From the NCBI GenBank assembly GCA_965249275.1, contig CBDFLQ010000007.1, positions 672,001-736,000 on the forward strand: 64,000 nt of DNA, given 5' to 3'. This document shows positions 1 through 64,000 of this stretch, one piece after another (within the stretch, counting starts at the first letter, position 1; each line of letters opens with the position of its first letter). Under the pieces are notes generated by a model. That model did not search any database and was not told the origin of the DNA. It was given only the letters and a program-made list of their open reading frames with translations. A program made the position numbers and the translations under genes. Source of the stretch: Dehalococcoidia bacterium (GTDB lineage Bacteria; Chloroflexota; Dehalococcoidia; Plut-88900).

Positions 1-1352
1 GTGCCCGCCGACGCCAGCCCCGGATTCGCAAACGGGCTCACCACGGCATGGCCATCGGCTCGGGCAACCACCGTGTGCGCCCCCTTCAAGACCACCGTCT
101 TACCCCACTTCCGTGCCGCCTCCCGAGCAGTCCCAATGCGGTCCCGCTGCACTTCCCCCGTCGAAGCGTGCATCAATCGCGACATCTCGCCAGGATGAGG
201 CGTCAATACCGCCTCCCGACCCAGCTTCTCCCACCACCCGTCCTCCGAAGCCAACGCATTCAGCCCGTCCGCATCAACTACGGCGGGTGGGGCAGTCAAA
301 TGTGAATCCAGAAGCAGCCCCTTCGCCAGTTCCCAGGCGCTTTCTGCTCTCCCTAGCCCACACCCGACCAGCAGCGCATCCGCCTCCTTCACTCCCTCTT
401 CAATAGCCGTCCTCCACTCTTGCACACCTGCGTTTTCCTCGAGGGGGATATACGTCACCTCTGCCGCCCGGGAAGCGACTATCGACCGCACTACCGGAGA
501 GCATGCCAAAGTCACCAGCCCAGCCCCGACCCTCGTCGCCGCCGCACATGCCAGATATGCCGCCCCCACGTACTGCCCCGACCCCGCAAGCGCCACTACC
601 CGACCAAAGGTGCCCTTGTGTGCATCCGCCGGCCTCCGAGGCAGCAACTCCTTCACCCTTTCGCCCGTCAGCATCTCCAGCGAGATTTGTCGCGACAGCT
701 CCACCGGTATCCCAATATCCGCAACGGCCAACCGTCCCGTCATCGAGGCGCCCGGGAACGCAAACATCCCGATCTTCGGGTAACCTAAGGCGACGGTGAA
801 ATCTGCCGGTAGCCCTGCTTCGTCCCCCTGCCCCGAGTCTGCATCCACCCCTGACGGCAGGTCCATCGCCGCCACCCTTAAGTTCGGGTTGGACTCCTTC
901 GCATTCCGCACTTCGGAGATTATTGCTTCGATATTCCCCGAAATCGGCCTCGACCTTCCCGTTCCCAGCACCGCGTCCACTACCACCTCCGCCGACCTGA
1001 GCCCCTCCCGCAACGCCGACAGCCCTTCCTCTTCATACGCGGCTATCGGGTCCAATCCCCTGTCAATGACCAGCTTTAAGTTCGGGTCCGACTCGGAGCG
1101 CGGGGAACATAGGAAGGCGTAGACATTCGCAATCCAATCATGGAGATACCGTGCTGCCACCAGCCCGTCTCCCCCGTTATTACCAGGCCCGACAAGCACC
1201 AGCACGTTCTTCCCCGTGACTCCGTCCATCCATTCCCTCACCTCCTCCGCAAACGCCCGACCCGCGTTCTCCATCAATTGCGACGTCGGAATCCCCTCCA
1301 ACTCGCACTGACCCTCGATCTCCCGCATCTCGGCGCTGTTCACTATCTTCAT
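1..1352 (-). CDS. nnr: Bifunctional NAD(P)H-hydrate epimerase/dehydratase (YjeF), 3' end truncated by the window edge
   Basis: Not in the ORF track because there is no stop in the window. Manual minus-strand translation begins MKIVNSAEMREIE at ATG 1352 and ends ...VSPFANPGLASAG, the start of the YjeF-C NPxLASAGTGD motif. Position next to acpS is typical. Confidence 0.9.
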   Translation of the reverse strand, partial: MKIVNSAEMREIEGQCELEGIPTSQLMENAGRAFAEEVREWMDGVTGKNVLVLVGPGNNGGDGLVAARYLHDWIANVYAFLCSPRSESDPNLKLVIDRGLDPIAAYEEEGLSALREGLRSAEVVVDAVLGTGRSRPISGNIEAIISEVRNAKESNPNLRVAAMDLPSGVDADSGQGDEAGLPADFTVALGYPKIGMFAFPGASMTGRLAVADIGIPVELSRQISLEMLTGERVKELLPRRPADAHKGTFGRVVALAGSGQYVGAAYLACAAATRVGAGLVTLACSPVVRSIVASRAAEVTYIPLEENAGVQEWRTAIEEGVKEADALLVGCGLGRAESAWELAKGLLLDSHLTAPPAVVDADGLNALASEDGWWEKLGREAVLTPHPGEMSRLMHASTGEVQRDRIGTAREAARKWGKTVVLKGAHTVVARADGHAVVSPFANPGLASAG

Positions 1353-1374
1353 CGACGTTCGACCTTGCTCACAC

Positions 1375-1770
1375 CTATCCCTCTACCATCGCAACTGCCG
1401 ACGCCACCGCGAACTCATCGGAATGCGACAGGCTTATCGCCACCTCCCCCAACCCCAGCTTACGAGCCCGAGCCTCGGCCCTGCGATACAGCTTCACCGT
1501 CGGCTTTCCGCTCGGCAGAGGCAGAATCTCGATCTCCCGCCACGCCACCCCCCTGTTCCCCGTCCCAAGCACCTTCATCACCGCCTCCTTGCCCGCAAAC
1601 CGTGCAGCGAGCTCCGGCACCCGGTTCCGATAGCGTTCTATCTCCTTGGGCGTGTACACACGAGCCAGGAATTTTTCGCCCCACCTCTCCAAAGCCGCCC
1701 TGATCCTGGGTATCTCTGTTATGTCTACTCCTACACTGGGATATGCACTGCCTGACAAGGCTTCTCTCAC
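1375..1770 (-). CDS. acpS: Holo-[acyl-carrier-protein] synthase
   Basis: GVDITEI, LAARFAGKEAVMK, GKP and ISLSH motifs. Confidence 0.95.
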   Translation of the reverse strand: MREALSGSAYPSVGVDITEIPRIRAALERWGEKFLARVYTPKEIERYRNRVPELAARFAGKEAVMKVLGTGNRGVAWREIEILPLPSGKPTVKLYRRAEARARKLGLGEVAISLSHSDEFAVASAVAMVEG

Positions 1771-1878
1771 GGGTTAAGGGTAGCCGCGAGTATATCACCC
1801 CTTTTCCCGCCGTCGTTCCTTTCTGTCGCGTTCCTCATATCCTCCTCACTACCTGGACCCGGAGGCTCCATTTGCAGG

Positions 1879-1916
1879 GTCATTCCGAGGCTCCGCGAGG
1901 AATCTAGGACTTGCCC
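1879..1916. repeat. Palindromic REP-like element, family B (GTCATTCCGAGGCTCCGCGAGGAATCTAGGACTTGCCC)
   Basis: Near-identical copies at 4273, 10153 (split by IS5) and 52270. Confidence 0.85.
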
Positions 1917-2257
1917 CATCACGCGCCTTACGCTACGCCCTCACTTACTTCCCCTTGTGTCACCAGCCCCCTTGCCCCTCACCACCCATCACCCATATCC
2001 TGTCCACGTGAAATCCGCATCGGCCCAACGCAATGCGTTCCACCCAAGCTGGCCGGGCCTCGGTCGAGCAATACGTCCATTCTCAGGAAAATACAGATGT
2101 ATGATTGATACGGTAATGCGGGATTTCCACAAACTATCAAATTTCGTGCCTGCTCCCCGAAGACAATCAAACGCAAAGCCGATTTACCTTGACTATCCGT
2201 CGCCATTTTGATTGTAAACTGTCAACTGCCGCCCATCGACTGAACAAGTGCCACAAA

Positions 2258-2287
2258 TTGACTCCCCAATTCTCGCAACGTTAGAAT
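2258..2287 (+). promoter_or_regulatory. Putative sigma70 promoter of valS
   Basis: TTGACT-18nt-TAGAAT upstream of the valS ATG. Confidence 0.5.
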
Positions 2288-2362
2288 CGACCAACTTCTC
2301 TAGCGAAAGTTCCGAATACGTTATCCCCTCTCTCACCGACAACCTCACTACCGTAACTAACC

Positions 2363-5185
2363 ATGATTACCCGCACTGAAAACCTCGCCCGCATCCCAAA
2401 GGTCTACGACCCCACCGAGATCGAAGGCCGAATCTACAAGTTTTGGCTCGATAACGGCTACTTCACCCCAACCATAGAAGAGGGCAAGCAGCCCTTTGTC
2501 ATCATCATGCCGCCGCCCAACGTCACCGGCGAGCTTCACCTCGGCCACGCTCTGACTGCCGCCGCCGAGGACGCTCTCATCCGCTGGCATCGCATGATGG
2601 GCGACCCTACCCTCTGGCTCCCGGGCAGCGACCACGCCGGAATCGCAACTCAGGTCGTAGTCGAAAGACAGCTAGTCAAAGAGGGAAAGGCCCGGCAGGA
2701 AATAGGTCGCGAAGCTTTCGTTGCGAGGGTATGGGAATGGGTACGCCAATACGGTCGCACCATCGCAGAGCAGCACAAGAGACTCGGCGCTTCCTGCGAC
2801 TGGACCCGAGAGCGCTTCACCCTCGACGAAGGCCCCAGCCGCGCCGTACGCACCACTTTCGTCAACCTCTACCGCAAGGGCCTTATATACCGCGGCGAGC
2901 GCATCATCAACTGGTGCCCCCGATGCACGACCGCCCTCTCCGACCTCGAGGTCATCCACCAGGAAGTCGATAGCAATCTCTACTACATCCGCTATCCCCA
3001 CGCCCAGGACCCGACCCGCTACCTCACCGTCGCCACCACCCGTCCCGAGACCCTTCTCGGCGACACCGCTGTCGCCGTCAACCCCGACGACGAACGTTTC
3101 GCCGATTTCGTCGGCCAGAATGTGATCCTCCCCCGTCTAAACCGCCCCATCCCCGTCGTCGCCGACACCGCAGTCGACACAGAGTTCGGCACCGGCGCCG
3201 TCAAAGTAACCCCAGCCCATGATCCCAACGACTTCGATATCGCCCAGCGCCACAACCTTCCCCTAATCACTGTAATCGGGCCCCGGTCTTCAATGACCGA
3301 GGCCGCTGGGCCCCAATACACCGGCTTGACCGTCGCAGAGTGCCGAGCCCGCATCCTCCAGGACCTCGAATCCGATGGTCTGCTCGCAAAGGCCGAACCC
3401 CTCACCCACTCCGTTGGGCACTGCCAGCGCTGCAACACAGTCGTCGAACCTATGGCCGGTAAGCAGTGGTTCGTCAAGGTCGGCCCCATGGCTGAGGCCG
3501 CCGCCGCCGCCGTCACCGAGGGCCGTATCCGCATAGTCCCAGACCGCTTCACCAAGGTCTATTTGAACTGGATGGACAACATCCGAGACTGGTGCATCAG
3601 CCGCCAGCTCTGGTGGGGCCATCGTATCCCCGTCTGGTATTGTGATCGGTGCGAACACCTCACCGTCGCTCTGGATGACCCAACAGCCTGCGAGGGTTGT
3701 GGCTCGACCGATATTCGCCAGGACCCCGACGTCCTGGACACATGGTTCAGCTCCGGCCTCTGGCCCCATTCCACCCTCGGCTGGCCCGACAACACCGACG
3801 ACCTCCGCTATTTCTACCCCGGCGCAGTCCTCGAAACAGGCTACGATATCCTCTTCTTCTGGGTCGCCCGCATGATCATGCTCGGCATCCAGAACATGGG
3901 CGACATACCCTTCCACACTGTATATCTCCACGGCCTCATCCAGGACGAACACGGCGAGAAGATGAGTAAGGTGAAGGGCAACGTACTCAATCCCCTCGAA
4001 ATCATCGACGAGCACGGCGCCGACGCCCTCCGCTTTGCCCTCACCGTCGGCACCGCCCCCGGCAACGACAGCCGGCTCAGCGAGGCCAAGATTCGGTCCA
4101 GCCGCAACTTCACCAACAAGCTCTGGAACGCCTCCCGCTACGTCATCTCCATCCTCGACCAAGCCCCATCATCCCCCCCCGTCATTCCTGCGGAGGCAGG
4201 CCGAAGGTCCGCCGAGGAGGAAATCCATCCCCCCCAACCCTCTACTTTATCATCCCAAGACCAGGCAAATATGTCATTCCGACGCTCCGCGAGGAATCTA
4301 GGACTTGCCCACTCAACTTCCTCATCGCAATCCCCTCCCTCCGATTCCCTCCCCATCGAAGACCGCTGGATCCTGAGCCGCTTCCAACGCACCGTCGAGG
4401 ACGTCACCCGCGCCCTCAACGGCTTCCGTCTCGGCGACGCCCAGGAGTACGTCCACGACTTCATCTGGAACGAGTTCTGCGACTGGTATATCGAAATAGC
4501 CAAGATTCGCCTCCGGGACCTTTCCGACTCCCCCTCCCCCGCCCCCGTCCTGGCTCAGGTCCTCGACGGCGCTCTTCGCCTACTCCACCCCTTCATGCCC
4601 TTCATAACCGAGGAAATCTGGCAAACCCTCGTCCAACGAATGCCCGCATCCGGTGATCAGACCGGCTCCATAATGGTCGCCCCATACCCCACCCCCGACC
4701 CCGCCGCCATCGACTCGGAAGCCGAGGAGTGGGCCGGCCTTCTAATGGCCCTCGTCCGCGGTGTACGCAACGTCCGCGCAGAGCGCAAAGTCGAGGCAAG
4801 TAAGAAAATCCTGGCCGTCCTGTTGGATGGCGAGACCCTTGGACCCGGAGGCCAATCTTTCTTAGAAACCCTCGCCCAATGCTCCGTCGAGGCACACGCC
4901 GGCAACACCTCTCAACCAGAGAACTCCATCATGGTCGTCGAAAAGGCCACCCGAGTCTTCCTCCCCCTCGCCGGCCTCTTCGACTTCGCCGTTGAACGAA
5001 ATCGCCTTGAATCAGCCCTTGGGGAATTGGGCAAGAGGATCGCCCAGATCGAGTCCCGCCTTGAGAACAAGCAATTCCTCTCCAAAGCTCCCCCCGACGT
5101 TGTCGAAAAGGAACGCACCCGCCTCTCCGGCTGGCGAGAAGAGGAAGCCAACTTCCTCCACCGCCTCGGTGAACTGGGTCAATAG
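2363..5185 (+). CDS. valS: Valine--tRNA ligase with an in-frame repeat-derived insertion
   Basis: PPPNVTGELHLGH (HIGH), DWCISRQLWWGH, KMSK, C-terminal coiled coil; extra ~45-50 aa before DRWILSR. Confidence 0.98.
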   Translation: MITRTENLARIPKVYDPTEIEGRIYKFWLDNGYFTPTIEEGKQPFVIIMPPPNVTGELHLGHALTAAAEDALIRWHRMMGDPTLWLPGSDHAGIATQVVVERQLVKEGKARQEIGREAFVARVWEWVRQYGRTIAEQHKRLGASCDWTRERFTLDEGPSRAVRTTFVNLYRKGLIYRGERIINWCPRCTTALSDLEVIHQEVDSNLYYIRYPHAQDPTRYLTVATTRPETLLGDTAVAVNPDDERFADFVGQNVILPRLNRPIPVVADTAVDTEFGTGAVKVTPAHDPNDFDIAQRHNLPLITVIGPRSSMTEAAGPQYTGLTVAECRARILQDLESDGLLAKAEPLTHSVGHCQRCNTVVEPMAGKQWFVKVGPMAEAAAAAVTEGRIRIVPDRFTKVYLNWMDNIRDWCISRQLWWGHRIPVWYCDRCEHLTVALDDPTACEGCGSTDIRQDPDVLDTWFSSGLWPHSTLGWPDNTDDLRYFYPGAVLETGYDILFFWVARMIMLGIQNMGDIPFHTVYLHGLIQDEHGEKMSKVKGNVLNPLEIIDEHGADALRFALTVGTAPGNDSRLSEAKIRSSRNFTNKLWNASRYVISILDQAPSSPPVIPAEAGRRSAEEEIHPPQPSTLSSQDQANMSFRRSARNLGLAHSTSSSQSPPSDSLPIEDRWILSRFQRTVEDVTRALNGFRLGDAQEYVHDFIWNEFCDWYIEIAKIRLRDLSDSPSPAPVLAQVLDGALRLLHPFMPFITEEIWQTLVQRMPASGDQTGSIMVAPYPTPDPAAIDSEAEEWAGLLMALVRGVRNVRAERKVEASKKILAVLLDGETLGPGGQSFLETLAQCSVEAHAGNTSQPENSIMVVEKATRVFLPLAGLFDFAVERNRLESALGELGKRIAQIESRLENKQFLSKAPPDVVEKERTRLSGWREEEANFLHRLGELGQ
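4181..4314. repeat. Composite palindromic repeat inside valS (family A with a nested 21-nt hairpin, plus family B)
   Basis: GTCATTCCTGCGGAGGCAGG[CCGAAGGTCCGCCGAGGAGGA]AATCC at 4181-4226 and TGTCATTCCGACGCTCCGCGAGGAATCTAGGACTTGCCC at 4272-4310; both match intergenic copies. Confidence 0.85.
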
Positions 5186-5202
5186 CAGTCCACCAAGAGA
5201 CC

Positions 5203-5300
5203 GTTATTCCTGCGGAGGCAGGAATCCAGGGGAAGTGTGGGGTTGGGTCCGATCCTCGGGGCGGGGCCGCTCGTGCTGAGGCTCTCGAAGTATGAGCGGG
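5203..5300. repeat. Intergenic REP cluster: family A (5203-5228) and family C (5263-5300)
   Basis: GTTATTCCTGCGGAGGCAGGAATCCA and GGGGCCGCTCGTGCTGAGGCTCTCGAAGTATGAGCGGG; the second is identical to 26623-26660. Confidence 0.85.
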
Positions 5301-5405
5301 GGGCGGAGGAAGGATTAGACAAGCGGCCACTTTGCATAGTATGTCTACTCATCGCAATATGCTTCCACATCAAGACTTGTCCAATGCCCCCATAGGGCAT
5401 AGACC

Positions 5406-6410
5406 ATGAAGTTCGCCGTCAGCGTCTTCGGCAACCAGCCCATGCCCCGGATCGTCCAACGCGTGCAAATGATCGAGGCCCTCGGCTTCGACGCCGTCTG
5501 GTTCGGAGACCTCCAACGCATATGCCGCGAGGTGTACGTGGAGATGACGGCCTGTGCCCTGAACACGTCCAGGATCACTCTCGGTATAGGCGTCACTATG
5601 CCCACCACCCGACACGCCAGCGTCACGGCCAGCGCCTTCGCCTCCCTTCACGATCTGGCCCCCGGCCGCATTCGTGCAGGCATCAGCACAGGAGACAGCG
5701 GCGTCCGCTCAATAGGCCGCCGCCCCGAGCCCATTGCCAGTCTCGAGTCCTACATTCGCCAGGTTAAGGGCCTGCTCCAAAATGAGGTCGTGGAGTTCGA
5801 CGAAGGCGGCAAAGCCAAACTCGCCTGGCTGCAATCCCCGACTGACATACCCATTTACGTCGCCGCCACCGGCCCCCGGCTCACCCGAGCCGCAGGCCGC
5901 ATGGCCGACGGCGCTATCCTCCTCAGAGAACGAGGCCCTGCCCAAATGTCGGCAGGCGTCGAGATGTTCAAGGAATCCGCAAGGGCTGCAGGCAAAACAC
6001 CCGCCGACACCAAGTTGTCCTGCTGGCTTCAGACCTGCCTCGGCCCCGACCGCACCCTCGCCCGACGCAAGCTCAACGGCCCCGTCGGCGTCATCATCAA
6101 CATGTCCAACCCCGCACTTTTCGACGAAGAAGATCTGCCCTTGATTGCCAAGCTTAAGGCTAACTACAACCCGTCAAAGCACTCCCGCTCCTACATTTCC
6201 GACGAGTTCCGCATCCCGGACAAGTACATCGACCGCTTCGCCTTGGGCGGCGACCGAGAAGATGCAATCTCCTGCATAAAGCAGCTATCCACGGTCGAGG
6301 GCCTGGACGAGATTATCCTCGCCCCTCAGCACATCCCCGAAGTCCCCGGCCCCACAGTCGACGAGACCATCCGCTACTTCGCCGAAGAAGTCCTCCCTCA
6401 CGTAGCCTGA
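5406..6410 (+). CDS. LLM-class flavin-dependent oxidoreductase (Mer-like)
   Basis: GFDAVWFGD, TSRITLGIGVT, PGRIRAGISTGD, PIYVAATGP, ADG luciferase-like motifs. Confidence 0.88.
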   Translation: MKFAVSVFGNQPMPRIVQRVQMIEALGFDAVWFGDLQRICREVYVEMTACALNTSRITLGIGVTMPTTRHASVTASAFASLHDLAPGRIRAGISTGDSGVRSIGRRPEPIASLESYIRQVKGLLQNEVVEFDEGGKAKLAWLQSPTDIPIYVAATGPRLTRAAGRMADGAILLRERGPAQMSAGVEMFKESARAAGKTPADTKLSCWLQTCLGPDRTLARRKLNGPVGVIINMSNPALFDEEDLPLIAKLKANYNPSKHSRSYISDEFRIPDKYIDRFALGGDREDAISCIKQLSTVEGLDEIILAPQHIPEVPGPTVDETIRYFAEEVLPHVA

Positions 6411-6594
6411 CCCCCCCGTCCCCCTACACTCCGTCTACCCCATAGGCCAATTGCATCGCAACTAGGCATTTGAGAGTTATTTGTGCGTAAGCAGGTGATT
6501 CGGAAGGTAGAAGAGCCAAGCGCTCTTCTACGGACGCAAGGTAGTGCCCCTCACTGCCTTGCCGAGCTAAGTTAAGTTGAAAGCGTGTAAGTGG

Positions 6595-7221
6595 TCAGGC
6601 AATCGCACGCTTGGACAAGTCCAGTAGAGTCGCATCTCTTCCCGGGGCAAACGCAGATCCTGGTCTTGAAGGCTCCAAATAGGTGACGGCGTCATAAAAG
6701 TCGTCTAGCGCAACAAATATGCCGTTCTCCTCGGCCCAACGTCGCATTCGCTGGTTACAGGAGTGCGCCCAAGACAGTATTTCAACTTTCCAACCTCGCT
6801 TGTGCATACGTTCCAAGGTGCTGTGAAAGCCTGCCCCTTCGGAGTAACCAGCGCCGTCTCCAGTTAGCAATACTACAATCCCCGGATTTCCATTGTTGTC
6901 CAGAGCATCCTCCAGCATTCGCAATTGCAACACCCTATCGGGTATATCCTGCTCTCCCCGCTCGGGGTCGCCACGGTCGAACAGTTTCACCTCCACCCCC
7001 ATATTCTCCAGTCTGTTCCATAAGTGACGCATCTCCGGTGGCACTGACCCGGCAGCCACTGCATGCATCAACGGTCTCTCGGCTTGGGCAAGTTGAAGTA
7101 GCGCATCGAAGTTAATTCGCACTCTGTATCGAGCATCGGGTCCTTCGTTACGCTCCCCCGCCAACCGCTGCGCCTCATGGAAGATGTTCGAATTGTCCCA
7201 ATAAATGAATACTCCAACCAT
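6595..7221 (-). CDS. NYN domain (PIN-like, LabA/DUF88) putative ribonuclease
   Basis: N-terminal IYWDNSNI, EQDIPD, VVLLTGDGAG, GWKVEILSW; lower GC than flanks. Confidence 0.8.
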   Translation of the reverse strand: MVGVFIYWDNSNIFHEAQRLAGERNEGPDARYRVRINFDALLQLAQAERPLMHAVAAGSVPPEMRHLWNRLENMGVEVKLFDRGDPERGEQDIPDRVLQLRMLEDALDNNGNPGIVVLLTGDGAGYSEGAGFHSTLERMHKRGWKVEILSWAHSCNQRMRRWAEENGIFVALDDFYDAVTYLEPSRPGSAFAPGRDATLLDLSKRAIA

Positions 7222-7406
7222 AGTGTTTCTCTATCTAATTTGCACCTTTGTTATGTCGCGTGTCCGCTCACATGACCGTATTTTGGGGCACCTGCCCATT
7301 GCTACCTAAGTTTAACACTACTTCACAGATGCATTGTTCCTCCCCCCGTGTTGTATACTCTCCCCGACAACACAACCCCCCAACCCACGACCTAAGGAGA
7401 CCGCCA

Positions 7407-8855
7407 ATGCCATCTACCATCAAGGAACAGCTCTGGTACGGCGACCACTGGATGGACGTCGACCTCCCGGAACGCACCAGGGTCCTCCAGGCTAATGGCC
7501 ACTCCTCCGCCAAGCCTGTCGCCAACTTGGAAGCCTCTATCAGAGAGGCCATCGCCAACCCCATCGCCCATGACCCCATCCACAAGTTGGTCGGCAAGGG
7601 CGCCAAAGTCACTATTGCCTTCGACGACCCAGGCGGCGTCCAGACCAAGGGCGTCGACTTCCGGCAAGTAGCCATCAGCGTCCTGCTCGAAGAGCTCCAG
7701 AAGGCAGGCGTCGAACTCTCCGACATCCTCCTACTCTGCGCCAACGCCCTCCACCGCAAGTGGACCCGTTCTGAGCTCGCGCCCATTGTCGGCGAGCGCA
7801 TCAGCGTCCTCTGGCCCGCCCAACGCCTCCGCTGCCACGATGCAGAGAACCCTGACGAACTGATATTCCTCGGCGAAACCCACCGCGGCTTCGAGGTAGA
7901 GGTCAACCGAGCCGTCACCGATTCTGACCTCCTCATCTATCTCAACATCACCCATATCCCCTTCGGCGGCGGCTGGAAATCCGTCGCCGTCGGCCTCGGC
8001 ACCTTCCGCAGCATCAGGCACCACCACCGGCCCTTCCCCTTCGCCTCCGGCAAGTCCGTAATGGACCCCAAGATTTCCTCCTTCCACAAGCTCGTTTGGG
8101 AGCAGGGCAAGGTTATTGAAGATCACCTGGCAAAAAAGGGGCGACGCATCTTCAGTATCGAGTCCGTGGTTACAGCAACCGACCCCCCCGAGGTCACCGC
8201 CGTTTTCGCAGGTCACACCCCGGATGTCCACAACCACACTCTTGACGCCCTCAGCTCCCTCCAGGTTTTGGATGTCGACGGGCAGAGCGATATTGGCCTC
8301 TACGGCGTCACCAGCAAGACCGGTTACGCTCACAACTCCTTCATCAACCCGCTCCTGGTCACCGACCAGGGATTTGAATACACCTACAGCATGTTTCAGA
8401 ACCAGCCCCTGATCCGACCGGGCGGCATCATCATCCTCGCCCACCCTTGCAAGAACCAGTTCGACGACATCCACCACCCCTCTTACCGGGAGTTCTACGA
8501 GCGGCTCCTTCCCATGACCCTGGATCCCTACGAGCTTTGGAACCTCTTCTCAGACGACTTCGCCCATCGCCCAGAGTTCATCCACAAGTACCGTTATGGC
8601 TACGGCTACCACGGTTCTCACCCCTTCTTCATGTGGAACACCCGAGGCGCCCCCTCCCGACACCTCTCCGGCATGTTCCTCGCCGGCGCCACCGATTTCG
8701 AGGTCGCGCGCCACATGGGCTTCGAGCCTTTCCACACAGTAGAGGACGCCATCGCTGAGGCGGAAACCCGTCTTGGGAAGGACGCTTCAATCTCCTTCCA
8801 CAAGTCGCCCCCCACCTCCATAGCACGGGTCAACGGAACAAACGGCGCCCACTAG
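7407..8855 (+). CDS. Lactate racemase (LarA/DUF2088) domain protein
   Basis: Start at MPSTIK after AAGGAG; IAFDD, ANALHR, CHDAE, GGGWKS LarA-superfamily motifs. Confidence 0.8.
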   Translation: MPSTIKEQLWYGDHWMDVDLPERTRVLQANGHSSAKPVANLEASIREAIANPIAHDPIHKLVGKGAKVTIAFDDPGGVQTKGVDFRQVAISVLLEELQKAGVELSDILLLCANALHRKWTRSELAPIVGERISVLWPAQRLRCHDAENPDELIFLGETHRGFEVEVNRAVTDSDLLIYLNITHIPFGGGWKSVAVGLGTFRSIRHHHRPFPFASGKSVMDPKISSFHKLVWEQGKVIEDHLAKKGRRIFSIESVVTATDPPEVTAVFAGHTPDVHNHTLDALSSLQVLDVDGQSDIGLYGVTSKTGYAHNSFINPLLVTDQGFEYTYSMFQNQPLIRPGGIIILAHPCKNQFDDIHHPSYREFYERLLPMTLDPYELWNLFSDDFAHRPEFIHKYRYGYGYHGSHPFFMWNTRGAPSRHLSGMFLAGATDFEVARHMGFEPFHTVEDAIAEAETRLGKDASISFHKSPPTSIARVNGTNGAH

Positions 8856-8921
8856 CTCCTTAATTCGGGTCCACAGCAACCATTAGTCCGGACAGGCCTT
8901 AGGTTACTTAACTGGAGGAGG

Positions 8922-9995
8922 TTGAATATGGAACTGCCGTTTAAGGTGATGGATGCTGATGGCCATATAGCTGAGGACGTCTCCCGGATTAAGGAGTATC
9001 TGGAGCCGCCCTACAACGACAACCTTTGGGTAGGCGTACCCGATAGTCAGGGTCGCGTCGGCCACGCCACCAGCCTGGCCGACACCTCGTTCGTAGACAC
9101 CACTATGGGCGGAAGCATGGGGAGCGTCGGGCCTCCAGGCTATCCATTCCCGAAGGACTGGCTTGAGGCCCTCGAATGGGGAGGGATGGACACCACCTTC
9201 CTGTTCCCGACCAACCTGCTCGGATACGGCAACATCTTCGACCCCGACTACATGCTCGCCCTCACCCGCGCCTACAACAACTACGTCTCCGACGAATGGT
9301 TGAAGACGAGCCCCCGTCTGAGAGCCGTATCCCTCGTGCCACTGCTCGATGTCGGCGAAGGCGTCAAGGAAATGCGGCGCACCATAACTGAGTTGGGTTT
9401 TTCAGGAGTGACAGTCCCCGCACACGGGTTCGGGGGGCTGGGAGACAGGAGGTACGATCCTTTCTATGAAGAGGCCCAGAGCTTGGGGTGCCTGGTTGCC
9501 GTGCATGGAAACACCCCGGAGTACATGCGCTTCAACAAGTTCATCCAGAAGCACACCGCCTCTTTCCCCATGTCTAACATGCTTCAGCTTGTGCATATGA
9601 CCTACGAAGGCATCTTCGAAAGGTTCCCGAATCTCCGGGTGGGATACCTGGAAGGGGGTTGCACTTGGGTCCCATTCTTCATGAATCGGATGGACGAGGA
9701 ATGGGAGAAGCGGGGCCATCTTGAAGCCAAGAGTTGCAAGAAAGAGCCCAGCGAATACATCAAGTCCGACATGGTCTTCTTCCATGCCGAACCCTCCGAG
9801 GATCTCATACCCCAGGTCGTCGAGCTGCTCGGCGAAAACTCCCTCTTCTACGCCTCCGACTGGCCTCATTGGGACAACGAATACCCCGACAATGTCGCCC
9901 AGTTCTGGAATCGCGACGACCTGAGCTACAGCGCCAAGAAAGCCATACTTTCGGACAACACCCGCCGGATGTACGGCATGGGCCCGGACGACTAA
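8922..9995 (+). CDS. Amidohydrolase_2 family protein
   Basis: DADGH, RAYN, FERFPNLRVGYLEGG, YASDWPHWD; GGAGG RBS (start may be ATG 8928). Confidence 0.88.
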   Translation: MNMELPFKVMDADGHIAEDVSRIKEYLEPPYNDNLWVGVPDSQGRVGHATSLADTSFVDTTMGGSMGSVGPPGYPFPKDWLEALEWGGMDTTFLFPTNLLGYGNIFDPDYMLALTRAYNNYVSDEWLKTSPRLRAVSLVPLLDVGEGVKEMRRTITELGFSGVTVPAHGFGGLGDRRYDPFYEEAQSLGCLVAVHGNTPEYMRFNKFIQKHTASFPMSNMLQLVHMTYEGIFERFPNLRVGYLEGGCTWVPFFMNRMDEEWEKRGHLEAKSCKKEPSEYIKSDMVFFHAEPSEDLIPQVVELLGENSLFYASDWPHWDNEYPDNVAQFWNRDDLSYSAKKAILSDNTRRMYGMGPDD

Positions 9996-10015
9996 AGCCC
10001 CCCCATCCCCAGGGT

Positions 10016-10181
10016 GGGGCCGCTCACCATGTCGTAGATCCGCCGAGGCGGGAGCTTGCTGCAAGTCCGCTGAGGCGGATCGAAGGGTCGAGCGGGGGCA
10101 CGCACTGCCAATCCGTCACGTACACACAACCCCACCCAACTCTTTGCACATTGTCATTCCGAGGCTCCGCGAGGAATCTAG
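10016..10181. repeat. Composite REP cassette (family C with two nested 21-nt hairpins, spacer, left part of family B)
   Basis: Same order as 52151-52296, including the shared spacer ACTGCCAATCCGTCAC. Confidence 0.8.
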
Positions 10182-11377
10182 GAAACCTCTGAACAAGTCT
10201 AAGTGCATAGGTAATAGGTAAGATAAGGAGAGTAAGGCCAAAGCTGAGGTGAGATTTGATGGAGCAGCCGACATTTGCAGACTTGGAATACGAGGGCAAG
10301 AAGCGAAAGACCCGCCGGGAGATATTTCTGGAGCGGATGGAGGACCTGGTTCCATGGGGAAAGTTAGAGGAGCGAATCCGGCCCTACTATTCCAGGGCGG
10401 GCCGTGGACGGAGGCCCTACGAGTTGTCGGTGATGCTGCGGATACACTGCGTGCAGCTGTTCTACAACCTGAGCGATCCGGGCATGGAGGACATGCTCTA
10501 CGAGGTGGAGTCGGTGAGGCGGTTCGCAGGTCTGAGGCTGTCCGGCCCCTTGCCTGACGAGACTACGATACTGAACTTCCGCCATCTGCTGGAAGAGCAG
10601 GAGTTGGGTCGGGGGCTGTTCGAGGAGATCAACCGTCATCTGGAGTCTCGGGGACTGAGGCTCAGGGAGGGTACGATTGTGGATGCGAGCATCATCGAGG
10701 CGCCGGCGTCTACGAAGAACCGTGCTGGAGAGCGAGACCCCGATATGCACCAGGTGAAGAAGGGGAAGGAGTGGCACTTCGGTATGAAAGTGCACATTGG
10801 TGCAGACGCTGACACGGGGGTGGTGCACAGTATGAGTACGACAGCTGCGAACGTGCATGACATGACGGAGGCGCACCGGCTGCTGCATGGAGGGGAGAGG
10901 CGAGTGTGGGGAGATGCGGAATATCAGGGAGTGGAGAAGCGGGCGGAGAATCGGGATATGGATGTGGAGTGGCGGGTGGCGATGAGACCTGGACGGCGTC
11001 GGAAACTGAGGGCGGGGAGCTGCGAGGCCTTGGCGGAGAAGAGCAAATCATCCATCAGGGCTAAGGTGGAGCATCCGTTCCTGTACGTGAAACGGCACTT
11101 CGGCTACGCCAAGGTCCGCTACAGGGGCTTGTACAAGAACACGCAACGGGTGGCGATGCTGCTGGGGCTGGCCAACTTGGTAAGGGCCGAGCGCCACTTA
11201 GCGGTGTGACGGAGGAGCAGTGTGGTCAAATCCGGGTCGATGGTGACTGGATGCCCTGACAGGCCAGAACATAGGATGCAAATAAGCCACCGAGACGCAA
11301 CATTACGACCCAACCTCTCCCCAAAACTCCATGCAAGACAACCTAAGCTGGTTTACAGTGAGTTGTTCAGAGCTTCC
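10182..11377 (+). mobile_element. IS5-family insertion sequence, 1196 bp, CTAG target duplication
   Basis: Imperfect 15-bp TIRs (GAAACCTCTGAACAA / TTGTTCAGAGCTTCC, 13/15); CTAG at 10178-10181 and 11378-11381; G-rich on + strand unlike the flanks. Confidence 0.93.
10259..11209 (+). CDS. IS5-family DDE transposase
   Basis: PDETTILNFRHLLE, GTIVDAS, WHFGMKVHIG, WGDAEY, RAKVEHPF, RYRGL. Confidence 0.97.
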   Translation: MEQPTFADLEYEGKKRKTRREIFLERMEDLVPWGKLEERIRPYYSRAGRGRRPYELSVMLRIHCVQLFYNLSDPGMEDMLYEVESVRRFAGLRLSGPLPDETTILNFRHLLEEQELGRGLFEEINRHLESRGLRLREGTIVDASIIEAPASTKNRAGERDPDMHQVKKGKEWHFGMKVHIGADADTGVVHSMSTTAANVHDMTEAHRLLHGGERRVWGDAEYQGVEKRAENRDMDVEWRVAMRPGRRRKLRAGSCEALAEKSKSSIRAKVEHPFLYVKRHFGYAKVRYRGLYKNTQRVAMLLGLANLVRAERHLAV

Positions 11378-11384
11378 CTAGGAC

Positions 11385-12113
11385 TTGCCCACTCACCTAC
11401 CGCATTCCCAATCCTCCCCTCTTAACACTCTCCTCCGCCAGGCTCTCGCCGAGCACGCAGACCCCGCGAAGGCCGAGGGCATGAAACGCTACATGAAGTC
11501 GGAGATGCCCTACCGCGGCGTCCAGACGCCCCTGTTGCGCCGACTCTGCAAAGATGTATTTCGCCGCTACCCCATCCCGGACAAGGAAGATTGGCAAGCC
11601 GCGGTGCTGGACTTGTGGAGAAACGCCTCCTATCGCGAGGAACGCTACGCGGCTATAGATCTCGCCGGGGCTAAACGCTACGAACCTTTCCGCACCCTCG
11701 ACACCCAAACCCTTTGCGAGGAGATGATAGTAACAGGCGCCTGGTGGGACTACGTTGACTCCATAGCCTCCCACCGCCTACGAGAGCTACTTGAGAAGTA
11801 CCCCGCCGAGATGTCTCAGGAAATGAGAGCATGGAGCCGTGACCGCGATATGTGGAAGCGCCGCTCTTCAATAATCTGCCAACTCAACCGCAAGTCCCAC
11901 ACCGACCTCGCCCTCCTCTTCGACTGCATCGACCCCAACCTCTCCGACCCCGACTTCTTCATCCGCAAGGGCATCGGCTGGGCCCTTCGCTCTTTGGCCT
12001 GGACGAACCTGGATACGATCGAAGATTACATAGCCCGCAACCGAGACCGTATAAGCCCCCTAAGCCGCCGCGAGGCTTTAAAGAACGCCCAGAAGATTAG
12101 ACATGCCTCTTAA
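11385..12113 (+). CDS. DNA alkylation repair protein (AlkD family)
   Basis: MKRYMKS, REERYAA, WWDYVD, FFIRKGIGWALR, SRREALK; start uncertain (TTG inside a repeat remnant). Confidence 0.85.
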   Translation: MPTHLPHSQSSPLNTLLRQALAEHADPAKAEGMKRYMKSEMPYRGVQTPLLRRLCKDVFRRYPIPDKEDWQAAVLDLWRNASYREERYAAIDLAGAKRYEPFRTLDTQTLCEEMIVTGAWWDYVDSIASHRLRELLEKYPAEMSQEMRAWSRDRDMWKRRSSIICQLNRKSHTDLALLFDCIDPNLSDPDFFIRKGIGWALRSLAWTNLDTIEDYIARNRDRISPLSRREALKNAQKIRHAS

Positions 12114-12159
12114 CTCGTCTCCATAGATGAGACCTTTTACAACGTGCAATGAAGGGGCC

Positions 12160-12219
12160 GGGGCCGCTCGTGCTGTCGTAGATCCGCCGAGGCTGGAGGC
12201 TCTCGAAGTATGAGCGGGG
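12160..12219. repeat. Family C REP with one nested 21-nt hairpin
   Basis: CCGCTCGTGCTG[TCGTAGATCCGCCGAGGCTGG]AGGCTCTCGAAGTATGAGCGGG, between convergent genes. Confidence 0.85.
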
Positions 12220-12337
12220 AGGAGGTCATCTGGGTGACACAACAGGTGCGATTTGTAGCTATGCAAGGGTCGCTAAAGGGGAGAGGATGAGGTTGGCTAT
12301 GGCATCAACACCGGCTTGACCCCAAAGCCCCCGACCC

Positions 12338-13105
12338 CTAACGACCGTTGATCGGAGGCATCCGCACCGGCGGTTTCTTCTGCGAAAGCCGTTTGAGGTA
12401 CTGGAGACCACGCTTCGTATCGCTCGCCACCCTTGCCTTGTCGTGGTTCTCCAACCGGTACTTGAAGAGCCAGTAGGTGAACTCTTTAGCCTCTGTCTCC
12501 GAAAGCACCTTCCCCACAGCCTGCCCCCGACCCTTAACGAAATCCTCCAGCAATACGGCCCGTGTGCCGCCGTAGGCCCTCTGAAAAGCCATATCCGACA
12601 CGTCCCTCTTCGAAGCCAGGCCCGCCGCCATTCGCTCCTTGCTTATCGACTCCACCAAGGCCTTCACCAGAGCCTCCTCTACGTCCACCCCATACCAATA
12701 GTTCAAAAGCGCCCGGTATTTGGACCCGCCGACCATATTCTTAAAGTCGTCGTTGCTCACCTCTATCGGCGGATGTGTCCGCTCCAACAGCTGGGCCAGC
12801 TCCTCCTTGGGTATCAACCCGTCTACGCTGTCACACAAACGGCGGGCCAAGACCATCCAGTCGAAGGCCTCCCCGGCTATCAGGTAGCACAACGGTTGAC
12901 CCTGGTACAACTCATCCGGCGCGGCCCATAACCCTATGGCTTCCAGGAGAGCCGGGTACCAGTGCTTCCCTTCATCTATCGATTCTCGAAGGTGCGCTAT
13001 CGCCGCCTCCGCCGCTTGCGTCCCTTCCTCCGACATCCCCGACTCCCAGGACACCTCCTCATGCAGCTCTTCGGTTACCACGTCTCCACTCTCCTTCGAA
13101 GTCAT
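12338..13105 (-). CDS. Hypothetical protein translationally coupled to polX
   Basis: ATG 13105 overlaps the polX TGA (ATGA); protein-like composition (GEAFDW, NYWYG, EFTYWLFKYR, ARVASDT). Confidence 0.7.
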   Translation of the reverse strand: MTSKESGDVVTEELHEEVSWESGMSEEGTQAAEAAIAHLRESIDEGKHWYPALLEAIGLWAAPDELYQGQPLCYLIAGEAFDWMVLARRLCDSVDGLIPKEELAQLLERTHPPIEVSNDDFKNMVGGSKYRALLNYWYGVDVEEALVKALVESISKERMAAGLASKRDVSDMAFQRAYGGTRAVLLEDFVKGRGQAVGKVLSETEAKEFTYWLFKYRLENHDKARVASDTKRGLQYLKRLSQKKPPVRMPPINGR

Positions 13106-14850
13106 CCACCCCTCGCAATCACCGCTCCGCCTTTCAGCGCGGCCCTGAATTCTCTCATTGGCATGGTGTTCAATATGTCTTTCGACTCGCACCAGCCTCT
13201 CTTCGCCATCGACACACCCAACCCCAGGTTTCCGAACTGTTCGGTGGCGTGAGAGTCCGAGTCTATAACTAACTTAACCCCCAACTCCCTGGCCCGATGA
13301 ATATGCTTGTCCTTCAGGTCTAACCTCCCCGGCTGTGCGTCTATTTCCATTGCGGTCCCCGTCTCCCGTGCCGCCTGTAATATAGCCTCTACGTCCATCT
13401 GCACCGGTTCCCGCTCCCCAATTAGCCGGCAGGTCGGGTGCCCGAGGATGTGAACGTTCGGGTTGTGCATCGCCTTGATTATACGGTCCGTCATCACTTC
13501 TTCCGGCTGTCCCATCGCCGAGTGTACCGACGCCACCACCACGTCCAGCTGCTCCAGCAGCTCATCAGGGTAGTCGAGGCTCCCGTCCGACCTGATGTCC
13601 ACCTCCGAGCCTGTCAGCAGTTCAATGCCGTCCAGGCTCTCGTTCAACGCCCTGATGTTGGCAATGTGGTCCCGTAGCCGCTCATTGCTCAGCCCGTTGG
13701 CAATCCCCCGCCCCGAGGAGTGATCGGTAATCGCCAAATACTCCAGACCCGCCGCCCTTGCCGCCAATGCCATCTCCATCAGTGTGTCTCGACCGTCGCT
13801 TTCGTTGGTATGCGCGTGCAGGTCTCCCCGAATGTCATTCCTATCGACCAGAACAGGTATGTCTCCCGCCGCCGCCCGTTCTATCTCGTGCTGCCCTTCT
13901 CTTAGCTCCGGGGGGATGAACTGCAATCCAAGCCGCTCATACAGAGACTCCTCATCAGCGAATATCTCCACCTCCCCAGTATCGAGATTCGTGATCCCGT
14001 ACTCGTTGATGCTCAACCCCGCCCGCCGCGCCCTCTCCCTCAGCAGAACGTTGTGCTGCTGGCTGCCCGTGAAATACTGGATCAACGATCCGTAGACTCG
14101 CTCCTCGACTATCCGTAGGTCGACTTGTATCCCTCGCTGAAGCAGAACGCTCACCTTCTTCGGCCCGTGAACCAAGACTTCAGCGACTTGAGGAAGCTCG
14201 GTAAGGGCCCTGAGCACGGGCTCCGGGTCGTCCGCTGTCCCCATCAGGTCTATGTCCCCGATGGTCTCACGTCGCCTACGCAGGCTGCCCGCCGCCTCCA
14301 ACCGATGCAGCCCCGGTACTCCCCTTAACGCCGATGCCACATCCGCGAACATCGACAGCGCCCGTCCCAGCGATATCCTCCTGTCCTTGGTTCGCAGGGT
14401 CTGCAGATGCCGCAGGATGTTGGCCGCCGCCTTCTCCCCCAGTCCCGGCAATGCGGCCACCGCTCCCTCTTTCAGCGCCGCCTCCAGCCCCTCCAGATTC
14501 GTCACCCCCAGGTCCCGGCTGATCTTAAGTGCGGTTTTCGGCCCGACACCCGGCACGTCCTTCAACTCCACAACACCTTCCGGGAACTCCCCCTTGAGCT
14601 TTTCGTAATATTCCAGTTGCCCTGTCGAAAGCAGCTCCTGCACCTTTTTGTTAATCGCCTGCCCGACACTCGGCACCTTGCCCAGCCCCTCATCACCCTC
14701 CTCCCGGAAAATCTGCGACAGTTCCGTCGGGTGATGCTCGATCGCCCTCGCCGCTTTCTTGTAAGCGCGGGTCTTGAAGACCACCTCGCCCTTCAATTCC
14801 AGCAGGTCGCCGATATTGTTGAATACCGATGCTATTTGAGCGTTGTCCAT
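13102..14850 (-). CDS. polX: DNA polymerase X / PHP 3'-5' exonuclease
   Basis: AGSLRRRRETIGDID, YFTGS; PHP motifs GDLHAHT, ITDHS, DSDSH. Confidence 0.95.
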   Translation of the reverse strand: MDNAQIASVFNNIGDLLELKGEVVFKTRAYKKAARAIEHHPTELSQIFREEGDEGLGKVPSVGQAINKKVQELLSTGQLEYYEKLKGEFPEGVVELKDVPGVGPKTALKISRDLGVTNLEGLEAALKEGAVAALPGLGEKAAANILRHLQTLRTKDRRISLGRALSMFADVASALRGVPGLHRLEAAGSLRRRRETIGDIDLMGTADDPEPVLRALTELPQVAEVLVHGPKKVSVLLQRGIQVDLRIVEERVYGSLIQYFTGSQQHNVLLRERARRAGLSINEYGITNLDTGEVEIFADEESLYERLGLQFIPPELREGQHEIERAAAGDIPVLVDRNDIRGDLHAHTNESDGRDTLMEMALAARAAGLEYLAITDHSSGRGIANGLSNERLRDHIANIRALNESLDGIELLTGSEVDIRSDGSLDYPDELLEQLDVVVASVHSAMGQPEEVMTDRIIKAMHNPNVHILGHPTCRLIGEREPVQMDVEAILQAARETGTAMEIDAQPGRLDLKDKHIHRARELGVKLVIDSDSHATEQFGNLGLGVSMAKRGWCESKDILNTMPMREFRAALKGGAVIARGG

Positions 14851-14856
14851 ATCGAA

Positions 14857-17511
14857 TTAGCTGCCGTGGCAGCGCTTGTACTTTCTCCCACTGCCACACG
14901 GGCACGGATTGTTCCGCCCGACCTTCCCCACCGCCGCCCTTGCCTTGTCCCGGGACCGTACCGGGGCCCGGCCTCCCTGCGTCGGTTGACGCGCTGTAGC
15001 TCCGTTCGGCTGTGCACGGCCGTTGCCGTTCGCCGCACTCGGCGCCGCGGTAGCTGCCCGCAATGCGTCCCGATGCTTTATATCGAGATGGAACAGTGTC
15101 CGCACTATTCCGCTGCGAATCCTGGTAGTCAGGTCTTCGAACATCTCGTGGCTCCGGCGTTTGTAGGCCACCAGCGGGTCCCTCTGCCCAAACGCCTCCA
15201 GCCCGCTGCTCTGCCTCGAGTTCTCCATCGCCGTCAAGTGGTCCATCCAGTGCGTGTCGATTGTCCTCAGCATCACGTGCCGTTCCACCGCCCGGGCCCC
15301 TTGCTCACCCAACTTATCCGCTATGTTCTGGTACCGCTTGTCCAAATGCTCCATAAAGAAGACCGTGACCTCGTCCCGGTGCAACTGGCCAAGGTGTTCG
15401 GCATCAGCCTCCGCGGGAAGGGGGAACAGTCTCTCCATTGCGGTCAGCAGCCCTTCCAGGTCCCACGCGTCTCCGTGCTCGTCTCGTAAGTAGCGGTGTA
15501 CCGTTTCGGTGATCTCCGCCTCAACCAGGCTATGTATGCTGGCATCCACATCCGTACCTTCCAGCACCTTCCGCCTCTGCCCGTAGATCATGTCTCTGTG
15601 GTTATTCGCCACGTCGTCGTAGTCCACCAGCCGTTTACGTATGTCGAAGTTGATTCCCTCCACCTTCTTCTGGGCATTCTCCACCGACTTCGATATCCAC
15701 GAATGCTCCATCGGAGTCGACTCATCCATCCGCGCCCATTCCATCACCGTCTTTATCTTGTCCCCGCCGAACCGGCGCATCAGATCATCTTCCACCGAGA
15801 TATAGAACCGGCTGCTCCCCGGGTCTCCCTGCCTCCCCGCCCGGCCCCTCAGCTGATTGTCTATCCTGCGCGACTCATGCCTGTCCGTCCCTATGATGTG
15901 CAGGCCTCCCATCTCCACCACTTTCCGATGCTCGTCCTCCCACTCTTTCTCGTCCCGTCCCTCGGGATTCCCTCCGAGGATGATGTCGGTGCCCCGCCCC
16001 GCCATGTTTGTCGCCACCGTCACCGCCCCAATCCGGCCCGCCTGCGATATTATCCCCGCTTCCCTCTCGTGGTGCTTGGCATTCAGGACCTCATGACGTA
16101 CCCCTGTCCTCATTAGCTTTTCGCTAAGCCTCTCCGATTTCTCCACTGACGTAGTACCTACCAGCACTGGCCTACCCGACTCGCTAAGTTCTTTCAGGTC
16201 CCCTACCAGCGCGTCGAACTTCCCCTTCTCCGACCTGAATATCAGGTCGGGCCTGTCCTCTCGGACCATCTCCTGATGGGTGGGGATCATCACCACGTCC
16301 AGCTTGTATATCTTGTCAAACTCCTCCGCTTCGGTGACCGCCGTGCCCGTCATGCCGGATAGCTTTTCGTACAGACGGAAGTAGTTCTGAAGGGTGATAG
16401 TCGCCAGCGTCACACTCTCACGCCTGATCTCCAGCTTCTCCTTCGCCTCAATGGCTTGGTGCAGCCCGTCCGAGTACCGCCTCCCCGGCATCAGCCTTCC
16501 CGTGAACTCATCGACTATCGTCGCCTCCCCGTCCTTCACAACGTAGTCCTTGTCCCTTTCGAAGAAAACGCGCGCTTTCAGAGCATTGTCCATGTAGTGT
16601 GTCAGGGCGTAGTGCTCCGGAGCGAACAGGTTGTCGATGTTCAGGCTCTTCTCCACCTTTGCATACCCTACGGCGTTAAGAGCCACCGACTTGTGCTGCT
16701 CGTCAATCGTGTAGTCGGTGTCCCGAGTCAGCCTCGCCGCCAGCTGCGCGAAGGTCGAGTACAGCTTCGTCGACTCTTCCGCTTGTCCGCTTATGATCAG
16801 GGGTGTCCGAGCCTCGTCTACCAAGATGTTGTCTACTTCGTCGACTATCGCGTAGTTCAGATCTCCCTGCACCGTACGTGACAGGTCACCGGCCATGTTG
16901 TCCCGAAGGTAGTCGAACCCGAACTCGTTGTTGGTGCCGTAAGTGATGTCGGTGGCGTAGGCGTCCCTGCGGGTCAGGGGTATCAGGTCCTCGAAAGGCC
17001 CGTCCTTGGCCCCTGGTGCGAACTGGAAGGATGCTTCATGTTGAAGGCAGGATACCGTCAGTCCGAGAAAGTGAAATATAGGCCCCATCCACTGGCAGTC
17101 TCGACGCGCCAGGTAGTCGTTAACCGTAATTAGGTGTACACCCTCCCCCGTCAGCCCGTTGAGATACGCAGCGAGCGTAGAGACTAGCGTCTTCCCTTCG
17201 CCCGTCTTCATCTCGGCAATCTTTCCGGCGTGCAGCGTCATGCCGCCCATAAGCTGTACGTCGAAATGGCGCTGGCCCAGCGTCCTCTTGGCCGCCTCCC
17301 TCACCAGCGCGAAGGCCTCGGGAAGCAAAAAGTCCAGGGATTCCCCCTCTCCGAGGCGGGCCCTGAACTCATCGGTCTTGGCCTTCAGTTGGTGGTCCTG
17401 CAGACGCTCGAAATCGGCCTCAAGCCCGTTTATGGCATCAACTACCGGCTGGAATCTCTGGAGTTCCGCCTCGTTGCTGTTCCCTGCTAGTTTTGACAGC
17501 CAATTAAGCAT
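14857..17511 (-). CDS. secA: Preprotein translocase ATPase SecA
   Basis: MKTGEGKT, DEVD, ATNMAGRGTDI, RRIDNQLRGRAGRQGDPG, C-terminal SEC-C CPCGSG. Confidence 0.99.
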   Translation of the reverse strand: MLNWLSKLAGNSNEAELQRFQPVVDAINGLEADFERLQDHQLKAKTDEFRARLGEGESLDFLLPEAFALVREAAKRTLGQRHFDVQLMGGMTLHAGKIAEMKTGEGKTLVSTLAAYLNGLTGEGVHLITVNDYLARRDCQWMGPIFHFLGLTVSCLQHEASFQFAPGAKDGPFEDLIPLTRRDAYATDITYGTNNEFGFDYLRDNMAGDLSRTVQGDLNYAIVDEVDNILVDEARTPLIISGQAEESTKLYSTFAQLAARLTRDTDYTIDEQHKSVALNAVGYAKVEKSLNIDNLFAPEHYALTHYMDNALKARVFFERDKDYVVKDGEATIVDEFTGRLMPGRRYSDGLHQAIEAKEKLEIRRESVTLATITLQNYFRLYEKLSGMTGTAVTEAEEFDKIYKLDVVMIPTHQEMVREDRPDLIFRSEKGKFDALVGDLKELSESGRPVLVGTTSVEKSERLSEKLMRTGVRHEVLNAKHHEREAGIISQAGRIGAVTVATNMAGRGTDIILGGNPEGRDEKEWEDEHRKVVEMGGLHIIGTDRHESRRIDNQLRGRAGRQGDPGSSRFYISVEDDLMRRFGGDKIKTVMEWARMDESTPMEHSWISKSVENAQKKVEGINFDIRKRLVDYDDVANNHRDMIYGQRRKVLEGTDVDASIHSLVEAEITETVHRYLRDEHGDAWDLEGLLTAMERLFPLPAEADAEHLGQLHRDEVTVFFMEHLDKRYQNIADKLGEQGARAVERHVMLRTIDTHWMDHLTAMENSRQSSGLEAFGQRDPLVAYKRRSHEMFEDLTTRIRSGIVRTLFHLDIKHRDALRAATAAPSAANGNGRAQPNGATARQPTQGGRAPVRSRDKARAAVGKVGRNNPCPCGSGRKYKRCHGS

Positions 17512-17521
17512 CGGGCGCCCT

Positions 17522-18463
17522 TCATCCGAACAACGCCCCTACCGACTCCCCGCCGTGGATCCTTCGTATCGCTTCCCCCAACAGCGGCGCCATCGACAGG
17601 CTCGTTACCTTGCTGTTCCTCTTCATATCTGGCAGCGGCACCGTGTCCGTCACTACCACTTCCTGTACTATCGTATCCGACAGCACGTTCGTGGCGTTGC
17701 CAGAAAAGATCGGGTGCGTGCAGCTCGAATATATGTTCTCAGCCCCTCTCTCCCTGAGTGCCTCTATTGCCGCCACCAGCGAGCCCCCGGTATCTATTTC
17801 GTCGTCGAATGTTATTGCCGTCTTACCCCTCACGTCCCCAATGACGTTCAGGCTCTGTGCAGAGTCTCCGTTGCCGACCCTCCGCTTCTCGATGATTGCC
17901 AGGGGCGCATTCAGCCGTTCCGCCATGTCTCGCGCTTTCTTCGCTATCCCCACGTCCGTCGCCACAACCACCAGGTCGTCCAGCGCCTTCTCTTCGAAAT
18001 AGCCGGTAATTATCGGCAGGGCGGTGAGCTCGTCTACCGGGATGTTGAAGAAGCCTTGGATCTGTCCGGCGTGGAGGTCTACCGTAAGGACACGGTCGGC
18101 GCCTGCCACCGTTATCAGGTCAGCCACCAGTCGCGCCGTTATTGGCACCCGAGGCTGGTCTTTCTTGTCCGTACGCCCGTACCCGTAATAGGGCACCACT
18201 GCCGTAATTCGTCCCGCCGATGCCCGCTTCGCCGCATCTATCATGATCAGCAATTCCATAAGGTTGTTGTTGACCGGCGATACTACGGGTTGCACCAGAA
18301 AGACATCCCTTTCTCGGATGTTCTCCTGGATACGGACGAAGATATTCTCGTTCTTAAACTCGAATACTTCTATCTGCCCGAGTCCCAAGCCAAGATAGCT
18401 GCAGATATCCTCGGCTAGTTTCGGGTGAGCATTGCCGGTGAAGATTTTGAGTTCATCTCTCAC
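17522..18463 (-). CDS. prs: Ribose-phosphate pyrophosphokinase
   Basis: PYYGYGRTDKK, DLHAGQIQGFF, DDEIDTGGS. Confidence 0.97.
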   Translation of the reverse strand: MRDELKIFTGNAHPKLAEDICSYLGLGLGQIEVFEFKNENIFVRIQENIRERDVFLVQPVVSPVNNNLMELLIMIDAAKRASAGRITAVVPYYGYGRTDKKDQPRVPITARLVADLITVAGADRVLTVDLHAGQIQGFFNIPVDELTALPIITGYFEEKALDDLVVVATDVGIAKKARDMAERLNAPLAIIEKRRVGNGDSAQSLNVIGDVRGKTAITFDDEIDTGGSLVAAIEALRERGAENIYSSCTHPIFSGNATNVLSDTIVQEVVVTDTVPLPDMKRNSKVTSLSMAPLLGEAIRRIHGGESVGALFG

Positions 18464-18572
18464 CCCGGCACTCCCTCGGAACGGATTACATGACTGGTTA
18501 TAAAGCAGGGAAAAAGCATCGCGCCTGTAGAGACTGGTCTCCGCCTACCCCCGATTATAGCATAGCCCCCGC

Positions 18573-19715
18573 TCATCCCCGCCCCTCGAGAAGCACTTCC
18601 CTCAGCCGTGCTATCACCTTCTCCACGTCTTCGTCTTCCAGGTTGGTGGGGATAACCGTCAGGTCGTCGGGGTTGCCCAGGTCGCTCAGGTATATCGGCT
18701 CCTCACCCGACGCCATTTCCGCAAAGACTTCGCTGGGAGTCGGCCCCATCCAGTCTCTGGTGAAGTTTATCCGCGCCGATGGAACAGTGTAGTCGTAGCC
18801 ATCGTGCTCCAGTTGCAACTTCAGCCCCGGGACCTCGATCAACGCGTCGACCACCTGCTGCATCATGGCCGTGTACCGGGCGTTTTCCTCTTCTTCGTCT
18901 TCTTCCACGAATATTTGCAGCGCTGTCAGCAACCCGATAACTTCCTCCTTCGCCACCTTCATCGACCTGCCGATAAACTGGTGGGGACTCGCATTCGCAA
19001 ACGCCGCCTCGATGAGATCGGCCCGACCACACAATATCCCCGACCCCTGCGGCCCCTTCACCCCCTTGCCTCCACTGAAGATCACCATGTCTGCGCCTTC
19101 CGAGATGAACTTCCTCAGATTCTCCCGCGGCGGCAGCATCGACGCCCCGTCCACAATCACCGGCACTCCCCTGGCGTGGGCTATCTCGCACACTTGCTCC
19201 AACGGAATCGCCCGCCGAGACACGAAGTTGGCGTGCAGGTAGGACACCGCTGCCGTCTTTTCCGTAAACGCCGCCTCCAGCTGCCACGGTGCACACCGAC
19301 GCCCGTCCCCTATCTCTACCATCTTCGCTCCCGCCGCCCTGTACGCCTGGTCGTAGGGAAACCGGTGACACCGCTGGATAATGAATTCGTTCTTCATTCC
19401 TTCGGTATCCGGCAGACGTGCCATCTTCTTCATGTCCGACCCTGCGATGCACGCAGCCGCCTGAAGCACGAGCCCCGCTGCGGCGCCGTTGGTTACCAGT
19501 CCCGACTCCGCCCCTGTGAGCTCCGCTATTACCTTCCCAGCCTGCATGTTCAGCTCATCTACGTTCACCAGGACCCGTGCTGCCTGGGCCATTATCTGCA
19601 GGGCCTCAGGCCTTGTCTTGGTCCCCCCAAACAGGGTCGTCGTACCGGCGGCGTTGATGATCGGCTTAACCCCGAGTGAACGGTACACCTGGGACGGATC
19701 GTGGCTGGAAGTCAT
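18573..19715 (-). CDS. SelA/DgaE-like PLP-dependent transferase/lyase
   Basis: INAAGT, TNGAAAGL, VIVDGA, FSGGKG (PLP Lys), GRSMKV. Confidence 0.8.
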   Translation of the reverse strand: MTSSHDPSQVYRSLGVKPIINAAGTTTLFGGTKTRPEALQIMAQAARVLVNVDELNMQAGKVIAELTGAESGLVTNGAAAGLVLQAAACIAGSDMKKMARLPDTEGMKNEFIIQRCHRFPYDQAYRAAGAKMVEIGDGRRCAPWQLEAAFTEKTAAVSYLHANFVSRRAIPLEQVCEIAHARGVPVIVDGASMLPPRENLRKFISEGADMVIFSGGKGVKGPQGSGILCGRADLIEAAFANASPHQFIGRSMKVAKEEVIGLLTALQIFVEEDEEEENARYTAMMQQVVDALIEVPGLKLQLEHDGYDYTVPSARINFTRDWMGPTPSEVFAEMASGEEPIYLSDLGNPDDLTVIPTNLEDEDVEKVIARLREVLLEGRG

Positions 19716-19787
19716 ATCTTTAAGCTCTCCTATACCTGTGGCCGGGATACCATGGAAAATGCGTAACCCGTCGATGATATCACAGAC

Positions 19788-19823
19788 AAATAAAGAGCCC
19801 GGCGGTTAAATTGCCCGCCGGGC
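19788..19823 (-). terminator. Intrinsic terminator after the Clp ATPase gene
   Basis: GCCCGGCGG...CCGCCGGGC stem followed by TCTTTATTT on the minus strand. Confidence 0.6.
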
Positions 19824-19850
19824 CCATTCTCTCTTCCTGGAACTGTGGTC

Positions 19851-22298
19851 TTAGACCGGCATCGCCGCCTGGACGGAGGCAATGTCAAACACGATCTCGC
19901 CTTCGACTGCATCGACGGTGAGTCGTCCTCCATCTCCGATCTCGCCTGCCAGCACCTTGCGGGCCAGGGGAGTCTCCACGTAGCGCTGAACGGTTCTGCG
20001 CAGCGGCCGCGCCCCAAATGCCGGGTCGAACCCCTTCTCAGCAATCCACTCCTTGGCCCTCTCAGTCAGCTCTATGCTGATCCCTCGGTCCGACAACCGT
20101 TCCTGGACTTCCTCCACCAGCAGGTCAACTATCTGCACTATCTCTTCCCGACCCAGCGATTTGAAGATCACGATCTCGTCGATCCGGTTAAGGAACTCCG
20201 GTCTGAAATCCTGTCGCAAGGCCCGTTCTACGTTCCGTTTGATCTCCTGGTTGTCCATCCCGTTCGTGTTGGTCTTCAGGAACCCTACCGGGTCCTCCTG
20301 CACTTGGGACGTCCCCAGATTACTCGTCATTATTACCACCGTGTTGGCAAAATTCACCGTGCGGCCCTGTCCGTCGGTCAGACGACCGTCCTCAAGCAGT
20401 TGCAGAAGCACGTTGAACACGTCCGGGTGGGCCTTCTCGATCTCGTCGAATAGCAGCACTCGGTAGGGCCGTCTCCGCACGGCCTCCGTCAGCTGTCCTC
20501 CCTCATCGAAGCCAATGTAGCCAGGAGGCGCTCCGACCATCCGAGACGCCGTGTGCTTGTCCATGTACTCCGACATGTCGATCCGCACCATCGCATCTTC
20601 ATCGTCGAACAGGTACTCCGTCAGAGCACGGGCCAGTTCCGTTTTACCCACCCCCGTAGGCCCGAGGAATATGAAGCTCCCTATGGGCCGTTTCGGGTCC
20701 TTAAGCCCTGCTCTCGCCCTGCGTATCGCCTCCGAGATAGCGGTTATCGCCTCCTTCTGTCCTATCACTCTTTCCCCGAGGCTCTTCTCCAGGTTGAGCA
20801 GCCGCTCGGACTCGCCTTCCAACATGCGGGTCACAGGTATTCCTGTCATCAACGCCACGGTTTCCGCAATGTCCTCCTCATCCACGGTCCCGTCCAACTT
20901 TTCGCGCTGAAGCCATGCATCTCTCGCCTCCTCATTCTTCTCCTGCAGGGCTAGACGTTCTGCCCTCAACTCCGCAGCCCTTTGGAAGTCGTCTCTCTGG
21001 GAGGCGCTGTCTTCCTGGTCGGCCAAGTATTGCACTTCCTTCTCCATCTCCTTCAGTTCGGGCGGCGCGCCTTCCAGTTCTATCCTAAGTTTGCTCGACG
21101 CTTCGTCGATCAGGTCGATGGCCTTGTCCGGCAGGAAACGGTCGGAAACGTACCTTTGGCTCAATTTCGCCGCAGCGGAAAGGGCCGAATCCGCAATGGT
21201 GATTTTGTGATGCGCCTCGTACCTCGGCCTCAGTCCCCGAAGGATCTCTATCGCGTCCTCCACCGAAGGTTCTTCCACATAGACTGGCTGGAACCGACGC
21301 TCCAGGGCGGCGTTCTTCTCTATGTACTTCCTGTACTCATCCAGGGTCGTAGCCCCGACACACTGCAATTCACCCCTTGCCAGCGCCGGCTTGAGCATCG
21401 TGCTCGCGTCTATCGCCCCCTCCGCCGCCCCCGCCCCGACAACCTGGTGTATCTCGTCTATGAACAGGATGATCTCTCCCCCTGCCCTACGGATTTCGTC
21501 CATTACCGCCTTCAGCCGCTCTTCGAATTCGCCCCTGAACTTGCTCCCCGCCACCATCGACCCCATGTCCAGGGATATCACCTTCCGTCCCTTCATCGAG
21601 TCCGGCACGTCGCCCGCGATAATTCTCTGGGCCAGTCCCTCGGCTATGGCCGTCTTCCCAACACCCGCCTCACCTATAATCACCGGGTTGTTCTTGGTCC
21701 TACGGGTCAGGATCTGAATAACCCGCCTTATCTCCATGTCCCGCCCGATCACCGGGTCCAGTTTCCCCCGTTCCGCCTGTTCCGTCAGGTCGGTGCTGTA
21801 TTTCTGCAGAGATTGGTACCTACTTTCCGCCCTGGGATCGGTCACCCTGTGTGTGCCCCTGATCTCCTGCAGCGCCTGGTACACCTTCTCCTTTTCTATT
21901 CCGAACTCCTTGAAGATTACCGGTGAGTCTCCGTCCCTTTCCTCGACGGCCGCTACCAGCAAGTGGTCTACTCCAACAAGCTCGTCCCTTAATCGCTTCA
22001 TCTCTGACACCGCCCTATCCCGCAGCATCGATATTCTCGGCGTTATATAGATGGTCTGACTCGGGTAGACTACCGTTGGTGTCTTCGTCAGAGCCTGTCG
22101 GAATTTGCTGATCAGTTCAGTTGTGTCGGTGCCCAGATTCTCCATTATTTTGGGAACTAACCCGTCGTGCTGGTCCAGCATCGCCAGAACCAGGTGTTCG
22201 ACATCCAACTGGTTGTGCTGCATATCGCGTACAAGCGCCTCGGAAGCCCTCAAGACCTCTTGGGCCTGTTCTGTGCATTGGTCTGGTCTCATTACCAT
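19851..22298 (-). CDS. clpC: Hsp100/Clp ATPase (ClpC-type)
   Basis: Two AAA modules ([16 protein letters not shown]), short middle coiled coil, VGF putative ClpP-docking loop, 815 aa; ClpB identity not fully excluded. Confidence 0.8.
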
Positions 22299-22669
22299 TC
22301 TTCACCCCCTGAATCCCGACCGTCTGTTTTTCTTGCCGAGCGGTCGCCCAGGCCCCGAGACCCGGTCATCAGCCGATTCAGTTCCTCTTTTACCGCATTC
22401 AGCTCGTTCTGCATGTCCAGCATTCGCCTGGACATCCTCATAATCACGTCAACTCCCGCCAGGTTCACCCCCAGGTCTTCGATCAATGACCGTATTCTCT
22501 GAAGGTGTGCCACGTCCTTAGCCGAGTAAAACCGCATGTTCCCCCCCGACCTGGACGGCTTGATAAGTCCGGCTCTTTCGTAGTAGCGCAACGTCTGCAC
22601 GTGTACGCCCACCATCCGCGCCGCTATGCTTATCACGTAGCGCGGCTCCGATTCGTCATGGAGGTTCAC
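22292..22669 (-). CDS. hspR: HspR-like MerR-family heat-shock repressor
   Basis: [31 protein letters not shown]; lies between dnaJ and clp. Confidence 0.88.
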
Positions 22670-23589
22670 GCTGCCCCCTTCCCGCCTGCTAGTTCTTTCA
22701 ATTGCTCTACTAGTTTCGACTCTGCCTCCGACAACTCCGTCGGCAACGTTACCTTCACTGTCGCGTACGCATCCCCATCTCCCGACTGCCCATAAATGGG
22801 CATTCCCCTGCCTTTCAACCGGAAACTCTGTCCGTTCTGTGTCCCTTTGGGAAGTTTCAGAGCAACCGAGCCTTTTAAGGTCTGTACAGGAATCTCCCCG
22901 CCCAGCATCGCGTCGTATAGAGAGACCGGAGTCTCGACGTGAACATCGTTCCCGACTCTATTGAACCGGTCGTGCGGTAATACGTTGATCGAAAAAATAA
23001 TCTCTCCACCCCCCACCCCGGGACGCCCCTTGTCCGGGTCCACCGACATCTGAAAACCGGTCCACACCCCCGGCGGCACCTTTACCTCCAGCCTACGTTT
23101 CCTGCCATCGGCCCCCGACATCTCAACAAGCCTGGTAGTTCCCCGATAAGCCTCTTCCAGGGTCACATCCAACTTGTGTTCTCTGGGAGCAGCGTGTACC
23201 CGAGTGAAAGGAGCCCCTCCGGCAGGTCCTCTGCCTCTGCGTCCCATGAAACTCTGGAGTATCTCGTCCAGCGGCTCCCCCCCGAACCCGAAAGCCGATG
23301 GCCCGCCGTCGCCTTTAGAGAAAGACCACGTCCGGGTTACCCCATCGCCGTTGCCCCAGCCCCCACCTTTGAACCTCCGTCCTCCTTCATCATAGTCTCG
23401 GCGCCCCTCCGGGTCGGAAAGCGTCTGGTACGCCTCGTTCACTTCCTTGAACTTCTCCGCCGCATCCGCCATACCAGGGTTCACGTCCGGGTGGTACTTC
23501 CGAGCCAGCTTCCTGAAAGCGCGCCGAAGCTCCTCTTGCGAGGCATCCTTCTTGATGCCTAGGACATCGTAATAGCTCCGTTTCGCCAT
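22666..23589 (-). CDS. DnaJ/CbpA-type co-chaperone without zinc finger
   Basis: J domain HPD, G/F region, DnaJ_C; no CxxCxGxG repeats. Confidence 0.92.
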
Positions 23590-23623
23590 CTGGTGTGTTC
23601 CTTGCCTTTTCCAGTGCAGCTAT

Positions 23624-23652
23624 ATGTTAAGTCCTGTCACTTTCTCTGTCAA
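23624..23652 (-). promoter_or_regulatory. Sigma70 promoter of dnaJ-hspR-clpC
   Basis: Minus-strand TTGACA-17nt-TAACAT. Confidence 0.65.
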
Positions 23653-23681
23653 CGTCTTTATCAACTACTTAGTAAGCACCC

Positions 23682-23710
23682 TTGACAATGCCTTAGTTAA
23701 TTTCTATGAT
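23682..23710 (+). promoter_or_regulatory. Sigma70 promoter of small ORF-hsp20
   Basis: TTGACA-17nt-TATGAT. Confidence 0.75.
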
Positions 23711-23752
23711 ATCACCATAGTTGATAACGTCATTGTAGGAAGGAGGTTTCAA

Positions 23753-23884
23753 ATGGCCGTCAAGAGAGCCGGACGCAATCAGGTCACAGCGCAGTCCCCC
23801 GGGACCCGAGGGCCTCTCACCACACTCCTCGGCATTCTGGGAGCCGTTGCTCAGACCACCGGGATCGGGATCAGATTCTTTTAG
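23753..23884 (+). CDS. Small 43-aa hypothetical protein (MAVKRAGRNQ...GIGIRFF)
   Basis: Perfect AGGAGGT SD 5-6 nt before ATG, immediately downstream of a canonical promoter. Confidence 0.55.
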   Translation: MAVKRAGRNQVTAQSPGTRGPLTTLLGILGAVAQTTGIGIRFF

Positions 23885-23957
23885 GAAATGCGGTGGGGGG
23901 CCCGTGGCCCCCCATCAGCCAGGAAAAGCTAAGTAGCACTCAAAAGGAGGAACAAGC

Positions 23958-24413
23958 ATGAACGCTATAGTACGACGGGACCCGCTTGCAGGAATGAACG
24001 GCATGAAGAGGTTTATGGATCGATTCTTCGATGACCGATTCTTCGGAATCCACAGGTACTCCGCCCCGACTCATCAGGCCAACCTCATGCCCATCGACGT
24101 TACCACCGATGACAAGCAGGTTGTCATCCAGGCCTCCCTCCCCGGCCTCAAACCCGAGGATGTCAACGTCTCGGTAGAAGACAACCGCCTCACCATTGAA
24201 GGTGAGACCCATTCCACCGAGGAGAACGAGAACGAAAGGTACGTCATCCGGGAGCGGCGCTCCGGGGCATTCCATAGGAGCCTGACCCTGCCCCAGGGGC
24301 TCGAAGAGGACAATATCGAGGCCCGCTTCGAAAACGGCGTCCTCACCCTCACCGTCCCCCGTACCGTCGAGGTCAAGCCCAAGGCCAAGACCATCGAGAT
24401 CAAGACCGGCTAG
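23958..24413 (+). CDS. Hsp20/alpha-crystallin small heat-shock protein
   Basis: LPGLKPEDVNV, ERRSGAFHRSLTLP, ARFENGVLTLTVP; AGGAGG RBS. Confidence 0.96.
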   Translation: MNAIVRRDPLAGMNGMKRFMDRFFDDRFFGIHRYSAPTHQANLMPIDVTTDDKQVVIQASLPGLKPEDVNVSVEDNRLTIEGETHSTEENENERYVIRERRSGAFHRSLTLPQGLEEDNIEARFENGVLTLTVPRTVEVKPKAKTIEIKTG

Positions 24414-24439
24414 CCCCCGGACCAATCTCGCCCCCATGC

Positions 24440-24475
24440 TCACGGGCAGGTTCTAAGCCTGCCCGTGACTCTTTT
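24440..24475 (+). terminator. Intrinsic terminator after hsp20
   Basis: TCACGGGCAGG/CCTGCCCGTGA stem followed by CTCTTTT. Confidence 0.7.
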
Positions 24476-24477
24476 CC

Positions 24478-24506
24478 TTGACATACCCCCTACCCCTTGC
24501 TAGCAT
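24478..24506 (+). promoter_or_regulatory. Sigma70 promoter of the thrC-like operon
   Basis: TTGACA-17nt-TAGCAT with extended TG. Confidence 0.6.
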
Positions 24507-24610
24507 CTAGCACGGATTTCACCTATAAATCAGAGACCGCTTGGAAAGCGTCCGCTCCTACGCCCATCAGCCACTGACTCGCCCACCGGCCCGTAAAACG
24601 GTAATCCAAC

Positions 24611-25861
24611 ATGTCTAACGCCATCGCGCTAAGATGCAAAGAGTGCGGCAAGGAATACCCCCTTGACCCCATGAACGTATGCGAGTGGTGCTTCGGCCCC
24701 GTCGAAGTCGTATACGACTATGCAGCCGTCGCTCGAACTTTCAATAGAGAGAGCGTGGAGGCCGGGCCACTCTCCATGTGGCGCTACAAGGACCTCCTGC
24801 CCGTCAACGGCAACATCGTAGATTTGGGCACCGGCTATACACCCCTCCTGAAAGCCGACAACCTGGGTAGGGAGCTGGGCCTCGACAACCTCTACATCAA
24901 GAACGACTGCGGGAACCCTACCCACTCCTTCAAGGACAGGGTCGTCGGCGTCGCCTCCACCAAGGCTCGGGAGTTCGGCTTCGACACCATTGCCTGCGCC
25001 TCTACCGGCAACCTCGCCGGCAGTGTCGCCGCCCACGCCGCCCGAGCCGGCCTGAAAGCCTACGTCTTCATCCCCGCCGACCTCGAAGTAGGCAAGGTAG
25101 TGTCCGCTGCCATTTATGGCCCCACCCTAGTCGCCGTCAAGGGCAACTATGATGAGGTCAACAGGCTCTGCAGTGAGCTCGCCGACAAATACCAATGGGC
25201 CTTCGCCAATATAAATATGCGCCCCTACTACTCCGAGGGCTCCAAGACCCTCGGATTCGAAGTAGTAGAGCAGCTCGGCTGGCGCTGCCCCGACTGGGCC
25301 GTGGTACCCGCCGCTTCCGGCTCTCTCTATACCAAGATCTGGAAGGGCATGAACGAGCTCGCCGAGGTCGGCCTCACCGACGTACCCCACACCAAGATGG
25401 CCGTCGCCCAGGCTCGAGGCTGCTCTCCCATCATCACCGCCTACGAAGAAAACCGCATGGACATCAAGCCCGTGCGGCCCAATACCCTTGCCAAATCCCT
25501 CGCAATCGGCAATCCCGCCGACGGCTACTATGCCCTCAAGACCATCAAGGAGACCGGCGGTGCGGGCGTCGCTTCCACCGACCCAGAAGTCGTCGAAGGC
25601 ATGTCCCTCCTTGGCCGCACCGAGGGCATCTTCACCGAGACTGCCGGCGGCGTCACCATCGCCGGCCTAAAGAAGCTTGCCGCCTCCGGCACAATCAAAC
25701 GCGGAGATCTAACCGTAGCCTATATTACCGGCTCGGGCCTCAAGACCCAGGAGCCCGTACAATCCCTCATCGACCCCGTTACCATAGATCCAACTATCAT
25801 CTCTTTCGAGGACGCCCTGGAGGCCCGTGGGAACGGCATCCGCGCTACTGCTAACGCCTAG
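24611..25861 (+). CDS. thrC: Threonine synthase family PLP enzyme with N-terminal Zn ribbon
   Basis: CxxC..CxxC, NPTHSFKDR, CASTGN, EGSKT, YITGSGLK; may be a sulfur-carrier-dependent paralog. Confidence 0.8.
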   Translation: MSNAIALRCKECGKEYPLDPMNVCEWCFGPVEVVYDYAAVARTFNRESVEAGPLSMWRYKDLLPVNGNIVDLGTGYTPLLKADNLGRELGLDNLYIKNDCGNPTHSFKDRVVGVASTKAREFGFDTIACASTGNLAGSVAAHAARAGLKAYVFIPADLEVGKVVSAAIYGPTLVAVKGNYDEVNRLCSELADKYQWAFANINMRPYYSEGSKTLGFEVVEQLGWRCPDWAVVPAASGSLYTKIWKGMNELAEVGLTDVPHTKMAVAQARGCSPIITAYEENRMDIKPVRPNTLAKSLAIGNPADGYYALKTIKETGGAGVASTDPEVVEGMSLLGRTEGIFTETAGGVTIAGLKKLAASGTIKRGDLTVAYITGSGLKTQEPVQSLIDPVTIDPTIISFEDALEARGNGIRATANA

Positions 25862-25882
25862 CCGACCCCAAGAGGACTCGAC

Positions 25883-26125
25883 ATGGTAAAGATGAAAGCC
25901 AGGTTCACCTTCCCCACGGACCTCGTCACCGAGCCCGTTATATACGGCCTTGGCAAGAATTTCGACGTCATTACCAACATCCGCCGCGCTGACGTCACCG
26001 AGACCCAAGGCTGGGTCATCCTCGAACTTGAGGGCGAAGAAGAGCAGATTAATCGCGGCCTCGCCTGGGTCTCCGAGACCGGCGTCCGAGTCGACCCCAT
26101 AGTCGGCGATATTGTAGAAGGTTAA
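25883..26125 (+). CDS. NIL domain protein
   Basis: EPVIY..FDVITNIRRADV...GWVILELEG pattern. Confidence 0.8.
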   Translation: MVKMKARFTFPTDLVTEPVIYGLGKNFDVITNIRRADVTETQGWVILELEGEEEQINRGLAWVSETGVRVDPIVGDIVEG

Positions 26126-26183
26126 TTTAGCCCCTATCCTGACGACATTAGATTCGCGGAATAGTACTTAGGAGGTCCCTTAA

Positions 26184-26459
26184 ATGAGCGTCAGCCTTAA
26201 GATCCCTACGCCCCTTCGCCGTATGACCAACGGAGAGAGCAGTGCCACCGTTGAAGGGACGAACATCATGGAGTGTATAGACTCGCTCGACGCACTTCAC
26301 CCGGGGATCAAGGCCCGACTCGTCGCCGACAGCGGGGAACTCCACCGATTCGTCAACGTCTACGTCAACGGCGAGGACATTCGCTTCAAGGACGGCATCA
26401 CCACCGCCGTCAACAGCGGCGACGAGGTCAGCATCGTCCCTGCCGTCGCAGGCGGCTAG
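26184..26459 (+). CDS. MoaD/ThiS/CysO-family sulfur carrier protein
   Basis: IPTPLR, FVNVYVNGEDIR, C-terminal PAVAGG; AGGAGG RBS. Confidence 0.93.
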   Translation: MSVSLKIPTPLRRMTNGESSATVEGTNIMECIDSLDALHPGIKARLVADSGELHRFVNVYVNGEDIRFKDGITTAVNSGDEVSIVPAVAGG

Positions 26460-26483
26460 ACCCCCGGCCTCCGACCCCATTCC

Positions 26484-26660
26484 GTCATTCCTGCCCCCGC
26501 AGGAATCCATCCCTCTCAGTTCTTCTTGGGTGACGCCTTTGCCTAACCCTATCGGAGAGCTTGGCGGGCGTCCTACATCCCCTACTGGTCGAGACATTTG
26601 CGTAACCAGTGTTGGAGGGGCGGGGGCCGCTCGTGCTGAGGCTCTCGAAGTATGAGCGGG
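26484..26660. repeat. Intergenic REP cluster: family A (26484-26513) and family C (26623-26660)
   Basis: Same order and motifs as 5203-5300. Confidence 0.8.
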
Positions 26661-26823
26661 GGGGGTTAGGTGATCTGGATAGCACTAAAGATGCAATCTG
26701 AAGTCACAAAAAGGTGCCTTGATGGTGGAGGGCTAGGGGCTAAGACTCGCCGAGGCTAGCGAGGGTGATCCGAGGGTGAGCAATCGGCAAAGCTCACAGT
26801 CTCGCAATGGTCCGTTCATATTA

Positions 26824-26870
26824 GAAATGCAAAGGCCGGATGCTCGATGAGCATCCGGCCTTTGCATTTC
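26824..26870. terminator. Perfect 22-bp hairpin between convergent genes
   Basis: GAAATGCAAAGGCCGGATGCTC-GAT-GAGCATCCGGCCTTTGCATTTC. Confidence 0.7.
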
Positions 26871-26902
26871 ACCTGGTCGGTTCGGAGTCCGAGATTTGGG
26901 TT

Positions 26903-28096
26903 CTAGGAAGCCGCTATCGGCGCCCTCGCCGACTCCCGCTGGAACCGAGGTATGACCCTTTCATTGAACAGTTCCAGGCTGTGGTACACCGTCTCGAACG
27001 GCACGAAACCCGGGTTAGGCCACAGCGTAACGTGCTGGCAGTCTAACTCCTCCTGCAGCTTCGCAATCTTCTCCGCTACATAGTCCGGAGACCCGATCCA
27101 CGTTATTTCCTTCTCCTGCGCGAAGTCGAACCAGTCCATGTTCAACTCGTCGTTGGTTAGCTCTTCATCCACCGCCGCTGAGCCTGTTCGCCCCCATCTG
27201 TCGTTTATCCCCACGGCAGCCCTGAAGAACGCATTCACCCCCGGTCTTGCCTCTTTCTCTGCCTGCTCCTGAGTCTCGGCTACGTGGGTTAGCCTCATGA
27301 CATTCAGGCTCTTTCCGTCCGGGGTTCTCGCAAAAGGTATGTTCCCTCCGAATGCCTTGGACGCCGCCACCTGATACGCGTTCCACGCCTCCCTGACTCC
27401 GTCGAAGGTCCGGCCCACCGTCGTCGTGCATATCCCCCGAGTCCCGGCAAACGTGTACGAGCTTGTGCTGTCTGCAGCCTGGTATATCGGCGGGCGAGGC
27501 TTCTGGTACGGCTTCGGCATCACGTGCAGACCTATCAGCTCACCGTCCGGGCCAAAGTGACTCGAGTCCCCGGCGTATATGGTCGGGTCTTTCTCCTTCC
27601 ACCCTGGGACCGGGTACGTGTAAAAACGGCCCTCGTGGCTGAAGGCTCCATCTCCCCAAGCCTTTAGGAGAATGTCCAGCGTCTCGCTGAACAGCGCGTA
27701 GTTCGTCTCCCTGTCCCGCCTGTTGGCATTCACGTTGAACTGGATGCTAGCGGTGCTGTCCGTCCCCCGAGCTATACCCACGTCCAGCCGACCCTTCGTC
27801 ATGTTGTCCAGCATCGCCAGCTCTTCCGCCAGCCTGATCGGGTTCCAGTCGGGCAGAATGCAAGCTGTCTGCCCGACCCGAATCCTCTCCGTCAGCCCAG
27901 CGAAGAAGGTGCAAACTTGCACTGGATTCGGCGCCGCCACCGGCCACCCGCTGTACCAGAAGTGGTGCTCACCCACCCAGACCCCCGTGAAGTCGGTCTG
28001 GTCGTACAGAAGGGCGGTCTCCTTCCACTCTTCCATCAGTTTGTCGGCCGGGTATTGCTCTACTTCGTGATAGTAGATGTTGCTGTCGAAGCGCAT
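26903..28096 (-). CDS. LLM-class flavin-dependent oxidoreductase (luciferase-like)
   Basis: WVGEHHF, NPIRLAEELAMLD, GRLDVGIARG, PKPYQKPRPP. Confidence 0.9.
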   Translation of the reverse strand: MRFDSNIYYHEVEQYPADKLMEEWKETALLYDQTDFTGVWVGEHHFWYSGWPVAAPNPVQVCTFFAGLTERIRVGQTACILPDWNPIRLAEELAMLDNMTKGRLDVGIARGTDSTASIQFNVNANRRDRETNYALFSETLDILLKAWGDGAFSHEGRFYTYPVPGWKEKDPTIYAGDSSHFGPDGELIGLHVMPKPYQKPRPPIYQAADSTSSYTFAGTRGICTTTVGRTFDGVREAWNAYQVAASKAFGGNIPFARTPDGKSLNVMRLTHVAETQEQAEKEARPGVNAFFRAAVGINDRWGRTGSAAVDEELTNDELNMDWFDFAQEKEITWIGSPDYVAEKIAKLQEELDCQHVTLWPNPGFVPFETVYHSLELFNERVIPRFQRESARAPIAAS

Positions 28097-28185
28097 ATCT
28101 CCTCCAGGTGTGCCGGACTACTTTACCGAGAGCCGCGCACCGCCGACACCGTAGTCGTGATTATAACCCAACCCCGGCCCCCGGC

Positions 28186-29919
28186 TCAGTACCCCCGTGC
28201 CTCCGCCCGACGCAATACGTCCGCCCCTCCCCGCAGCCTCCCCGACTCCTCGTCAATCAGCACGCCCACAGGCCGGGCAAAGCTGTGATTGGCATAATCT
28301 TCCGGCCCAACCACCATCCGGTGACCTCGAGCCTTTAACCCCTCCACAACATCCGGGGCAATGGCCTCACCGTACAGCGTGTCCAACCCACTGGCATCCA
28401 CCCTAGGCGCCGCTATCGCATCCTGCATCCCCATCCCGAAGTCCACTACGTTCATCACCACCTGCGTCACCGCGTTGATGATCTTCCTGCCGCCCGGGGC
28501 CCCGACTGTCATAAAGGGGCGCCCGTCCTTCAGCACCAGCACCGGCGACATGTTTACCAGAGGCCTCTTCCACCCTGATATCGAGTTCGCCCGGCCGGGG
28601 CTCGGGTTGAACCACAACATCCCGTCCGCCAGTATCACCCCCGTGCCTCGACACGCGATCATCGACCCGAAAGAGTTCACAACAGTGTGCGTACACGACA
28701 CTATGTTCCGGTCCTTGTCGATTACGCTCAAGTGCGTCGTGCTTGACTTGGGCGAAGGCCCCGACATCTCGTTCTTCTCCCCTTCCTCTCCCGGGTCGAA
28801 GGCCCACGGGTCGTGGATCGCCGTATCAGCATAGGCCAGCCACGGCGGGGTATTTCCATCGGGTTCCAGCCTTGCATTCACCCTGTCCATCTCGGCTGCC
28901 AGCGCCGCCCCGTATCCCGCAGACAGCAGGCCCCTGAGTGGAACGGACACGAACTCGGGATCTCCAAGGAACCGGTACCTGTCTGCAAATGCATGCCGAG
29001 TCGCCTCTATGAACAGGTGCAGCGCCTCCGCGCTATTGTGCCCTCGTGCCCCGAGGTCTAGGTTGTTCAGCACCGATAAAGTCTCCAGTGCCGTCGTCCC
29101 ACCGTTCACTGCCCTCGCCGCGAGCACCGTGTGCCCCCGATAAGTGATCGATACCGGCTCGACTTCCTCCGCCCGGTAGTTCTCCAGGTCCTCTCTGGAC
29201 AGGATACCCCCGCTCGATTGCACATCGCTGGCGATGGCGTCCGCAATGTCGCCGAGATAGAAAGCCTTGGCCCCCGACTTCGCCACCGCCCGAAGCGTCT
29301 GCCCCAGGTCCTTCTGCACCAGCCTCGACCCCACGGTAGGAGGAAATCCTCCATTCAAGAGAAGCCCCGATATCCCCGGATATCTGACTAGCCGCTCCAT
29401 CTCATCGGCTATCGACATCGCCGTGTACCAGTCCACCTCGAATCCCTGCTCCGCGTGGTGGATGGCCGGCTCCATCACCTGCTCCAGCGGCAGCGACCCA
29501 TACTTGCTGTGGGCCATGCAAAAGCCCGCTACGGTACCCGGTACGCTGGCCGACTTCGGACCGATTATGTTCTCCGAGTTGGCAACACTCTGCAGTCCTA
29601 TGTCCAGGATCGCCGAGTCCTCCACCGTGTACATCTCCGGCCCCGCCGCCCCCGGCGCCCGAGGACTGAATTCTATGACCACCGACTTCCCCTCTTGGGC
29701 CAGGTGCACCAGCATGAACCCGCACCCCCCGATGGTAGTCATCATCGGCTCCACCACGCACGCAGTGAAACCCGTCGCCACCGCCGCATCCACCGCGTTG
29801 CCGCCCTTCTTCAACATCTCCAGCCCCGCCTCCGACGATAGGGGATGGTTCGCAGTAACCACACCGTTCTCGGCGACAACTTCGTCCTTGCTGACTCTAA
29901 GCCTGCTGCTCAATGACAT
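28186..29919 (-). CDS. ggt: Gamma-glutamyltransferase family protein
   Basis: GGNAVDAAVA, VPGTVAG, TTHLSVID (catalytic Thr), GAPGG. Confidence 0.92.
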   Translation of the reverse strand: MSLSSRLRVSKDEVVAENGVVTANHPLSSEAGLEMLKKGGNAVDAAVATGFTACVVEPMMTTIGGCGFMLVHLAQEGKSVVIEFSPRAPGAAGPEMYTVEDSAILDIGLQSVANSENIIGPKSASVPGTVAGFCMAHSKYGSLPLEQVMEPAIHHAEQGFEVDWYTAMSIADEMERLVRYPGISGLLLNGGFPPTVGSRLVQKDLGQTLRAVAKSGAKAFYLGDIADAIASDVQSSGGILSREDLENYRAEEVEPVSITYRGHTVLAARAVNGGTTALETLSVLNNLDLGARGHNSAEALHLFIEATRHAFADRYRFLGDPEFVSVPLRGLLSAGYGAALAAEMDRVNARLEPDGNTPPWLAYADTAIHDPWAFDPGEEGEKNEMSGPSPKSSTTHLSVIDKDRNIVSCTHTVVNSFGSMIACRGTGVILADGMLWFNPSPGRANSISGWKRPLVNMSPVLVLKDGRPFMTVGAPGGRKIINAVTQVVMNVVDFGMGMQDAIAAPRVDASGLDTLYGEAIAPDVVEGLKARGHRMVVGPEDYANHSFARPVGVLIDEESGRLRGGADVLRRAEARGY

Positions 29920-29932
29920 CCGGTCTGGCCTC

Positions 29933-31693
29933 CTATGTTTTCTCCCCTTCCGCCAGCCCTGCCAACACTTCCCTCACCGACTCCATCGGAATGTCGTCTC
30001 TGATCACCGGCTTCCCGATATCCTCCAGCAGAACCCAGCGGATCGCCTTACCCCGCACCTTCTTGTCCAGGAACATCGCTTCTATCAACCTGTCTGCATC
30101 AAGGTCGGGCATCGACGTTGGCAGCCCGAACTTCTTCAGCAAACCCGAGAGCCGATCCACCACCTCATCCCCCAACTCCGCATGCTTCCTGCTTAACCTC
30201 GCCGCCCCCACTGCCCCGATGGACACCGCCTCTCCGTGCAGCAAAGTACCGTATTCTGTCGCTGCTTCCAGGGCGTGCCCTATGGTATGCCCGAAGTTGA
30301 GTATCATCCTCCACCCGGCTTCCTTCTCATCGCCGCTCACCACCTTGCCCTTCAGCCCCGAGCTCCGCTTCACTATCTCCGTCGTAATCTCAGGGTCCAG
30401 GGCCAATACCTTCTCCAAGTCCCCCTCCAGCATGTCCAGCATCTCCGGGTCCATGATCATCCCGTGCTTTATCGTCTCCGCCCACCCCGACGCCAACTCC
30501 CGAGCCGGCAGCGTCGCCAAAGTCTCCACGTCCGATAACACCATTCGAGGCTGGTAGAACGCTCCGATCAGGTTCTTGGCTCGCGGGTGGTTTATTGCAA
30601 CCTTCCCACCTATCGCCGAGTCCGTCATAGCCAAAAGGCTCGTCGGAGCGTGTACTAGAGGCACGCCTCGCAGGAACGTCGCTGCAGCGTATCCGGCCAG
30701 GTCACCCGCTACCCCACCCCCCAGCGCCACCACCGTGCTGCCCCGCTCCAACCTCTGCTCCACCATCCAGTCGTATACTCTGGAGAGCGCATCCTCAGAC
30801 TTGCTCCGTTCCCCGGCAGGCACGGCATAGCTTGCCGCCTCAAACCCCGCCAACCTCAGAGACTCCAGTGCTTTCACCCCGTGAATCTCATAAACTGCGG
30901 CGTCGGATATCAAAGCCGCCTTCCCTGAAAGCCCCAGGTTCCTCATCCGCTGGCCCAGATCAGAAAGAGTTCCCCACCCGACGAACACCGGGTATCTTCC
31001 CCCAGGCGTCTCTACAACGAAGGAAGCTCCCATGTCCCGGCAGTACGGTGCCTCCGACTCCCGTCCAAGCGATCCCAATGGAGGAAACACCGAGCCTGCT
31101 TCTTTCCGCCGCCCGAACCTGCGCTGCGCGTATCGGACTCCCCTGATTACTTCCCTCACCACTTCTTCAGTCGTCAGGTCGTCAGTGTGTACGGTCCAGT
31201 CGGCAGTTGCGTAAAAGCGCTGCCGGTACTCCTTCAGCGCCTCGATCCTCTTCTTCGGATCGTCTCCCTCCAGCAGCGGGCGCACCTGCCCTTTCGATTC
31301 GTCCCCCAGGTGCCTTTTCAATCTACCGTAGAGGAAGTCCGGCTTTGCTTCCAGGCACACGATCACGCCACTCTTTGCCATCGCCGCTCGGTTGCCCGGG
31401 GCCAGGGGCACCCCACCCCCCGTCGACACGATCAGCCTCTTCTGGCCGCTGATCTCCTCCAGCAGCTCCTTCTCCCTCGACCTGAATCCCGGCTCACCCT
31501 CTCGACGAAATATCTCCGGTATCGGCGACCCCGTCCTTGCGACTATCTCGTCGTCCATGTCTACATGCTTCCGACGCATCCGCCTCGCCAACCGATGTCC
31601 GATGGCCGACTTACCGCTCCCCGAAAACCCGATCAGGTATACGTTCCAGTCCCCGATCTTAATTTGACCTCGATTATTCATGCGCGTCCGCAA
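29933..31693 (-). CDS. aroKB: Fused shikimate kinase / 3-dehydroquinate synthase
   Basis: N-terminal GFSGSGKS, STGGG, RPLL; C-terminal GGGVAGD, PTSLLAMTDSAIGGK, LNFGHTIGHALE; start may be ATG 31681. Confidence 0.93.
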   Translation of the reverse strand: MRTRMNNRGQIKIGDWNVYLIGFSGSGKSAIGHRLARRMRRKHVDMDDEIVARTGSPIPEIFRREGEPGFRSREKELLEEISGQKRLIVSTGGGVPLAPGNRAAMAKSGVIVCLEAKPDFLYGRLKRHLGDESKGQVRPLLEGDDPKKRIEALKEYRQRFYATADWTVHTDDLTTEEVVREVIRGVRYAQRRFGRRKEAGSVFPPLGSLGRESEAPYCRDMGASFVVETPGGRYPVFVGWGTLSDLGQRMRNLGLSGKAALISDAAVYEIHGVKALESLRLAGFEAASYAVPAGERSKSEDALSRVYDWMVEQRLERGSTVVALGGGVAGDLAGYAAATFLRGVPLVHAPTSLLAMTDSAIGGKVAINHPRAKNLIGAFYQPRMVLSDVETLATLPARELASGWAETIKHGMIMDPEMLDMLEGDLEKVLALDPEITTEIVKRSSGLKGKVVSGDEKEAGWRMILNFGHTIGHALEAATEYGTLLHGEAVSIGAVGAARLSRKHAELGDEVVDRLSGLLKKFGLPTSMPDLDADRLIEAMFLDKKVRGKAIRWVLLEDIGKPVIRDDIPMESVREVLAGLAEGEKT

Positions 31694-31747
31694 TCAAGAG
31701 ATTCAATGAAAATACTCGCGCTTGCCGGGTCTTGCTTTGATTCGACG

Positions 31748-32938
31748 CTAGGACTCCGCGGTCGCCCCCGACCCGACCGGCGCTTCCACAGTCTGCAAAT
31801 AAGCCCTGCAGTTCCGCACCGTCTCCTCGACATGATCGCCACCGAATTTCTCCATTACCGCGTCCGCCAGCACTATGGCCATCATCGCCTCGCCGACTAT
31901 ACCCCCTGGCGGAGCCTGACAAACGTCGCTCCGCTCATAGTGGGCCTGAATCTTCTCACCCGTTGCCAGGTCTACCGAGGGAAGCGGTTTTGCCAGTGTC
32001 GATATCGGTTTGATAGCCACCCGTACCACGATGTCCTCACCATTGCTCATCCCTCCCTCGATACCCCCCGCCCGATTCGACATCCGCTTCCACTTCCGCT
32101 CCCGTAACCCGTCGAAAGGTTCTATAACATCGTGCACCAGCGACCCCACCATCTGCGCCTGCTCGAACCCCGGCCCAATCTCGACGCCCTTCACCGCATT
32201 GATGCTCATCATGGCCTGCGCCAGGTTGGCATCAAGCTTCCTGTCCCAGTGCACGTGGCTGCCCAGTCCTATCGGCGCCCCCGACGCCACCACCTGAAAC
32301 ACCCCACCCACCGTGTCCCCCGACTCTTTTGCATCATCTATCGCCCCTATCATCCTCTGTTCAACATTCGGCTCATGGCACCGCACCACCGACTCCTCCA
32401 CCACCCCCCAGTCCTCCGGCATCGGGTTCTTCACCCCGTGTCCGGCTATGGACAGCGTGTTGCTATGAATCTCAACCGAAAGCTCGCTCAGTAGAGCCCT
32501 GCACACTGCGCCCACCGCCACCCGAGCCGCCGTCTCCCTGGCGCTGGCCCGTTCCAGGATGTTACGTACGTCGTTCTGCTTATACTTCAGGATGCCCGGC
32601 ATGTCGGCGTGGCCCGGCCTCAGCCGCGTCACCTTCTTCACCTGCCAGTTTACAGCCTCGACCGCCATTACCTCTTGCCAATTCTCCCAGTCCCTGTTTT
32701 GGATCCACAACCCTATCGGGCTACCCAGCGTCATCCCGTGCCTCACCCCCGACTTGATCAGCGCCCGATCCTTCTCTATCTTCATCCGACCCCCGCGCCC
32801 GTACCCCTTCTGCCGACGCGCCAGGTCCTTCTGGATGTAGTCTTCACTCAGGGAAAGCCCTGCGGGTATCCCCTCAATAATGATCGAGAGTCCCTGTCCG
32901 TGGGACTCTCCGCTGGTCAGAAACCTTATTTTGCTCAT
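31748..32938 (-). CDS. aroC: Chorismate synthase
   Basis: TSGESHG, RPGHAD, ERASARETA, GGIEGG, ERSD. Confidence 0.98.
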   Translation of the reverse strand: MSKIRFLTSGESHGQGLSIIIEGIPAGLSLSEDYIQKDLARRQKGYGRGGRMKIEKDRALIKSGVRHGMTLGSPIGLWIQNRDWENWQEVMAVEAVNWQVKKVTRLRPGHADMPGILKYKQNDVRNILERASARETAARVAVGAVCRALLSELSVEIHSNTLSIAGHGVKNPMPEDWGVVEESVVRCHEPNVEQRMIGAIDDAKESGDTVGGVFQVVASGAPIGLGSHVHWDRKLDANLAQAMMSINAVKGVEIGPGFEQAQMVGSLVHDVIEPFDGLRERKWKRMSNRAGGIEGGMSNGEDIVVRVAIKPISTLAKPLPSVDLATGEKIQAHYERSDVCQAPPGGIVGEAMMAIVLADAVMEKFGGDHVEETVRNCRAYLQTVEAPVGSGATAES

Positions 32939-33777
32939 CTATTTGCCATCGCTTCTCGCGCCGCCGAGAACATCACGCCCACCGGGGCCCAACGCCTGAG
33001 CCACAGCTCGAACGCCTCCGCCCCTTGAAATACCAGCATCGGCAGCCCGCCCAATGTCTGCGCCCCGGCCTCCTTGGCCTGCTTCAGCAGCACGGTCTCT
33101 TCAGGATTATATATCAGGTCGTATACCAGGGCTCCGGGCACGAGCCGGTCTTTACTCACCGGCGATGCATCCTCTACCGACGTGTGCCGCATCCCTACCG
33201 ACGTGCCGTTGACCAGTAAGTCGTACTTGTATCCTTCTGGTATCTCTCCCATCACCGACACTTTCACATCTGGATATGCCGCCGAAACCTCTTCCCCCAA
33301 CCTCTCAGCCCGGACAACAGTCCGATTCACCAGCATCATCGATGCAACCGTCTCCCCCGCCAATCCAAAGGCCACGGCCCTGCCCGCTCCCCCCGTCCCC
33401 ACCACTACCACGTCTTTGCCCCGTGGCTCGAATCCGCCGTTCTCCCTCAACCCTCGCAGAAAGCCCGGGGCATCAGTGTTGTGCCCCGTCAGCCTGCCCC
33501 CTCGCGAAACTATAGTGTTTACGCTGCCTATCTTCCTTGCCGTATCGCTTATCTCGTCCAGGAGAGGCATCACCGCCTCCTTGTGAGGGATGGTCACACT
33601 CGACCCGAGCACTCCATCGGAGCGGAAGCTTTCCAACCGCTTCTCTAGGTCCTCTGGTGCAGTCTCCCAACCCTCGTACCGGGCGTCGATTCCCAAGGCG
33701 TCCAGAGCCGCCTGCTGGAACACGGGAGAGATCGAATGCCCAAGTGGATACCCTATGATCCCGAGGGACTTGCTCAT
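32935..33777 (-). CDS. aroE: Shikimate dehydrogenase
   Basis: GHSISP, VTIPHK, NTD, GTGGAG, DLIYNP. Confidence 0.96.
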   Translation of the reverse strand: MSKSLGIIGYPLGHSISPVFQQAALDALGIDARYEGWETAPEDLEKRLESFRSDGVLGSSVTIPHKEAVMPLLDEISDTARKIGSVNTIVSRGGRLTGHNTDAPGFLRGLRENGGFEPRGKDVVVVGTGGAGRAVAFGLAGETVASMMLVNRTVVRAERLGEEVSAAYPDVKVSVMGEIPEGYKYDLLVNGTSVGMRHTSVEDASPVSKDRLVPGALVYDLIYNPEETVLLKQAKEAGAQTLGGLPMLVFQGAEAFELWLRRWAPVGVMFSAAREAMANR

Positions 33778-34217
33778 AGGCTATCAACCGGATGGGGGGC
33801 TCCCATGCTCCGTGTCCCCTGAAGATACTCCCGGAGAATTACCGCCGCCGCCACCGAGTCCCGCTTCCCCTTCTTCCGCCCTCGTTTCACACCCGACTCC
33901 CCCATTATCCTATCCGCCGCCGCTGACGAGTAGCTTTCGTCCCACATCCTCACCGGCTTCGATATCCGCTCAGCCAGCAGGTCCGTAAACGTTCGTATCT
34001 TCCGCGCCTGTGGCCCGACCTCCCCATCCAGCGAAACCGGCGTACCCACCACCACCTCCCCAACGCCTTCCAGTTCCACCAACTCCGCTATCTTCTCTAT
34101 CGCCGCTGCACGGGTCCCGGCCCTTATTGTGGTAAGCGGTTCTACTACGGTGCCCGTCGGATCGCTCACTGCCACACCAATCCTGACGTCCCCGACATCA
34201 AGACCCAGCGACCTCAC
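33774..34217 (-). CDS. ruvX: YqgF/RuvX pre-16S rRNA nuclease
   Basis: GLDVGDVRIGVAVSD, WDESYSS, DSVAAAVIL; follows alaS. Confidence 0.92.
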   Translation of the reverse strand: MRSLGLDVGDVRIGVAVSDPTGTVVEPLTTIRAGTRAAAIEKIAELVELEGVGEVVVGTPVSLDGEVGPQARKIRTFTDLLAERISKPVRMWDESYSSAAADRIMGESGVKRGRKKGKRDSVAAAVILREYLQGTRSMGAPHPVDSL

Positions 34218-34219
34218 CC

Positions 34220-36919
34220 TTAGTTCCCACCCTCTCTCACCAACCTCGCCACCTCATCCAACGCCGCCGACACCTTGCTCTTGTCCTTTCCCCCCGCCTG
34301 CGCCATCTCCGGGGTCCCACCCCCACCCCCTCCCGCTACCTTCGCCACCCTCTTCACGATATTCCCGGCGTGTAAACCCTTGGCCGCCAGGTCAGGCGTC
34401 GCCATGGCAACGAACATCGGCCTGTCGTTTATCACCGACGCCAGCACCACGAACACGCTCCCCAGCTTAGCCTTCAGAAAGTCGCCCATCTCCCGCATCG
34501 TCTCGACATTCGGCGCATCCACCCGGGCCGCGACCACCTGCGCCCCGTCCACATCCTGCACCCGGCCCAGCAGTCCCTCTGCCTCCCGACGCGCCGCATC
34601 CCGCTCCAGCCTGTCCGCCCGCCTGCGCTCCGCGTCTCGCTCTTCTACTAAGGCCGCGACCTTATCGACGATCTCTTCCGCCGGTGATTTCAGTTGTGCC
34701 GATAGCTCTTCAACGAGGTCGTAGCGCCGCACCAGCAGGTCCTGCACCGAGCCCCCAGTCACCGCTTCGATCCTCCTCAGCCCTGACCCTATGCTCCCCT
34801 CATCCGTTACCTGGAAGTTCCACACCTCTCCCGTACGGCCGACGTGCGTCCCTCCGCAAACCTCGAAGCTGAATCTGTCATCCCCATCCCCCATCGACAC
34901 CAGCCTGACCACGTCCGGATACTTGTCCCCGAAGAATGCCAGCGCGCCCCTGGAAATCGCCTCCGGATACGGGGCCTCGTCGTTGGTAATCTGAAGGTCG
35001 GAGCTAATCTTTTCATTCACCAGGTTTCGGATGTCGTGGAGGTCGGCTCTCCCCAGCCCGACCGGATGCGTGAAGTCGAACCTCAACCTGTCTGGCGCAA
35101 CCAGCGACCCCGCCTGCCTGACGTGCTGCCCGAGCACTTGCCTCAGAGCAGCGTGAAGCAAGTGCGTCGCCGTGTGGTTCCTCGCCGACTCCCTCCGGTG
35201 TCCCGGGTCCACTGTCATCGTCACCGGGTCCCCGACAACCATCTCTCCATCCACAACCCTCCCCCGATGCACGTAGAACCCCAACATCGTAGCCTGCGTG
35301 TCCTCGACAATAATCCGGCCGGCCGGCCCCGTGATCTCCCCCCTGTCCCCGACCTGCCCCCCACCCTCCGCGTAGAAGGGCGTCTCCATCGTCACCACTT
35401 CCAACTCCTCGCCTCCCCCAACCCTCTGCACCGACACCCCTTCCCTCAGCAGCCCCACCACCACCGACTCCCCAGCCAGCGTCTCATATCCTGTGAACCG
35501 TGTCGCACCTAGCCCCACCGCCGCATACGCCTCCGACATCTTGTCCTTGCGGAACGACTGGGCTGCCCTCCCCCGCTCCCTCTGCGCCTCCATCTCCCTC
35601 TCAAACCCCTCCATATCCACCGCGAACCCCTCTTCGGCCGCCACCTCTTCTGTGAGTTCCGGCGGGAACCCGTATGTGTCGTATAGCCTGAAAACGTCCC
35701 GTCCCCCGATAACTCGCTTCCCAACGTCATGTGGTTCCTCCTCAATCGGTGTCGGCGGGATTATCTCAACTTTGCCAAGTTTGATTTCTAACGTTCCTAC
35801 GTTGATTGTGAGATTCTTTACTTCGATCATCCCCGCGTCCAAAGTGTCGTGGAACCGAGATTCTTCCTGCTCAATCACATTCAAGATGAACTCCCGGTTC
35901 CTCTCCAGGTCCGGGTACGCCTCCCTCATATTCTCGATAACCGTCTCGGCTATAGTCACCAGCACCGGCTCCCGAACCCCGAGTTTCCGCGCAAACGTCA
36001 CGGCCCGACGCAATATCCTCCGTAGCACGTACCCCCGGCCCTCATTCCCCGGCACCACGCCGTCGCTGATCAGGAAAGTCGTCCCTCGGGCGTGCTCCGC
36101 CAGCACCCGCATCGCCGCATCCGTTTCCTTGTCCGACCCATACGTGCGCCCGGTCACCTCCGACACTTTCCCCATGATCGCCTGGAACCCGTCAGTCTCG
36201 TAGACGTTCGTAACGCCCTGCATTATCGCCGCCGTCCGCTCCAGCCCCATCCCCGTGTCGATGTTCCCGCTAGGCAGGGGTGTCCGATTGCCCTCCGTGT
36301 CCTGGTAGTACTCGGTGAGCACAAGGTTGTAGAACTCGGTGAACCGGTTGCAATCGCAGGCCGGGCCGCAGTCCGGCTTGCCGCACGAAAGCTCCTTCCC
36401 GAAATCGTAGTAGATCTCTGTGCACGGCCCGCACGGCCCCGAGTCCCCCGGCGGCCCCCACCAATTCTCGCTCTCGTCGTACCGTACTAGCCGTTCTTCC
36501 GGCACCCCCAGTTCCCGCCACAGCTCGTACGACTCGTCGTCACTCAGAAAAACGCTTACCCATAGCTTTTCCGGCGGCAGTTTCAGCCGCTTGGTCACCA
36601 GTTCCCACGCCCACTCTATCGCCTCCTTCTTGAAATAGTCCGCAACACTGAAGTTGCCCAGCATTTCGAAGAAGGTCAGGTGGTCTGCATCCCCCACGGA
36701 GTCGATGTCCGTGGTCCGGAAGCACTTCTGGCACGAGGCCAGCCGAGGCGCGGGGGCCTTGGCCTCCCCCGTGAAAAATGGCTTGACCTGCACCACCCCG
36801 GCGCTGGTCAACAGCAGAGTCGGGTCTCCAATGGGTATCAGGGACGAGCTTGGTATGACCAGGTGCCCCTTCGATTCATAAAAGGACAGGAATGCTCGCC
36901 TTAGCTCGTCGCTGTTCAA
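34220..36919 (-). CDS. alaS: Alanine--tRNA ligase
   Basis: TFFEMLGNFS, DTGMGLER, LYDTYGFP, HTATHLLH, EVCGGTHV. Confidence 0.99.
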   Translation of the reverse strand: MNSDELRRAFLSFYESKGHLVIPSSSLIPIGDPTLLLTSAGVVQVKPFFTGEAKAPAPRLASCQKCFRTTDIDSVGDADHLTFFEMLGNFSVADYFKKEAIEWAWELVTKRLKLPPEKLWVSVFLSDDESYELWRELGVPEERLVRYDESENWWGPPGDSGPCGPCTEIYYDFGKELSCGKPDCGPACDCNRFTEFYNLVLTEYYQDTEGNRTPLPSGNIDTGMGLERTAAIMQGVTNVYETDGFQAIMGKVSEVTGRTYGSDKETDAAMRVLAEHARGTTFLISDGVVPGNEGRGYVLRRILRRAVTFARKLGVREPVLVTIAETVIENMREAYPDLERNREFILNVIEQEESRFHDTLDAGMIEVKNLTINVGTLEIKLGKVEIIPPTPIEEEPHDVGKRVIGGRDVFRLYDTYGFPPELTEEVAAEEGFAVDMEGFEREMEAQRERGRAAQSFRKDKMSEAYAAVGLGATRFTGYETLAGESVVVGLLREGVSVQRVGGGEELEVVTMETPFYAEGGGQVGDRGEITGPAGRIIVEDTQATMLGFYVHRGRVVDGEMVVGDPVTMTVDPGHRRESARNHTATHLLHAALRQVLGQHVRQAGSLVAPDRLRFDFTHPVGLGRADLHDIRNLVNEKISSDLQITNDEAPYPEAISRGALAFFGDKYPDVVRLVSMGDGDDRFSFEVCGGTHVGRTGEVWNFQVTDEGSIGSGLRRIEAVTGGSVQDLLVRRYDLVEELSAQLKSPAEEIVDKVAALVEERDAERRRADRLERDAARREAEGLLGRVQDVDGAQVVAARVDAPNVETMREMGDFLKAKLGSVFVVLASVINDRPMFVAMATPDLAAKGLHAGNIVKRVAKVAGGGGGGTPEMAQAGGKDKSKVSAALDEVARLVREGGN

Positions 36920-36984
36920 CTCTGCCCTTTTCCTTGGGTAGGACCCAATCCGACCTTTGTCTCGCCAATTTCAACTGCCTCACG

Positions 36985-37013
36985 ATTGTAGGCAAACCCC
37001 ATACCTCAGTCAA
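36985..37013 (-). promoter_or_regulatory. Sigma70 promoter of the alaS operon
   Basis: Minus-strand TTGACT-17nt-TACAAT. Confidence 0.6.
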
Positions 37014-37082
37014 CGAACCCTTACATCTGCGTAATTCCCCCAAACCGGATTGCGAAGTACGCCATATCCAAGGGTGGGACAG

Positions 37083-37249
37083 CCCGCTCGTGCTGTCGCA
37101 GGTGGACCATGCGCCTGTAGAGGATCCGCTTCGGCGGGAACCTGCTGAAAGTGGACCATCCGCCTATGGAGGGTCCGCTTATAGAGGATCGAAGTATGAG
37201 CGGGGGGAGTGGGGCCGCTCGTGCTGAGCCCGTCGAAGTATGAGCGGGG
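37083..37249. repeat. Tandem family C REPs, the first expanded by doubly nested hairpin inserts
   Basis: 37083-37204 is CCCGCTCGTGCTG...TCGAAGTATGAGCGGG with two ~43-nt inserts, each holding a GTGGACCAT..GAGG sub-insert; 37211-37249 is the basic form. Confidence 0.85.
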
Positions 37250-37360
37250 AGGGGTACCGCACCCCATAAATACCAATCGACACCCCTAACCGTGTCATGG
37301 GGTAATGCAGCCACTCCCCGCACCCCATGCTATAATCCAAACCCTAAAAGGGAGGCGGCT

Positions 37361-38341
37361 TTGCCCTACCAACGAGACCTTCTGCCCTCGTTCGCCGGTA
37401 TCAACACCTTCGCCCGTGCCCCGCAGGCCGGATTCGAGGATGTCGGGCCCGGTTGCGTCGCCGTCTTAGGCGTCCCCCACGACGGCTCCTCCACCTCCCG
37501 CCAGGGCGTTAGGCAGGGCCCCCGGGCTATCCGGGAAGCCAGCGCCGACTTCATCTACGAACTCCAGGCCTCCGAGGCTGGTGCCCTCATCGACGTCATA
37601 TCAGGCCGGGTGCTCCACCTCCCCCAACCCTCGACCCTTCTCGACCTCGGAGACCTCACCCTTTCTCCTCTGGACCTTCCCGGCAACCTGGATGCTTGCC
37701 GATCCGCCTTCTCCCGCATCGCCGAAGCCGGTGCCTGCCCCGTCGCCCTCGGCGGCGACCGCTTTATCACATTCCCCCTCCTTGAGGGCGTGAAGGCCGG
37801 ATCGGGCCGCAGCCTCGGCCTGATACGCATCTCCGCTGAACTCTCCCTCGCCGACCCCGATTCCCAATACGGCCCCGATTGGTCCGGCGCTTCTATCCGC
37901 CGCATCCTGGACGCCGGCGGCGTCGAGGCCCGTAACACAGTATTAGTCGGGACCCAGGGCTATATACCCTACCGGGAGTGGGAGTACGCTCGCTCACAGG
38001 GCGTCACCGTAATAACCGCCGACTCAGTGAAAGCCGAGGGCCTCGAGGCAACAGTGCGCCGGGCGTTGGAAATCGCAGGACAGGACTGCGAAGCCGTCTA
38101 CCTCAGCCTCGACATCGGCGTTGTCGACTCCGGCTATGCATCCGGTACCGCCGAAGTTGTAGTCGGTGGCCTTATTCCCCGCGACCTGCTCGCTATCATG
38201 CGCGAGCTTTCCGCATTCCCCAGGGTCGCCGCCCTTGACGTAGTAGAGGTAGCCCCCGGTCTCGACGTCCGAGGACGCTCCGAACGCCTCGCTGCCCAGG
38301 CCATTATCGAACTTATTGCACCCCCCGTTTTCGGGGCGTAA
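37361..38341 (+). CDS. Ureohydrolase (arginase/agmatinase) fold protein A, metal ligands lost
   Basis: TTG after GGAGG and TGCTATAAT extended -10; GPRAIR; GGDR, ISAELS and DIGVVD replace GGDH, DxHxD and DxD. Confidence 0.85.
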   Translation: MPYQRDLLPSFAGINTFARAPQAGFEDVGPGCVAVLGVPHDGSSTSRQGVRQGPRAIREASADFIYELQASEAGALIDVISGRVLHLPQPSTLLDLGDLTLSPLDLPGNLDACRSAFSRIAEAGACPVALGGDRFITFPLLEGVKAGSGRSLGLIRISAELSLADPDSQYGPDWSGASIRRILDAGGVEARNTVLVGTQGYIPYREWEYARSQGVTVITADSVKAEGLEATVRRALEIAGQDCEAVYLSLDIGVVDSGYASGTAEVVVGGLIPRDLLAIMRELSAFPRVAALDVVEVAPGLDVRGRSERLAAQAIIELIAPPVFGA

Positions 38342-38354
38342 CCCCGAGACCCTT

Positions 38355-39338
38355 ATGACCACACAGTCGGCCCCCGTATCCACACCCGGCATTTCCACCT
38401 TCATGGACCTGCCCCGAGGCGACTTGGAGCACCTCAAAGAAGGTATGGCTGCAATCTGCGGCGTCTCCTATGACCTGTCCTGCACTACTAAGATTGGGTC
38501 GAGGTTTGGCCCACGAGCCATCCGGGATAGCTCCGGTTATTACGCCGGCGCATTCTCCCGCTCCGACCTCGTTGAAATCACTACCGGCGACCGCATGAGC
38601 GGCGACCGTCGCTCCCAAATTCTTGACCTCGGCGACTTCAACGCCTACCCCCTCGACTGGCCCCGCACAGAAAAAGAGCTCCGACGCTCCCTCTACGAAG
38701 TGTCCGCCACCGGTGCGACCCCCGTGATTCTCGGTGGCGATCACTTCGTCTCCTATCCCCTATGCCTCGGCTACGCCGACGCCATCCGCGAGCGCACCGG
38801 CCGCGGCATCGGCTACGTCCAACTTTCCAGCCGACTTGATCTCGGCACCCGAGACCCGGTCTGGGGAGACGTATGGCGTGGCGCAACCGCCCGGCGCATC
38901 CTGGACTCTGGGGCCGTTGCCCCGAAGAACATGGTCTGGATTGGCGTTAACGGCTACCTCCGCCGAGAGGAGTGGGACTTCGCCCAGGAAAGAGAGTTGT
39001 CCGTATTCACTCTCGAAGACGTGCGCCGCCGAGGCCTGCAGAACGTGGTCGAAAACGCAATGGAAATTGCAGGAGACGGATGCGACTCCGTCTACGTCAG
39101 CATCGACTTTGATGTGATGGACGGCGGTATCGTCGCCGCCACCTCAGACCCGTGCTTCGACGGCCTCACCAACGTCCAGCTTCTCAAAGCCGTCGACATC
39201 CTCCGCCGAAAGAAGGCCGGGGCCCTGGACCTTGTTGGCATGAATCCCACGGTGAATATGATTTCCGCCACCGGCCCCCGACTCGGGGCATGGATCGTCA
39301 TCCGGTTCCTCGCTGGAGAGGCCCTCGCCTATCCCTAG
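38355..39338 (+). CDS. Ureohydrolase fold protein B, degenerate metal site
   Basis: GGDH and DFDVMD kept; DxHxD replaced by SSRLD; DLVE changed to DLVG. Confidence 0.88.
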   Translation: MTTQSAPVSTPGISTFMDLPRGDLEHLKEGMAAICGVSYDLSCTTKIGSRFGPRAIRDSSGYYAGAFSRSDLVEITTGDRMSGDRRSQILDLGDFNAYPLDWPRTEKELRRSLYEVSATGATPVILGGDHFVSYPLCLGYADAIRERTGRGIGYVQLSSRLDLGTRDPVWGDVWRGATARRILDSGAVAPKNMVWIGVNGYLRREEWDFAQERELSVFTLEDVRRRGLQNVVENAMEIAGDGCDSVYVSIDFDVMDGGIVAATSDPCFDGLTNVQLLKAVDILRRKKAGALDLVGMNPTVNMISATGPRLGAWIVIRFLAGEALAYP

Positions 39339-39352
39339 GCCATGACTTAACT

Positions 39353-40324
39353 ATGCAAAACTACGCGTACACATCGTCCCCCACCTTCATGGGCGCCCCC
39401 CTTGTAGGCCTCTCCGATGTCCAGCCGGGCATGACGGTGATCAGCGGCGCTCCGCATAGCCTCCGAGACCGCTTCGGCGAGAGGTACGGCCCCCGAGGCA
39501 TCCGCGAGCACTCCCTGCCCCTTGCCCAGAGTTTCGACCGCGCCGAAGAGGGTTTGATCGACGTGTCCACCGGGCGCACCCTCATCCGCCCCACCCAATC
39601 CCCCCTCGTAGACGTCGGCGACTTCAACAGTTACCCCTCCGACGTCATGAAAGCCACCGAGGGCATTGCCGGCGGCGTTTCGGAGGTGGTGATGAGGGGC
39701 GGATTCTCCGTCTGCCTGGGCGGCGACCACTACGTCGGTTACCCATCCTGCCTCGGATACACACGGGCCCTAAGCCAAATCAGGCCCAACGCCCGGGTCG
39801 GCTACATCCACATCGACGGCCACCTCGACTTCGCCGACTCCTACGGCCCCTACGGCAAGTACATGAATGGCACCAACGCCCGCCGAATCTCGGAGCTGGA
39901 CGCCATGGAACCCGCCAACATGGTTTTCATAGGCATCCAGGGCCCCTGCTACCTGGACCAGGTCGAGCTCATCCGCCGCTACGGAGGCACGATTTTCACC
40001 AGCGAGGACGTGGAGGAGATGGGCCCCGAGACCGTCGGACGCCGCGCCGCCGAGCTGGCCCTCAAGGGCTGTGACTCTATCTACATGAGCTTCGACATCG
40101 ACGTCATAGACGCCGGCTTCTCTGACGGCACAGGCTCAGTCACTATGGGGGCCATGACGGCATCCACCCTATTCCGCATCCTCGGGCCCCTGTCCGAATA
40201 TCCCATCGGCGCAATGGACCTTGTGGAGACCTCCCCACCCCTCGACGCCGGCAGCCGCACCCCCCGGTTCGCCGCCGAGGCCCTCGTCAAGCTAATCGCT
40301 CCAAGAATATTTGATATCTATTGA
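39353..40324 (+). CDS. Ureohydrolase (agmatinase-like) protein C, intact binuclear site
   Basis: GGDH, DGHLD, DIDVID, DLVE. Confidence 0.9.
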   Translation: MQNYAYTSSPTFMGAPLVGLSDVQPGMTVISGAPHSLRDRFGERYGPRGIREHSLPLAQSFDRAEEGLIDVSTGRTLIRPTQSPLVDVGDFNSYPSDVMKATEGIAGGVSEVVMRGGFSVCLGGDHYVGYPSCLGYTRALSQIRPNARVGYIHIDGHLDFADSYGPYGKYMNGTNARRISELDAMEPANMVFIGIQGPCYLDQVELIRRYGGTIFTSEDVEEMGPETVGRRAAELALKGCDSIYMSFDIDVIDAGFSDGTGSVTMGAMTASTLFRILGPLSEYPIGAMDLVETSPPLDAGSRTPRFAAEALVKLIAPRIFDIY

Positions 40325-40342
40325 GAACACGACCGACTCGGC

Positions 40343-40555
40343 ATGAAGAAGAGCGTAATCACTTGGCCCATGCTCCTGACGGGGTTAGTCCTGTTTTTCA
40401 TCGCGGGAATCGCGTTGTGGTTTCTCCACGACCTCTTCCACGACAGCATAGGCATATCCCTGTTATTGCTGTGGGTGGTGGCGGTCGTGGCATTTTGGGC
40501 TACCGTCCTGCTAATTGTGCTCAAGCTATTCAAGCAGATTTGGCAGAGAGTCTGA
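40343..40555 (+). CDS. Small two-TM membrane protein
   Basis: 70 aa with two hydrophobic stretches and basic termini; fills the gap in the operon. Confidence 0.6.
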   Translation: MKKSVITWPMLLTGLVLFFIAGIALWFLHDLFHDSIGISLLLLWVVAVVAFWATVLLIVLKLFKQIWQRV

Positions 40556-40577
40556 TGCTTAGAGTGACGAGGCCGTA

Positions 40578-41573
40578 ATGCCAATCCGCAGAGGCCCCAC
40601 ACCCAAGACCGGTGGGTTGCTCACCTTCATCGGTGCCCCGACGGGGACTATCGAGGAGCTGACACCCGGCATGTTCGGCGTATTCGGCGTGCCCTACGAT
40701 GTATCCGCCCCCGACCAGCTCGGCCCCCGACTCGCGCCCAAGGCCTATCGGGAAACCTCCACCTACTTCCAGATGATGACCGCCCAGGACGCGACTCTCG
40801 TCGAGATCAACTCCCGCCTTCCAACCGACACCAACCTCGTCCGCGACCGTGTCCGTGACCTGGGTGACCTCCCCGTATCCCACGTCGATTGGGAGATACT
40901 GTCTTTCACCCTTCGGGACGCAGCAAAACGCATCAGCAGCCAGGGCGCCGTGCCCATTGCCCTGGGCGGCGACCACTTCATCGCCTCCGCCTTGGCCCAG
41001 GGCTACCGGAAAGCAACCGGCGGACATATCGGTTATATCCAGCTCTCCAGCCGCCTGGACCTCGGCCTCCGAGACCCCGCTTGGGGAGACGTATGGCGCG
41101 GAGCCACAGTTCGCCGCCTCCTGGACTCGGGGACCGTCCACCCGAAGAACTTGGTATGGATCGGCGCAAACGGCTACATACCGCTCGACCAGTGGCAGAT
41201 TGCAAACAGACTGCCGGCTACTATGATCGACGCAGAGCAAGTCCGCCGCCGCGGCATCCCCAATGTAATAACCGAAGCCCTGGAACGGGCCTCCGACGGC
41301 TGCTCCGGCGTCTTCGTGGGCGTTGACATAGATGTCATGGACGGCGGTTACGTAGCCATGACCGGAACTCCCCGCTTCGACGGCCTCCGAAACGTGGACC
41401 TCTTCGAAGCTCTCACCCTCCTGGCCCGAGGCCCGGTTGGCGGCGTCAGCCTATGTGGCTTAAACCCTCTCATCGAGACCATGAGCCTGGCCAAAACAGG
41501 TCAGCGCTGCGGTGCAGAGATGCTGGTCCGTTTCATCGACGAGAAAATCAGAGTAGCCGAGGCCGCCAAGTGA
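40578..41573 (+). CDS. Ureohydrolase fold protein D, degenerate metal site (paralog of B)
   Basis: GGDH, QLSSRLDLG, WGDVWRGAT and DIDVMDGG match protein B. Confidence 0.88.
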   Translation: MPIRRGPTPKTGGLLTFIGAPTGTIEELTPGMFGVFGVPYDVSAPDQLGPRLAPKAYRETSTYFQMMTAQDATLVEINSRLPTDTNLVRDRVRDLGDLPVSHVDWEILSFTLRDAAKRISSQGAVPIALGGDHFIASALAQGYRKATGGHIGYIQLSSRLDLGLRDPAWGDVWRGATVRRLLDSGTVHPKNLVWIGANGYIPLDQWQIANRLPATMIDAEQVRRRGIPNVITEALERASDGCSGVFVGVDIDVMDGGYVAMTGTPRFDGLRNVDLFEALTLLARGPVGGVSLCGLNPLIETMSLAKTGQRCGAEMLVRFIDEKIRVAEAAK

Positions 41574-42571
41574 GTGAATTGCTGGAACACGTAGAAGACA
41601 TCGGCGCAGCCACCTTCCTTGGCTCGCCCTACGTTGCCCTGGACAAAGTTGAGCGCGGGATGGTCGTCATCGGCGGAGCCCCCCACGACAGCACCCACAC
41701 CAGCCGCTTCGGCACCAGAATGGGCCCCCGAGGCATCAGGGAAGGCTCCCTCGCCATGGCCGACCGCATAAGCAGCGCAGGCCCCGACGGCATCCTTGAA
41801 GTCACATCCGGCAACCGGCTCACCACCCCCGCTTCCAACCGACTCGTAGACGTAGGCGACTACAACGTCTACCCATCCGACGTGATGAAGTCCACCGAGG
41901 GCATAGCCGGTGGAGTGGCAGAGGTGGTGCGTCGGGGCGGCTTTTCCGTCTGCCTGGGCGGCGACCACTACGTCGGCTACCCATCCTGTCTAGGCTACAC
42001 CCGAGCCGTCTCCGAGATGTCTCCGAAACCCAAGATTGGCTACATCCACATCGACGGCCACCTCGACTTCCGAGACGACACCCCCGTCTGGGGCAAGTAC
42101 AACCACGGCACCAACGCCCGCCGCATATCCGAGCTCGACCTCGTCAGCCCTTCCAACATGGTCTGGATCGGCATTCAGGGCTGGTCGGACGAGGAGCCCA
42201 TCAGTGCTATCGACTCCCAGGGAGGCCTCATCTTCACCGCCGCCGACGTTCTAAGGATTGGCCCCGAAGAGGTAGCCCGACGCGCAGGCGAGCGCGCTGC
42301 CGCCGGATGCGACTTCATCTATATGTCCGTCGACATCGACTTTATAGACACTGGCTTCTTCCCAGCCACCGGCTCCGTGGTCAACGACGCCATCACCCCC
42401 GACATCATGGCTACTATCCTTCGCGTCCTCTCTGCCTACCCAATAGGCGCCATGGATCTCGTCGAGGTATCTCCCCGCATCGACCCCTCAGGCCGTTCCA
42501 TGATTATGTCCACCGACCTCCTTCTCGCCCACGTGGCCCCCCGCATCTTCGACATTGCGCCAATGGGCTGA
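41570..42571 (+). CDS. Ureohydrolase (agmatinase-like) protein E, intact site (paralog of C)
   Basis: GTG overlaps the D stop (GTGA); GGDHYVGYPSC, DGHLD, NHGT, DIDFID, DLVEVSP. Confidence 0.9.
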   Translation: MSELLEHVEDIGAATFLGSPYVALDKVERGMVVIGGAPHDSTHTSRFGTRMGPRGIREGSLAMADRISSAGPDGILEVTSGNRLTTPASNRLVDVGDYNVYPSDVMKSTEGIAGGVAEVVRRGGFSVCLGGDHYVGYPSCLGYTRAVSEMSPKPKIGYIHIDGHLDFRDDTPVWGKYNHGTNARRISELDLVSPSNMVWIGIQGWSDEEPISAIDSQGGLIFTAADVLRIGPEEVARRAGERAAAGCDFIYMSVDIDFIDTGFFPATGSVVNDAITPDIMATILRVLSAYPIGAMDLVEVSPRIDPSGRSMIMSTDLLLAHVAPRIFDIAPMG

Positions 42572-42592
42572 CTCGCGTTAGGCCTCTTTTTT

Positions 42593-43270
42593 ATGGGTAT
42601 CCTTGATAAAATCCGGGGCCTCAGTTGGGTTGTAGGCTCCCGAAAGGGCGAAAAAGCCGTCAAAGAGGGGCGCTGGGAAGATGCCCTGGTTCACCTTGAT
42701 GAAGCCCTCGCCCTTAACTCAAAGGATGCCCACGCCTACTTCTACCGAGGTCTCGCCCACGGCGGGCTCGGCAACCTGAACGCCGCAATCCGGGACCTGA
42801 ACTCGGCCAAAAAGTTCGGCCCGCAAGACAGCGCTCTCCTCAGCAACCTCGGCACCTGCTACCTCAGGAAAGGGCATTTTTCCGCCGCGCTCAAGGAATA
42901 CAAGAAGGCCCTGAAAATAAATCCAAAGGACGCCCGAGCCCTGCTTAACGTAGGAATCGTCTATGCCAAACAGGCGGAAACAGCTCCGCCCAGGTCCGAG
43001 CCAAGGCTCACCGCCCGAGCCCTCGAGTCCCTGGACAAGGCCATTATCAGCGATCCAAATCTCCCGGAGGCCTACCACGAGAGGGCACTGCTCCTCGCCG
43101 ACAAAGACCGTCTGAACGAGGCCATAGAAGACCTAACTCGCGCAATCAACATGGACAATTCCTACACCGAAGCCTACCAAGACCGTGAAAGTCTTTACCG
43201 CCGGCTCGACAAGAGTGAAAAGGCGGGTGCGGACAAATCCACCCCTCGGGAGTTGGACCCCGGAACTTAG
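42593..43270 (+). CDS. Tetratricopeptide repeat protein
   Basis: Repeated A-Y/L-x2-G/A...A-x6-A-L-x3-P TPR pattern. Confidence 0.88.
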   Translation: MGILDKIRGLSWVVGSRKGEKAVKEGRWEDALVHLDEALALNSKDAHAYFYRGLAHGGLGNLNAAIRDLNSAKKFGPQDSALLSNLGTCYLRKGHFSAALKEYKKALKINPKDARALLNVGIVYAKQAETAPPRSEPRLTARALESLDKAIISDPNLPEAYHERALLLADKDRLNEAIEDLTRAINMDNSYTEAYQDRESLYRRLDKSEKAGADKSTPRELDPGT

Positions 43271-43288
43271 CCGAGGCTCACCCGACCC

Positions 43289-44842
43289 CTACGCCTTCCC
43301 GTACTCCTCCCTTAACACACGCTTCAGCACTTTCCCCAATGGGTTACGGGGCAGCGAGTCGACGAAAATCACCGATTCCGGCTTCTTGAAGCTGGCCAGC
43401 TGGCCTCTGCAATGCTCGATTATGTCTGCTTCGGAGGCCTGAGCCCCGGCCTTTAGTGCCACTATCGCACGGACCGTTTCACCCCACTGCGGATCGGGCA
43501 CCCCGATAACCGCCGCCTCGTCGATGGCCGGATGCGAGTGCAGTGTCGCCTCCACCTGCTCCGGTGAGATGTTCTCCCCGGCCCGGATGATGATGTCTTT
43601 CGCCCGACCCGACAAGAAGATATACCCGGCCTCGTCCATGTAACCGATGTCCCCGGTATACAACCAGCCGTTACGGATTGTGTTGTTAGTTGCCTCGTCA
43701 GCCTTCCAGTAGCCCTTCATAACCCTCGGCCCCCGAGCCACGATCTCCCCAACCTCGTCCACCGGCTGCTCGCTCCCGTCCTCGTCGAATATCTTCACTT
43801 CCGTGTCACCCAGTGCTCGCCCTATGGACCCCAGCCTCTTCAGTTTGATCGCCCTCTCCCCCGGCGAACCCTCGATAACGTGGTCCTCCGGAGTCAGCAT
43901 CGTAATCGTAGACGCCGATTCCGTCTGCCCAAAGGCATTGATAAACCTCGTGCCGGGAAACACCTCGATAGCTTTTGTTATCACTTCCACGGGCATGGGG
44001 GCCGCGCCGTAGGTGATGACTTGCAAGCTGCTCAGGTTACGCTCGGGGAATTCTTCGTGTTCCATTAGCTGCTTAAGCATGGTCGGCACCATCATGGCCC
44101 GGGTCACGCTCTCCGACTCCACCAGCGTCATCCAGTCGCTCGGCTCAAACTGTCGCTGTACGACCAGGGTCCGGCCTCCATACACTGCGGCCAGCACCGC
44201 CTGCATTCCTGCTATGTGATACAAGGGCACGGTGAGAATGTTCTTCTCTTCGATATCCGGGTCGGCGGGGCTCACGTTGTTTAGCACGTAGGTCGCCAGG
44301 TTGTCGTGGGTCAACATCACACCTTTGGGCTGACCCGTAGTACCGGCGGTAAACATCAGGATGGAAGTGTCGTTGTCGTCTATGTCCGTGAACACCTCTT
44401 CGGGGTCCGCCTCGGCGATGACCGACTCATAGTCCAGCATTCCTTCCGCCGGCCCCTCCACCGATACCAAATTCTTCATTCCCGGAATCTGTTCTCGCAT
44501 CGAATTAATCATTTTGACGTAGCGCTGCCCCAAAAATAGCGCCGAGGCTTCCGAGAAATTGATCATGAACTCCAGCTCTTCGGCCCTGGCGCGGAAGTTG
44601 AGGGGCACGTAAGTCGCTCCCAGCTTCGCCGTTGCGAAGTAGACCTCAATGCATTCGTTGCAGTTGACCTGCAGCATTCCCACCTTGTCTCCCTGCCCCA
44701 CACCCATCCCCGCAAGCGCATTGGCCAGCCGGTTAGACCGATCAGCCAGGTCTGAGAAACTCCACCTGTTCCCTTCGAATATGATCGCTTCCCGGTCGGG
44801 ACATATGGAACTGGAGATAAGAAGAAATTCAGGCGTGTTCAT
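43289..44842 (-). CDS. Long-chain fatty-acid--CoA ligase (AMP-binding)
   Basis: FTAGTTGQPKG, FGQTE, GWLYTGD, GRAKD, LPRNPLGK. Confidence 0.93.
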   Translation of the reverse strand: MNTPEFLLISSSICPDREAIIFEGNRWSFSDLADRSNRLANALAGMGVGQGDKVGMLQVNCNECIEVYFATAKLGATYVPLNFRARAEELEFMINFSEASALFLGQRYVKMINSMREQIPGMKNLVSVEGPAEGMLDYESVIAEADPEEVFTDIDDNDTSILMFTAGTTGQPKGVMLTHDNLATYVLNNVSPADPDIEEKNILTVPLYHIAGMQAVLAAVYGGRTLVVQRQFEPSDWMTLVESESVTRAMMVPTMLKQLMEHEEFPERNLSSLQVITYGAAPMPVEVITKAIEVFPGTRFINAFGQTESASTITMLTPEDHVIEGSPGERAIKLKRLGSIGRALGDTEVKIFDEDGSEQPVDEVGEIVARGPRVMKGYWKADEATNNTIRNGWLYTGDIGYMDEAGYIFLSGRAKDIIIRAGENISPEQVEATLHSHPAIDEAAVIGVPDPQWGETVRAIVALKAGAQASEADIIEHCRGQLASFKKPESVIFVDSLPRNPLGKVLKRVLREEYGKA

Positions 44843-44900
44843 TCAAGCGTTCCCCTGTTTTCTAGGCTATGGGCCAATATTCTATCGCGCCCTTCAAGGA

Positions 44901-45647
44901 TTATCTATCGTTGACTCGCAGCAGCTCTCGGGCCAGCCCGACTTCCACCCCCAACCCCTCCCATAACGGCATGTCTAAACCCCGACGCATGGCTGCCTTC
45001 GCCGACCCAAGAGCCTCGGCCCCCGAGTTTAAGAACCCCAGGACCATCTCCTCACATCGCGCCGAAAGCCCGCCCTCCGGCGTAATTTCGCTGATTAGGC
45101 CCATCGAAAGGGCCCGCGTCGCGTTCATCCGCTCCGCTGTTAGTAAGGCCCATAGCGCCGCCCCCGAGCCCACGGTTCTTGGCAGAGTCTGAGTCGCCCC
45201 CGCCGCCGGGATGAACCCCAGCGAAGTCTCGGGCAATCCGAATATCGCATTCGGCGCCGCAATTCTTATGTCGCAGCAAAGAGCAAGCTCCAGCCCGGAC
45301 CCAAAAACGTACCCATGAAGAGCGGCTATCGTCGGTATTGGCAGGTCCATCAGCAACCCCCACACGTCCCGCTCCCACCGCACCTGCCGCGCAATCCTCT
45401 GCGACGGCGCAGTCCCGAACTCCGTGAGGTCCGCCCCCGCACAGAACGCCCTATCCCCCGCCCCCGAGATTACCAGTGCCCTCACATCCGGGTCGAGAGA
45501 GACCGCGGTCAACGCCTCGTACACGTCGTCCCGCATCTGCACATTGTACGCGTTAAGGACCCGTGGCCTGTTCAGCACGATCCGGGCCAAGGGCCCCTGC
45601 CTTTCGTAGATTACAGTCTCGAAGCTGCTCATGGAGTCGCTATTCAC
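44901..45647 (-). CDS. Enoyl-CoA hydratase/isomerase family protein
   Basis: AFCAGADL, GSGLELALCCD, FGLPE; start may be ATG 45632. Confidence 0.92.
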   Translation of the reverse strand: MNSDSMSSFETVIYERQGPLARIVLNRPRVLNAYNVQMRDDVYEALTAVSLDPDVRALVISGAGDRAFCAGADLTEFGTAPSQRIARQVRWERDVWGLLMDLPIPTIAALHGYVFGSGLELALCCDIRIAAPNAIFGLPETSLGFIPAAGATQTLPRTVGSGAALWALLTAERMNATRALSMGLISEITPEGGLSARCEEMVLGFLNSGAEALGSAKAAMRRGLDMPLWEGLGVEVGLARELLRVNDR

Positions 45648-46404
45648 CGTGGAACTCGGGCTTTCGCTTCTCCAGGAACGACCTTATCCCCTCGGCCCGG
45701 TCCGCCGTCGACTGCAGGATTACCGTCAGGTCCTGCTCCAGCCTGAGGCCTTGGTCCAGAGTCATGTCCATGCCCTTGCCTATGGTTTCCTTGGCATATT
45801 CCAGCGCCACCGGAGCATGTCCCGCTATCTTATGCGCTAGGCCCAGGGCCTCGTCTTGGAGAGTGTCTTTAGCGAACACGGCATGTACCAGTCCCATGCC
45901 GAGGGCCTCCTCGGCTCCCACCGTCATCCCTGTCAAAACCATCGCCGCCCCCCGCCCCCTCCCGACCAGCCTTGGAAGCCGCTGCGTTCCCCCGTCCCAG
46001 GGCATCATCCCAAACCGGATCTGGTCCATTGCAATTACTGCCTCGTCGGATGCCACACGCAGATCGCATGCAAGAGCCAGCTCCAGCCCCAAACCTGATG
46101 CGTCCCCGTTTATCGCCGCGATGACCGGCATCGGCAGCCGAGCAATATGCCCCGAAGCTCCGATCATCCCCTCCCCACCCCCCTCTCGCAACTCCCTCAC
46201 CGCCTCTTCCGTCCCTCCGGAGAACATTGACCCCTCCCCCCTCACCACCACCACCCGAACGCTTCCCCCATCCACAATAGATTCACATGCCGCGCTCAAG
46301 TCCTCGGACATCTGCGCGTTCACGCGGTTCGACGCATCGTCCCCCTTCAATGTAACTAGGGCGACGGAGCCATTTAGTTGGAGGTTTATGTAACGGTATC
46401 GCAT
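45640..46404 (-). CDS. Enoyl-CoA hydratase/isomerase family protein
   Basis: IAAING, GLELALACD, GGTQRLPRLVG, FLEKRKP; the second catalytic Glu appears replaced (MDQ). Confidence 0.9.
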   Translation of the reverse strand: MRYRYINLQLNGSVALVTLKGDDASNRVNAQMSEDLSAACESIVDGGSVRVVVVRGEGSMFSGGTEEAVRELREGGGEGMIGASGHIARLPMPVIAAINGDASGLGLELALACDLRVASDEAVIAMDQIRFGMMPWDGGTQRLPRLVGRGRGAAMVLTGMTVGAEEALGMGLVHAVFAKDTLQDEALGLAHKIAGHAPVALEYAKETIGKGMDMTLDQGLRLEQDLTVILQSTADRAEGIRSFLEKRKPEFHGE

Positions 46405-46559
46405 CCTGAGAGCTCCAGCAGTTCGATGCCGGATGGATTGGGCGATTTTAGCACAGGGCTCGGGCCCAATGGCCTCGTTTCACCATCACTCTTCATTCAT
46501 GGACGCAAATATCCGGCTATGCTAAGCTTGACCTTCCAAAAGACCAGTAAACAGGGGGT

Positions 46560-47720
46560 GTGCCCTTGCAATTCGGATATTTTTCCGTTCTAGATAACCC
46601 TAGACTTGAAATTCCCTATAACCAGATCCTGACCGAGCTTTCCGAACAGACCCAAGCCGTCGAGCAGGCTGGATTCAACGGCGTGTGGCTCGGAGAACAT
46701 CACTTCGGAGGAGAGGGATATGACTGCATCCCCAACCCGCTGATGATTCTCTCCCACCTCGCTGCTCAGACCACCACCATCCGGCTGGGCCTTGCCGCCG
46801 TAATAGTACCCCAGTGGCACCCTCTCCGAATCGCCGAAGATGTCGCCATGCTCGACCAGCTAAGCGGCGGCCGCGTCGAGTGCGGTGTCGGACGAGGCAT
46901 CTTCCCCAGGGAACTCACCAACCTCAACATCGACGCCGACCGCCGCAATGACGCGAAGAACTGGCGTCTCTTCACCGAAACCGTAGAGATCATGAAACGG
47001 GCCTGGACCGAAGACCCCTTCACCTGGGACGGGGAGTTTTACAAGTTCCCCCATACCGGCGTCCAGGACAGCCACTCCTGGCTTCCCAGGGACCCGAGAT
47101 ACCGCTCCAAGACGGGCGAGTACATAGGCATGTCGATTCAGCCCAAACCCCTCCAGACTCCCACCCCTCCACTCTGGAACGTAGTCGACAAGACTCCCGG
47201 TTTTGTCGTCGCCGCCGAGCTCGGACTCAAGCCCATGACCTGGCTCCGCGCCCGCAACGGTCTCCGAGAGGCCTTCTCCACCTACCAGGAGGCCGCGACA
47301 CGCATCAACGGCCGGCCCATGGCTCTCGGTGAAGACTGCGCCCTTCTCCGCACCACCTTCGTCGCCGAGACCATGGAAGAGGCCCGCAGAATCGCCGAAG
47401 GACCTCTCAACCAGCTCTGCAAATATGTAGGGGGCGTCCGTGCCCGTTCCATCTACCTGGACCCGGGCGAAGAGCTTACCGACGAAGACAAAGCCAAGCC
47501 GTGGTTCGACTTCCTGATGGACAAGGACCACATTCTCATCGGCGACCCGGAGTTCGTCGCCGAGAAGATCCGGGGCATTGGGCGGGAGTACCAGCTTGAG
47601 AGCCTGTTAACCCTCATGGCTATGCCCGGCCTGGACCATCGCGACGTGATGCGCTCCATTGAGCTCTTCGCCGAGAAGGTCATTCCCCTCGTCGAGGCTC
47701 CACAGGCCGCCGTAGGTTAG
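46560..47720 (+). CDS. LLM-class flavin-dependent oxidoreductase (luciferase-like)
   Basis: WLGEHHF, HPLRIAEDVAMLD, GRVECGVGRG, PKPLQ. Confidence 0.9.
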   Translation: MPLQFGYFSVLDNPRLEIPYNQILTELSEQTQAVEQAGFNGVWLGEHHFGGEGYDCIPNPLMILSHLAAQTTTIRLGLAAVIVPQWHPLRIAEDVAMLDQLSGGRVECGVGRGIFPRELTNLNIDADRRNDAKNWRLFTETVEIMKRAWTEDPFTWDGEFYKFPHTGVQDSHSWLPRDPRYRSKTGEYIGMSIQPKPLQTPTPPLWNVVDKTPGFVVAAELGLKPMTWLRARNGLREAFSTYQEAATRINGRPMALGEDCALLRTTFVAETMEEARRIAEGPLNQLCKYVGGVRARSIYLDPGEELTDEDKAKPWFDFLMDKDHILIGDPEFVAEKIRGIGREYQLESLLTLMAMPGLDHRDVMRSIELFAEKVIPLVEAPQAAVG

Positions 47721-47730
47721 TGCGGCCGCG

Positions 47731-48441
47731 TTAGCCGAGCATCTCCAGCGCTTCCACGTGGCTCATGGATACGCACGTAAAAATAGGCGTGTCGCTAAGG
47801 GTGTAGGAGCTTGCCTCCGTCCCGCGCAGCTCCATCACTAGGTCCAGAAAGTCGGAGGGGCTGTCTGTTTCGAAGGACACCATGAACTCCTGGTCGTCCA
47901 GCCCGAAGGAATAGCTGGTATTTATCTTCACCGAAGGGTACTTGTGTCCCATGGTGATGTGGGAGTCCATCATCCGCTGCCGCGTTGCCTTCTCCAGGGC
48001 GTACCAGGCCCGAGTCTTCACGAACGGATAGACGAACAGGTACTTCGCCTCAGTCGGCCTGATCCTTAGCCTGCTTCCCTCTTGTCCCGGGTGCCGGTGC
48101 TTATCCGAGTATATCGACTTCCGGGTCATCGCAAGGTAGGAATACGGCGTCTCCAGGTGGCAACCCAGGCCCGTCGAAAGTAATGCCGAGGTCAGCTGCT
48201 GAATCGGCTCCAGCTGATCGCATGCGTTCCAGATCAGCAGGTCTGCATCTCCCCTGGTCCCGACGGTGCTGTAGCTCTTCACCATCATCCTGTCCGAAAA
48301 CTCGTCGAGAATCGCCAGGAACTGTCCCCTGCCCTGTGACTTTTCACCATCGGAAAGCCCGCGCCAAGACCTGTCGGCCTTGAAGAACGTGTATTTAACA
48401 TACGATCTGCCGCTATTACTATCGCTCACAATATCTCCCAT
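47731..48441 (-). CDS. Chlorite dismutase / coproheme decarboxylase (HemQ/ChdC) family protein
   Basis: YSTVGTRGDAD, VYPFVKTRAWY, proximal His in MMDSHITMG, SFGLDDQEF. Confidence 0.85.
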   Translation of the reverse strand: MGDIVSDSNSGRSYVKYTFFKADRSWRGLSDGEKSQGRGQFLAILDEFSDRMMVKSYSTVGTRGDADLLIWNACDQLEPIQQLTSALLSTGLGCHLETPYSYLAMTRKSIYSDKHRHPGQEGSRLRIRPTEAKYLFVYPFVKTRAWYALEKATRQRMMDSHITMGHKYPSVKINTSYSFGLDDQEFMVSFETDSPSDFLDLVMELRGTEASSYTLSDTPIFTCVSMSHVEALEMLG

Positions 48442-48465
48442 CTATCTGTGCTGGCCCTCTCCCCC

Positions 48466-48635
48466 GTAGGGGCGGTTCGCGAACCGCCCGATGTCCCGCA
48501 CTGACGCTGCGCGAACCACCCGACTAGCCCCCCGTAGGGGCGGTTCGTGAACCGCCCGACGCCCCACTCTCACCCTGTCTAAGGGTTGTGTGGCGGTGGG
48601 GCCGCTCACCCTGAGGCCCTCGAAGGGTCGAGCGG
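48466..48635. repeat. Two GTAG-type REP palindromes (48466-48489, 48534-48557) plus a family C element (48598-48635)
   Basis: GTAGGGGCGGTTCG(C/T)GAACCGCCC twice; GGGGCCGCTCACCCTGAGGCCCTCGAAGGGTCGAGCGG. Confidence 0.85.
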
Positions 48636-48755
48636 TGGGGGATCGCTTTGTGTTGAGCGTCGCGCGCCTCACCCGCTGACAACGTTCGCAAAATGCCCTC
48701 ATTACTACCCGCAATTCTACACATCTCACCGCCCCCCGACCAAACCATCCCCGGC

Positions 48756-50972
48756 TCACAAATGCGGCCTCCCCACCCCAAACGCCTCCCCAATCACCCG
48801 TTCCAGCAAAACCCTGTCCCTCGCTCCGGATATTGCCGACACCGCCTCCCGCAACGTCTCCCGGTAGGCGTTCAGAAAGTCCCCGTCGACGTTTCCCATC
48901 AAGACTTCTATCCGGTACTTCTCGATTGCTCCATTCATCATCCTGCTCAATCTCCAGGCCCCATTTCTGCTGAGCAGACCAATAAGAAACTCCCCGTCTT
49001 GCTCTAATGAAATCCTCTGGTTCGGATACTCCCGAGACCTTTCCAGATCGTAGGCGAAGTAGGCCACCGACTCATACACCACCTCGTCCTCCCCCCGAGC
49101 CCTCAGCCCAGATACTATCTCCGCAGCAAGATCGGCATCAAAGTAGGAGATCCAATATATAAGCCGAGCCGGTGGCACCCGCACAGGCCCCGACTCCAAC
49201 ACTAGGTCCAACGTCGTCTCCATGTCTGCGCTCAGAATCTCCAACGCCTCCTCCGGCTTGTACGCTATAAACTCCGACACCCGCGGCTTCACTTCCCTGA
49301 TAATCGCCAGCGTTCCCTCCGGGTCACTTGACCCCCTTGCCGCTACTCTCTCATACGCCTCTTCATTCGCAGCCTTGTCGATTACAAAGTTCCCCGAGCT
49401 GTTTTCAAAAAGCGTCCTGAGTCCATCCGTGAACTCCCCCGACCCCGCGTCTCCCTTAATCCCCAGCGCATCGACAAGCTTCGCGGGCCGCAACCTCTGC
49501 CGAGCCTGGGCCGGGCTCAATTGGAGGAAATCCACCACGGCCTCATCACTTATGTTTTCCAGAATTGCCTCCGCTGCCTGCCTGTCGGTGCTGAAAAGCA
49601 GTTCCAGGATCGTATCCACATTCTGCTGCAATTTTGTCGGGTCGCTCAGCCCCAGCGATCTCACATGCTGCTCCAACGCCCGTGCCCCTGCACCCGGGTC
49701 CCCCTCCCCCGCCTCGAGGATCATCTCAACGTCACCAATATGATGACGCAGCTCCTCCACAAACGCTCCAGCTCCCTTCGGCAGGGCGTGTGATGCGACG
49801 TCTTCCTCCTCCGGTTCCAGAACCGCCAACAGCAGTCGATTGTCCAGGACCGGCAGGAAGTTGTAGAGGAAAGAGTCCTCTTCAAGTTGCTCGGTCAGAT
49901 ACTCAACCGCGTCGCCATGCCCCCGCCCCATCGCCGACTCCAGCGCCTCGAATGCAACCGCTATTGAGTCTTCAGTCCCGGCGCTCTCGTATTCCTCGAC
50001 CAAGCCCGGGTGCCGCTTGTGGATTGCGAACATCTCCCGCAGGTAGCTTCTCCAGAATGGAAAACCCCGGTCCACGTTTACCGCGTCCCTCAGGCTGTCA
50101 TCGTCGCTGAGCACTAAGTCAAACTGCTCTACGAAGTCGATTAGCCGTTGCCTCTCCTCCCCGACAAGTATGTCCCTCACCTTTTCGTCCAACCCCGACC
50201 CCTCACCCCTCCCCACCCCCGAGTATGCGGCCGTAGGTATGTGCGCAATCTGAAGATAGCCATCGGTTAGCCGTTTGTCCTCGGGATCCAGACCTGCGTA
50301 CCATCCCATCAAATCGGCCCATGTCCCATACCCTCCGTCAGACATGTATTGGTCGAAGTACTTCCTTAGAATGGGAGGGACCAAGCCCAGGTCTCCTGTC
50401 GTGAGCCTCGGAATGTCAGCTTCACCCGCGTGGGTCAGGTCCGGCAGCCGACCCTGGTTTAGGTTGGGAAAATTCCTGAATCGCTCCCTCAGGGGCTCGT
50501 ACCTGTCCGGGGGTTGGAGCATGAAGCGCCGCAAATCTTCGTGATACCGCGCCATCGCCGACGGTAAAGTTTCCCCTTCAGCCACTTCCCACGACAGCTC
50601 AGGGTGCCCGGTTACAGGAAATGCTCCCCAATAGGCGTGACCCAACTCATGCGCCACTACATCCGGCCTCGCCTGCCCCACCCCCGTGAAACCCCGGTAC
50701 CCCGTGCTCCCGTACCACGCCGGCTGCCCCTCCATCCGGCGAACGTCCAGGGAAGCAATCACGTCCCGACCCTCGGGTGTGATATTAAACAGCGTGAAGT
50801 ATGCGTCCAGCCGAGCCTGGACCCAGTCCGGCTCGTTATCCGTAGCCGCTACTGGTTGCCCACATGCTATAGACGCGGCCAGCACCAATGCCAGCGCCAG
50901 CAGCGCTGATGCTGTGAGGAGCGTCCTTGGCCCGGACCCCGACTTCGGACCGCGCCCGCGGCCTTTGGTCAA
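48756..50972 (-). CDS. Hypothetical lipoprotein with HExxH motif
   Basis: Basic N-terminus, hydrophobic stretch, SIA-C lipobox; VAHELGHAYW; acidic helical C-terminus. Confidence 0.7.
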   Translation of the reverse strand: MTKGRGRGPKSGSGPRTLLTASALLALALVLAASIACGQPVAATDNEPDWVQARLDAYFTLFNITPEGRDVIASLDVRRMEGQPAWYGSTGYRGFTGVGQARPDVVAHELGHAYWGAFPVTGHPELSWEVAEGETLPSAMARYHEDLRRFMLQPPDRYEPLRERFRNFPNLNQGRLPDLTHAGEADIPRLTTGDLGLVPPILRKYFDQYMSDGGYGTWADLMGWYAGLDPEDKRLTDGYLQIAHIPTAAYSGVGRGEGSGLDEKVRDILVGEERQRLIDFVEQFDLVLSDDDSLRDAVNVDRGFPFWRSYLREMFAIHKRHPGLVEEYESAGTEDSIAVAFEALESAMGRGHGDAVEYLTEQLEEDSFLYNFLPVLDNRLLLAVLEPEEEDVASHALPKGAGAFVEELRHHIGDVEMILEAGEGDPGAGARALEQHVRSLGLSDPTKLQQNVDTILELLFSTDRQAAEAILENISDEAVVDFLQLSPAQARQRLRPAKLVDALGIKGDAGSGEFTDGLRTLFENSSGNFVIDKAANEEAYERVAARGSSDPEGTLAIIREVKPRVSEFIAYKPEEALEILSADMETTLDLVLESGPVRVPPARLIYWISYFDADLAAEIVSGLRARGEDEVVYESVAYFAYDLERSREYPNQRISLEQDGEFLIGLLSRNGAWRLSRMMNGAIEKYRIEVLMGNVDGDFLNAYRETLREAVSAISGARDRVLLERVIGEAFGVGRPHL

Positions 50973-50977
50973 CCCAT

Positions 50978-51967
50978 CTACGCCTTTGCGCCCCGGACTT
51001 CGGGGTTGGGCGTGTTCGGCAGCGGCTCCCCATTCAGGCCCGCCATCAAGTTGTCGACGGCCATCAGGGACATTTTGGTGCGCGTCACCACGCTCCCGCT
51101 CGCAATGTGCGGAGCAATGATCACGTTCTCCAGGGTAAGCAGTGGGTCATCCATCGAGATAGGCTCTACCTCCGTCACATCCAGCCCCGCCGCTCCTATC
51201 GTCCCATCCTTCAGCGCATGGTATAGCGCCGTCTGATCGACAACCGGGCCCCTCGAAGTGTTCACCAGCACCGCCGTCGACTTCATCCCCGCAAGGGTGT
51301 CTGCATTTATAAGGTGCCGAGTCTCGGGAGTGAGGTTCACATGAATGCTTACGAAGTCGGACTGAGCAAGGAGTTCCTTAACGTCCGAGCAGTATGTCGC
51401 CCCGTACTCTTTTTCCCTCTCCTCGTTGCGAATCACGTCGTAGTAGACGATGTTCATCCCGAACCCCTTGGCCCGCTTCGCCATCTCCACCCCTATCCGC
51501 CCAAACCCGATTATCCCCAGCGTAGACCCGTGGATGTCCTGCCCCAGCAGCACCATCGGGCCCCAGGTCTTCCAGTTTCCGGCTCTCGTGTACCTGTCTC
51601 CTTCCGACACCCGGCGGCCAGCCGCCATAAGCAACGCAAAGGCGAAGTCCGCAGTCGTCTCGGTCAGAACTCCCGGCGTGTTCCCCACCGGGATACCCCG
51701 CTTGGTCGCCTCAGCTACGTCAATGTTGTCGAATCCGACAGCCATGTTGCTCACAACCCGCAGATTGGGCGCGGCATCAAAAAGCTCTGCGTCAATCTTC
51801 TCGGTCAGCAGGCAGAACAACCCGTCTATGTCCTGGACTTCCCGAAGAAGTTCCTCCCGAGAGGGCGGCATCTCCGAGTCCCAGTATTTCATGTCGGTCG
51901 CCTCTCTTAGACGGTCGACAGCCTCATCGAATATCTGTCTTGTAACGTAAATCTTGGGTTTGGCCAT
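50978..51967 (-). CDS. Glyoxylate reductase / D-glycerate dehydrogenase (D-2-hydroxyacid DH)
   Basis: [28 protein letters not shown]. Confidence 0.93.
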
Positions 51968-52048
51968 CAATGACCTCCGGCGAAAGTATTGGGCTATTCT
52001 ACCTTTCGCCATTCCCCTTTGCTACCACCCACCCCCGAGGGAAGCCTG

Positions 52049-52378
52049 TCCGCCTTAGGCGGATCATTCCGGCCGCCGAGAGCCGGTCGAAGATGCTGAA
52101 AGTGCGCCTTTGGCGTGCGCCGAGGCGTGAATCCATCCCCCGGCCGATGGCCCGCTCACCCTGAGCCTGCTGTAAGTCCGCTGAGGCGGATCGAAGGGTC
52201 GAGCGGGGGGCGGCCCCCGACTGCCAATCCGTCACCCCCGCCGTCATCCCAACCAAGCCCCCCTACCCTGTCATTCCGAGGCCCCGCGAGGAATCTGGGG
52301 GGCGGAGTCCTATCCCCTCTCCCTTTGACGGGAGAGGGCTAGAGCCTGCCCCGAGTCCCCCCGAGGGGGTGAGGGTGA
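52049..52378. repeat. REP mosaic: mini-hairpin, family C with nested insert, family B, and a CCCCTCTCCC..GGGAGAGGG..GGGTGAGGG element with an internal insert
   Basis: TCCGCCTTAGGCGGA at 52049; elements at 52151-52207, 52269-52296 and 52315-52378. Confidence 0.8.
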
Positions 52379-52404
52379 TCCCCCCCAAAAGTGACACCAG
52401 CCCC

Positions 52405-52434
52405 TTGACCCGATATGAACATATGTACTATATT
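52405..52434 (+). promoter_or_regulatory. Promoter with overlapping LexA/SOS-like box
   Basis: TTGACC...TATATT with GAAC-ATAT-GTAC (52417-52428) in the spacer; resembles the GAAC-N4-GTTC box. Confidence 0.55.
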
Positions 52435-53248
52435 CTCCCCCAGGCCCCGACACCAAACATCGGGCCCAATCAGGAAAGGACCAAAGGAGTCCCATGAGTC
52501 GCACAAGCCTTCATAGGCCCCGTCGACACCGAGCGGTATGCCACCGCCCGGCCACCGGCACGCGCCTCCTCCCCAGCCCCTTCCCACCCACCATCCTTCA
52601 CATCAACACCCACTACAAGCGCTGCCCAAAGGCCCTACGCCTACGCCTTCGCAGCGATCAGTCACCGTCCCGCCCCCTGTATGGAAGGTCCCCGGACAAA
52701 TCACGGCACGCCCTTTCCAAGGACCACTGCCAAGTGCGCGCCCCACTCACCCGGCGCATCCGTTTCGCCTCCTCAGGCGACGCCCTGGAGCACGGCGTCA
52801 TGTCGCTCCCTCGGGCCATAGCGCCCCCTTGGGCCATAGCGCCCTCTTCGGACTCCCCCGGCGTAGACCTTGCCGGCCAGTCCGAACAGTCGGACAACCC
52901 CCGACTCAAAACAAACGCACCATTTAAGGATTCCACCGTCGTCACAACCGGAGAACACCCGACTACGAACGGCGGTCACGGGTCCCCGCTCCCATCCCAT
53001 AGGGTGGTCGAGCACTTCTGGTGGACGGGACTGCCCCACGCCGAGAATTTCTCGGGTCTCGTTCACATCCCCTCAGAAGTTAGGGGCTGTCGCAGAGCCG
53101 TCCCCGATGTGGAACATCCGCTGGAGCGGACGCCAAGCATCGGTACAGGCGTAGACGCCTTCTCGCGCAACCGTCCGGGACCTTCCATCACCCTCCCATC
53201 CCCCACCCACAACCCCACATATCCCTCACCGACCATTGGAGGCCGCCC

Positions 53249-53551
53249 ATGCCTAGAGGAGGCCGCCGGCCCGGCGCCGGCGCACCCAAAGGAAACTACA
53301 ACGCTTTCAAGCACGGCAAGAACTCCCGCCGCCTGCGGGAGCTCGCCGCCATCCTTGCCCTCGTACCCCGCACCCGCCGCCCTGCCCAGGGTGACCCCCA
53401 GAAAGCCCGGCTCGCTTCCGCCCTCGCACTCTCCTCCTTTATGGACCGCCTTTCCCTCCACTCTTTGCAACTCACCGACCCCGCCATGCAAAACCTCCAT
53501 CGTGCCGTCAAAGCCCTTCAACCTCCCAAACCTAAGCGCTCAAGGGAATAG
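53249..53551 (+). CDS. Small basic hypothetical protein with GAPKGNxNAxKHG motif
   Basis: GGAGG RBS; MPRGGRRPGAGAPKGNYNAFKHG. Confidence 0.6.
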   Translation: MPRGGRRPGAGAPKGNYNAFKHGKNSRRLRELAAILALVPRTRRPAQGDPQKARLASALALSSFMDRLSLHSLQLTDPAMQNLHRAVKALQPPKPKRSRE

Positions 53552-53748
53552 CCCGCTCTTGGCACGGACTAAGCCAAAAACCCCTCGGAATTTAAGGGGA
53601 TTTTCCGAAAACAATCAGAATTTACGCCTGAGTGCGCACATCAATCAAAAACCCCCACCCACCGGCCCCCCTTGCCCCCTCATCCCCCCATCCCCGATAA
53701 TGACCCTCAAGCCGCCGCCTTAATGCATATCTTGGGAGGAGAGACGCT

Positions 53749-55137
53749 ATGAGGGCCACCGACGCCGCAATCGACTTTATCCATCGCACGCAACTTGATG
53801 ACATCCCCGCCGATGTCCAGCATCTCGGCAAGCGGGCGATTCTGGACACCGTGGGAGTCTCTCTAGCAGCAGCCAAGGATGAGGCCGTTGCCATCCTCGC
53901 AGAGACCCTCGCCGGTCGCGAGGGCAATTCGGCCGCCACTGTCATAGGCCGCAGCCACCGTACCGACTCCCTTTCCGCCGCTCTCATCAACGGCGTCCTG
54001 GCCCACGCCCTCGACTTTGATGATGTAAACGACTCCTGTATGGGCCATCCAAGCGCACCCCTGGTCCCCGCCGTTCTGGCTCTTGGCGAGGAACTGGGAG
54101 CATCCGGCGCCCGGGTGCTGGAGGCTTTCCTAATCGGCTTCGAGCTGGAGTGCAAGCTCGGTCTTGCTATCGGCAACGCCCACTACGCCAAGGGCTGGCA
54201 CGCCACCGCAACTACCGGAACAATGGCTGCTGCGGCCGCGTGCGCCAAGCTGCTCGGACTGGACCGTGAGCGCCTAGGCATGGCCCTCGGCATCGCCGCA
54301 TCCTCCTCCGCCGGAATGAGGATCAACTTCGGCACCATGACCAAGCCCTTCCACGTTGGCCAAGCGGCCCGTGGCGGCCTCATGGCTGCCCTCCTGGCCT
54401 CCAACGGCTTTACTGCCACCGCCGACATCCTGGACCACCCTATCGACTACACCCGCGTCTTCGCCGACAAGGGCGAGGCCGATGCCTCCCGTATCGTCGG
54501 TACCCTGGGTAGCCCCTGGGACATCGCATCCCCCGGCCTGGTAGTCAAGAAGTACCCCTGCTGCAACAGCACCCACCGGACCATCGACGCGACCCTGAGC
54601 CTCGTCTCCGAGCACAGTCCCTCGCCCTCCGAGATCGAAAGCATTGTTATAACTATGCCCCCCGGCGAGGACATTCCCCTGATCTACAGCCGAGCCTCCA
54701 CCGGCCTAGAGGGCAAGTTCTCCATGCAGTACTGCATCGCATCCGCCATCCTCGACGGTCGAGTCGACCTCAATACCTTCGACCAGACCAGCGTCGACAG
54801 GCCCGAAGTGCAGCGGCTGACGGGCCTCGTCAAACTGGAGTACGACGACACTCAGGATCCCGTCGTCGTCAATGCCGGCGGCCACGTCGACGTCACTATT
54901 AACATGTCAGCTGGGAGCTCGGTAACTACCCGCATCGAACAGGCCGGCGGCACCCCCGAGTATCCCCTGAGTGACGAGGAACTAAACCAGAAGTTCACCT
55001 CCTGCGCCAGCAGGACCTTGAACTCCTCGCAAGTAGACCAGGCGCTTTCCCAGGTCTACGCCCTCCAGGACATGCCTGACATCGGGGAGCTTATGTCCAC
55101 TATAGCCGCCCCTGTCATGGCTCCGAGCGTGGGCTAA
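53749..55137 (+). CDS. MmgE/PrpD family protein
   Basis: NGVLAHALDFDD, GHPSA, GWH, TKPFHVG, KKYPCC, GKFS. Confidence 0.93.
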   Translation: MRATDAAIDFIHRTQLDDIPADVQHLGKRAILDTVGVSLAAAKDEAVAILAETLAGREGNSAATVIGRSHRTDSLSAALINGVLAHALDFDDVNDSCMGHPSAPLVPAVLALGEELGASGARVLEAFLIGFELECKLGLAIGNAHYAKGWHATATTGTMAAAAACAKLLGLDRERLGMALGIAASSSAGMRINFGTMTKPFHVGQAARGGLMAALLASNGFTATADILDHPIDYTRVFADKGEADASRIVGTLGSPWDIASPGLVVKKYPCCNSTHRTIDATLSLVSEHSPSPSEIESIVITMPPGEDIPLIYSRASTGLEGKFSMQYCIASAILDGRVDLNTFDQTSVDRPEVQRLTGLVKLEYDDTQDPVVVNAGGHVDVTINMSAGSSVTTRIEQAGGTPEYPLSDEELNQKFTSCASRTLNSSQVDQALSQVYALQDMPDIGELMSTIAAPVMAPSVG

Positions 55138-55236
55138 AGGCCAGCTGTCCTAACCTGGGACTCTAGCCTCCTCCGGTCAGCTTCAGCGTGTCGCAAACTC
55201 GCAAGCGCTGAGGTGAGTTGGCACGGGTACATCGGC

Positions 55237-55265
55237 TTGACTAAGGTAGGTGCCCGTGTTAGATT
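55237..55265 (+). promoter_or_regulatory. rRNA promoter
   Basis: TTGACT-17nt-TAGATT upstream of the 16S leader. Confidence 0.65.
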
Positions 55266-55338
55266 ACCCCTTGCACATTTGCACCTTAACAACTGAATAG
55301 TGGAAGGAAGCCAATAGCTAGGTAAGAAAAAGATAAAC

Positions 55339-56939
<1,601 letters not shown>

Positions 56940-57067
56940 GGGAGTATTTCTCACACCCACGTGGTGCGGAGACATCTCCTAGGTCGGTCTCTCCGGTTCG
57001 CCGGGGAGCATTTCCTCCCACTGGGAGGACTCGGCTTCCTTTCACTATTAAGTTGTTAAGGCCTTTT

Positions 57068-57105
57068 AAAGAGGCGGTCCGGTTAATCCGGACCGCCTCT
57101 TTTTT
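57068..57105 (+). terminator. Intrinsic terminator of the 16S transcript
   Basis: AAAGAGGCGGTCCGG-TTAAT-CCGGACCGCCTCTTTTTT. Confidence 0.85.
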
Positions 57106-57149
57106 GATCTAGAGAATCAGTGTGCAAGAATGACCCTAGGGAGGTGAGT

Positions 57150-57362
57150 ATGCGGAATGTTCAAGTGGTACTGTATCGGGAGGGGGACCTGTGGTTCGCC
57201 CATGCATTAAACGTGGACGTGTCGTCATTTGCAGACACTCGAGAAGAGGCGCGGTCCGCCATTCAAGAGGCGTTGATACTGTATTGCGAGGACGCACAGG
57301 ACGGGGAGGTTACAGAAGTCTCCGACGTGATGGTGGAGACGGTCAGCTTTGCAGTTTCATAG
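57150..57362 (+). CDS. HicB-like antitoxin
   Basis: YREGDLWFA..V.S.ADTREEARSAIQEAL.LY pattern; GGAGG RBS. Confidence 0.75.
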   Translation: MRNVQVVLYREGDLWFAHALNVDVSSFADTREEARSAIQEALILYCEDAQDGEVTEVSDVMVETVSFAVS

Positions 57363-57569
57363 TACTCGCGAGGCATTGCAAACATTAGATCGTCTCGGGT
57401 TTTGGAGCGTGCCCCAGCGTAGGACCAGCCTTAACTGCGACTACAAACGCCGGGAATTACTCGAACTGTTTTAGCCAAGATGGGATCGAGCGAGGCACCC
57501 TCACGGACAATGGCTTGGATCCTTGACGAGGCCAACCTCTACAGCGTCGAGCTTCAGTTAGAAGTGTGA
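57349..57569 (+). pseudogene. Frameshifted HicA toxin remnant
   Basis: Frame 1 STREALQTLDRLGF..QR, then a second frame RTVL...TMAWILDEANL; catalytic GSH motif lost. Confidence 0.55.
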
Positions 57570-57603
57570 GGACATTGGCGCATTGAGAGAGGGCTGGGGG
57601 GCC

Positions 57604-59661
57604 TTACTCCTCCAACGACTCCGCCAGAATCTCCACCAGGTCCTTGGCCACGATCTTCCCCTCCTGCTCCTTCACCCGGATCCCGTCTTCGAACATCTGT
57701 AGACAGAACGGGCACGACGTCCCGACCACCTCGGCCCCCGTCTCCAGCGCGTGTTCGGTTCGAACGTGGTTGATCCTCTTCCCCTTGGACGACTCTTCGA
57801 TCCACATGTGACCGCCACCTGCGCCACAGCAGAAGGCTCGGCTCCTGTTCCGAGCCATTTCCAATGTCTTGATCCCGGGGATCTTCTTCAACATCCGTCG
57901 GGGCTCTTCGTAGACGCCGTTGTGCCGACCCAGGTAGCAAGAGTCGTGGTAGGCAACTTTCTTGTCTATGGGCTTCTTCGGCTTAATCTTGCCCTGCTCC
58001 ATGAGCTCGTCGATGAACTGGTTGTGGTGCATCACTTCGAAGTTGCCGCCAAACTGGGGGTACTCGTTCTTCATCGTGTTGAAGCAGTGGGGGCAGGCGG
58101 TAACGATGCGGTTGATACCGTACTTCTTGAGAGTCTCGATGTTCTGCTCGGCCAATAGCTGGAACAAGTACTCGTTGCCCATCCGGCGGGCCGGATCTCC
58201 GTTGCACGTCTCCTCGTCACCGAGAATCGAGAAGTTGACCCCAGCCGTGTTCAGCACCGAGGCCAAAGACTTCGCTATCCCCTGGCTCCTCTCTTCCAGT
58301 GCCGGTGTGCACCCGACCCAGAAAAGCACGTCCGGGTGGGGGTTATCGGCGATCAGTTTAACGTCGACTCCTTCGGTCCAGTCGGTACGTCCAAACTTGG
58401 TGCCCGCCCACGGATGACCTCGCGTCTCCATGCTGCGAAGGGCGTTCTGGCCGCTCTCCGGCATCTTGCCCTCTTCCAGAACCAGGTGTCGGCGCATGTC
58501 TACTATGCTGTCGATATGCTCGATCGCGACGGGGCATTCCTGTTCGCAGGCGCCACAAGTGACACAGTCCCAGATGGCCTCCTCGCTGACGATGTTGCCA
58601 ATGACTGGGAGCGCCGCGCCGTTACCGTTGCCATCCCCGCCTTTGGCCAGCATGGGCCCGACATCCAGGAGGTGGTCCTTGATTCCCTCAATGACGTGCA
58701 TGGGTGACAACACCTTACCGGTAAGGTTCGCTGGGCAGGCGTCGGAGCAGCGGCCGCAGACGGCGCAAGCGTAGCCGTCCAACAGCTCTTTCCAGGTGAA
58801 CTCCTGAACAAAGTTTGCCCCGAAGCTCTCGGCTGTCTCCATGTCCTTAATGGGGTGGAGGGTGCCTCTGGGGTTAATGTCGTGAAGGAAGGCGTTGATT
58901 GGAGCCCCTATCATGTGCATGTGCTTGGAGAAGGGGATGTACATGCTGAACCCAATGATAAGAGCTACGTGGGCCCACCAGAAGATACCGTGAAGCGTGT
59001 TTACAACTTCGAAGCTCGCCCCGTCAAAGAGCTTCCCTAGAGCCGTGCCGACCGGAGAGGCTACGTGAGGACTGGGCTCGGCGAATACGCCCTGACTGGC
59101 CATCGCGTTGTAGAAACCTTCCACCAGGAAGGTGAATATCATCAGGCCGGCAATCGCGCCTACGATGATTACGGCATCGGAGCTGCGGGTTAGGTCGAAG
59201 CTCAGGCGCCGAGGCTTGGCCAGCCATCTCCGTACCAGCGCCCATGTAAGGGAAGTGAGGATGGCAAGCCCGAGGGCATCGAGCACGAAGACGTAGACTT
59301 TAACGCCAGTGTCGGTGAGGATGGTCTCGGATATATTGGGGTTTATCGAGTCCAGAAAGACGAATAGAACATAGCTAAGGGCGAAGCATAGGAATCCCCA
59401 GAAGACGAACACGTGCCCCAACCCAGCCTTGTCTTTCAGGGACACCCGTTGAAGCACCTTCCTTTGAGCCAATACGACCACCAAGGCGTTTAAGCTTCGC
59501 TTCAGAGGTTGATCGAAGCGGTTCTCGCTCTTGCCAAGCATGATCAGACGGAATACCCGGGAATAGACCACATAACCGGCAAATCCGAATCCAAGGACAG
59601 CGAACGCGAACACGCCAATCCAGATGGGAATCACGCCAAAGATTTCGCCTGGTGGGACCAT
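57604..59661 (-). CDS. Membrane-anchored Fe-S oxidoreductase (FadF/GlpC/HdrD-like)
   Basis: N-terminal TM helices, CAVCGRC..CP and CVTCGAC..CP, two CCG domains. Confidence 0.9.
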   Translation of the reverse strand: MVPPGEIFGVIPIWIGVFAFAVLGFGFAGYVVYSRVFRLIMLGKSENRFDQPLKRSLNALVVVLAQRKVLQRVSLKDKAGLGHVFVFWGFLCFALSYVLFVFLDSINPNISETILTDTGVKVYVFVLDALGLAILTSLTWALVRRWLAKPRRLSFDLTRSSDAVIIVGAIAGLMIFTFLVEGFYNAMASQGVFAEPSPHVASPVGTALGKLFDGASFEVVNTLHGIFWWAHVALIIGFSMYIPFSKHMHMIGAPINAFLHDINPRGTLHPIKDMETAESFGANFVQEFTWKELLDGYACAVCGRCSDACPANLTGKVLSPMHVIEGIKDHLLDVGPMLAKGGDGNGNGAALPVIGNIVSEEAIWDCVTCGACEQECPVAIEHIDSIVDMRRHLVLEEGKMPESGQNALRSMETRGHPWAGTKFGRTDWTEGVDVKLIADNPHPDVLFWVGCTPALEERSQGIAKSLASVLNTAGVNFSILGDEETCNGDPARRMGNEYLFQLLAEQNIETLKKYGINRIVTACPHCFNTMKNEYPQFGGNFEVMHHNQFIDELMEQGKIKPKKPIDKKVAYHDSCYLGRHNGVYEEPRRMLKKIPGIKTLEMARNRSRAFCCGAGGGHMWIEESSKGKRINHVRTEHALETGAEVVGTSCPFCLQMFEDGIRVKEQEGKIVAKDLVEILAESLEE

Positions 59662-59742
59662 GTTTCCTGTGTCTCCTGAGGAGTAAAGCTATGGGATAAC
59701 CGGTGCGCGAGTGTAGCATGGGCCTGTCGGCAGCGACAAGCG

Positions 59743-59782
59743 AAGGGGTCGGCCCGCCGATGGCGGAGCCGACCCCTTTTTT
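59743..59782. terminator. GC hairpin downstream of the sdhE-like gene
   Basis: AAGGGGTCGGC...GCCGACCCCTTTTTT; the loop contains the CCGCC-N3-GGCGG mini-hairpin. Confidence 0.55.
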
Positions 59783-59811
59783 GGTTCAGCTAGAAGCAAC
59801 AAGACCGAGGG

Positions 59812-60696
59812 TTACACTTTGGCCTTCTTCTTGGCCTTGGCCTCCACCGGCGAGGTGGAAACAAGGTGCCGCTGCATCTCCATCTCCTTGGGGGTGAAGC
59901 CCAAGGCCAGACCCACAAGCTGGGGCAGATGCAGCACTGGCAGGTTGATCTTCCTGCCCTTATGGGCTTCGGCACGACTCTGCGTCCCATCCAATTCTAG
60001 ATGGCAGAGGGGGCAGGGGGTAACCATGGCATCCGCGCCCTTGTCCTTCGCCTCTATGGTGTGGTTGCCGCACATCTCCAGCGAGTTTTCCTCGTTGGGG
60101 TATAGGATGGGAAAACCACAGCACTTGCCCTTGCCCTTCGTCACGACCACTTGCCCACCTAGGGCTGTAATAGTGCCCTCCAGGGCAGTTTTCCTGCTCT
60201 CCTTGCCCTTCGGCACAACGACTTCAGGAGGACGGCGGAGGTAGCATCCGTAGAAGGGAGCGACCTTAAGTTCCTCCAGCGGGTTCACCACCAACTCTTT
60301 CAGCTTGTCCAGCCCAAAGTCCTCCTCCAGCACCCACAGGAAGTGCTTCACGTCCGTGGTGCCCTTGTACTCCAGGCCTTCTTCGTCCAGGTATTCGTGG
60401 TTGATCCTGGCACGGTATTCAGGGTCGGTGGTAAGTCGGTGGTTTGCCTGCATAAGGCACCCTTGGCAAGTGCTGCAGATGGTCATAATGGGGAGGCCCA
60501 TAGCCTCGGCCTTGGCGAGAGTCCGAGCATTGATGGGGTCGGAGACCTCCCGACTAAGGACGCCCGCGCCGGTACAACCGACATCTTCCATCTCCACCAG
60601 CTCAATGCCGAGCCTGTCGGCAACCTTTACGGCGGCGGGGTAAAGCTCGGGGCATCCGCCTTTGGCGACGCAACCCGGATAGAATGCATATCTCAT
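59812..60696 (-). CDS. CCG-domain HdrB-like / type-E succinate dehydrogenase anchor subunit
   Basis: YAFYPGC, GCTG, CSTC, FYGC, CCG, CPLC; ATGA overlap with sdhB. Confidence 0.88.
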
Positions 60697-61649
60697 TTGC
60701 CGTCTCCCTCCCATTTTTCAAATATACGCTTGATCCGCTTGGCCCCGGGCCGTTTCTTATGGAGGTATGGCAGGGGCGCTTTGCGGTGTGCCATCGCCTT
60801 GGCAGCCGTAGGCACTAGGTGCATCAGGCCGCCTATATTGGTTAATCCCTCGCTCTCGATGGCGAGACGGGCTTCGTCCAGCCAACCACTGGATTTGATG
60901 GACTTAGCGAAGCTGTCGTTGTGGCGCACCACCCGCGGTGTGCCAATGCCCCGCTTAATTGCCTCATCCCTCAACGATAGTATCCTGTCCGTCGGGTCGA
61001 TCCCCTTTGGGCAATGCTCCGTCGCCTCGAAACAGTGGACGCAGTCCCACATCCCACCTTTTTGGCTAAGCTCGTTTAGCCGCCTCACAGTCACCCGGTC
61101 CCGAGGGTCGGCTACCGACTTAAAAGCCTTGGTGAGAGCCGCAGGCCCCAGGAACGTCTTGTCTATGACCAGCACCGTACAGCCTTCGTCGCACATCCCA
61201 CAGAGGGTGCAACTGGAAGCTTCCTGTAGTTCCCTGGTTTTCTTCTGGGAGACGATGTGCTCTTCCGTCGGGCTGGGCGGTGAGGATTCGATCCAGGGTT
61301 TTACGGCAGCGTACTTGTCTAGCAGAAACTCGTCCTGGTCATATATCAGGTCCTTGACCCCCTTGACCAACCGGGGCGGGCCCAGGGTTATCTCGCCTTT
61401 GACCTGGGCCTTCGCCACCGGCATCCGGCAGGCCCACTTGGCCTTGCCGTTGACACCCATCGTACAGTCGCCACAGAAACCCGTGCGGCAGGAGCCGCGG
61501 AAAGATAGGGTGGCGTCCTGTTCGTCACGGACCTGGATTAAGGCGTCCAATACCGAGCTTTGCTCGTCCACCTCGACGGAGTAAGTCTGGTGGCTGCCGT
61601 TACCGTTGGACACGGGATCGTAGCGGCGTACCTTCAGATTAACCTGCAT
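60693..61649 (-). CDS. sdhB: Succinate dehydrogenase/fumarate reductase Fe-S subunit
   Basis: [11 protein letters not shown] [2Fe-2S], [23 protein letters not shown]. Confidence 0.88.
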
Positions 61650-63308
61650 CTAGCTGCTCCCTTCCGGTTTCCAGCGAGTTACCGTCACGGGTTCATATTC
61701 CAATTGAGGCCCGTTACCCGAGGCCCGTGCCACGGTATGTTTGAGCCAGTTTTCATCGTCTCTATTGGGGAAGTCCAGGCGGGAGTGAGAACCTCGGCTC
61801 TCTTCTCGGGCTAAGGCGGATGCTACGGTAACCTGGGCTATGTCCAGCATGTTGCCCAGCTCGATTATCGAAGCAACCTCCGTGTTGTAACCTGTTGCAG
61901 GGCCCTGGATTCCGACAGCGTCACACCGCTCGCGCAATTCTGAGAGCTTTTCTACAGCTGCATTGAGGCCGGAGGCGTCCCGGTATATGCCCACGTTGTC
62001 CTGCATCAGAGAGGCTAGTTCCCGTCTTATCACACCGGCAGACTCGACTCCCTTTTCCCTGGCCGATATTCCCGCTATTCTCCTCTCCTCGTCTGCCTGC
62101 TGGACAGACAGGTCGGGCGCGGGACCTGCGATTCCTGCGACACCCGCCGCTGACGCTCCTGCGCGCCGCCCTACGGCCACGCTCTCCAGCAAAGAGTTGC
62201 CTCCAAGCCGGTTGGCGCCGTTCAGGCCCGAGTTCGCACACTCACCCGCGGCGAAAAGTCCGGCAACCTGGGAAGCCCCGGATGCATCTATCTTGATACC
62301 ACCGATGGGGCGATGCATGGCCGGTTGAACTGGTACCGGGTCCTTGGTTATGTCAATGCCTGTTAGGTCTTTGACGAGGAGGCGGGTCTCGGGAAGCCGT
62401 TGGGCCAGCCGATCAGAGTCAAGGCTGCGGAAGTCAAGGAAGATGGCCGCACTGGCAATTTCATCAGCCACGGCTCGGGTGACTACATCATTGGAAGATA
62501 GCGCAATGGCAGCGCCCGCATCGCCGGATGCGATAGGTCCGTCGTCGGAGCGGACCAGAATTGCCCCTTCACCCCTCGCGGCCGCAGTGATCAAGAGGCC
62601 ATTGGGCGCCAGGGCCGTTGGAGCGAACTGGACCATCTCCATGTCCCGCAGGGGGGCGCCAGCCCGGTAAGCCATAGCAGGCCCGTCGGCAGTGGAAGCC
62701 GTCGAGCCCGTGCTGTTGCGGTACATTCGGCCCATCCCTCCGGTTGCCAGTACCACTGCCCCGGAGGAATAGGCAGCCAATGTGCCGTCCTTCAGGTTGC
62801 GGGCAAACACACCCTGGCAGGAACCGTCATCCATAGTAATCAAGGATACGGCGGACCATTCGTAAAAGAGAGGTATCTGCATCCTGAGGACCTGTTCGAA
62901 AAGGGAGTTCAGGATGTTGTGACCCGTGGCGTCGGCACAGTAGCAGGTCCGAGCCTCGGAGGAAGCGGGAAAGCGGGTCTGGTGTATGCGTCCTTCGGCA
63001 TTACGGTCAAATGGGACGCCCATGTGCTCGAGTCCTATGACTCGGGCGGGAGCCTCCTGGCAGACGGCTTCAACCACGTCCTGGTCGGAGAGGTATGCGC
63101 CCGCCTTCACGGTGTCGAGACCATGAGACTCCCAGGCATTGTCACCCCTGAGGCCCGCGTTTATACCGCTATGAGCCCCCGACGAGTGGCTGCGGAGCGG
63201 GTGTTGCTTGGAAAGTATGCAGACGTTGGCTCCATGCTCCCGGGCCGACAGGGCGGCGCTCATTCCGGCGAAGCCTCCGCCAACTACTACTACGTCATAT
63301 CGAGGCAA
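61650..63308 (-). CDS. sdhA: SdhA/FrdA-like flavoprotein with altered active site
   Basis: GGGFAG, RSHS (covalent FAD His), ATGG, GANRLGGNSL, REESRG; TTG start after AGGAGG. Confidence 0.8.
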   Translation of the reverse strand: MPRYDVVVVGGGFAGMSAALSAREHGANVCILSKQHPLRSHSSGAHSGINAGLRGDNAWESHGLDTVKAGAYLSDQDVVEAVCQEAPARVIGLEHMGVPFDRNAEGRIHQTRFPASSEARTCYCADATGHNILNSLFEQVLRMQIPLFYEWSAVSLITMDDGSCQGVFARNLKDGTLAAYSSGAVVLATGGMGRMYRNSTGSTASTADGPAMAYRAGAPLRDMEMVQFAPTALAPNGLLITAAARGEGAILVRSDDGPIASGDAGAAIALSSNDVVTRAVADEIASAAIFLDFRSLDSDRLAQRLPETRLLVKDLTGIDITKDPVPVQPAMHRPIGGIKIDASGASQVAGLFAAGECANSGLNGANRLGGNSLLESVAVGRRAGASAAGVAGIAGPAPDLSVQQADEERRIAGISAREKGVESAGVIRRELASLMQDNVGIYRDASGLNAAVEKLSELRERCDAVGIQGPATGYNTEVASIIELGNMLDIAQVTVASALAREESRGSHSRLDFPNRDDENWLKHTVARASGNGPQLEYEPVTVTRWKPEGSS

Positions 63309-63442
63309 TGGCTCCTCCTGTTTGGAAATAGAACGCGGCTATCAGGGCTGTGGCCGCGGCGCGATTATATTTAATGGCTGGGGCGGGTGTCAAAAGGATG
63401 TACTCGTTCGGTAGGTTAGCGACACACCGGCCTTTTCTTCAG

Positions 63443-63472
63443 TCCTCCAGAGGCGGATCCTCCAGAGGCGGA
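63443..63472. repeat. Tandem pair of 15-nt mini-hairpins (TCCTCCAGAGGCGGA x2)
   Basis: Exact direct duplication, similar to the nested TCCGCC-N2/3-GGCGGA unit. Confidence 0.6.
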
Positions 63473-64000
63473 TGTTCCATCTTCGATTGTGGGGTTTCGG
63501 TTTCCGTTCTGTCTGTTGGGTTTTGGGAAGGCGATGGAAGACGCTTGCTGGATTCGGCTCCCTATTTTTAGATAATGCGGGCTTGGAGGCGTCCCGGGAA
63601 CGTGGGGACGGGTCTCCGCCGCCGCCTAGACCTGGAAGTATGGTCGGACGTACGGGTCCGTCATCCGTCATAGGCTCCGATGCAGGGTTGGCTGCGCTGT
63701 CCGCCGCAGGCGGGTGCAGGAAGGGGAAAGTCCAGGGTCAGTTCCCCTCGCAGGAGTACGGGGTATCCAGTTCGCCGCCTGTAGCCCGGAGCCGGGAGAC
63801 GGCGGCAGCCCAGTTTATTTGGTAAGCGGACGGAGAGCCGAGCGGGCCTCGGCTACGGGCTGCCCCGTTCCGCTCCATGGGACGAGAGCTCCGAAAGGAG
63901 CCATAGGGACAATTACGGTCCAGGGCGTCTTCCATCGCCTGATGGTCAGGGAAGGGATAGCCGGGGCCCTGGGTAGAGGAGATGGCGGCGTTCGCTTGTG

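Follow-up and report, generated by a model that had tools for sequence, protein, structure and literature searches.

Valyl-tRNA synthetase (ValRS) ordinarily has a short loop where its catalytic core joins the anticodon-binding helical bundle. The Dehalococcoidia genome examined here (an assembly of 2.9 Mb in 7 contigs, 87% complete) encodes a far longer stretch at this point, composed of sequences that are also repeated between genes. The locus raises the question of where the additional residues came from, whether they belong to the finished protein, and whether the enzyme makes any use of them. Analyses were based on a window of 64,000 nt (the whole stretch of DNA from which the gene was read), in which the following features were delineated:

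2363-5185, + strand: valS (valyl-tRNA synthetase, 940 aa), from the ORF, its translation, Pfam domains and the match to 1GAX.
4157-4348, + strand: junction loop derived from repeats (aa 599-662), exceeding its sister-genus counterpart by ~49 aa and predicted to be disordered, from loop comparison and AlphaFold.
4180-4227, + strand: family A CGTC-tagged REP, split by a 21-nt module; head CGTC, stem halves ATTCCTGC / GCAGG..AAT, loop GGAG, tail CCA; translated as VIPAEAGRRSAEEEIH; from the sequence and un-nested copies.
4201-4221, + strand: the 21-nt module, lying within the REP stem (3' half) immediately 5' of AATCCA, from comparison with un-nested copies.
~4248-4266, + strand: degenerate remnant (5' half) of a family B element, whose translation falls within LSSQDQAN, with 13/19 matches to the B consensus.
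4273-4315, + strand: family B element with a 3' extension, translated as MSFRRSARNLGLAH, 42/43 identical to the commonest genomic form.
1879-1921, + strand: family B copy between genes, sharing this 3' extension, from repeat grouping.
5202-5228, + strand: family A copy between genes, shortly after the valS stop codon, from repeat grouping and folding.
26483-26509, + strand: intergenic family A copy, from repeat grouping.

The gene is present as a single copy, with all other own-genome matches at or below 50 bits. Pfam domains tRNA-synt_1 (24-572), Anticodon_1 (667-816) and Val_tRNA-synt_C (874-938) were all detected over their cut-offs, and T. thermophilus ValRS (1GAX) was matched with an E value of 2e-228 in two aligned blocks, 11-595 and 660-936. 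The catalytic, editing, anticodon-binding and C-terminal coiled-coil domains of a class Ia ValRS are all intact.

A total of 64 residues separate RYVISIL from LPIEDRW; the first-pass annotation had put the number at ~63, and the extra length it described was confirmed. Spacing from RYV to EDRW is 71 aa in this protein versus 22 aa in all three sister-genus genomes, where the loop is 66 nt long, free of repeats and unrelated in sequence. The same annotation had proposed aligning related ValRS, and it is against this 22-aa loop that the alignment defined the insertion; repeat-free orthologues with a long loop, the outcome it had named as contrary to its reading, were absent, their loop being short. 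Its statement that the loop is normally short also agrees with a baseline of distant loci (≤55% identity, none from this genus), in which the spacing was 21–28 residues (median 24) at the 52 of 80 loci where both anchor motifs were found. Between the blocks aligned to 1GAX there are ~9 residues in that structure versus 64 here, and the junction loop was the most length-variable region of a 30-sequence ValRS alignment.

The loop is rich in serine, proline and alanine (S15, P9, A7 of 64), with a mean hydropathy of -1.01. In the AlphaFold model (pTM 0.73) the block has pLDDT values of 25–39, falling below 50 at residues 603-622 and 624-659, and has no secondary structure across 601-659, although it is flanked by well-predicted helices at 574-600 and 665-686. 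On this model the loop looks both tolerant and exposed, as had been suggested. Its assignment to the anticodon-binding domain did not hold, since it is a junction loop lying just N-terminal of Pfam Anticodon_1. The reading frame is open through the whole insert with no stops, and the nested piece is 21 nt, as expected from the earlier description of an open frame and a nested insert that is a multiple of 3. The two insert peptides reported earlier, VIPAEAGRRSAEEEIH (nt 4181-4228) and MSFRRSARNLGLAH (nt 4271-4312), were reproduced when the translation was checked.

Grouping of repeats within the window linked the insert to sequences elsewhere on the same stretch. The segment 4179-4206 was grouped with 5201-5228 and 26482-26509 (group D15), 4251-4302 with 1857-1908, 10131-10182 and 52248-52299 (D5), and 4298-4341 with 11378-11421 (D18); the family B copies in the window lie at 1879, 10153 and 52270. 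The intergenic matches at 5203, 26484, 1879 and 52270 that had been noted earlier were thereby recovered, together with two more. The count of two repeats in valS was too low, since the gene holds three elements or more in addition to the 21-nt module. One of these, the decayed family B 5' half, has counterparts at the homologous place in two related genomes, with 16/19 consensus matches in G003 and 15/19 in G005 (manual count).

Family A has the anatomy of a CGTC-tagged REP. An unpaired CGTC at 4180-4183 precedes the stem, a head shared by 44 copies in the genome, and CCA follows at 4225-4227, a tail that all 44 pattern matches have by construction. REP stems of this type have 8–9 bp with A-T as the first two pairs; the intergenic copy at 5201-5232 forms a hairpin whose 8-bp stem begins with AT and whose loop has 4 nt (dG -8.0, z -2.9 versus shuffles). 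Its counterpart in valS, with the stem split by the module, folds no better than shuffles (z -0.03), and the valS family B copy folds weakly (z -1.4). The loop is 4 nt (GGAG) in the valS-type subfamily and 6–8 nt in the commonest other subfamilies, as read from the variant list. Subfamilies vary at the inner 3–4 stem positions on both sides (TGC/GCA, GGC/GCC, CGA/TCG, CGTG/CACG). In a looser scan, GGAATCCA was present in class A copies.

Genome-wide, the repeat signal exceeds chance. There are 248 occurrences of the octamer GTCATTCC in the 2.9 Mb, versus ~78 expected from base composition, and in 125 of them GGAAT follows within 8–42 nt; a reversed-pattern control for the CGTC hairpin gave 0 matches in all 41 genomes searched. 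A first scan that tolerated mismatches gave 336 AB, 208 H and 73 G instances, with 270 candidate ORFs; this was too lax, and strict patterns were used instead. These returned 53 copies of family A, 69 of family B and 73 of a third family, G. The scan of all coding sequences that the first-pass annotation had called for placed 9 of the 195 strict copies inside genes and 181 in intergenic space, with genes taken from our own ORF-based set (2360 genes, 83% coding) rather than a standard annotation. The intergenic context of A and B copies (unidirectional, convergent or divergent) showed no clear departure from each class's share of intergenic space. Pfam was run on 13 of the 35 strict ORF candidates and found no family in 6. 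Three others had domains (Amidohydro_2, GMC oxidoreductase, LRR) solely downstream of the repeat, and in these the repeat probably lies upstream of the true start.

The same site in valS was compared across the genus. Repeat-derived loops occupy it in all nine genomes (this one and eight congeners); they range from 90 to 213 nt, and every one is a multiple of 3 and stop-free. At least six arrangements were seen among the nine, remnants of older copies included, and these do not track the gene tree. One case is the sister pair G005 and G002 (98/100 support), which are 95–96% identical in both flanks yet have nothing in common in the loop: one carries a half-B plus a B element and the other a family G hairpin. 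Between-lineage recombination was considered as the source of this odd distribution of loop types; the 5' and 3' flank trees agree, so recombination is unsupported for G002 and G005. Occupied slots, multiple arrangements, remnants and disagreement with the gene tree all fit the serial colonisation proposed earlier. In other families of the class, G012 and G018 have G-type hairpins in the valS loop, which match 148 and 15 loci in the respective genomes versus 0–3 in the control. A palindrome in the valS loop of G034 was not counted as a repeat insertion, since it has 2 loci in that genome and is no high-copy repeat there.

Taken together, we place a probability of roughly 0.8 on the reading that the ~49 extra residues of this ValRS are translated small hairpin repeats, which landed in frame in the loop joining the catalytic core to the anticodon bundle and are most likely passengers, not a functional part of the enzyme. 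The insert is real and almost certainly translated, an in-frame insertion resembling those of Rickettsia palindromic elements (RPEs). Mechanistically, repeats would land in frame in this loop and be translated as a disordered, surface-exposed, tail-like segment that the enzyme could tolerate. Turnover of the slot may combine recurrent insertion with deletion and with exchange between copies by recombination or gene conversion, and the surviving events would be those that keep the frame and both flanking helices.

The alternative that fares best, although we judge it unlikely, is that the repeat loop is kept for a function, either as a Ser/Pro-rich docking or regulatory arm or through hairpins that modulate translation, mRNA stability or replication. 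Such a role would be in keeping with the conservation of family B, whose mean pairwise identity between species is 0.865 over 43 nt (0.93 in the first 27 nt) versus 0.68 when the four-fold degenerate sites in neighbouring valS codons are compared, over 15 non-independent species pairs. Retention of repeat-derived sequence in 9/9 genus genomes, none of which has gone back to a short loop, would also be expected, as would the single frame, V-I-P-A, in which family A is read in valS, dnaE and the ORF at C6:591740-593146. This level of identity in the B core exceeds what a neutral passenger should have; it suggests that gene conversion homogenises the copies, that they were re-inserted recently, or that selection acts on the DNA or RNA. 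Conversion with the ~70 other genomic copies would account for it equally well. Against a function, the content of the slot is itself unconserved, with three unrelated families, and the hairpin is gone in the valS A copy and weak in B. Moreover, the peptide is predicted to be disordered at very low confidence, and a spacing of 21–28 residues suffices in the sister genera and in 52 diverse bacteria.

We regard it as very unlikely that the insert is lost on the way to the mature protein, whether by RNA excision, as an intein or through translational bypassing, and no support for this was found. All nine loops keep to multiples of 3 and lack stops despite their varied length and content, and there would be no reason for either property unless the stretch is translated. 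A search of the whole window with Rfam at gathering thresholds returned nothing but 16S rRNA, with no group I or II introns. Inteins are larger and have conserved Cys/Ser-...-His-Asn ends; this segment is of low complexity, has no such ends and, at 64 aa, is far too small. Contigs from an RNA run (X19) fall outside the insert, e.g. at 4336-4481. At the DNA level, contigs contain the insert: they bridge 3853-4203, 4185-4299 and 4276-4563 in X1, 4135-4207, 4179-4282 and 4287-4548 in X2 (which additionally contains an A-less variant), and 4179-4605 in X4. Both junctions and the A-to-B interval are thus covered in three studies, one of which may be the source sample of this genome, and the lack of support for the insertion that the first-pass annotation had named as contrary to its reading did not occur.

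Less probable again is an ancestral long loop in the ValRS of this lineage, from which the intergenic repeats were spun off. Every member of the genus does have a long loop, but the sister genera have a 22-aa loop of unrelated sequence, and the intergenic copies are without valS flanks. Elsewhere in the class, other families have the CGTC hairpin too, with 71 copies in G011 and 58 in G016 (G009, G010 and most others have none), and the G011 valS loop is without it; beyond the class, CGTC REPs have been published in five other phyla (PMC3733652). Repeat-induced mis-joining in a metagenome-assembled genome is hardly credible, for although the repeats are high-copy (word depth 9000–15000 over 4265-4295 versus ~40–80 beside it) and the assembly is a 7-contig, 87% complete one, separate contigs from three studies bridge the insert, and in the eight other genus genomes, of which six are single-contig, a comparable in-frame insert occupies the same place.

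The passenger reading gains a wider setting from other genes. Similar repeat slots are present in dnaE and mnmG in all nine genus genomes, and in this genome an E2 acyltransferase gene and a sarcosine-oxidase-alpha-like gene also hold such insertions. The genome has 7 other CGTC REPs, and a family B copy in mnmG, that carry a module of the kind found in valS at the equivalent position; among the orthologous dnaE and mnmG REPs of congeners, some have the module and others do not. The exact 51-nt REP-plus-module variant is found once per genome, in valS here and in dnaE in G005 and G002, and the dnaE REP of the present genome is without the module. Nesting inside valS is therefore not required, because the composite exists as a unit elsewhere. 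We tentatively raise the possibility, which we consider doubtful, that the 21-nt module is a tiny mobile element in its own right, able to move into and out of one set position at the 3' stem base of REP-type hairpins and to hop between REPs in essential genes; the genus would then keep permanent REP slots in valS, dnaE and mnmG, overwritten by copy-to-copy conversion or by a hairpin-specific enzyme without RAYT.

Searches for the Y1/RAYT transposase (PF01797) gave no match in any of the nine genus genomes, which are 87–93% complete; 6 of 14 control genomes were matched. The claim that selfish DNA had generated new peptide sequence stands as regards a repeat-derived peptide; that the DNA is selfish we can only infer, as this transposase was not found.

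For ValRS itself, the insert is most likely a harmless decoration. More broadly, Dehalococcoidia (Chloroflexota) join the groups whose functional, essential proteins incorporate REP-type hairpins. The nine close genomes, six of them closed, with three essential genes whose fixed slots differ in content by species, constitute an unusually clean natural experiment, and their comparison can address how CGTC REPs spread without a known transposase and whether gene conversion homogenises them. For annotation, low-complexity segments in conserved enzymes of these organisms, VIPAEAGIH, MSFRGSARNLG and PSPLxGEGQGEG being examples, should be treated as repeat-derived and not as domain features.

Several known systems offer comparisons. 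Like MITEs (PMC10969869), these repeats are of small size, lack coding capacity, are scattered through the genome and can form in-frame fusions with host ORFs; unlike MITEs, they show no terminal inverted repeats other than the hairpin itself, and inspection by eye of the C-rich, ambiguous flanks revealed no target-site duplication. With GTAG REPs and REPINs, which are associated with RAYT (IS200/IS605-type Y1 transposases), they share short tagged hairpins, high copy number and a mostly extragenic location, but the tag here is CGTC and PF01797 was matched in 0/9 genus genomes, which places them outside the REPIN/RAYT systems. RPEs (Ogata et al. 2000; reviewed in PMC10969869) are described in the review as ~150 bp long, each encoding a conserved peptide, in an obligate intracellular alphaproteobacterium. 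As with RPEs, palindromic repeats lie in frame in unrelated housekeeping genes and add peptide at fold-compatible places. Compared by description, the present units differ in being 27–51 nt, where an RPE is a palindromic unit of ~100–150 bp encoding a conserved peptide, in their Dehalococcoidia host, and in being stacked and exchanged within one slot. The valS insertion works like an RPE without being classed as one, and the RPE analogy drawn at the outset is apt for the in-frame behaviour; a more precise published analogue is the CGTC-tagged REP superfamily (PMC3733652; Di Nocera, De Gregorio & Rocco 2013, BMC Genomics 14:522).

That superfamily, according to the paper, includes the Rickettsia elements RPE-4 and RPE-6, and its CGTC REPs are listed for Proteobacteria, Chlorobi, Bacteroidetes, Spirochaetes and Thermotogae, with Chloroflexi absent from that list. 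The paper describes intragenic GTAG and CGTC REPs that include tRNA synthetase genes of X. oryzae, E. litoralis and S. alaskensis, an intragenic REP in dnaE of R. conorii, repeat clusters encoding 43–82 aa, and two Xanthomonas species with different REPs at about the same recB site. Family A agrees with that account in its CGTC head, its 8-bp stem with AT at the start and its CCA tail, and the loop is 4 nt in the valS-type subfamily. Its copies are scattered and lie mostly between genes; no transposase associated with them turned up, in line with the absence of a dedicated transposase gene from CGTC REPs, here as regards PF01797. Departures from that description are the 6–8-nt loops of several subfamilies (4–5 nt in the published REPs), the mixing in the valS cluster of a CGTC REP with B (G in relatives) and a nested 21-nt module, and a valS slot filled in every genus genome with differing content. 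In-frame REPs, tRNA synthetase genes included, are already on record (PMC3733652); here this kind of event is seen in a new bacterial group and in a slot whose content turns over from species to species.

In the genome under study (GCA_965249275.1, G000; 2.9 Mb in 7 contigs, 59% G+C, 87% complete), dispersed hairpin repeats fill an in-frame slot of an essential gene, valS, which is single-copy, as the assembly contains no second valyl-tRNA synthetase (ValRS) gene. The first-pass annotation had placed ~63 residues between the RYVISIL and LPIEDRW motifs; 64 were counted, and the repeat peptides and nested 21-nt piece were as it had written them in sequence and translation.

Features of valS and its insert (window coordinates, or residues of the protein)
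2363–5185, +: valS, valyl-tRNA synthetase, 940 aa (ORF and translation)
aa 24–572: tRNA-synt_1 domain (Pfam)
aa 667–816: Anticodon_1 domain (Pfam)
aa 874–938: C-terminal tRNA-binding arm (Pfam)
4157–4348 (aa 599–662), +: long loop, 64 residues, RYVISIL to LPIEDRW
5'-most piece of the insert: C-rich linker
4180–4227: second piece, CGTC REP, broken after its inner 3' stem where the 21-nt module sits
4201–4221: nested 21-nt module
about 4248–4266: third piece, decayed 5' half of family B
4273–4315: fourth piece, full family B element with 3' extension, then a Ser/Pro-rich tail

The family B element matches the family form at 42 of 43 positions, and the half-B piece matches the B consensus at 13 of 19 (16/19 and 15/19 at the homologous place in congeners G003 and G005; hand counts). 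Claimed matches to intergenic copies were recovered by repeat grouping within the window, which joined 4179–4206 with intergenic 5201–5228 and 26482–26509, and 4251–4302 with 1857–1908, 10131–10182 and 52248–52299. The valS REP folds no better than shuffles (z −0.03); an intergenic family A copy shows the expected fold (dG −8.0, z −2.9).

Of the loop residues, 84% are P, S, A, Q, G, E, R, T, N or D, and mean hydropathy is −1.01 vs −0.26 for the remainder of the protein. An AlphaFold2 model using a 30-sequence alignment (mean pLDDT 79.6, pTM 0.73) predicted helices at 574–600 and 665–686 on either side of the insert, with residues 601–659 lacking secondary structure (block pLDDT 25–39). Based on the absent secondary structure, low pLDDT, polar composition and low hydropathy, the insert is best read as a predicted disordered loop joining the catalytic core to the helical anticodon-binding bundle, described as recognising A35-C36 (PMC6372641, covered in part). 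This junction loop is the most length-variable ValRS region in the 30-sequence alignment.

The repeats belong to families that are abundant across the genome. The octamer GTCATTCC has 248 copies, 125 of them with GGAAT 8–42 nt downstream. Family A has a CGTC head, an 8–9-bp stem beginning AT, a short loop and a CCA tail, with subfamilies varying on both sides of the inner stem (TGC/GCA, GGC/GCC, CGA/TCG, CGTG/CACG), and it fits the definition of CGTC-tagged REPs in the part of Di Nocera et al. (2013, PMC3733652) covered here. Family B has its first eight bases in common with family A, a hairpin that folds weakly (z −0.5 to −1.4) and frequently a 3' extension, as in valS. Family G consists of a G+C-rich hairpin of 9 bp with a GGGTGAGGGTGA-type tail after it; it is absent from G000 valS but present in that of relatives. 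Strict patterns, placed against 2360 genes that we called from ORFs (83% coding), gave 53 A, 69 B and 73 G copies, with 181/195 intergenic and 9/195 well inside called genes. No Rfam family matched these repeats.

The window holds further repeats. One family with outer stem CCGCTC...GAGCGG occurs at 5254–5308, 10016–10098, 12160–12226, 26614–26668, 37189–37256, 48589–48643 and 52150–52209; its longer forms enclose one or two units similar to the 21-nt module, which suggests that hairpin-within-hairpin architecture is general in this genome. Tandem 49-nt copies (48461–48509 and 48529–48577, 86% alike) carry a GGGGCGGTTCG/CGAACCGCCC-type palindrome, a terminator-like inverted repeat (perfect over 22 nt, 3-nt spacer) lies at 26824–26870, and a 29-nt inverted repeat pair (55284–55312 and 57033–57061) surrounds the 16S rRNA gene (55339–56936; Rfam RF00177, 1512 bits). 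Five tandem paralogous arginase/agmatinase family genes, ~1 kb apart, occupy 37292–42571 (Pfam PF00491, E 3e-39 to 5e-58).

ValRS was located in 40 of 41 related genomes. All eight congeners (G001–G008) carry long, repeat-built valS loops, each different, so that slot content differs even between close relatives.

Repeat content of the valS loop in the congeners
G003: partial A, A, half-B, B
G005: half-B, B
G007: A (stem changed on both sides), half-B, B
G008 and G001: B only
G004: two different A subfamilies
G002 and G006: family G hairpin, translated as PSPLxGEGQGEGD

Across the genus, the nine loops range from 90 to 213 nt, every length a multiple of three, and are stop-free with conserved boundaries. 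Trees of the flanking valS DNA (80–96% identity within the genus) agreed between the 5' and 3' flanks and gave two clades, {G000, G003, (G005, G002)} and {G007, G008, G004, G006} plus G001. Since G-type loops occur in both clades, as do A-plus-B loops, and the sisters G005 and G002 (95–96% identity on both flanks) have nothing in common in the loop, the slot has been rewritten several times within the genus. This rewriting and the predicted disorder support the earlier proposal of serial in-frame colonisation of a tolerant loop. In the G002 loop (L011), a stretch 5' of the G hairpin looks like the degraded head of a CGTC REP (translated PSVLS, against PSVIPA in others) and may be left over from an earlier occupant. 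G-type hairpins also occur in the valS loop of G012 and G018, from other families of the class, and are repeated genome-wide there (148 and 15 loci, respectively; control 0–3). Another ValRS insertion site, of ~50 codons, was seen in class members G016 (C4:372073-374889) and G037 (C1:1346780-1349596), splitting the match at query residue 432/433 in the zinc-binding motif region.

Rival readings would give the insert an adaptive role or have it removed before translation; the constant frame and lack of stops across nine different loops lead us to infer that it is translated. An assembly artefact is opposed by contigs from three sequencing studies, which span each insert junction as well as the sequence separating the two repeats, although the G000 assembly may itself derive from one of them.

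Contigs over the valS insert (window coordinates)
X1: 3853–4203, 4185–4299, 4276–4563
X2: 4135–4207, 4179–4282, 4287–4548
X4: 4179–4605

An X2 variant omits 4162–4253, with 24 other letters instead, similar to the A-less form of G005; the RNA run yielded no contig over the insert. An ancestral long loop conflicts with the repeat-free 22-aa stretch between RYV and EDRW in three sister-genus genomes, which bears out the claim of a normally short loop. Both anchor motifs were found in 52 of 80 diverse bacterial ValRS loci, and there they lay 21–28 residues apart (median 24); the alignment to T. thermophilus ValRS (1GAX) ends at query residue 595 and resumes at 660, with ~9 residues of its own between. 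The closest named relatives of G000 ValRS are Dehalococcoidia MAGs (53–55% identity).

Across six species (15 pairs, not independent), mean identity of the 43-nt family B core in valS is 0.865 (0.93 in its first 27 nt). Because this exceeds the 0.68 at four-fold degenerate sites of flanking valS codons in the same species, the repeat is not simply decaying; homogenisation with genomic copies, recent re-insertion or nucleic-acid selection are possible causes. Under repeated in-frame insertion, new copies would be acquired through some hairpin-directed process or through recombination with existing ones, and older copies would be truncated or deleted. Survivors would be limited to frame-preserving outcomes sparing both flanking helices, with the translated insert forming a floppy loop that ValRS tolerates. 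A Y1/RAYT transposase search matched in 0/9 genus genomes.

In-frame repeats also lie within four other conserved G000 genes.

Repeat-bearing genes besides valS
dnaE (L039), G000:C5:342510-346328: family A, C-terminal to the OB fold, at aa 1179 of 1273
mnmG (L045), G000:C5:719547-721655: reverse-orientation family B plus 21-nt module, inside the GIDA domain
E2 acyltransferase (L048), G000:C5:647827-649218: family G in the lipoyl-E3 linker, read as PSPSTGEGQGEGD
sarcosine-oxidase-alpha-like gene (L049), G000:C6:859390-862386: family G inside Pyr_redox_2, read as PSPQMGEGQGD

The dnaE REP reads VIPAEAGIH, ~87 aa before the stop; this slot is filled in all nine genomes (relatives: L059–L067) by one to several tandem REP copies, with a different, longer insert in G006 and G008. 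The mnmG slot is likewise filled in 9/9 (relatives: L050–L058) with differing contents; matches in G007, G006 and G004 contain one in-frame TAG, possibly from the upstream part of the stop-to-stop query. A putative gene, a 488-aa open frame (L042, G000:C6:591743-593206) without a Pfam family, has a CGTC REP at aa 369, read as VIPAPEPESI.

The 21-nt module varies at these sites. Among the nine genomes, only G000 and G002 have it in mnmG (G003 and G005 lack it); the dnaE slot carries it in G005, G002 and G004 but lacks it in G000, G003 and G001. REP-plus-module composites exist as intergenic units (seven other copies in G000), so the nesting could have arisen outside valS. Compared with its nearest intergenic counterpart in G000, the valS composite has 6 differences; it is identical to the dnaE copies at 50/51 (G005) and 49/51 (G002) positions. 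A search for this variant at ≤3 mismatches hit a single site in each of G000 (valS), G002 (dnaE) and G005 (dnaE), and none in G003 or G004.

The valS insertion is thus real, and an event of a known kind in the literature covered. A full-text search found no paper joining 'repetitive extragenic palindrom' with 'Dehalococcoidia', and among titles and abstract openings since 2013 on CGTC, REP, intragenic and palindromic, bacterial REPs appeared only in PMC3733652. The covered part of that paper reports CGTC REPs from five phyla, Chloroflexi not among them, and without a dedicated transposase, in agreement with the lack of Y1/RAYT matches in our nine genomes. It also describes GTAG and CGTC REPs lying within genes, including tRNA synthetase genes in three species and R. 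conorii dnaE, as well as clusters encoding 43–82 aa and two Xanthomonas species whose recB genes carry different REPs at roughly one position. Rickettsia RPEs (PMC10969869, covered in part) are likewise in-frame palindromic repeats, as in G000 valS. Beyond the literature covered are the slots, shared across the genus and by several genes, whose contents turn over rapidly, the gain and loss of the 21-nt module at orthologous intragenic REPs, and the unique composite variant lying in dnaE of two species and valS of a third.

Follow-up and report, generated by a model that had tools for sequence, protein, structure and literature searches.

How does a 33-nucleotide hairpin repeat come to measure 120 nucleotides while both of its ends stay identical to those of a short copy lying 11 nt away? 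The question is raised by the intergenic spacer at 36920–37291 of the window, the 64,000-nucleotide stretch of Dehalococcoidia DNA that we analysed. The spacer separates the divergent alaS gene (34220–36919, minus strand) and an arginase-family gene (37292–38341, plus strand), and houses two plus-strand hairpin repeats of the same family, here called family C. The 3' copy, CCGCTCGTGCTG-AGCCCG-TCGAAGTATGAGCGG (37215–37247), is the empty, 33-nt form. In the other copy (37084–37203) both insertion sites are filled and each insert holds a further unit. The initial annotation had described a mini-hairpin module nested to a third level in this region and proposed a tiny non-autonomous element that targets other hairpins. 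The third level is real, and its parts can now be resolved to the nucleotide.

Each unit consists of a 7-nt leader followed by a GC hairpin of 14–16 nt, 21–22 nt in total. The hairpin reads T[C/G]CGCC-loop-GGCG[G/T]R or ends in GGAGGA, and the leaders fall into three classes, T1 (TCGNAGA), T2 (CTGNAAG) and T3 (YGGAMCR). Parsed in these terms, the extra 87 nt at 37084–37203 resolve exactly into four nested units of 21–22 nt. The host 5' arm, CCGCTCGTGCTG (37084–37095), is followed immediately by site 1, where the T1 leader TCGCAGG (37096–37102) is separated from the T1 hairpin TCCGCTTCGGCGGGA (37125–37139) by a complete 22-nt T3 unit, TGGACCA plus TGCGCCTGTAGAGGA (37103–37124). The next five nucleotides, ACCTG (37140–37144), are by comparison with empty copies the leftover host apical loop. 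This loop is site 2, and there the T2 leader CTGAAAG (37145–37151) is likewise separated from the T2 hairpin TCCGCTTATAGAGGA (37174–37188) by a second 22-nt T3 unit, TGGACCA plus TCCGCCTATGGAGGG (37152–37173). The host 3' half, TCGAAG plus TATGAGCGG (37189–37203), completes the repeat. In the predicted fold the inserts form apical-loop or multi-branch extensions and the basal stem is preserved. The plus strand folds better than the minus strand both as RNA (-66.3 against -49.1 kcal/mol, z-score -5.09) and with DNA parameters (-29.8 against -21.1).

The simpler stages of this structure are found elsewhere in the window. Empty family C copies, defined by the pattern CCGCTC-NNN-YTGAG-N4-6-TCGAAG-N3-4-GAGCGG, lie on the plus strand at 5267–5299, 26627–26659 and, with an ACCCTG/GGGTCGAG stem variant, at 48602–48635; together with 37215–37247 these are the four empty sites annotated before, whose starts had been placed about 4 nt too early. 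The filled copies, also on the plus strand, stand as annotated: 12164–12217 carries T1 at site 1 (12176–12196), 52152–52206 carries T2 at site 2 (52170–52190), and 10020–10095 carries both, T1 at site 1 (10032–10052) and T2 at site 2 (10059–10079). A plus-strand T2 unit at 52096–52117 sits inside a T1 unit, whose own host is a CGTC-type REP (family A). The palindrome within valS (ORF 2363–5185) that had been noted to hold the same 21-nt module (4201–4221) does so, in frame, and the host is again a CGTC-type REP (4180–4226, plus strand). Among the other hairpins that had been listed as relatives, the one at 63443 is a copy of another repeat, family G, with a T3 unit on the minus strand (63458–63479), where the local GC skew is about 0; the one at 59753 we rejected, as its GC stem followed by a T run looks like a terminator.

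That these are recurrences of one unit and not chance resemblances is clear from the counts. The genome (G000; 2.9 Mb in 7 contigs, 59% G+C, 87% completeness) holds 150 strict matches (T1 83, T2 35, T3 32), against 0, 0 and 0 in the reversed genome, and a backwards-pattern control for T1 gave 0 in all 41 genomes searched. Within the window, CCGCTCGTGCTG with at most one mismatch has 5 matches; shuffles average 0.59, and none of 100 attains that number. The bare hairpin pattern from the initial annotation, TCCGCY-N4-GCGGR, is not significant alone (4 matches in the window, a number reached by 1 of 100 shuffles), whereas with the leader attached the signal is strong. The ends of the unit are constant, T1 starting with TCG and ending in G-K-G in families C, C', A, A', E, F, G and H. 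The T1 leader contains G-N-A-G, with N being A in 51, C in 24, T in 24 and G in 4 of 103 units, and we saw no association of N with flanking bases or loop; the corresponding cores are G-N-AAG in T2 and GGAAC in T3. Covariation at the second stem position is of the C-G or G.T type (TCCGCC/GGCGGG 19, TGCGCC/GGCGTG 39, mixed 2), which places the pairing on the strand as written.

To see where the units reside, the 174 loose matches in the 2.9 Mb were sorted by ad hoc flank rules, which assigned 54 to family C and the related C' (35 to site 1, 19 to site 2), 26 to CGTC-type REPs, 18 to family E, 11 to G, 5 to I, 4 to H and 4 to F, and placed 36 within or directly behind another unit. The 16 unclassified matches are by eye mostly degenerate copies of known repeats, about 4 of them chance-like in unique sequence. 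Thus 158 of 174 matches lie in repeats or other units, so the module is found inside palindromes more often than chance would allow, and its presence in at least eight families shows that it does not belong to any single composite repeat. Families A, A' and A'' have a CGTC or TGTC tag, an 8-bp stem beginning with AT and a CCA tail (for example CGTC-ATTCCGGC...GCCGGAAT-CCA), and in these families the unit splits the 3' stem arm (GCCGG|unit|AAT). Family I is a genus-specific, promoter-bearing non-coding repeat of about 800 nt with a native T3 unit.

Insert lengths between fixed host flanks are sharply quantised, falling at 0, 21–22, 43–44 and 65 nt at 8 host sites. Site 1 of family C is empty in 122 cases and carries 20–22 nt in 26 and 41–44 nt in 3; family A has 0 nt in 25, 21 in 6, 43 in 4 and 65 in 4; family E has 0 in 34, 21–22 in 6 and 43 in 2; family H has 0 in 16, 22 in 4 and 43 in 1; and family G has 0 in 4, 22 in 9, 29 in 4 and 44 in 2. 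The steps follow a nesting order. The 43-nt form is T2 in T1, as in TCGAAGATG|CTGAAAG TGCGCCTTTGGCGTG|CGCCGAGGCGTG, and the 65-nt form is the 43-nt form plus a T3-type unit that separates the T2 leader from the T2 hairpin; overall, T2 enters T1, and T3 lies at the leader/hairpin boundary of T1 or T2. The insertion point of T1 is a G^A step, the left flank ending in G in 88 and the right flank beginning with A in 81 of 103 cases. As had been claimed, empty and filled alleles coexist for each host, and no target duplication was seen (junction ambiguity is at most one base, G...G). What is inserted is a discrete 21–22-nt unit at defined hairpin junctions, both in many unrelated repeats and in copies of itself. 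All three stem types of family C are seen empty, site-1-filled and site-2-filled. The unit subtype nevertheless follows the host: site 1 of family C mostly has TCCGCC..GGCGGG, and families A and E mostly have TGCGCC..GGCGTG. The family C loop can be drawn, as a model, as C-G, U-A, tandem G.A/A.G and G-C closing a pentaloop; on this drawing the pentaloop would hold site 2, and site 1 would separate the G from the A of CUGAG.

Orthologous loci were also compared between related genomes. For the REP in valS the alignment is safe because the flanks are conserved coding sequence. G000 is filled (CGTCATTCCTGCGGAGGCAGG|CCGAAGGTCCGCCGAGGAGGA|AATCCATCCC), G007 holds this REP in empty form, and comparison of the two yields a clean 21-nt junction. 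The REP is also empty in G003, with a 21-nt partial REP before it, and it is missing from G001, G005 and G008; at the same site G002 and G006 have an E-like palindrome and G004 has two other CGTC REPs. The aligned segments differ in length between species only by multiples of 3, so that the frame is preserved. Three further state differences were found: the family C copy at window position 12164 has T1 at site 1 in G000 and T2 at site 2 in G003, family C between alaS and the arginase-family gene is filled in G002 and empty in G005, and a family G copy shows a clean 22-nt difference between G002 and G005. Most paired host sites nonetheless share one state; among clear hosts these are C site 1 (0/0 in four), C site 2 (0/0 in four) and E (0/0 in one). 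For family A the automated pairing rule proved too loose and picked up coding sequence.

The spacer between alaS and the arginase-family gene varies in repeat content in nearly every species. G003 has the 120-nt form and the empty C copy, as in G000; in G002 a filled A accompanies a C with site 2 filled, and in G005 a nested-filled A accompanies an empty C; G008 has an empty family H copy, and G006 only a family H remnant. Composite blocks of A, C and tail recur; that at 52020–52240 is also present in this spacer in G002 and G005. Such comparisons are limited by the divergence of the genomes: G003 is about 92% identical to G000 over 372 colinear kb and G002 about 93% identical to G005, and at 92–93% identity the intergenic repeats have largely turned over, with whole repeats replaced, and are too diverged in the gapped G000–G003 alignment to give clean 21-nt gaps. 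Junctions are sometimes messy, with neighbouring loop bases differing as well (e.g., AGCACCG against AGCCTG), the 22/29/44-nt series of family G seems to reflect slippage deletions, and an apparent filled/empty family C pair at position 558 of G002 was dropped when alignment showed mispairing. Logan contigs of public runs show, in X2 and X8, position 10028 joined to 10080 across 10 letters, equivalent to an empty family C form; because the contigs are short and the repeats cross-map, this joint cannot be assigned to the locus and weighs on neither side.

The repeats also obey a strand rule. Plus-strand copies lie where plus-strand GC skew is negative and minus-strand copies where it is positive, and this holds for hosts (empty C 79 of 81, A 48 of 52, E 41 of 41) as well as units (T2 32 of 33, T1 61 of 71, T3 17 of 22). 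In G001, a single closed contig, 33 of 37 family C copies conform to a two-domain pattern in which either domain spans roughly half the chromosome. By contrast, all four arrangements relative to flanking ORFs occur, using crude ORF calls; across most of the window the skew is strong, -0.03 to -0.33, and gene-strand bias does not match it. Because orientation follows GC skew and not gene direction, it points to a process at the level of DNA and replication. Opposite-strand pairings that enclose an ORF within 3.5 kb are correspondingly few (18, at about 6 loci, mostly at skew switches).

The position of dnaA (G000:C5:162233), about 60–90 kb from a minus-to-plus skew change, accords with the usual polarity, the leading strand being the G-rich one. 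In nearly all copies the better-folding strand of the repeat is the C-rich strand: with RNA parameters 81 of 87 family C copies fold more stably on the top strand, the small units average -3.19 against -2.80 kcal/mol between strands (DNA parameters), and the G.T pairs of the unit stems become A.C mismatches on the opposite strand. With the usual polarity the better-folding strand would thus be on the C-rich lagging strand. This is opposite to what IS608 strand choice would lead one to expect, and it argues against an IS608-type model because the C-rich strand, by the usual polarity, is not the lagging-strand template. More generally, orientation biases of this kind have been tied to single-strand transposition, as in IS200/IS605 and IS607, or to other replication-linked mechanisms in the literature consulted (PMC3971601).

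The units are confined to the genus, and the host hairpin C spans phyla. The exact T1 pattern has 50 copies in G000, 37–89 in G001–G005 and G007, 4 in G006 and 2 in G008; none of the 32 genomes searched from elsewhere in the family and class has a match. A looser core pattern has 60 copies in G000 and 0–5 in each of 300 other Chloroflexota genomes, including G077 and G181, which are at background level. Family C has 87 copies in G000, 26–92 in 8 of 8 congeners and, among those 32 less closely related genomes, 1–7 in 9, and its backwards control gave 0 everywhere; G006 and G008, which are poor in units, keep 51 and 27 copies respectively. Counting one genome per species, the matches listed for family C include Dehalococcoidia and other Chloroflexota MAGs and, by record title, Acidobacteriota, Anaeromyxobacter, Myxococcales, Chlorobiota, Binatia, Methylomirabilota, Proteobacteria, Chitinispirillaceae, Vicinamibacterales and Croceibacterium. 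The stems covary: in 41 distinct 33-nt copies among the matches listed, 109 of 123 cells at the three free stem positions pair, whereas 1000 shuffles averaged 80 and never exceeded 93. The loop CTGAG-N4-TCGAAG is set by the search pattern, CTGAGCCTGTCGAAG being the commonest form (36 of 71 copies among the matches listed). A reading of CUGAG..CGAAG as a hammerhead or other ribozyme was dropped, Rfam giving it no support: at gathering score Rfam 15 matched only the SSU rRNA in the window, and with E up to 10 the region 36950–37350 gave three weak, chance-level matches to miRNA models.

What might move such units? The initial annotation had named a RAYT/HUH-type transposase as an example, and no such enzyme was found: none of the 9 genus genomes, of which 6 are single contigs, has a match to Y1_Tnp (PF01797, covering RAYT and IS200 TnpA), while the same search was positive in 6 of 14 control genomes. 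Transposase_31 (PF04754) was likewise found in 0 of 9, and TnpB zinc-ribbon (PF07282), IS110 DEDD (PF01548) and RVT_1 (PF00078) domains were not detected in G000 at its 87% completeness. Y2_Tnp (PF04986) matched in 0 of 9 as well, but its control was equally silent, which makes this result uninformative. DUF559 genes, which had been suggested as candidates flanked by the module, instead adjoin family E palindromes. They occur in G000, G002, G005 (two) and G006, with weaker matches in G003 and G007, and none were found in G001, G004 and G008. Because this distribution mismatches the unit-rich genomes, G001 and G004 having the highest T1 counts (79 and 89), DUF559 cannot be the mobiliser. By eye, the genes flanked by inverted repeats or units are metabolic genes, one IS5-like transposase and spurious ORFs, with no nuclease- or recombinase-like ORF flanked by units. 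The ORF resembling an IS5-family transposase lies at G000:C7:175470–176423.

As short, high-copy, mostly intergenic imperfect palindromes the units answer to the description of REPs, and their 21–22 nt place them at the small end of the 20–40-bp range given for these repeats (PMC3733652). Like GTAG REPs and REPIN-RAYT systems as portrayed in the sources consulted, they have a short imperfect palindrome after an unpaired G-N-A-G, 6-bp stems with G.T pairs, loops of 2–3 nt, and many copies that are mostly intergenic, some being in frame in genes (PMC3733652, PMC6006769). However, GTAG REPs are described as having a GT[AG]G head for which the degenerate forms GYAG and GTRG are allowed and GAAG is not, whereas the leader here is GAAG, GCAG or GTAG (51, 24 and 24 of 103) and not mostly GTAG (PMC3733652). 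Also, where REPINs are characterised as inverted doublets, the units are single and in one orientation per replichore (PMC3733652, PMC6006769), and the cognate Y1 gene that goes with REPIN-RAYT has no counterpart, there being no RAYT gene in 9 of 9 genus genomes. The CGTC-tagged REPs, which in the survey include Neisseria dRS3 and Rickettsia RPE-4/-6, occur mostly in Alphaproteobacteria and have no dedicated transposase (PMC3733652). Host families A, A' and A'' fit this group by their tag, AT-stem and CCA tail and by occurring in genes, and they conform to its 8–9-bp stem and 4–5-nt loop, except that their loops here often exceed 5 nt; unlike the CGTC REPs of the published account, these families host a mini-unit that splits the 3' arm (PMC3733652).

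The closest precedent is the case of the GTAG-23 REPs of Thermomicrobium roseum, also a Chloroflexota, which we set beside the present one by description: these REPs lie within small palindromes, CCGSSCC(n3,4)GGSSCGG, that are also abundant in empty form (Di Nocera, 2013; PMC3733652). GTAG-15 of A. variabilis and CGTC-1 of H. neapolitanus are likewise reported within palindromes (PMC3733652). The survey's passages on these cases describe one host palindrome in each, and no self-nesting, three leader classes or length series (PMC3733652). With respect to the GTAG-23 account, it appears to be new that units nest in one another to three levels, that their leaders fall into three classes, that insert lengths form a series, that many hosts are used, that orientation follows the replichore and that no Y1 gene is present. 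In the limited literature collection that we searched we found no published description of these repeats or features, nor of the LSLSKGER/RQAQGER-type translations of family C or a link between DUF559 and palindromes.

Other known systems fit less well. BIMEs are mosaic intergenic clusters of a few hairpin and linker modules placed side by side; the repeats here are also a modular hairpin mosaic, but the units are inserted inside the stems and loops of others. BIMEs of enterobacteria are mentioned in PMC6006769. With IS200/IS605 elements (IS608, ISDra2), as treated in the sources consulted, the units share hairpin-defined ends, the lack of a target duplication, a specific short adjacent sequence and a replication orientation bias (PMC6006769, PMC3971601). 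They differ in having no TnpA or TnpB, one hairpin instead of two different subterminal hairpin ends, and 21–22 nt instead of hundreds, and so do not qualify as derivatives of that family. We also considered a MITE of a DDE transposon, which is set aside since terminal inverted repeats and a target-site duplication define such elements and no junction duplication is seen. No integron attC core (GTTRRRY) is visible in the sequences inspected.

Taken together, we regard the units as tiny non-autonomous REP-like mobile elements made of a short single-stranded leader and one GC hairpin, a reading to which we assign a probability of about 0.5. It draws on the same-ended unit in unrelated contexts, the quantised lengths at 8 host sites, the occurrence of all family C stem types both empty and filled, the state differences at orthologous loci, the orientation by GC skew, the lineage-specific spread and the top-strand pairing. 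Under this reading the unit itself would move, beyond mere copying between repeats; its substrate would presumably be single-stranded DNA, and cutting and joining would be carried out by some enzyme or host replication factor. Units would be gained and lost as discrete pieces without target duplication, T1 inserting at a G^A step in or beside other repeated hairpins, T2 into T1 or the apical loop of family C, and T3 at the leader/hairpin boundary of T1 or T2, such that the three-level structure at 37084–37203 would have been built by repeated rounds. Since every family is oriented by replichore, the process would act on one DNA strand and be coupled to replication. Several observations speak against mobile units: no enzyme and no candidate gene beside the units was found, no recent event was caught, the congeners being only about 92–93% identical, the subtype tracks the host, which also fits copying of filled hosts or gene conversion, and there are the messy junctions and the apparent slippage deletions of family G. 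The mobilising activity, if there is one, is best explained as not among the known hairpin transposases.

The main rival holds that the repeats are a mosaic population in the manner of BIMEs, in which rare illegitimate events seeded each host and the filled variants then spread by whole-repeat amplification, by gene conversion or template switching at the fork, and by slippage. The correlation of unit subtype with host family speaks for it; the recurrence of larger composites as blocks (52020–52240, and in G002 and G005), the replacement of whole repeats between genomes of 92% identity, the tandem hairpin duplicates and the 22/29/44-nt series of family G, which resemble slippage products, and the lack of a transposase candidate all sit comfortably with it. 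What it handles poorly is the regularity. Random template switches should give ragged ends, yet the same unit ends recur in at least eight unrelated hosts with sharp length steps, and the three leader classes follow a nesting order; moreover, G006 and G008 retain the hosts and have almost no units, which resembles the presence or absence of an activity. On balance we think this explanation rather unlikely. We are more sceptical still, and consider it improbable, that the repeats are functional folded elements, either RNA or protein-binding DNA, with family C as the core, the units as selected optional arms (e.g., for transcript stability or as binding sites) and the nesting as mere structural tolerance. 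Such a function would account for the conservation of family C across phyla with covarying stems (109/123 cells) and an invariant CUGAG..CGAAG loop, itself set by the search pattern, for the G.U-type pairs that favour one strand and the greater stability of the top strand in 81 of 87 copies, and for a basal stem that survives inserts in apical-loop or multi-branch folds, but not for an orientation that tracks replication skew instead of neighbouring genes, the in-frame copies in valS, the rapid turnover at orthologous sites or the lack of an Rfam match.

The strand rule may have a separate cause. If a strongly folding strand on the lagging-strand template leads to stalled or broken replication, copies in that orientation would be lost by selection after insertion, whatever the source of the repeats, and the rule would not come from the insertion mechanism. 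The better-folding strand does lie on the C-rich strand in nearly all copies, the opposite strand does turn G.T pairs into A.C mismatches, and the distance of dnaA (about 60–90 kb) from the skew change fits the usual G-rich leading strand. The polarity of the skew in this lineage is itself inferred, however, the energy difference for the small units is modest (-3.19 against -2.80 kcal/mol), and selection of this kind leaves the nesting unexplained; we see it as possible, if on the doubtful side, and compatible with mobile units as with any other source.

A more far-reaching form of the mobile-element reading is correspondingly tentative, and we would sooner expect it to be wrong than right: that the units, at 21–22 nt, are the smallest self-contained transposable pieces yet seen in bacteria, forming three cognate classes whose targets are hairpins and the leader/hairpin boundary of one another, and that they are moved on one DNA strand at the replication fork by an activity that is neither Y1/HUH nor TnpB, IS110 or reverse transcriptase, but belongs either to an enzyme family not yet described or to the host's own replication or repair machinery. 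In a bolder version still, the family I repeat might take part as a template or guide.

These observations bear on how REP-like repeats spread without a RAYT, and the spread of CGTC REPs where no RAYT exists is named as an open question by the authors of the survey (PMC3733652). The genus offers a natural contrast of nine Y1-free genomes, seven rich in units and two nearly free of them, all with the host hairpins, so that a comparison of gene content could name the activity. The nesting is a record of insertion order, the strict replichore orientation links the dynamics of the repeats to replication, and the in-frame copies in valS indicate that units can reshape proteins. Should copying between repeats prove to be the only way in which the units spread, they would still represent a clear case of the modular growth of hairpin repeats.

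Five genes are strong matches to DUF559 (PF04480), one in the genome studied (contig C5, 22222-22530, locus L161) and the others in congeners G002, G005 (two genes) and G006, and all five have family E palindromes of the form CCCTCTCCC-N5-GGGAGAGGG at a distance of approximately 20-330 nt. The palindromes lie on both sides of four of these genes, while for the G006 gene the pattern match finds them on one side only. The layout is reminiscent of RAYT genes with their own REPs at the flanks, and a limited literature search found no published link between DUF559 and palindromes.

The family C hairpin, with loop CTGAGCCTGTCGAAG, occurs in many phyla among the matches listed (L037-L116), and there it is often accompanied by an adjacent inverted variant, whose loop reads on the opposite strand. 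Translation of family C gives ..LSLSKGER.. and ..RQAQGER.., strings that are common in spurious hypothetical proteins, and for which a limited literature search returned no paper. Family C also forms tandem arrays in the genome studied, at C5:56436-56787, C7:213692-213913 and C6:397499-397726. Two of these consist of three copies each at regular spacings of 159 and 94 nt, and the remaining one has four copies within 228 nt, approximately 65 nt apart; the intervening sequence is also alike from unit to unit.

Repeats also lie within valS (ORF 2363-5185 of the window), where two CGTC-type REPs stand in frame at 4160-4330, between the catalytic and anticodon-binding domains, the first of them carrying the 21-nt unit. 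The set of repeats at this site differs in each of nine congeners, and the reading frame is kept in all of them. The hairpin GGGGTCGGC...GCCGACCCC at 59730-59790, considered as a relative of the units, is unrelated to them. A TTTTTT run follows its stem, as in an intrinsic terminator, which it resembles.

The window shows an unusually pronounced GC skew, with values of about -0.03 to -0.33 in the majority of 4-kb bins, as does the genome at large, where the sign flips several times within contigs; crude ORF calls showed no matching gene-strand bias. Exactly at one switch in the sign of the skew and in repeat orientation lies an ORF (C7:175470-176423) that, by eye, looks like an IS5-family DDE transposase.

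Family I is a dispersed 800-nt repeat, found at 52395-53195 (+ strand) in the window and in about ten more copies in the genome. It starts with a promoter-like site, TTGAC-N17-TATATT, and consists of conserved blocks interrupted by indels of non-triplet length, with no conserved ORF and no match in Pfam or Rfam. A T3-type unit (window 53110-53130) is native to it. Family I was found in 8/8 congeners and in 0/32 other genomes searched, and is a candidate for a large non-coding RNA or a non-coding mobile element.

Follow-up and report, generated by a model that had tools for sequence, protein, structure and literature searches.

The arginase fold usually assembles into trimers or hexamers. Guanidinase GdmH is homomeric, depends on Ni and has dedicated chaperones, and metformin hydrolase (MfmAB/MefH/MetCaCb) and dimethylguanidine hydrolase (DmgH) are Ni-dependent α2β4 heteromers. 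Heteromeric ureohydrolases with a dead partner of this kind were first described in 2024 and were presented as unique and recent. According to the accessible text of the reports, MefH/MfmAB and DmgH require the co-expression of an intact α and a degenerate β subunit, and α by itself is insoluble or inactive (PMC11399263, PMC11271267, PMC11647477). MfmB-type subunits are described as having lost 3–5 of the 6 metal ligands, and HypA/HypB genes as lying beside most MetCaCb-like pairs (PMC11271267, accessible text). In addition, an origin separate from that of MefH is reported for tandem ureohydrolase genes in putative Limnocylindrales (PMC11399263, accessible text).

Here we analysed a 64,000-nt stretch of DNA from a soil-type Dehalococcoidia bacterium (GCA_965249275.1, CBDFLQ010000007.1:672001-736000; the window), which carries five adjacent ureohydrolase paralogues, named A to E.

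Layout and conservation of the five-gene operon

The original prediction described five arginase-fold genes in one orientation behind a TGnTATAAT promoter, with D and E translationally coupled. The features of the locus, all of which lie on the + strand, agree with this description:

37328..37336, + strand: extended −10 box TGCTATAAT, 24 nt before the A start
37350..37355, + strand: ribosome-binding site of A, GGGAGG, read directly from the sequence
37361..38341, + strand: A, arginase-fold paralogue, 326 aa, TTG start (PF00491 E 5e-58, 197 bits)
38355..39338, + strand: B, arginase-fold paralogue, 327 aa (PF00491 E 5e-46, 158 bits)
39353..40324, + strand: C, intact ureohydrolase, 323 aa (PF00491 E 1e-49, 170 bits)
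40343..40555, + strand: small ORF within the C–D gap, 70 aa, two hydrophobic helices, predicted membrane protein
40578..41573, + strand: D, arginase-fold paralogue, 331 aa (PF00491 E 3e-39, 136 bits)
41570..42571, + strand: E, intact ureohydrolase, 333 aa, GTG start (PF00491 E 2e-54, 185 bits)

All five proteins matched the Pfam Arginase family (PF00491) over nearly its full length (profile positions 3–4 to 263–277 of 280) and cleared the gathering score of 22 bits that defines membership. An AlphaFold2 model of B (pLDDT 83, pTM 0.88) displayed the arginase fold. B and D were 46% identical and C and E 57%, while the remaining pairs shared 26–35%. The existing annotation calls all five 'agmatinase family protein', a uniform label that hides the mixture of degenerate and intact paralogues. 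None of A–E reached an NCBIfam equivalog cut-off: the scores were 62–97 bits (TIGR01230, cut-off 174.3) and 87–126 bits (NF002564, cut-off 302) for agmatinase SpeB, 50–122 bits for formimidoylglutamase HutG (TIGR01227, cut-off 229) and 49–77 bits for arginase RocF (TIGR01229, cut-off 228).

We compared 17 sources: the window, 14 further complete loci and two loci cut by contig ends (L010 and L016). The order A-B-C-D-E was present in the window and the 14 other complete loci, and the two truncated loci agreed with it, so the inactive-plus-active layout is indeed shared with relatives in all related loci fetched. These loci come mostly from MAGs of uncultured Dehalococcoidia, with some MAGs titled Rokubacteria/Methylomirabilota, and the conservation reaches down to about 50–60% protein identity (15 genomes). 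L009–L014 are nine-gene arrays with five intact and four degenerate paralogues. In L015 the A–E block is inverted as one unit relative to both flanks and has retained its own TGnTATAAT box. Judged by sequence, the five-gene operon appears to be autonomous and ancient.

The GTG start of E overlaps the TGA stop of D (GTGA, 41570–41573), and this 4-nt overlap recurs in 9/11 five- or six-gene loci; A–B and B–C are separated by 13–18 nt in most loci. Upstream of A, the TGnTATAAT box was found at a distance of 33–44 nt in 10 of the 13 loci examined (window, L001–L008, L015) amid flanking sequence that has diverged between loci, and it was absent from L009, L011 and L013. TGCTATAAT occurs twice in the window (0.30 matches expected), and a simple sigma-70 −35/−10 scan did not report it because no −35 hexamer matched. 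AGGGAGG or AAGGAGG stands at equal spacing before A in L001–L005 and L015.

The 70-aa ORF between C and D, with its two predicted membrane helices, had been missed in the original prediction. It is 57–84% identical at the amino acid level in L003, L004, L005 and L015; L001 and L002 carry a disrupted copy, and L006–L008, where the C–D gap measures 5–89 nt, lack it. This insert is specific to one lineage, and a Pfam search with it returned no match.

Metal ligands of the intact and degenerate paralogues

Catalytic competence was judged by the six ligands of the binuclear centre (His; Asp-x-His-x-Asp; Asp-x-Asp) and the conserved Glu. C and E carry GGDH, DGHLD, DID and DLVE, i.e. 6/6 ligands and the substrate Glu. 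The full set was found in C and E in 15/15 complete loci, and not in B, D or A; across the C/E family, H-D-H-D-D-D with Glu was present in 118/120 sequences. B and D carry GGDH, SSRLD and D-x-D, which leaves 4/6 ligands (H-S-R-D-D-D), and in both the Glu is replaced by Gly (DLVG and SLCG). A, with GGDR, SAELS and DIG, has 1/6 ligands (R-S-E-S-D-G) and retains the Glu (DVVE). The predicted motifs were all found, including the SSRLD and lost Glu common to B and D, the near-complete loss of ligands in A and the loop difference between C (MNGT) and E (NHGT). The term 'metal-less', which had been applied to B and D, was however an overstatement, because four of their six ligands remain and are nearly fixed throughout the family.

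The B/D family comprises 105 members, 3 of them partial. None of the 102 complete sequences has the bridging Asp (the first Asp, 0/102), the His of the second site or the Glu that binds the substrate, and Gly (101/102) or Val (1/102) stands at the Glu position. H-S-[QR]-D-D-D is found in 66/102 and the first His is kept in 97/102. A 49-sequence B/D alignment with identity down to 38% shows no variation at the His (His130), at the third Asp of DxHxD (Asp162) or at the first Asp of DxD (Asp251), and the replacement loop, WRGA in B, is nearly invariant. In the A family, H-S-Q-D-D-D with Glu is present in 33 of 72 complete sequences and the others are more degenerate. The loss in A is graded: 4/6 ligands are kept in distant loci (H-S-Q-D-D-D in L007–L014), 2/6 in L006 and 1/6 in the clade of the window. 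A belongs to the B/D lineage as its third member, its further decay being confined to the window's clade.

By their motifs C and E look like complete hydrolases with a binuclear metal centre, and most likely they split a guanidino or amidino group to yield urea; the closest solved relatives hydrolyse guanidine, guanidinopropionate and guanidinobutyrate. A, B and D cannot build the binuclear centre, yet they evolve under purifying selection, and most likely they act as non-catalytic partners that would co-assemble with C and E as hetero-oligomers (trimers or hexamers). By analogy with MfmB/MefH-β in metformin and dimethylguanidine hydrolase, C/E may depend on them to fold, to stay soluble or to be active. 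We hold it to be about an even chance that A, B and D are partner subunits of C/E in an ancient five-gene ureohydrolase operon.

A retained single-metal or ligand site accounts for the near-invariance of four of the six B/D ligands no less well than a role in structure alone. The five proteins could then act separately, with B and D (and the ancestral A) keeping a mononuclear metal or ligand site in which Arg/Gln fills the lost second site; they would be altered homomeric enzymes or binding proteins, and the operon would encode parallel or sequential activities instead of heteromers. Besides the invariant residues and the WRGA loop, this explanation draws on the dN/dS of B (0.05–0.12), which matches that of C/E, and on the fact that the ligand constraint is specific to B/D, since the equivalent positions drift freely in A. 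We nevertheless consider it rather unlikely: every complete B/D member lacks three residues (bridging Asp, second-site His and Glu) without which no arginase-fold hydrolase is known to us to work, and in the loci seen B/D genes always lie next to an intact paralogue.

Selection and descent of A, B and D

Compared with six relatives, dN/dS was 0.13–0.24 for A, 0.05–0.12 for B, 0.03–0.13 for C, 0.09–0.17 for D and 0.06–0.13 for E, B being as low as the intact C and E. The neighbouring AlaRS gene gave 0.08–0.13, which is similar to the range of A–E. The values for A, B and D (0.05–0.24) are therefore in the purifying and not the neutral range, and together with the uniform loss of Asp and Glu in 102/102 B/D sequences they bear out the proposal that the substitutions reflect selection rather than decay. 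The loss of metal ligands, stepwise in A, is what would be expected of pseudogenes decaying after tandem duplication, but this explanation is contradicted by the dN/dS values, by the intact A, B and D reading frames in 15/15 complete loci and by the grouping of A, B and D each into an orthologue clade that spans identities down to about 48–60%, and by the >100 B/D and 77 A clusters in a protein collection at 90% identity, and we regard it as scarcely credible.

In a tree of 62 rows, each paralogue formed a single clade (support 100 for A, 92 for B, 99 for C, 85 for D and 98 for E). B and D were sisters (100), A was sister to B plus D (92), and C, E and E2 grouped together (100). This pattern is as expected from a duplicated pair of inactive and active genes, in accordance with the predicted layout A-(B-C)-(D-E). 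A single ancestral paralogue, already without its bridging Asp and second-site His, appears to have given rise to A, B and D.

E. coli SpeB was a distant outgroup in the trees, and the MfmA plus MfmB group of P. mendocina (98) fell outside the clade that contained all of A–E (99). Forcing MfmB to group with A/B/D, a grouping chosen once the unconstrained tree was known, cost 48.8 lnL (AU p = 0.001). The tree and this test rule out the operon as a relative of MfmAB or a member of the MetCa-MetCb clade, and indicate that the degenerate A/B/D clade arose independently of MfmB. Hence MfmAB, cited in the original prediction as the precedent, is the right functional analogy and is not kin.

Chaperones, possible assemblies and known systems

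As predicted, HypA/HypB were not found in the window, either by Pfam (43 ORFs) or by tblastn. Similarly, Pfam and tblastn (pMET-2 proteins as queries; best E 0.68) gave no HypA/HypB/HupE homologue in the window or, in 16 loci, less than 10 kb away from the cluster. Could the degenerate paralogues themselves be regulators or assembly/metal-delivery factors that bind C/E transiently, for example as substrate sensors or stand-ins for HypA/HypB-type chaperones? The missing chaperone genes would fit, as would the free variation of the ligand positions in A while A stays under selection. On the other hand, we know of no precedent for such a role or of a chaperone function of the arginase fold, and a simple possibility is Mn as the metal, for which no chaperone is required; we think this explanation improbable. 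Among the 43 ORFs of the window, Pfam showed no transporter, regulator or downstream enzyme that would indicate the substrate.

If A, B and D are partner subunits, as we favour, the stoichiometry would not follow a simple rule, given the nine-gene arrays with their five intact and four degenerate paralogues. Three degenerate and two intact genes do not fit α2β4 in any simple way either, and mirror-tree (distance-matrix) correlations gave no partner-specific signal. A more far-reaching proposal, which we put forward tentatively as a possibility on the doubtful side, is that the operon represents a second, independent and much older hetero-oligomeric ureohydrolase lineage, with three distinct degenerate and two catalytic paralogues and a half-site in B/D. 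Its products might be arranged as an A-B-C trimer (one active and two unlike inactive subunits) and a D-E enzyme produced through translational coupling. B/D would possibly not be empty shells, holding instead one metal/ligand site with Arg/Gln standing where the second metal would be, and in soil Chloroflexota the enzymes might turn over natural guanidino compounds with no need of nickel chaperones. If this is true, dependence on pseudo-subunits is a solution that the arginase fold has reached repeatedly, and metformin degradation is no recent exception.

The best solved relatives of C were the guanidinases 7esr and 9fek (E 7e-31 and 9e-30; 2e-42 and 8e-42 with the B/D profile), followed by GpuA 3nip and GbuA 3nio (E 6e-27 and 2e-20; B/D profile 6e-35 and 6e-33). 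GdmH (Synechocystis, 7esr; Nitrospira inopinata, 9fek) has the same fold as the operon proteins and is encoded by a single gene, in contrast to the five-gene operon; structurally aligned with B, it is about 24–25% identical, a measure of similarity and not of orthology. GpuA and GbuA of Pseudomonas aeruginosa are likewise single-gene enzymes without a degenerate partner. The Limnocylindrales tandem also consists of arginase-fold genes in Chloroflexota (PMC11399263, Sinn et al. 2024), but in the source-data alignment of that article, judged by eye, both genes are intact (GGDH, D-x-H-x-D, D-x-D, V-E) and an SS[QR]LD-type partner is lacking.

What the operon would share with MfmAB is a design principle, arisen independently, here with three kinds of degenerate subunit and graded ligand loss. 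The natural series of 6/6, 4/6, 2/6 and 1/6 ligands poses the question of what a pseudo-subunit must keep, and the operon is a ready gene set with which to test whether the arginase fold relies on partners in general; it also hints at unexplored turnover of guanidino compounds in abundant soil bacteria. In both systems neighbouring arginase-fold genes encode one protein with 6/6 ligands and one degenerate protein, DxHxD is altered alike (GAQLD in MfmB, SSQLD/SSRLD in the operon family), and in the working model the catalytic subunit would need its pseudoenzyme partner. The AlphaFold2 model of B superposed on the MfmAB chains (Foldseek E 5e-21, TM 0.78–0.80) and about equally well on the guanidinases. 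The systems differ in that B/D have lost 2/6 ligands and the Glu, compared with 3–5/6 in the MfmB type (GGDR, GAQLD, N-x-N); measured against the MetCb definition (3–5/6 ligands changed, adjacent genes), A has 5/6 and B and D 2/6 changed, with adjacency present. hypA/hypB/hupE lie beside mfmAB on pMET-2 and not near the operon, and Chloroflexota/Methylomirabilota are not among the 56 pairs in the accessible text of Li et al. (PMC11271267). Finally, where MfmAB is a pair of recently evolved type, the operon comprises five paralogues, three degenerate and two intact, and appears ancient.

Five paralogous genes and their ligand states

Five consecutive open reading frames at 37361-42571 (+), which we call A to E, matched the Arginase family profile (PF00491) over nearly its full length (Pfam, E 3e-39 to 5e-58), and none of them reached the NCBIfam equivalog cut-offs for agmatinase, formimidoylglutamase or arginase. 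The metal-ligand positions (His of GGDH; Asp, His and Asp of DxHxD; Asp and Asp of DxD) and the conserved Glu were scored from an alignment of A-E with each other and with relatives. We take the assignment of the six positions to the metals to be that of rat arginase. Two metal ions are normally coordinated by six residues, as described in PMC11399263.

Features of the operon, with the residues at the six ligand positions and at the Glu position
37328-37336, +, TGCTATAAT box; 2 in the window vs 0.30 expected
37361-38341, +, A; TTG start, GGGAGG 6 nt upstream; R-S-E-S-D-G, 1/6 ligands, Glu
38355-39338, +, B; H-S-R-D-D-D, 4/6 ligands, Gly at the Glu position
39353-40324, +, C; H-D-H-D-D-D, 6/6 ligands, Glu
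40343-40555, +, 70-aa open reading frame with two hydrophobic helices (membrane), inside the 253-nt C-D gap
40578-41573, +, D; H-S-R-D-D-D, 4/6 ligands, Gly at the Glu position
41570-42571, +, E; GTG start within GTGA, overlapping the D stop; H-D-H-D-D-D, 6/6 ligands, Glu

Pairwise identity was 57% for C-E, 46% for B-D and 26-35% for the remaining pairs. From the ligand alignment and these identities, the original prediction described the motifs correctly, apart from the term "metal-less": B and D are half-degenerate, with four of six ligands remaining, and may still bind metal. The 70-aa frame in the C-D gap had been overlooked.

Conservation, selection and organization of the operon

A search of one genome per species with the B/D-family alignment as query returned 16 loci (L001-L016), whose record titles name Dehalococcoidia MAGs in 14 cases, Chloroflexota in one and Candidatus Rokubacteria in one. 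The order of inactive and active genes, A-B-C-D-E, whose synteny in relatives had been proposed as a check, recurs in 14 complete loci besides the window; L010 and L016, array loci incomplete at contig ends, are consistent with it. Identity to the window's B ranges from 97% down to 60% across loci. C and E retain all six ligands and the Glu in every locus, and B and D read H-S-[RQ]-D-D-D with Gly in all of them, the sole exception being D of L007 (H-S-R-D-D-S). A is H-S-Q-D-D-D with Glu in the distant loci L007-L009 and L011-L014, H-S-Q-A-D-G in L006, and R-S-x-S-D-G in the window's clade only. A thus belongs with B and D in the degenerate lineage, as its third member, and has recently decayed further.

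In a large protein collection, each type made up a separate family. The B/D type made up 105 of the best 120 matches to it, 102 of them complete; the first Asp was kept in none of the 102, and Gly or Val stood in for the Glu in all. For the C/E type, 118 of the best 120 matches were fully intact. The A type comprised 77 clusters, 72 of them complete, of which 33 were H-S-Q-D-D-D with Glu and the remainder more degenerate. Among the best 150 representatives at 50% identity for the B/D profile, 107 were canonical, 13 were partial and 30 carried at least one change. The source names say just 'agmatinase/arginase family protein', from Chloroflexi and Methylomirabilota bins. Complete A-E clusters were also present in bins of another phylum (L013, Candidatus Rokubacteria; proteins P0193 and P0267, named Methylomirabilota), and the five L013 proteins nest among Dehalococcoidia ones in the trees, which points to either whole-operon transfer or a binning error.

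We estimated dN/dS (Nei-Gojobori) by comparing the window with six relatives (L001-L005, L015). The ratios were 0.13-0.24 for A, 0.05-0.12 for B, 0.03-0.13 for C, 0.09-0.17 for D and 0.06-0.13 for E, compared to 0.08-0.13 for the neighbouring AlaRS gene. All five genes are under purifying selection, A being the most relaxed. This excludes decay of A, B and D, and the earlier argument for selection on these three is borne out by their ratios of 0.05-0.24.

A single TGnTATAAT promoter had been proposed ahead of A. The TGCTATAAT box at 37328-37336 was not listed by a plain -35/-10 scan. Of the 13 loci examined, 10 (window, L001-L008, L015) have a TGnTATAAT box 33-44 nt upstream of A, embedded in diverged sequence. 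L013 lacks the box ahead of A, and so do the nine-gene loci L009 and L011, in which A is an internal gene. The window has one further TGCTATAAT, at 18554-18562 (-), about 90 nt upstream of a ribose-phosphate pyrophosphokinase gene (17522-18463, -), which fits extended -10 boxes as a usual promoter form in this organism.

In most loci 13-18 nt separate A from B and B from C, and the 4-nt D/E overlap is kept in nine of the 11 five- or six-gene loci, in agreement with the predicted translational coupling (GTGA). In L015 the entire A-E block (about 8231-17652) is inverted with respect to its AlaRS and TPR/acyl-CoA-synthetase flanks, relative to the window and L001-L004. The TPR gene (42593-43270), considered as a sixth operon member, stays with the flank in this inversion and is absent in L005, so it lies outside the unit.

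The 70-aa frame between C and D has 57-84% amino acid identity in four relatives (L003 at 11989-12201; L004, L005 and L015 at about 11981-12200), and its middle part is replaced or frame-shifted in the closest relatives, L001 and L002. In L004, L005 and L015 the gap also contains a second frame (about 12263-12672), 130 aa long and with hydrophobic stretches, and the more distant loci have no C-D insert. An Rfam search of 36700-43400 (E <= 1) gave just two sub-threshold, chance-level matches and no riboswitch or RNA element. The 440-nt spacer between A and the divergent AlaRS gene contains two pairs of direct repeats (37093-37131 / 37142-37180, 39 nt, 79% identity; 37189-37205 / 37233-37249, 17 nt, 100%), which had no Rfam match and could be part of the AlaRS leader or of operon regulation.

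L009, L011, L012 and L014 (each at about 5500-15700) and the contig-cut L010 carry longer arrays, with as many as nine arginase-fold genes in the same orientation. By alignment the nine-gene arrays hold five intact and four degenerate genes, which rules out three sets of one active and two inactive members. A second degenerate type, G-D-R-D-D-S, occurs within them. A DUF1989 gene follows directly 3' of the cluster in more distant loci and larger arrays, 9 nt after the last gene in L011; its scores reach no NCBIfam cut-off, the DUF1989 part of TMAO demethylase being the best of its partial matches and UAAP1/2 weak ones. Its family includes a carboxyguanidine deiminase, named in PMC11271267, and this neighbour is at most a lead towards guanidine-type chemistry.

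Origin of the degenerate members

We built a quick IQ-TREE phylogeny (LG+C20, SH-aLRT support only) of 62 rows, comprising proteins of the window, L003, L004, L006, L007, L008, L011 and L013, one extra L012 protein, 15 distant matches (P0111-P0125) and E. coli SpeB as outgroup; L001, L002, L005, L009, L010, L014-L016 and the remaining L012 proteins were omitted as redundant or truncated. Each gene formed a single clade (A 100, B 92, C 99, D 85, E 98). B and D were sisters (100), A was sister to both (92), and C was sister to E together with an extra E2 (100), matching the predicted layout in which B resembles D and C resembles E. This topology is the one expected if an inactive-active pair duplicated after A had split off, and all five genes are older than the sampled genomes. 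Another degenerate ureohydrolase type (P0117, P0120, P0365; GGDH / GCELG / G-x-D, Glu kept) stood next to the A/B/D clade in this tree (88), and its placement was unresolved in the 52-row tree described below.

A phylogeny against MfmA and MfmB, the subunits of metformin hydrolase, had been proposed as a check. Their sequences came from P. mendocina plasmid pMET-2, via the accession in PMC9800807; mfmAB was not among the matches when plasmids were searched by tblastn with C. In a second tree of 52 rows, with MfmA and MfmB added and the L003 and L004 rows, P0113 and P0114 dropped, MfmA and MfmB grouped together (98) outside a clade (99) of all A-E and several intact relatives. Constraining MfmB and A/B/D to one clade was 48.8 log-likelihood units worse (AU p = 0.001), a value to be read with the long Mfm branches in mind and with the constrained group having been named after the free tree was known. 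By these trees, the operon and its degenerate members evolved independently of MfmAB.

The closest solved relatives by sequence were guanidinases (7esr, 9fek), followed by guanidinopropionase and guanidinobutyrase, and for the B/D profile MfmB ranked only fifth. An AlphaFold2 model of B (pLDDT 83, pTM 0.88) shows the arginase fold; its matches to MfmAB chains, to guanidinopropionase and to guanidinases are of similar strength (E 5e-21 to 2e-20).

Proposed partner subunits and comparison with known heteromers

The genes around the operon in the window are, by Pfam, of housekeeping type (AlaRS, RuvX, the shikimate genes) or acyl-CoA-related, with no transporter, regulator, urease or nickel chaperone near it and no substrate clues among them. 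The window also encodes a LarA-like protein with a Lar_N domain (7248-8855, +), three luciferase-like monooxygenases (5406-6410, +; 26903-28096, -; 46560-47720, +) and a DDE transposase (10256-11209, +). The LarA family works with a nickel-pincer cofactor.

An uncontrolled complex prediction of C (alignment A3) with B (A2) gave scores of 0.44, 0.02 and 0.11, the mark being 0.32, and weighs neither for nor against the pairing. Mirror-tree partial correlations (15 genomes; 10 five-gene loci) were 0.64-0.79 for C-E, 0.46-0.61 for B-C, 0.40-0.66 for A-D and -0.09 to 0.16 for D-E, giving no usable partner signal. In the known heteromers MefH/MfmAB and DmgH, the intact subunit alone is described as insoluble or inactive and the degenerate one as exchangeable but essential (PMC11399263, PMC11271267, PMC11647477). 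Because of this analogy, we infer that A, B and D may be partner subunits of C and E. As the main alternative, B and D would each have retained a site for one metal or a ligand and work independently of partners. This alternative is supported by their four remaining ligands, which are nearly invariant; in A these positions drift. What the original prediction observed is confirmed, and its interpretation is supported in part, with heteromeric assembly, the metal and the guanidino substrates being putative.

The records returned by our literature searches (ureohydrolase/agmatinase in Dehalococcoidia, heteromeric guanidino hydrolases, pseudoenzymes) included no published work on this five-paralogue cluster. 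The 56 MetCaCb-like pairs catalogued by Li et al. fall in four phyla, none of them Chloroflexota (PMC11271267). Sinn et al. mention a Limnocylindrales tandem (PMC11399263); it is not this family, as both its proteins look intact by eye in the source-data alignment, whereas the A-E operon has three degenerate members. On pMET-2, mfmA and mfmB adjoin hypB, hypA and hupE, whereas tblastn with the plasmid's HypA, HypB and HupE turned up no homologue in the window or in any of the 16 loci (best E 0.68), in line with the predicted absence of HypA/HypB from the window. A-E form an autonomous ureohydrolase operon of five paralogues that is conserved among relatives; two members are intact and three are degenerate and of a single lineage, and all are under selection. 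With MfmA and MfmB outside their clade, the operon is a new and more elaborate version, of independent origin, of the pseudoenzyme-enzyme theme among ureohydrolases.
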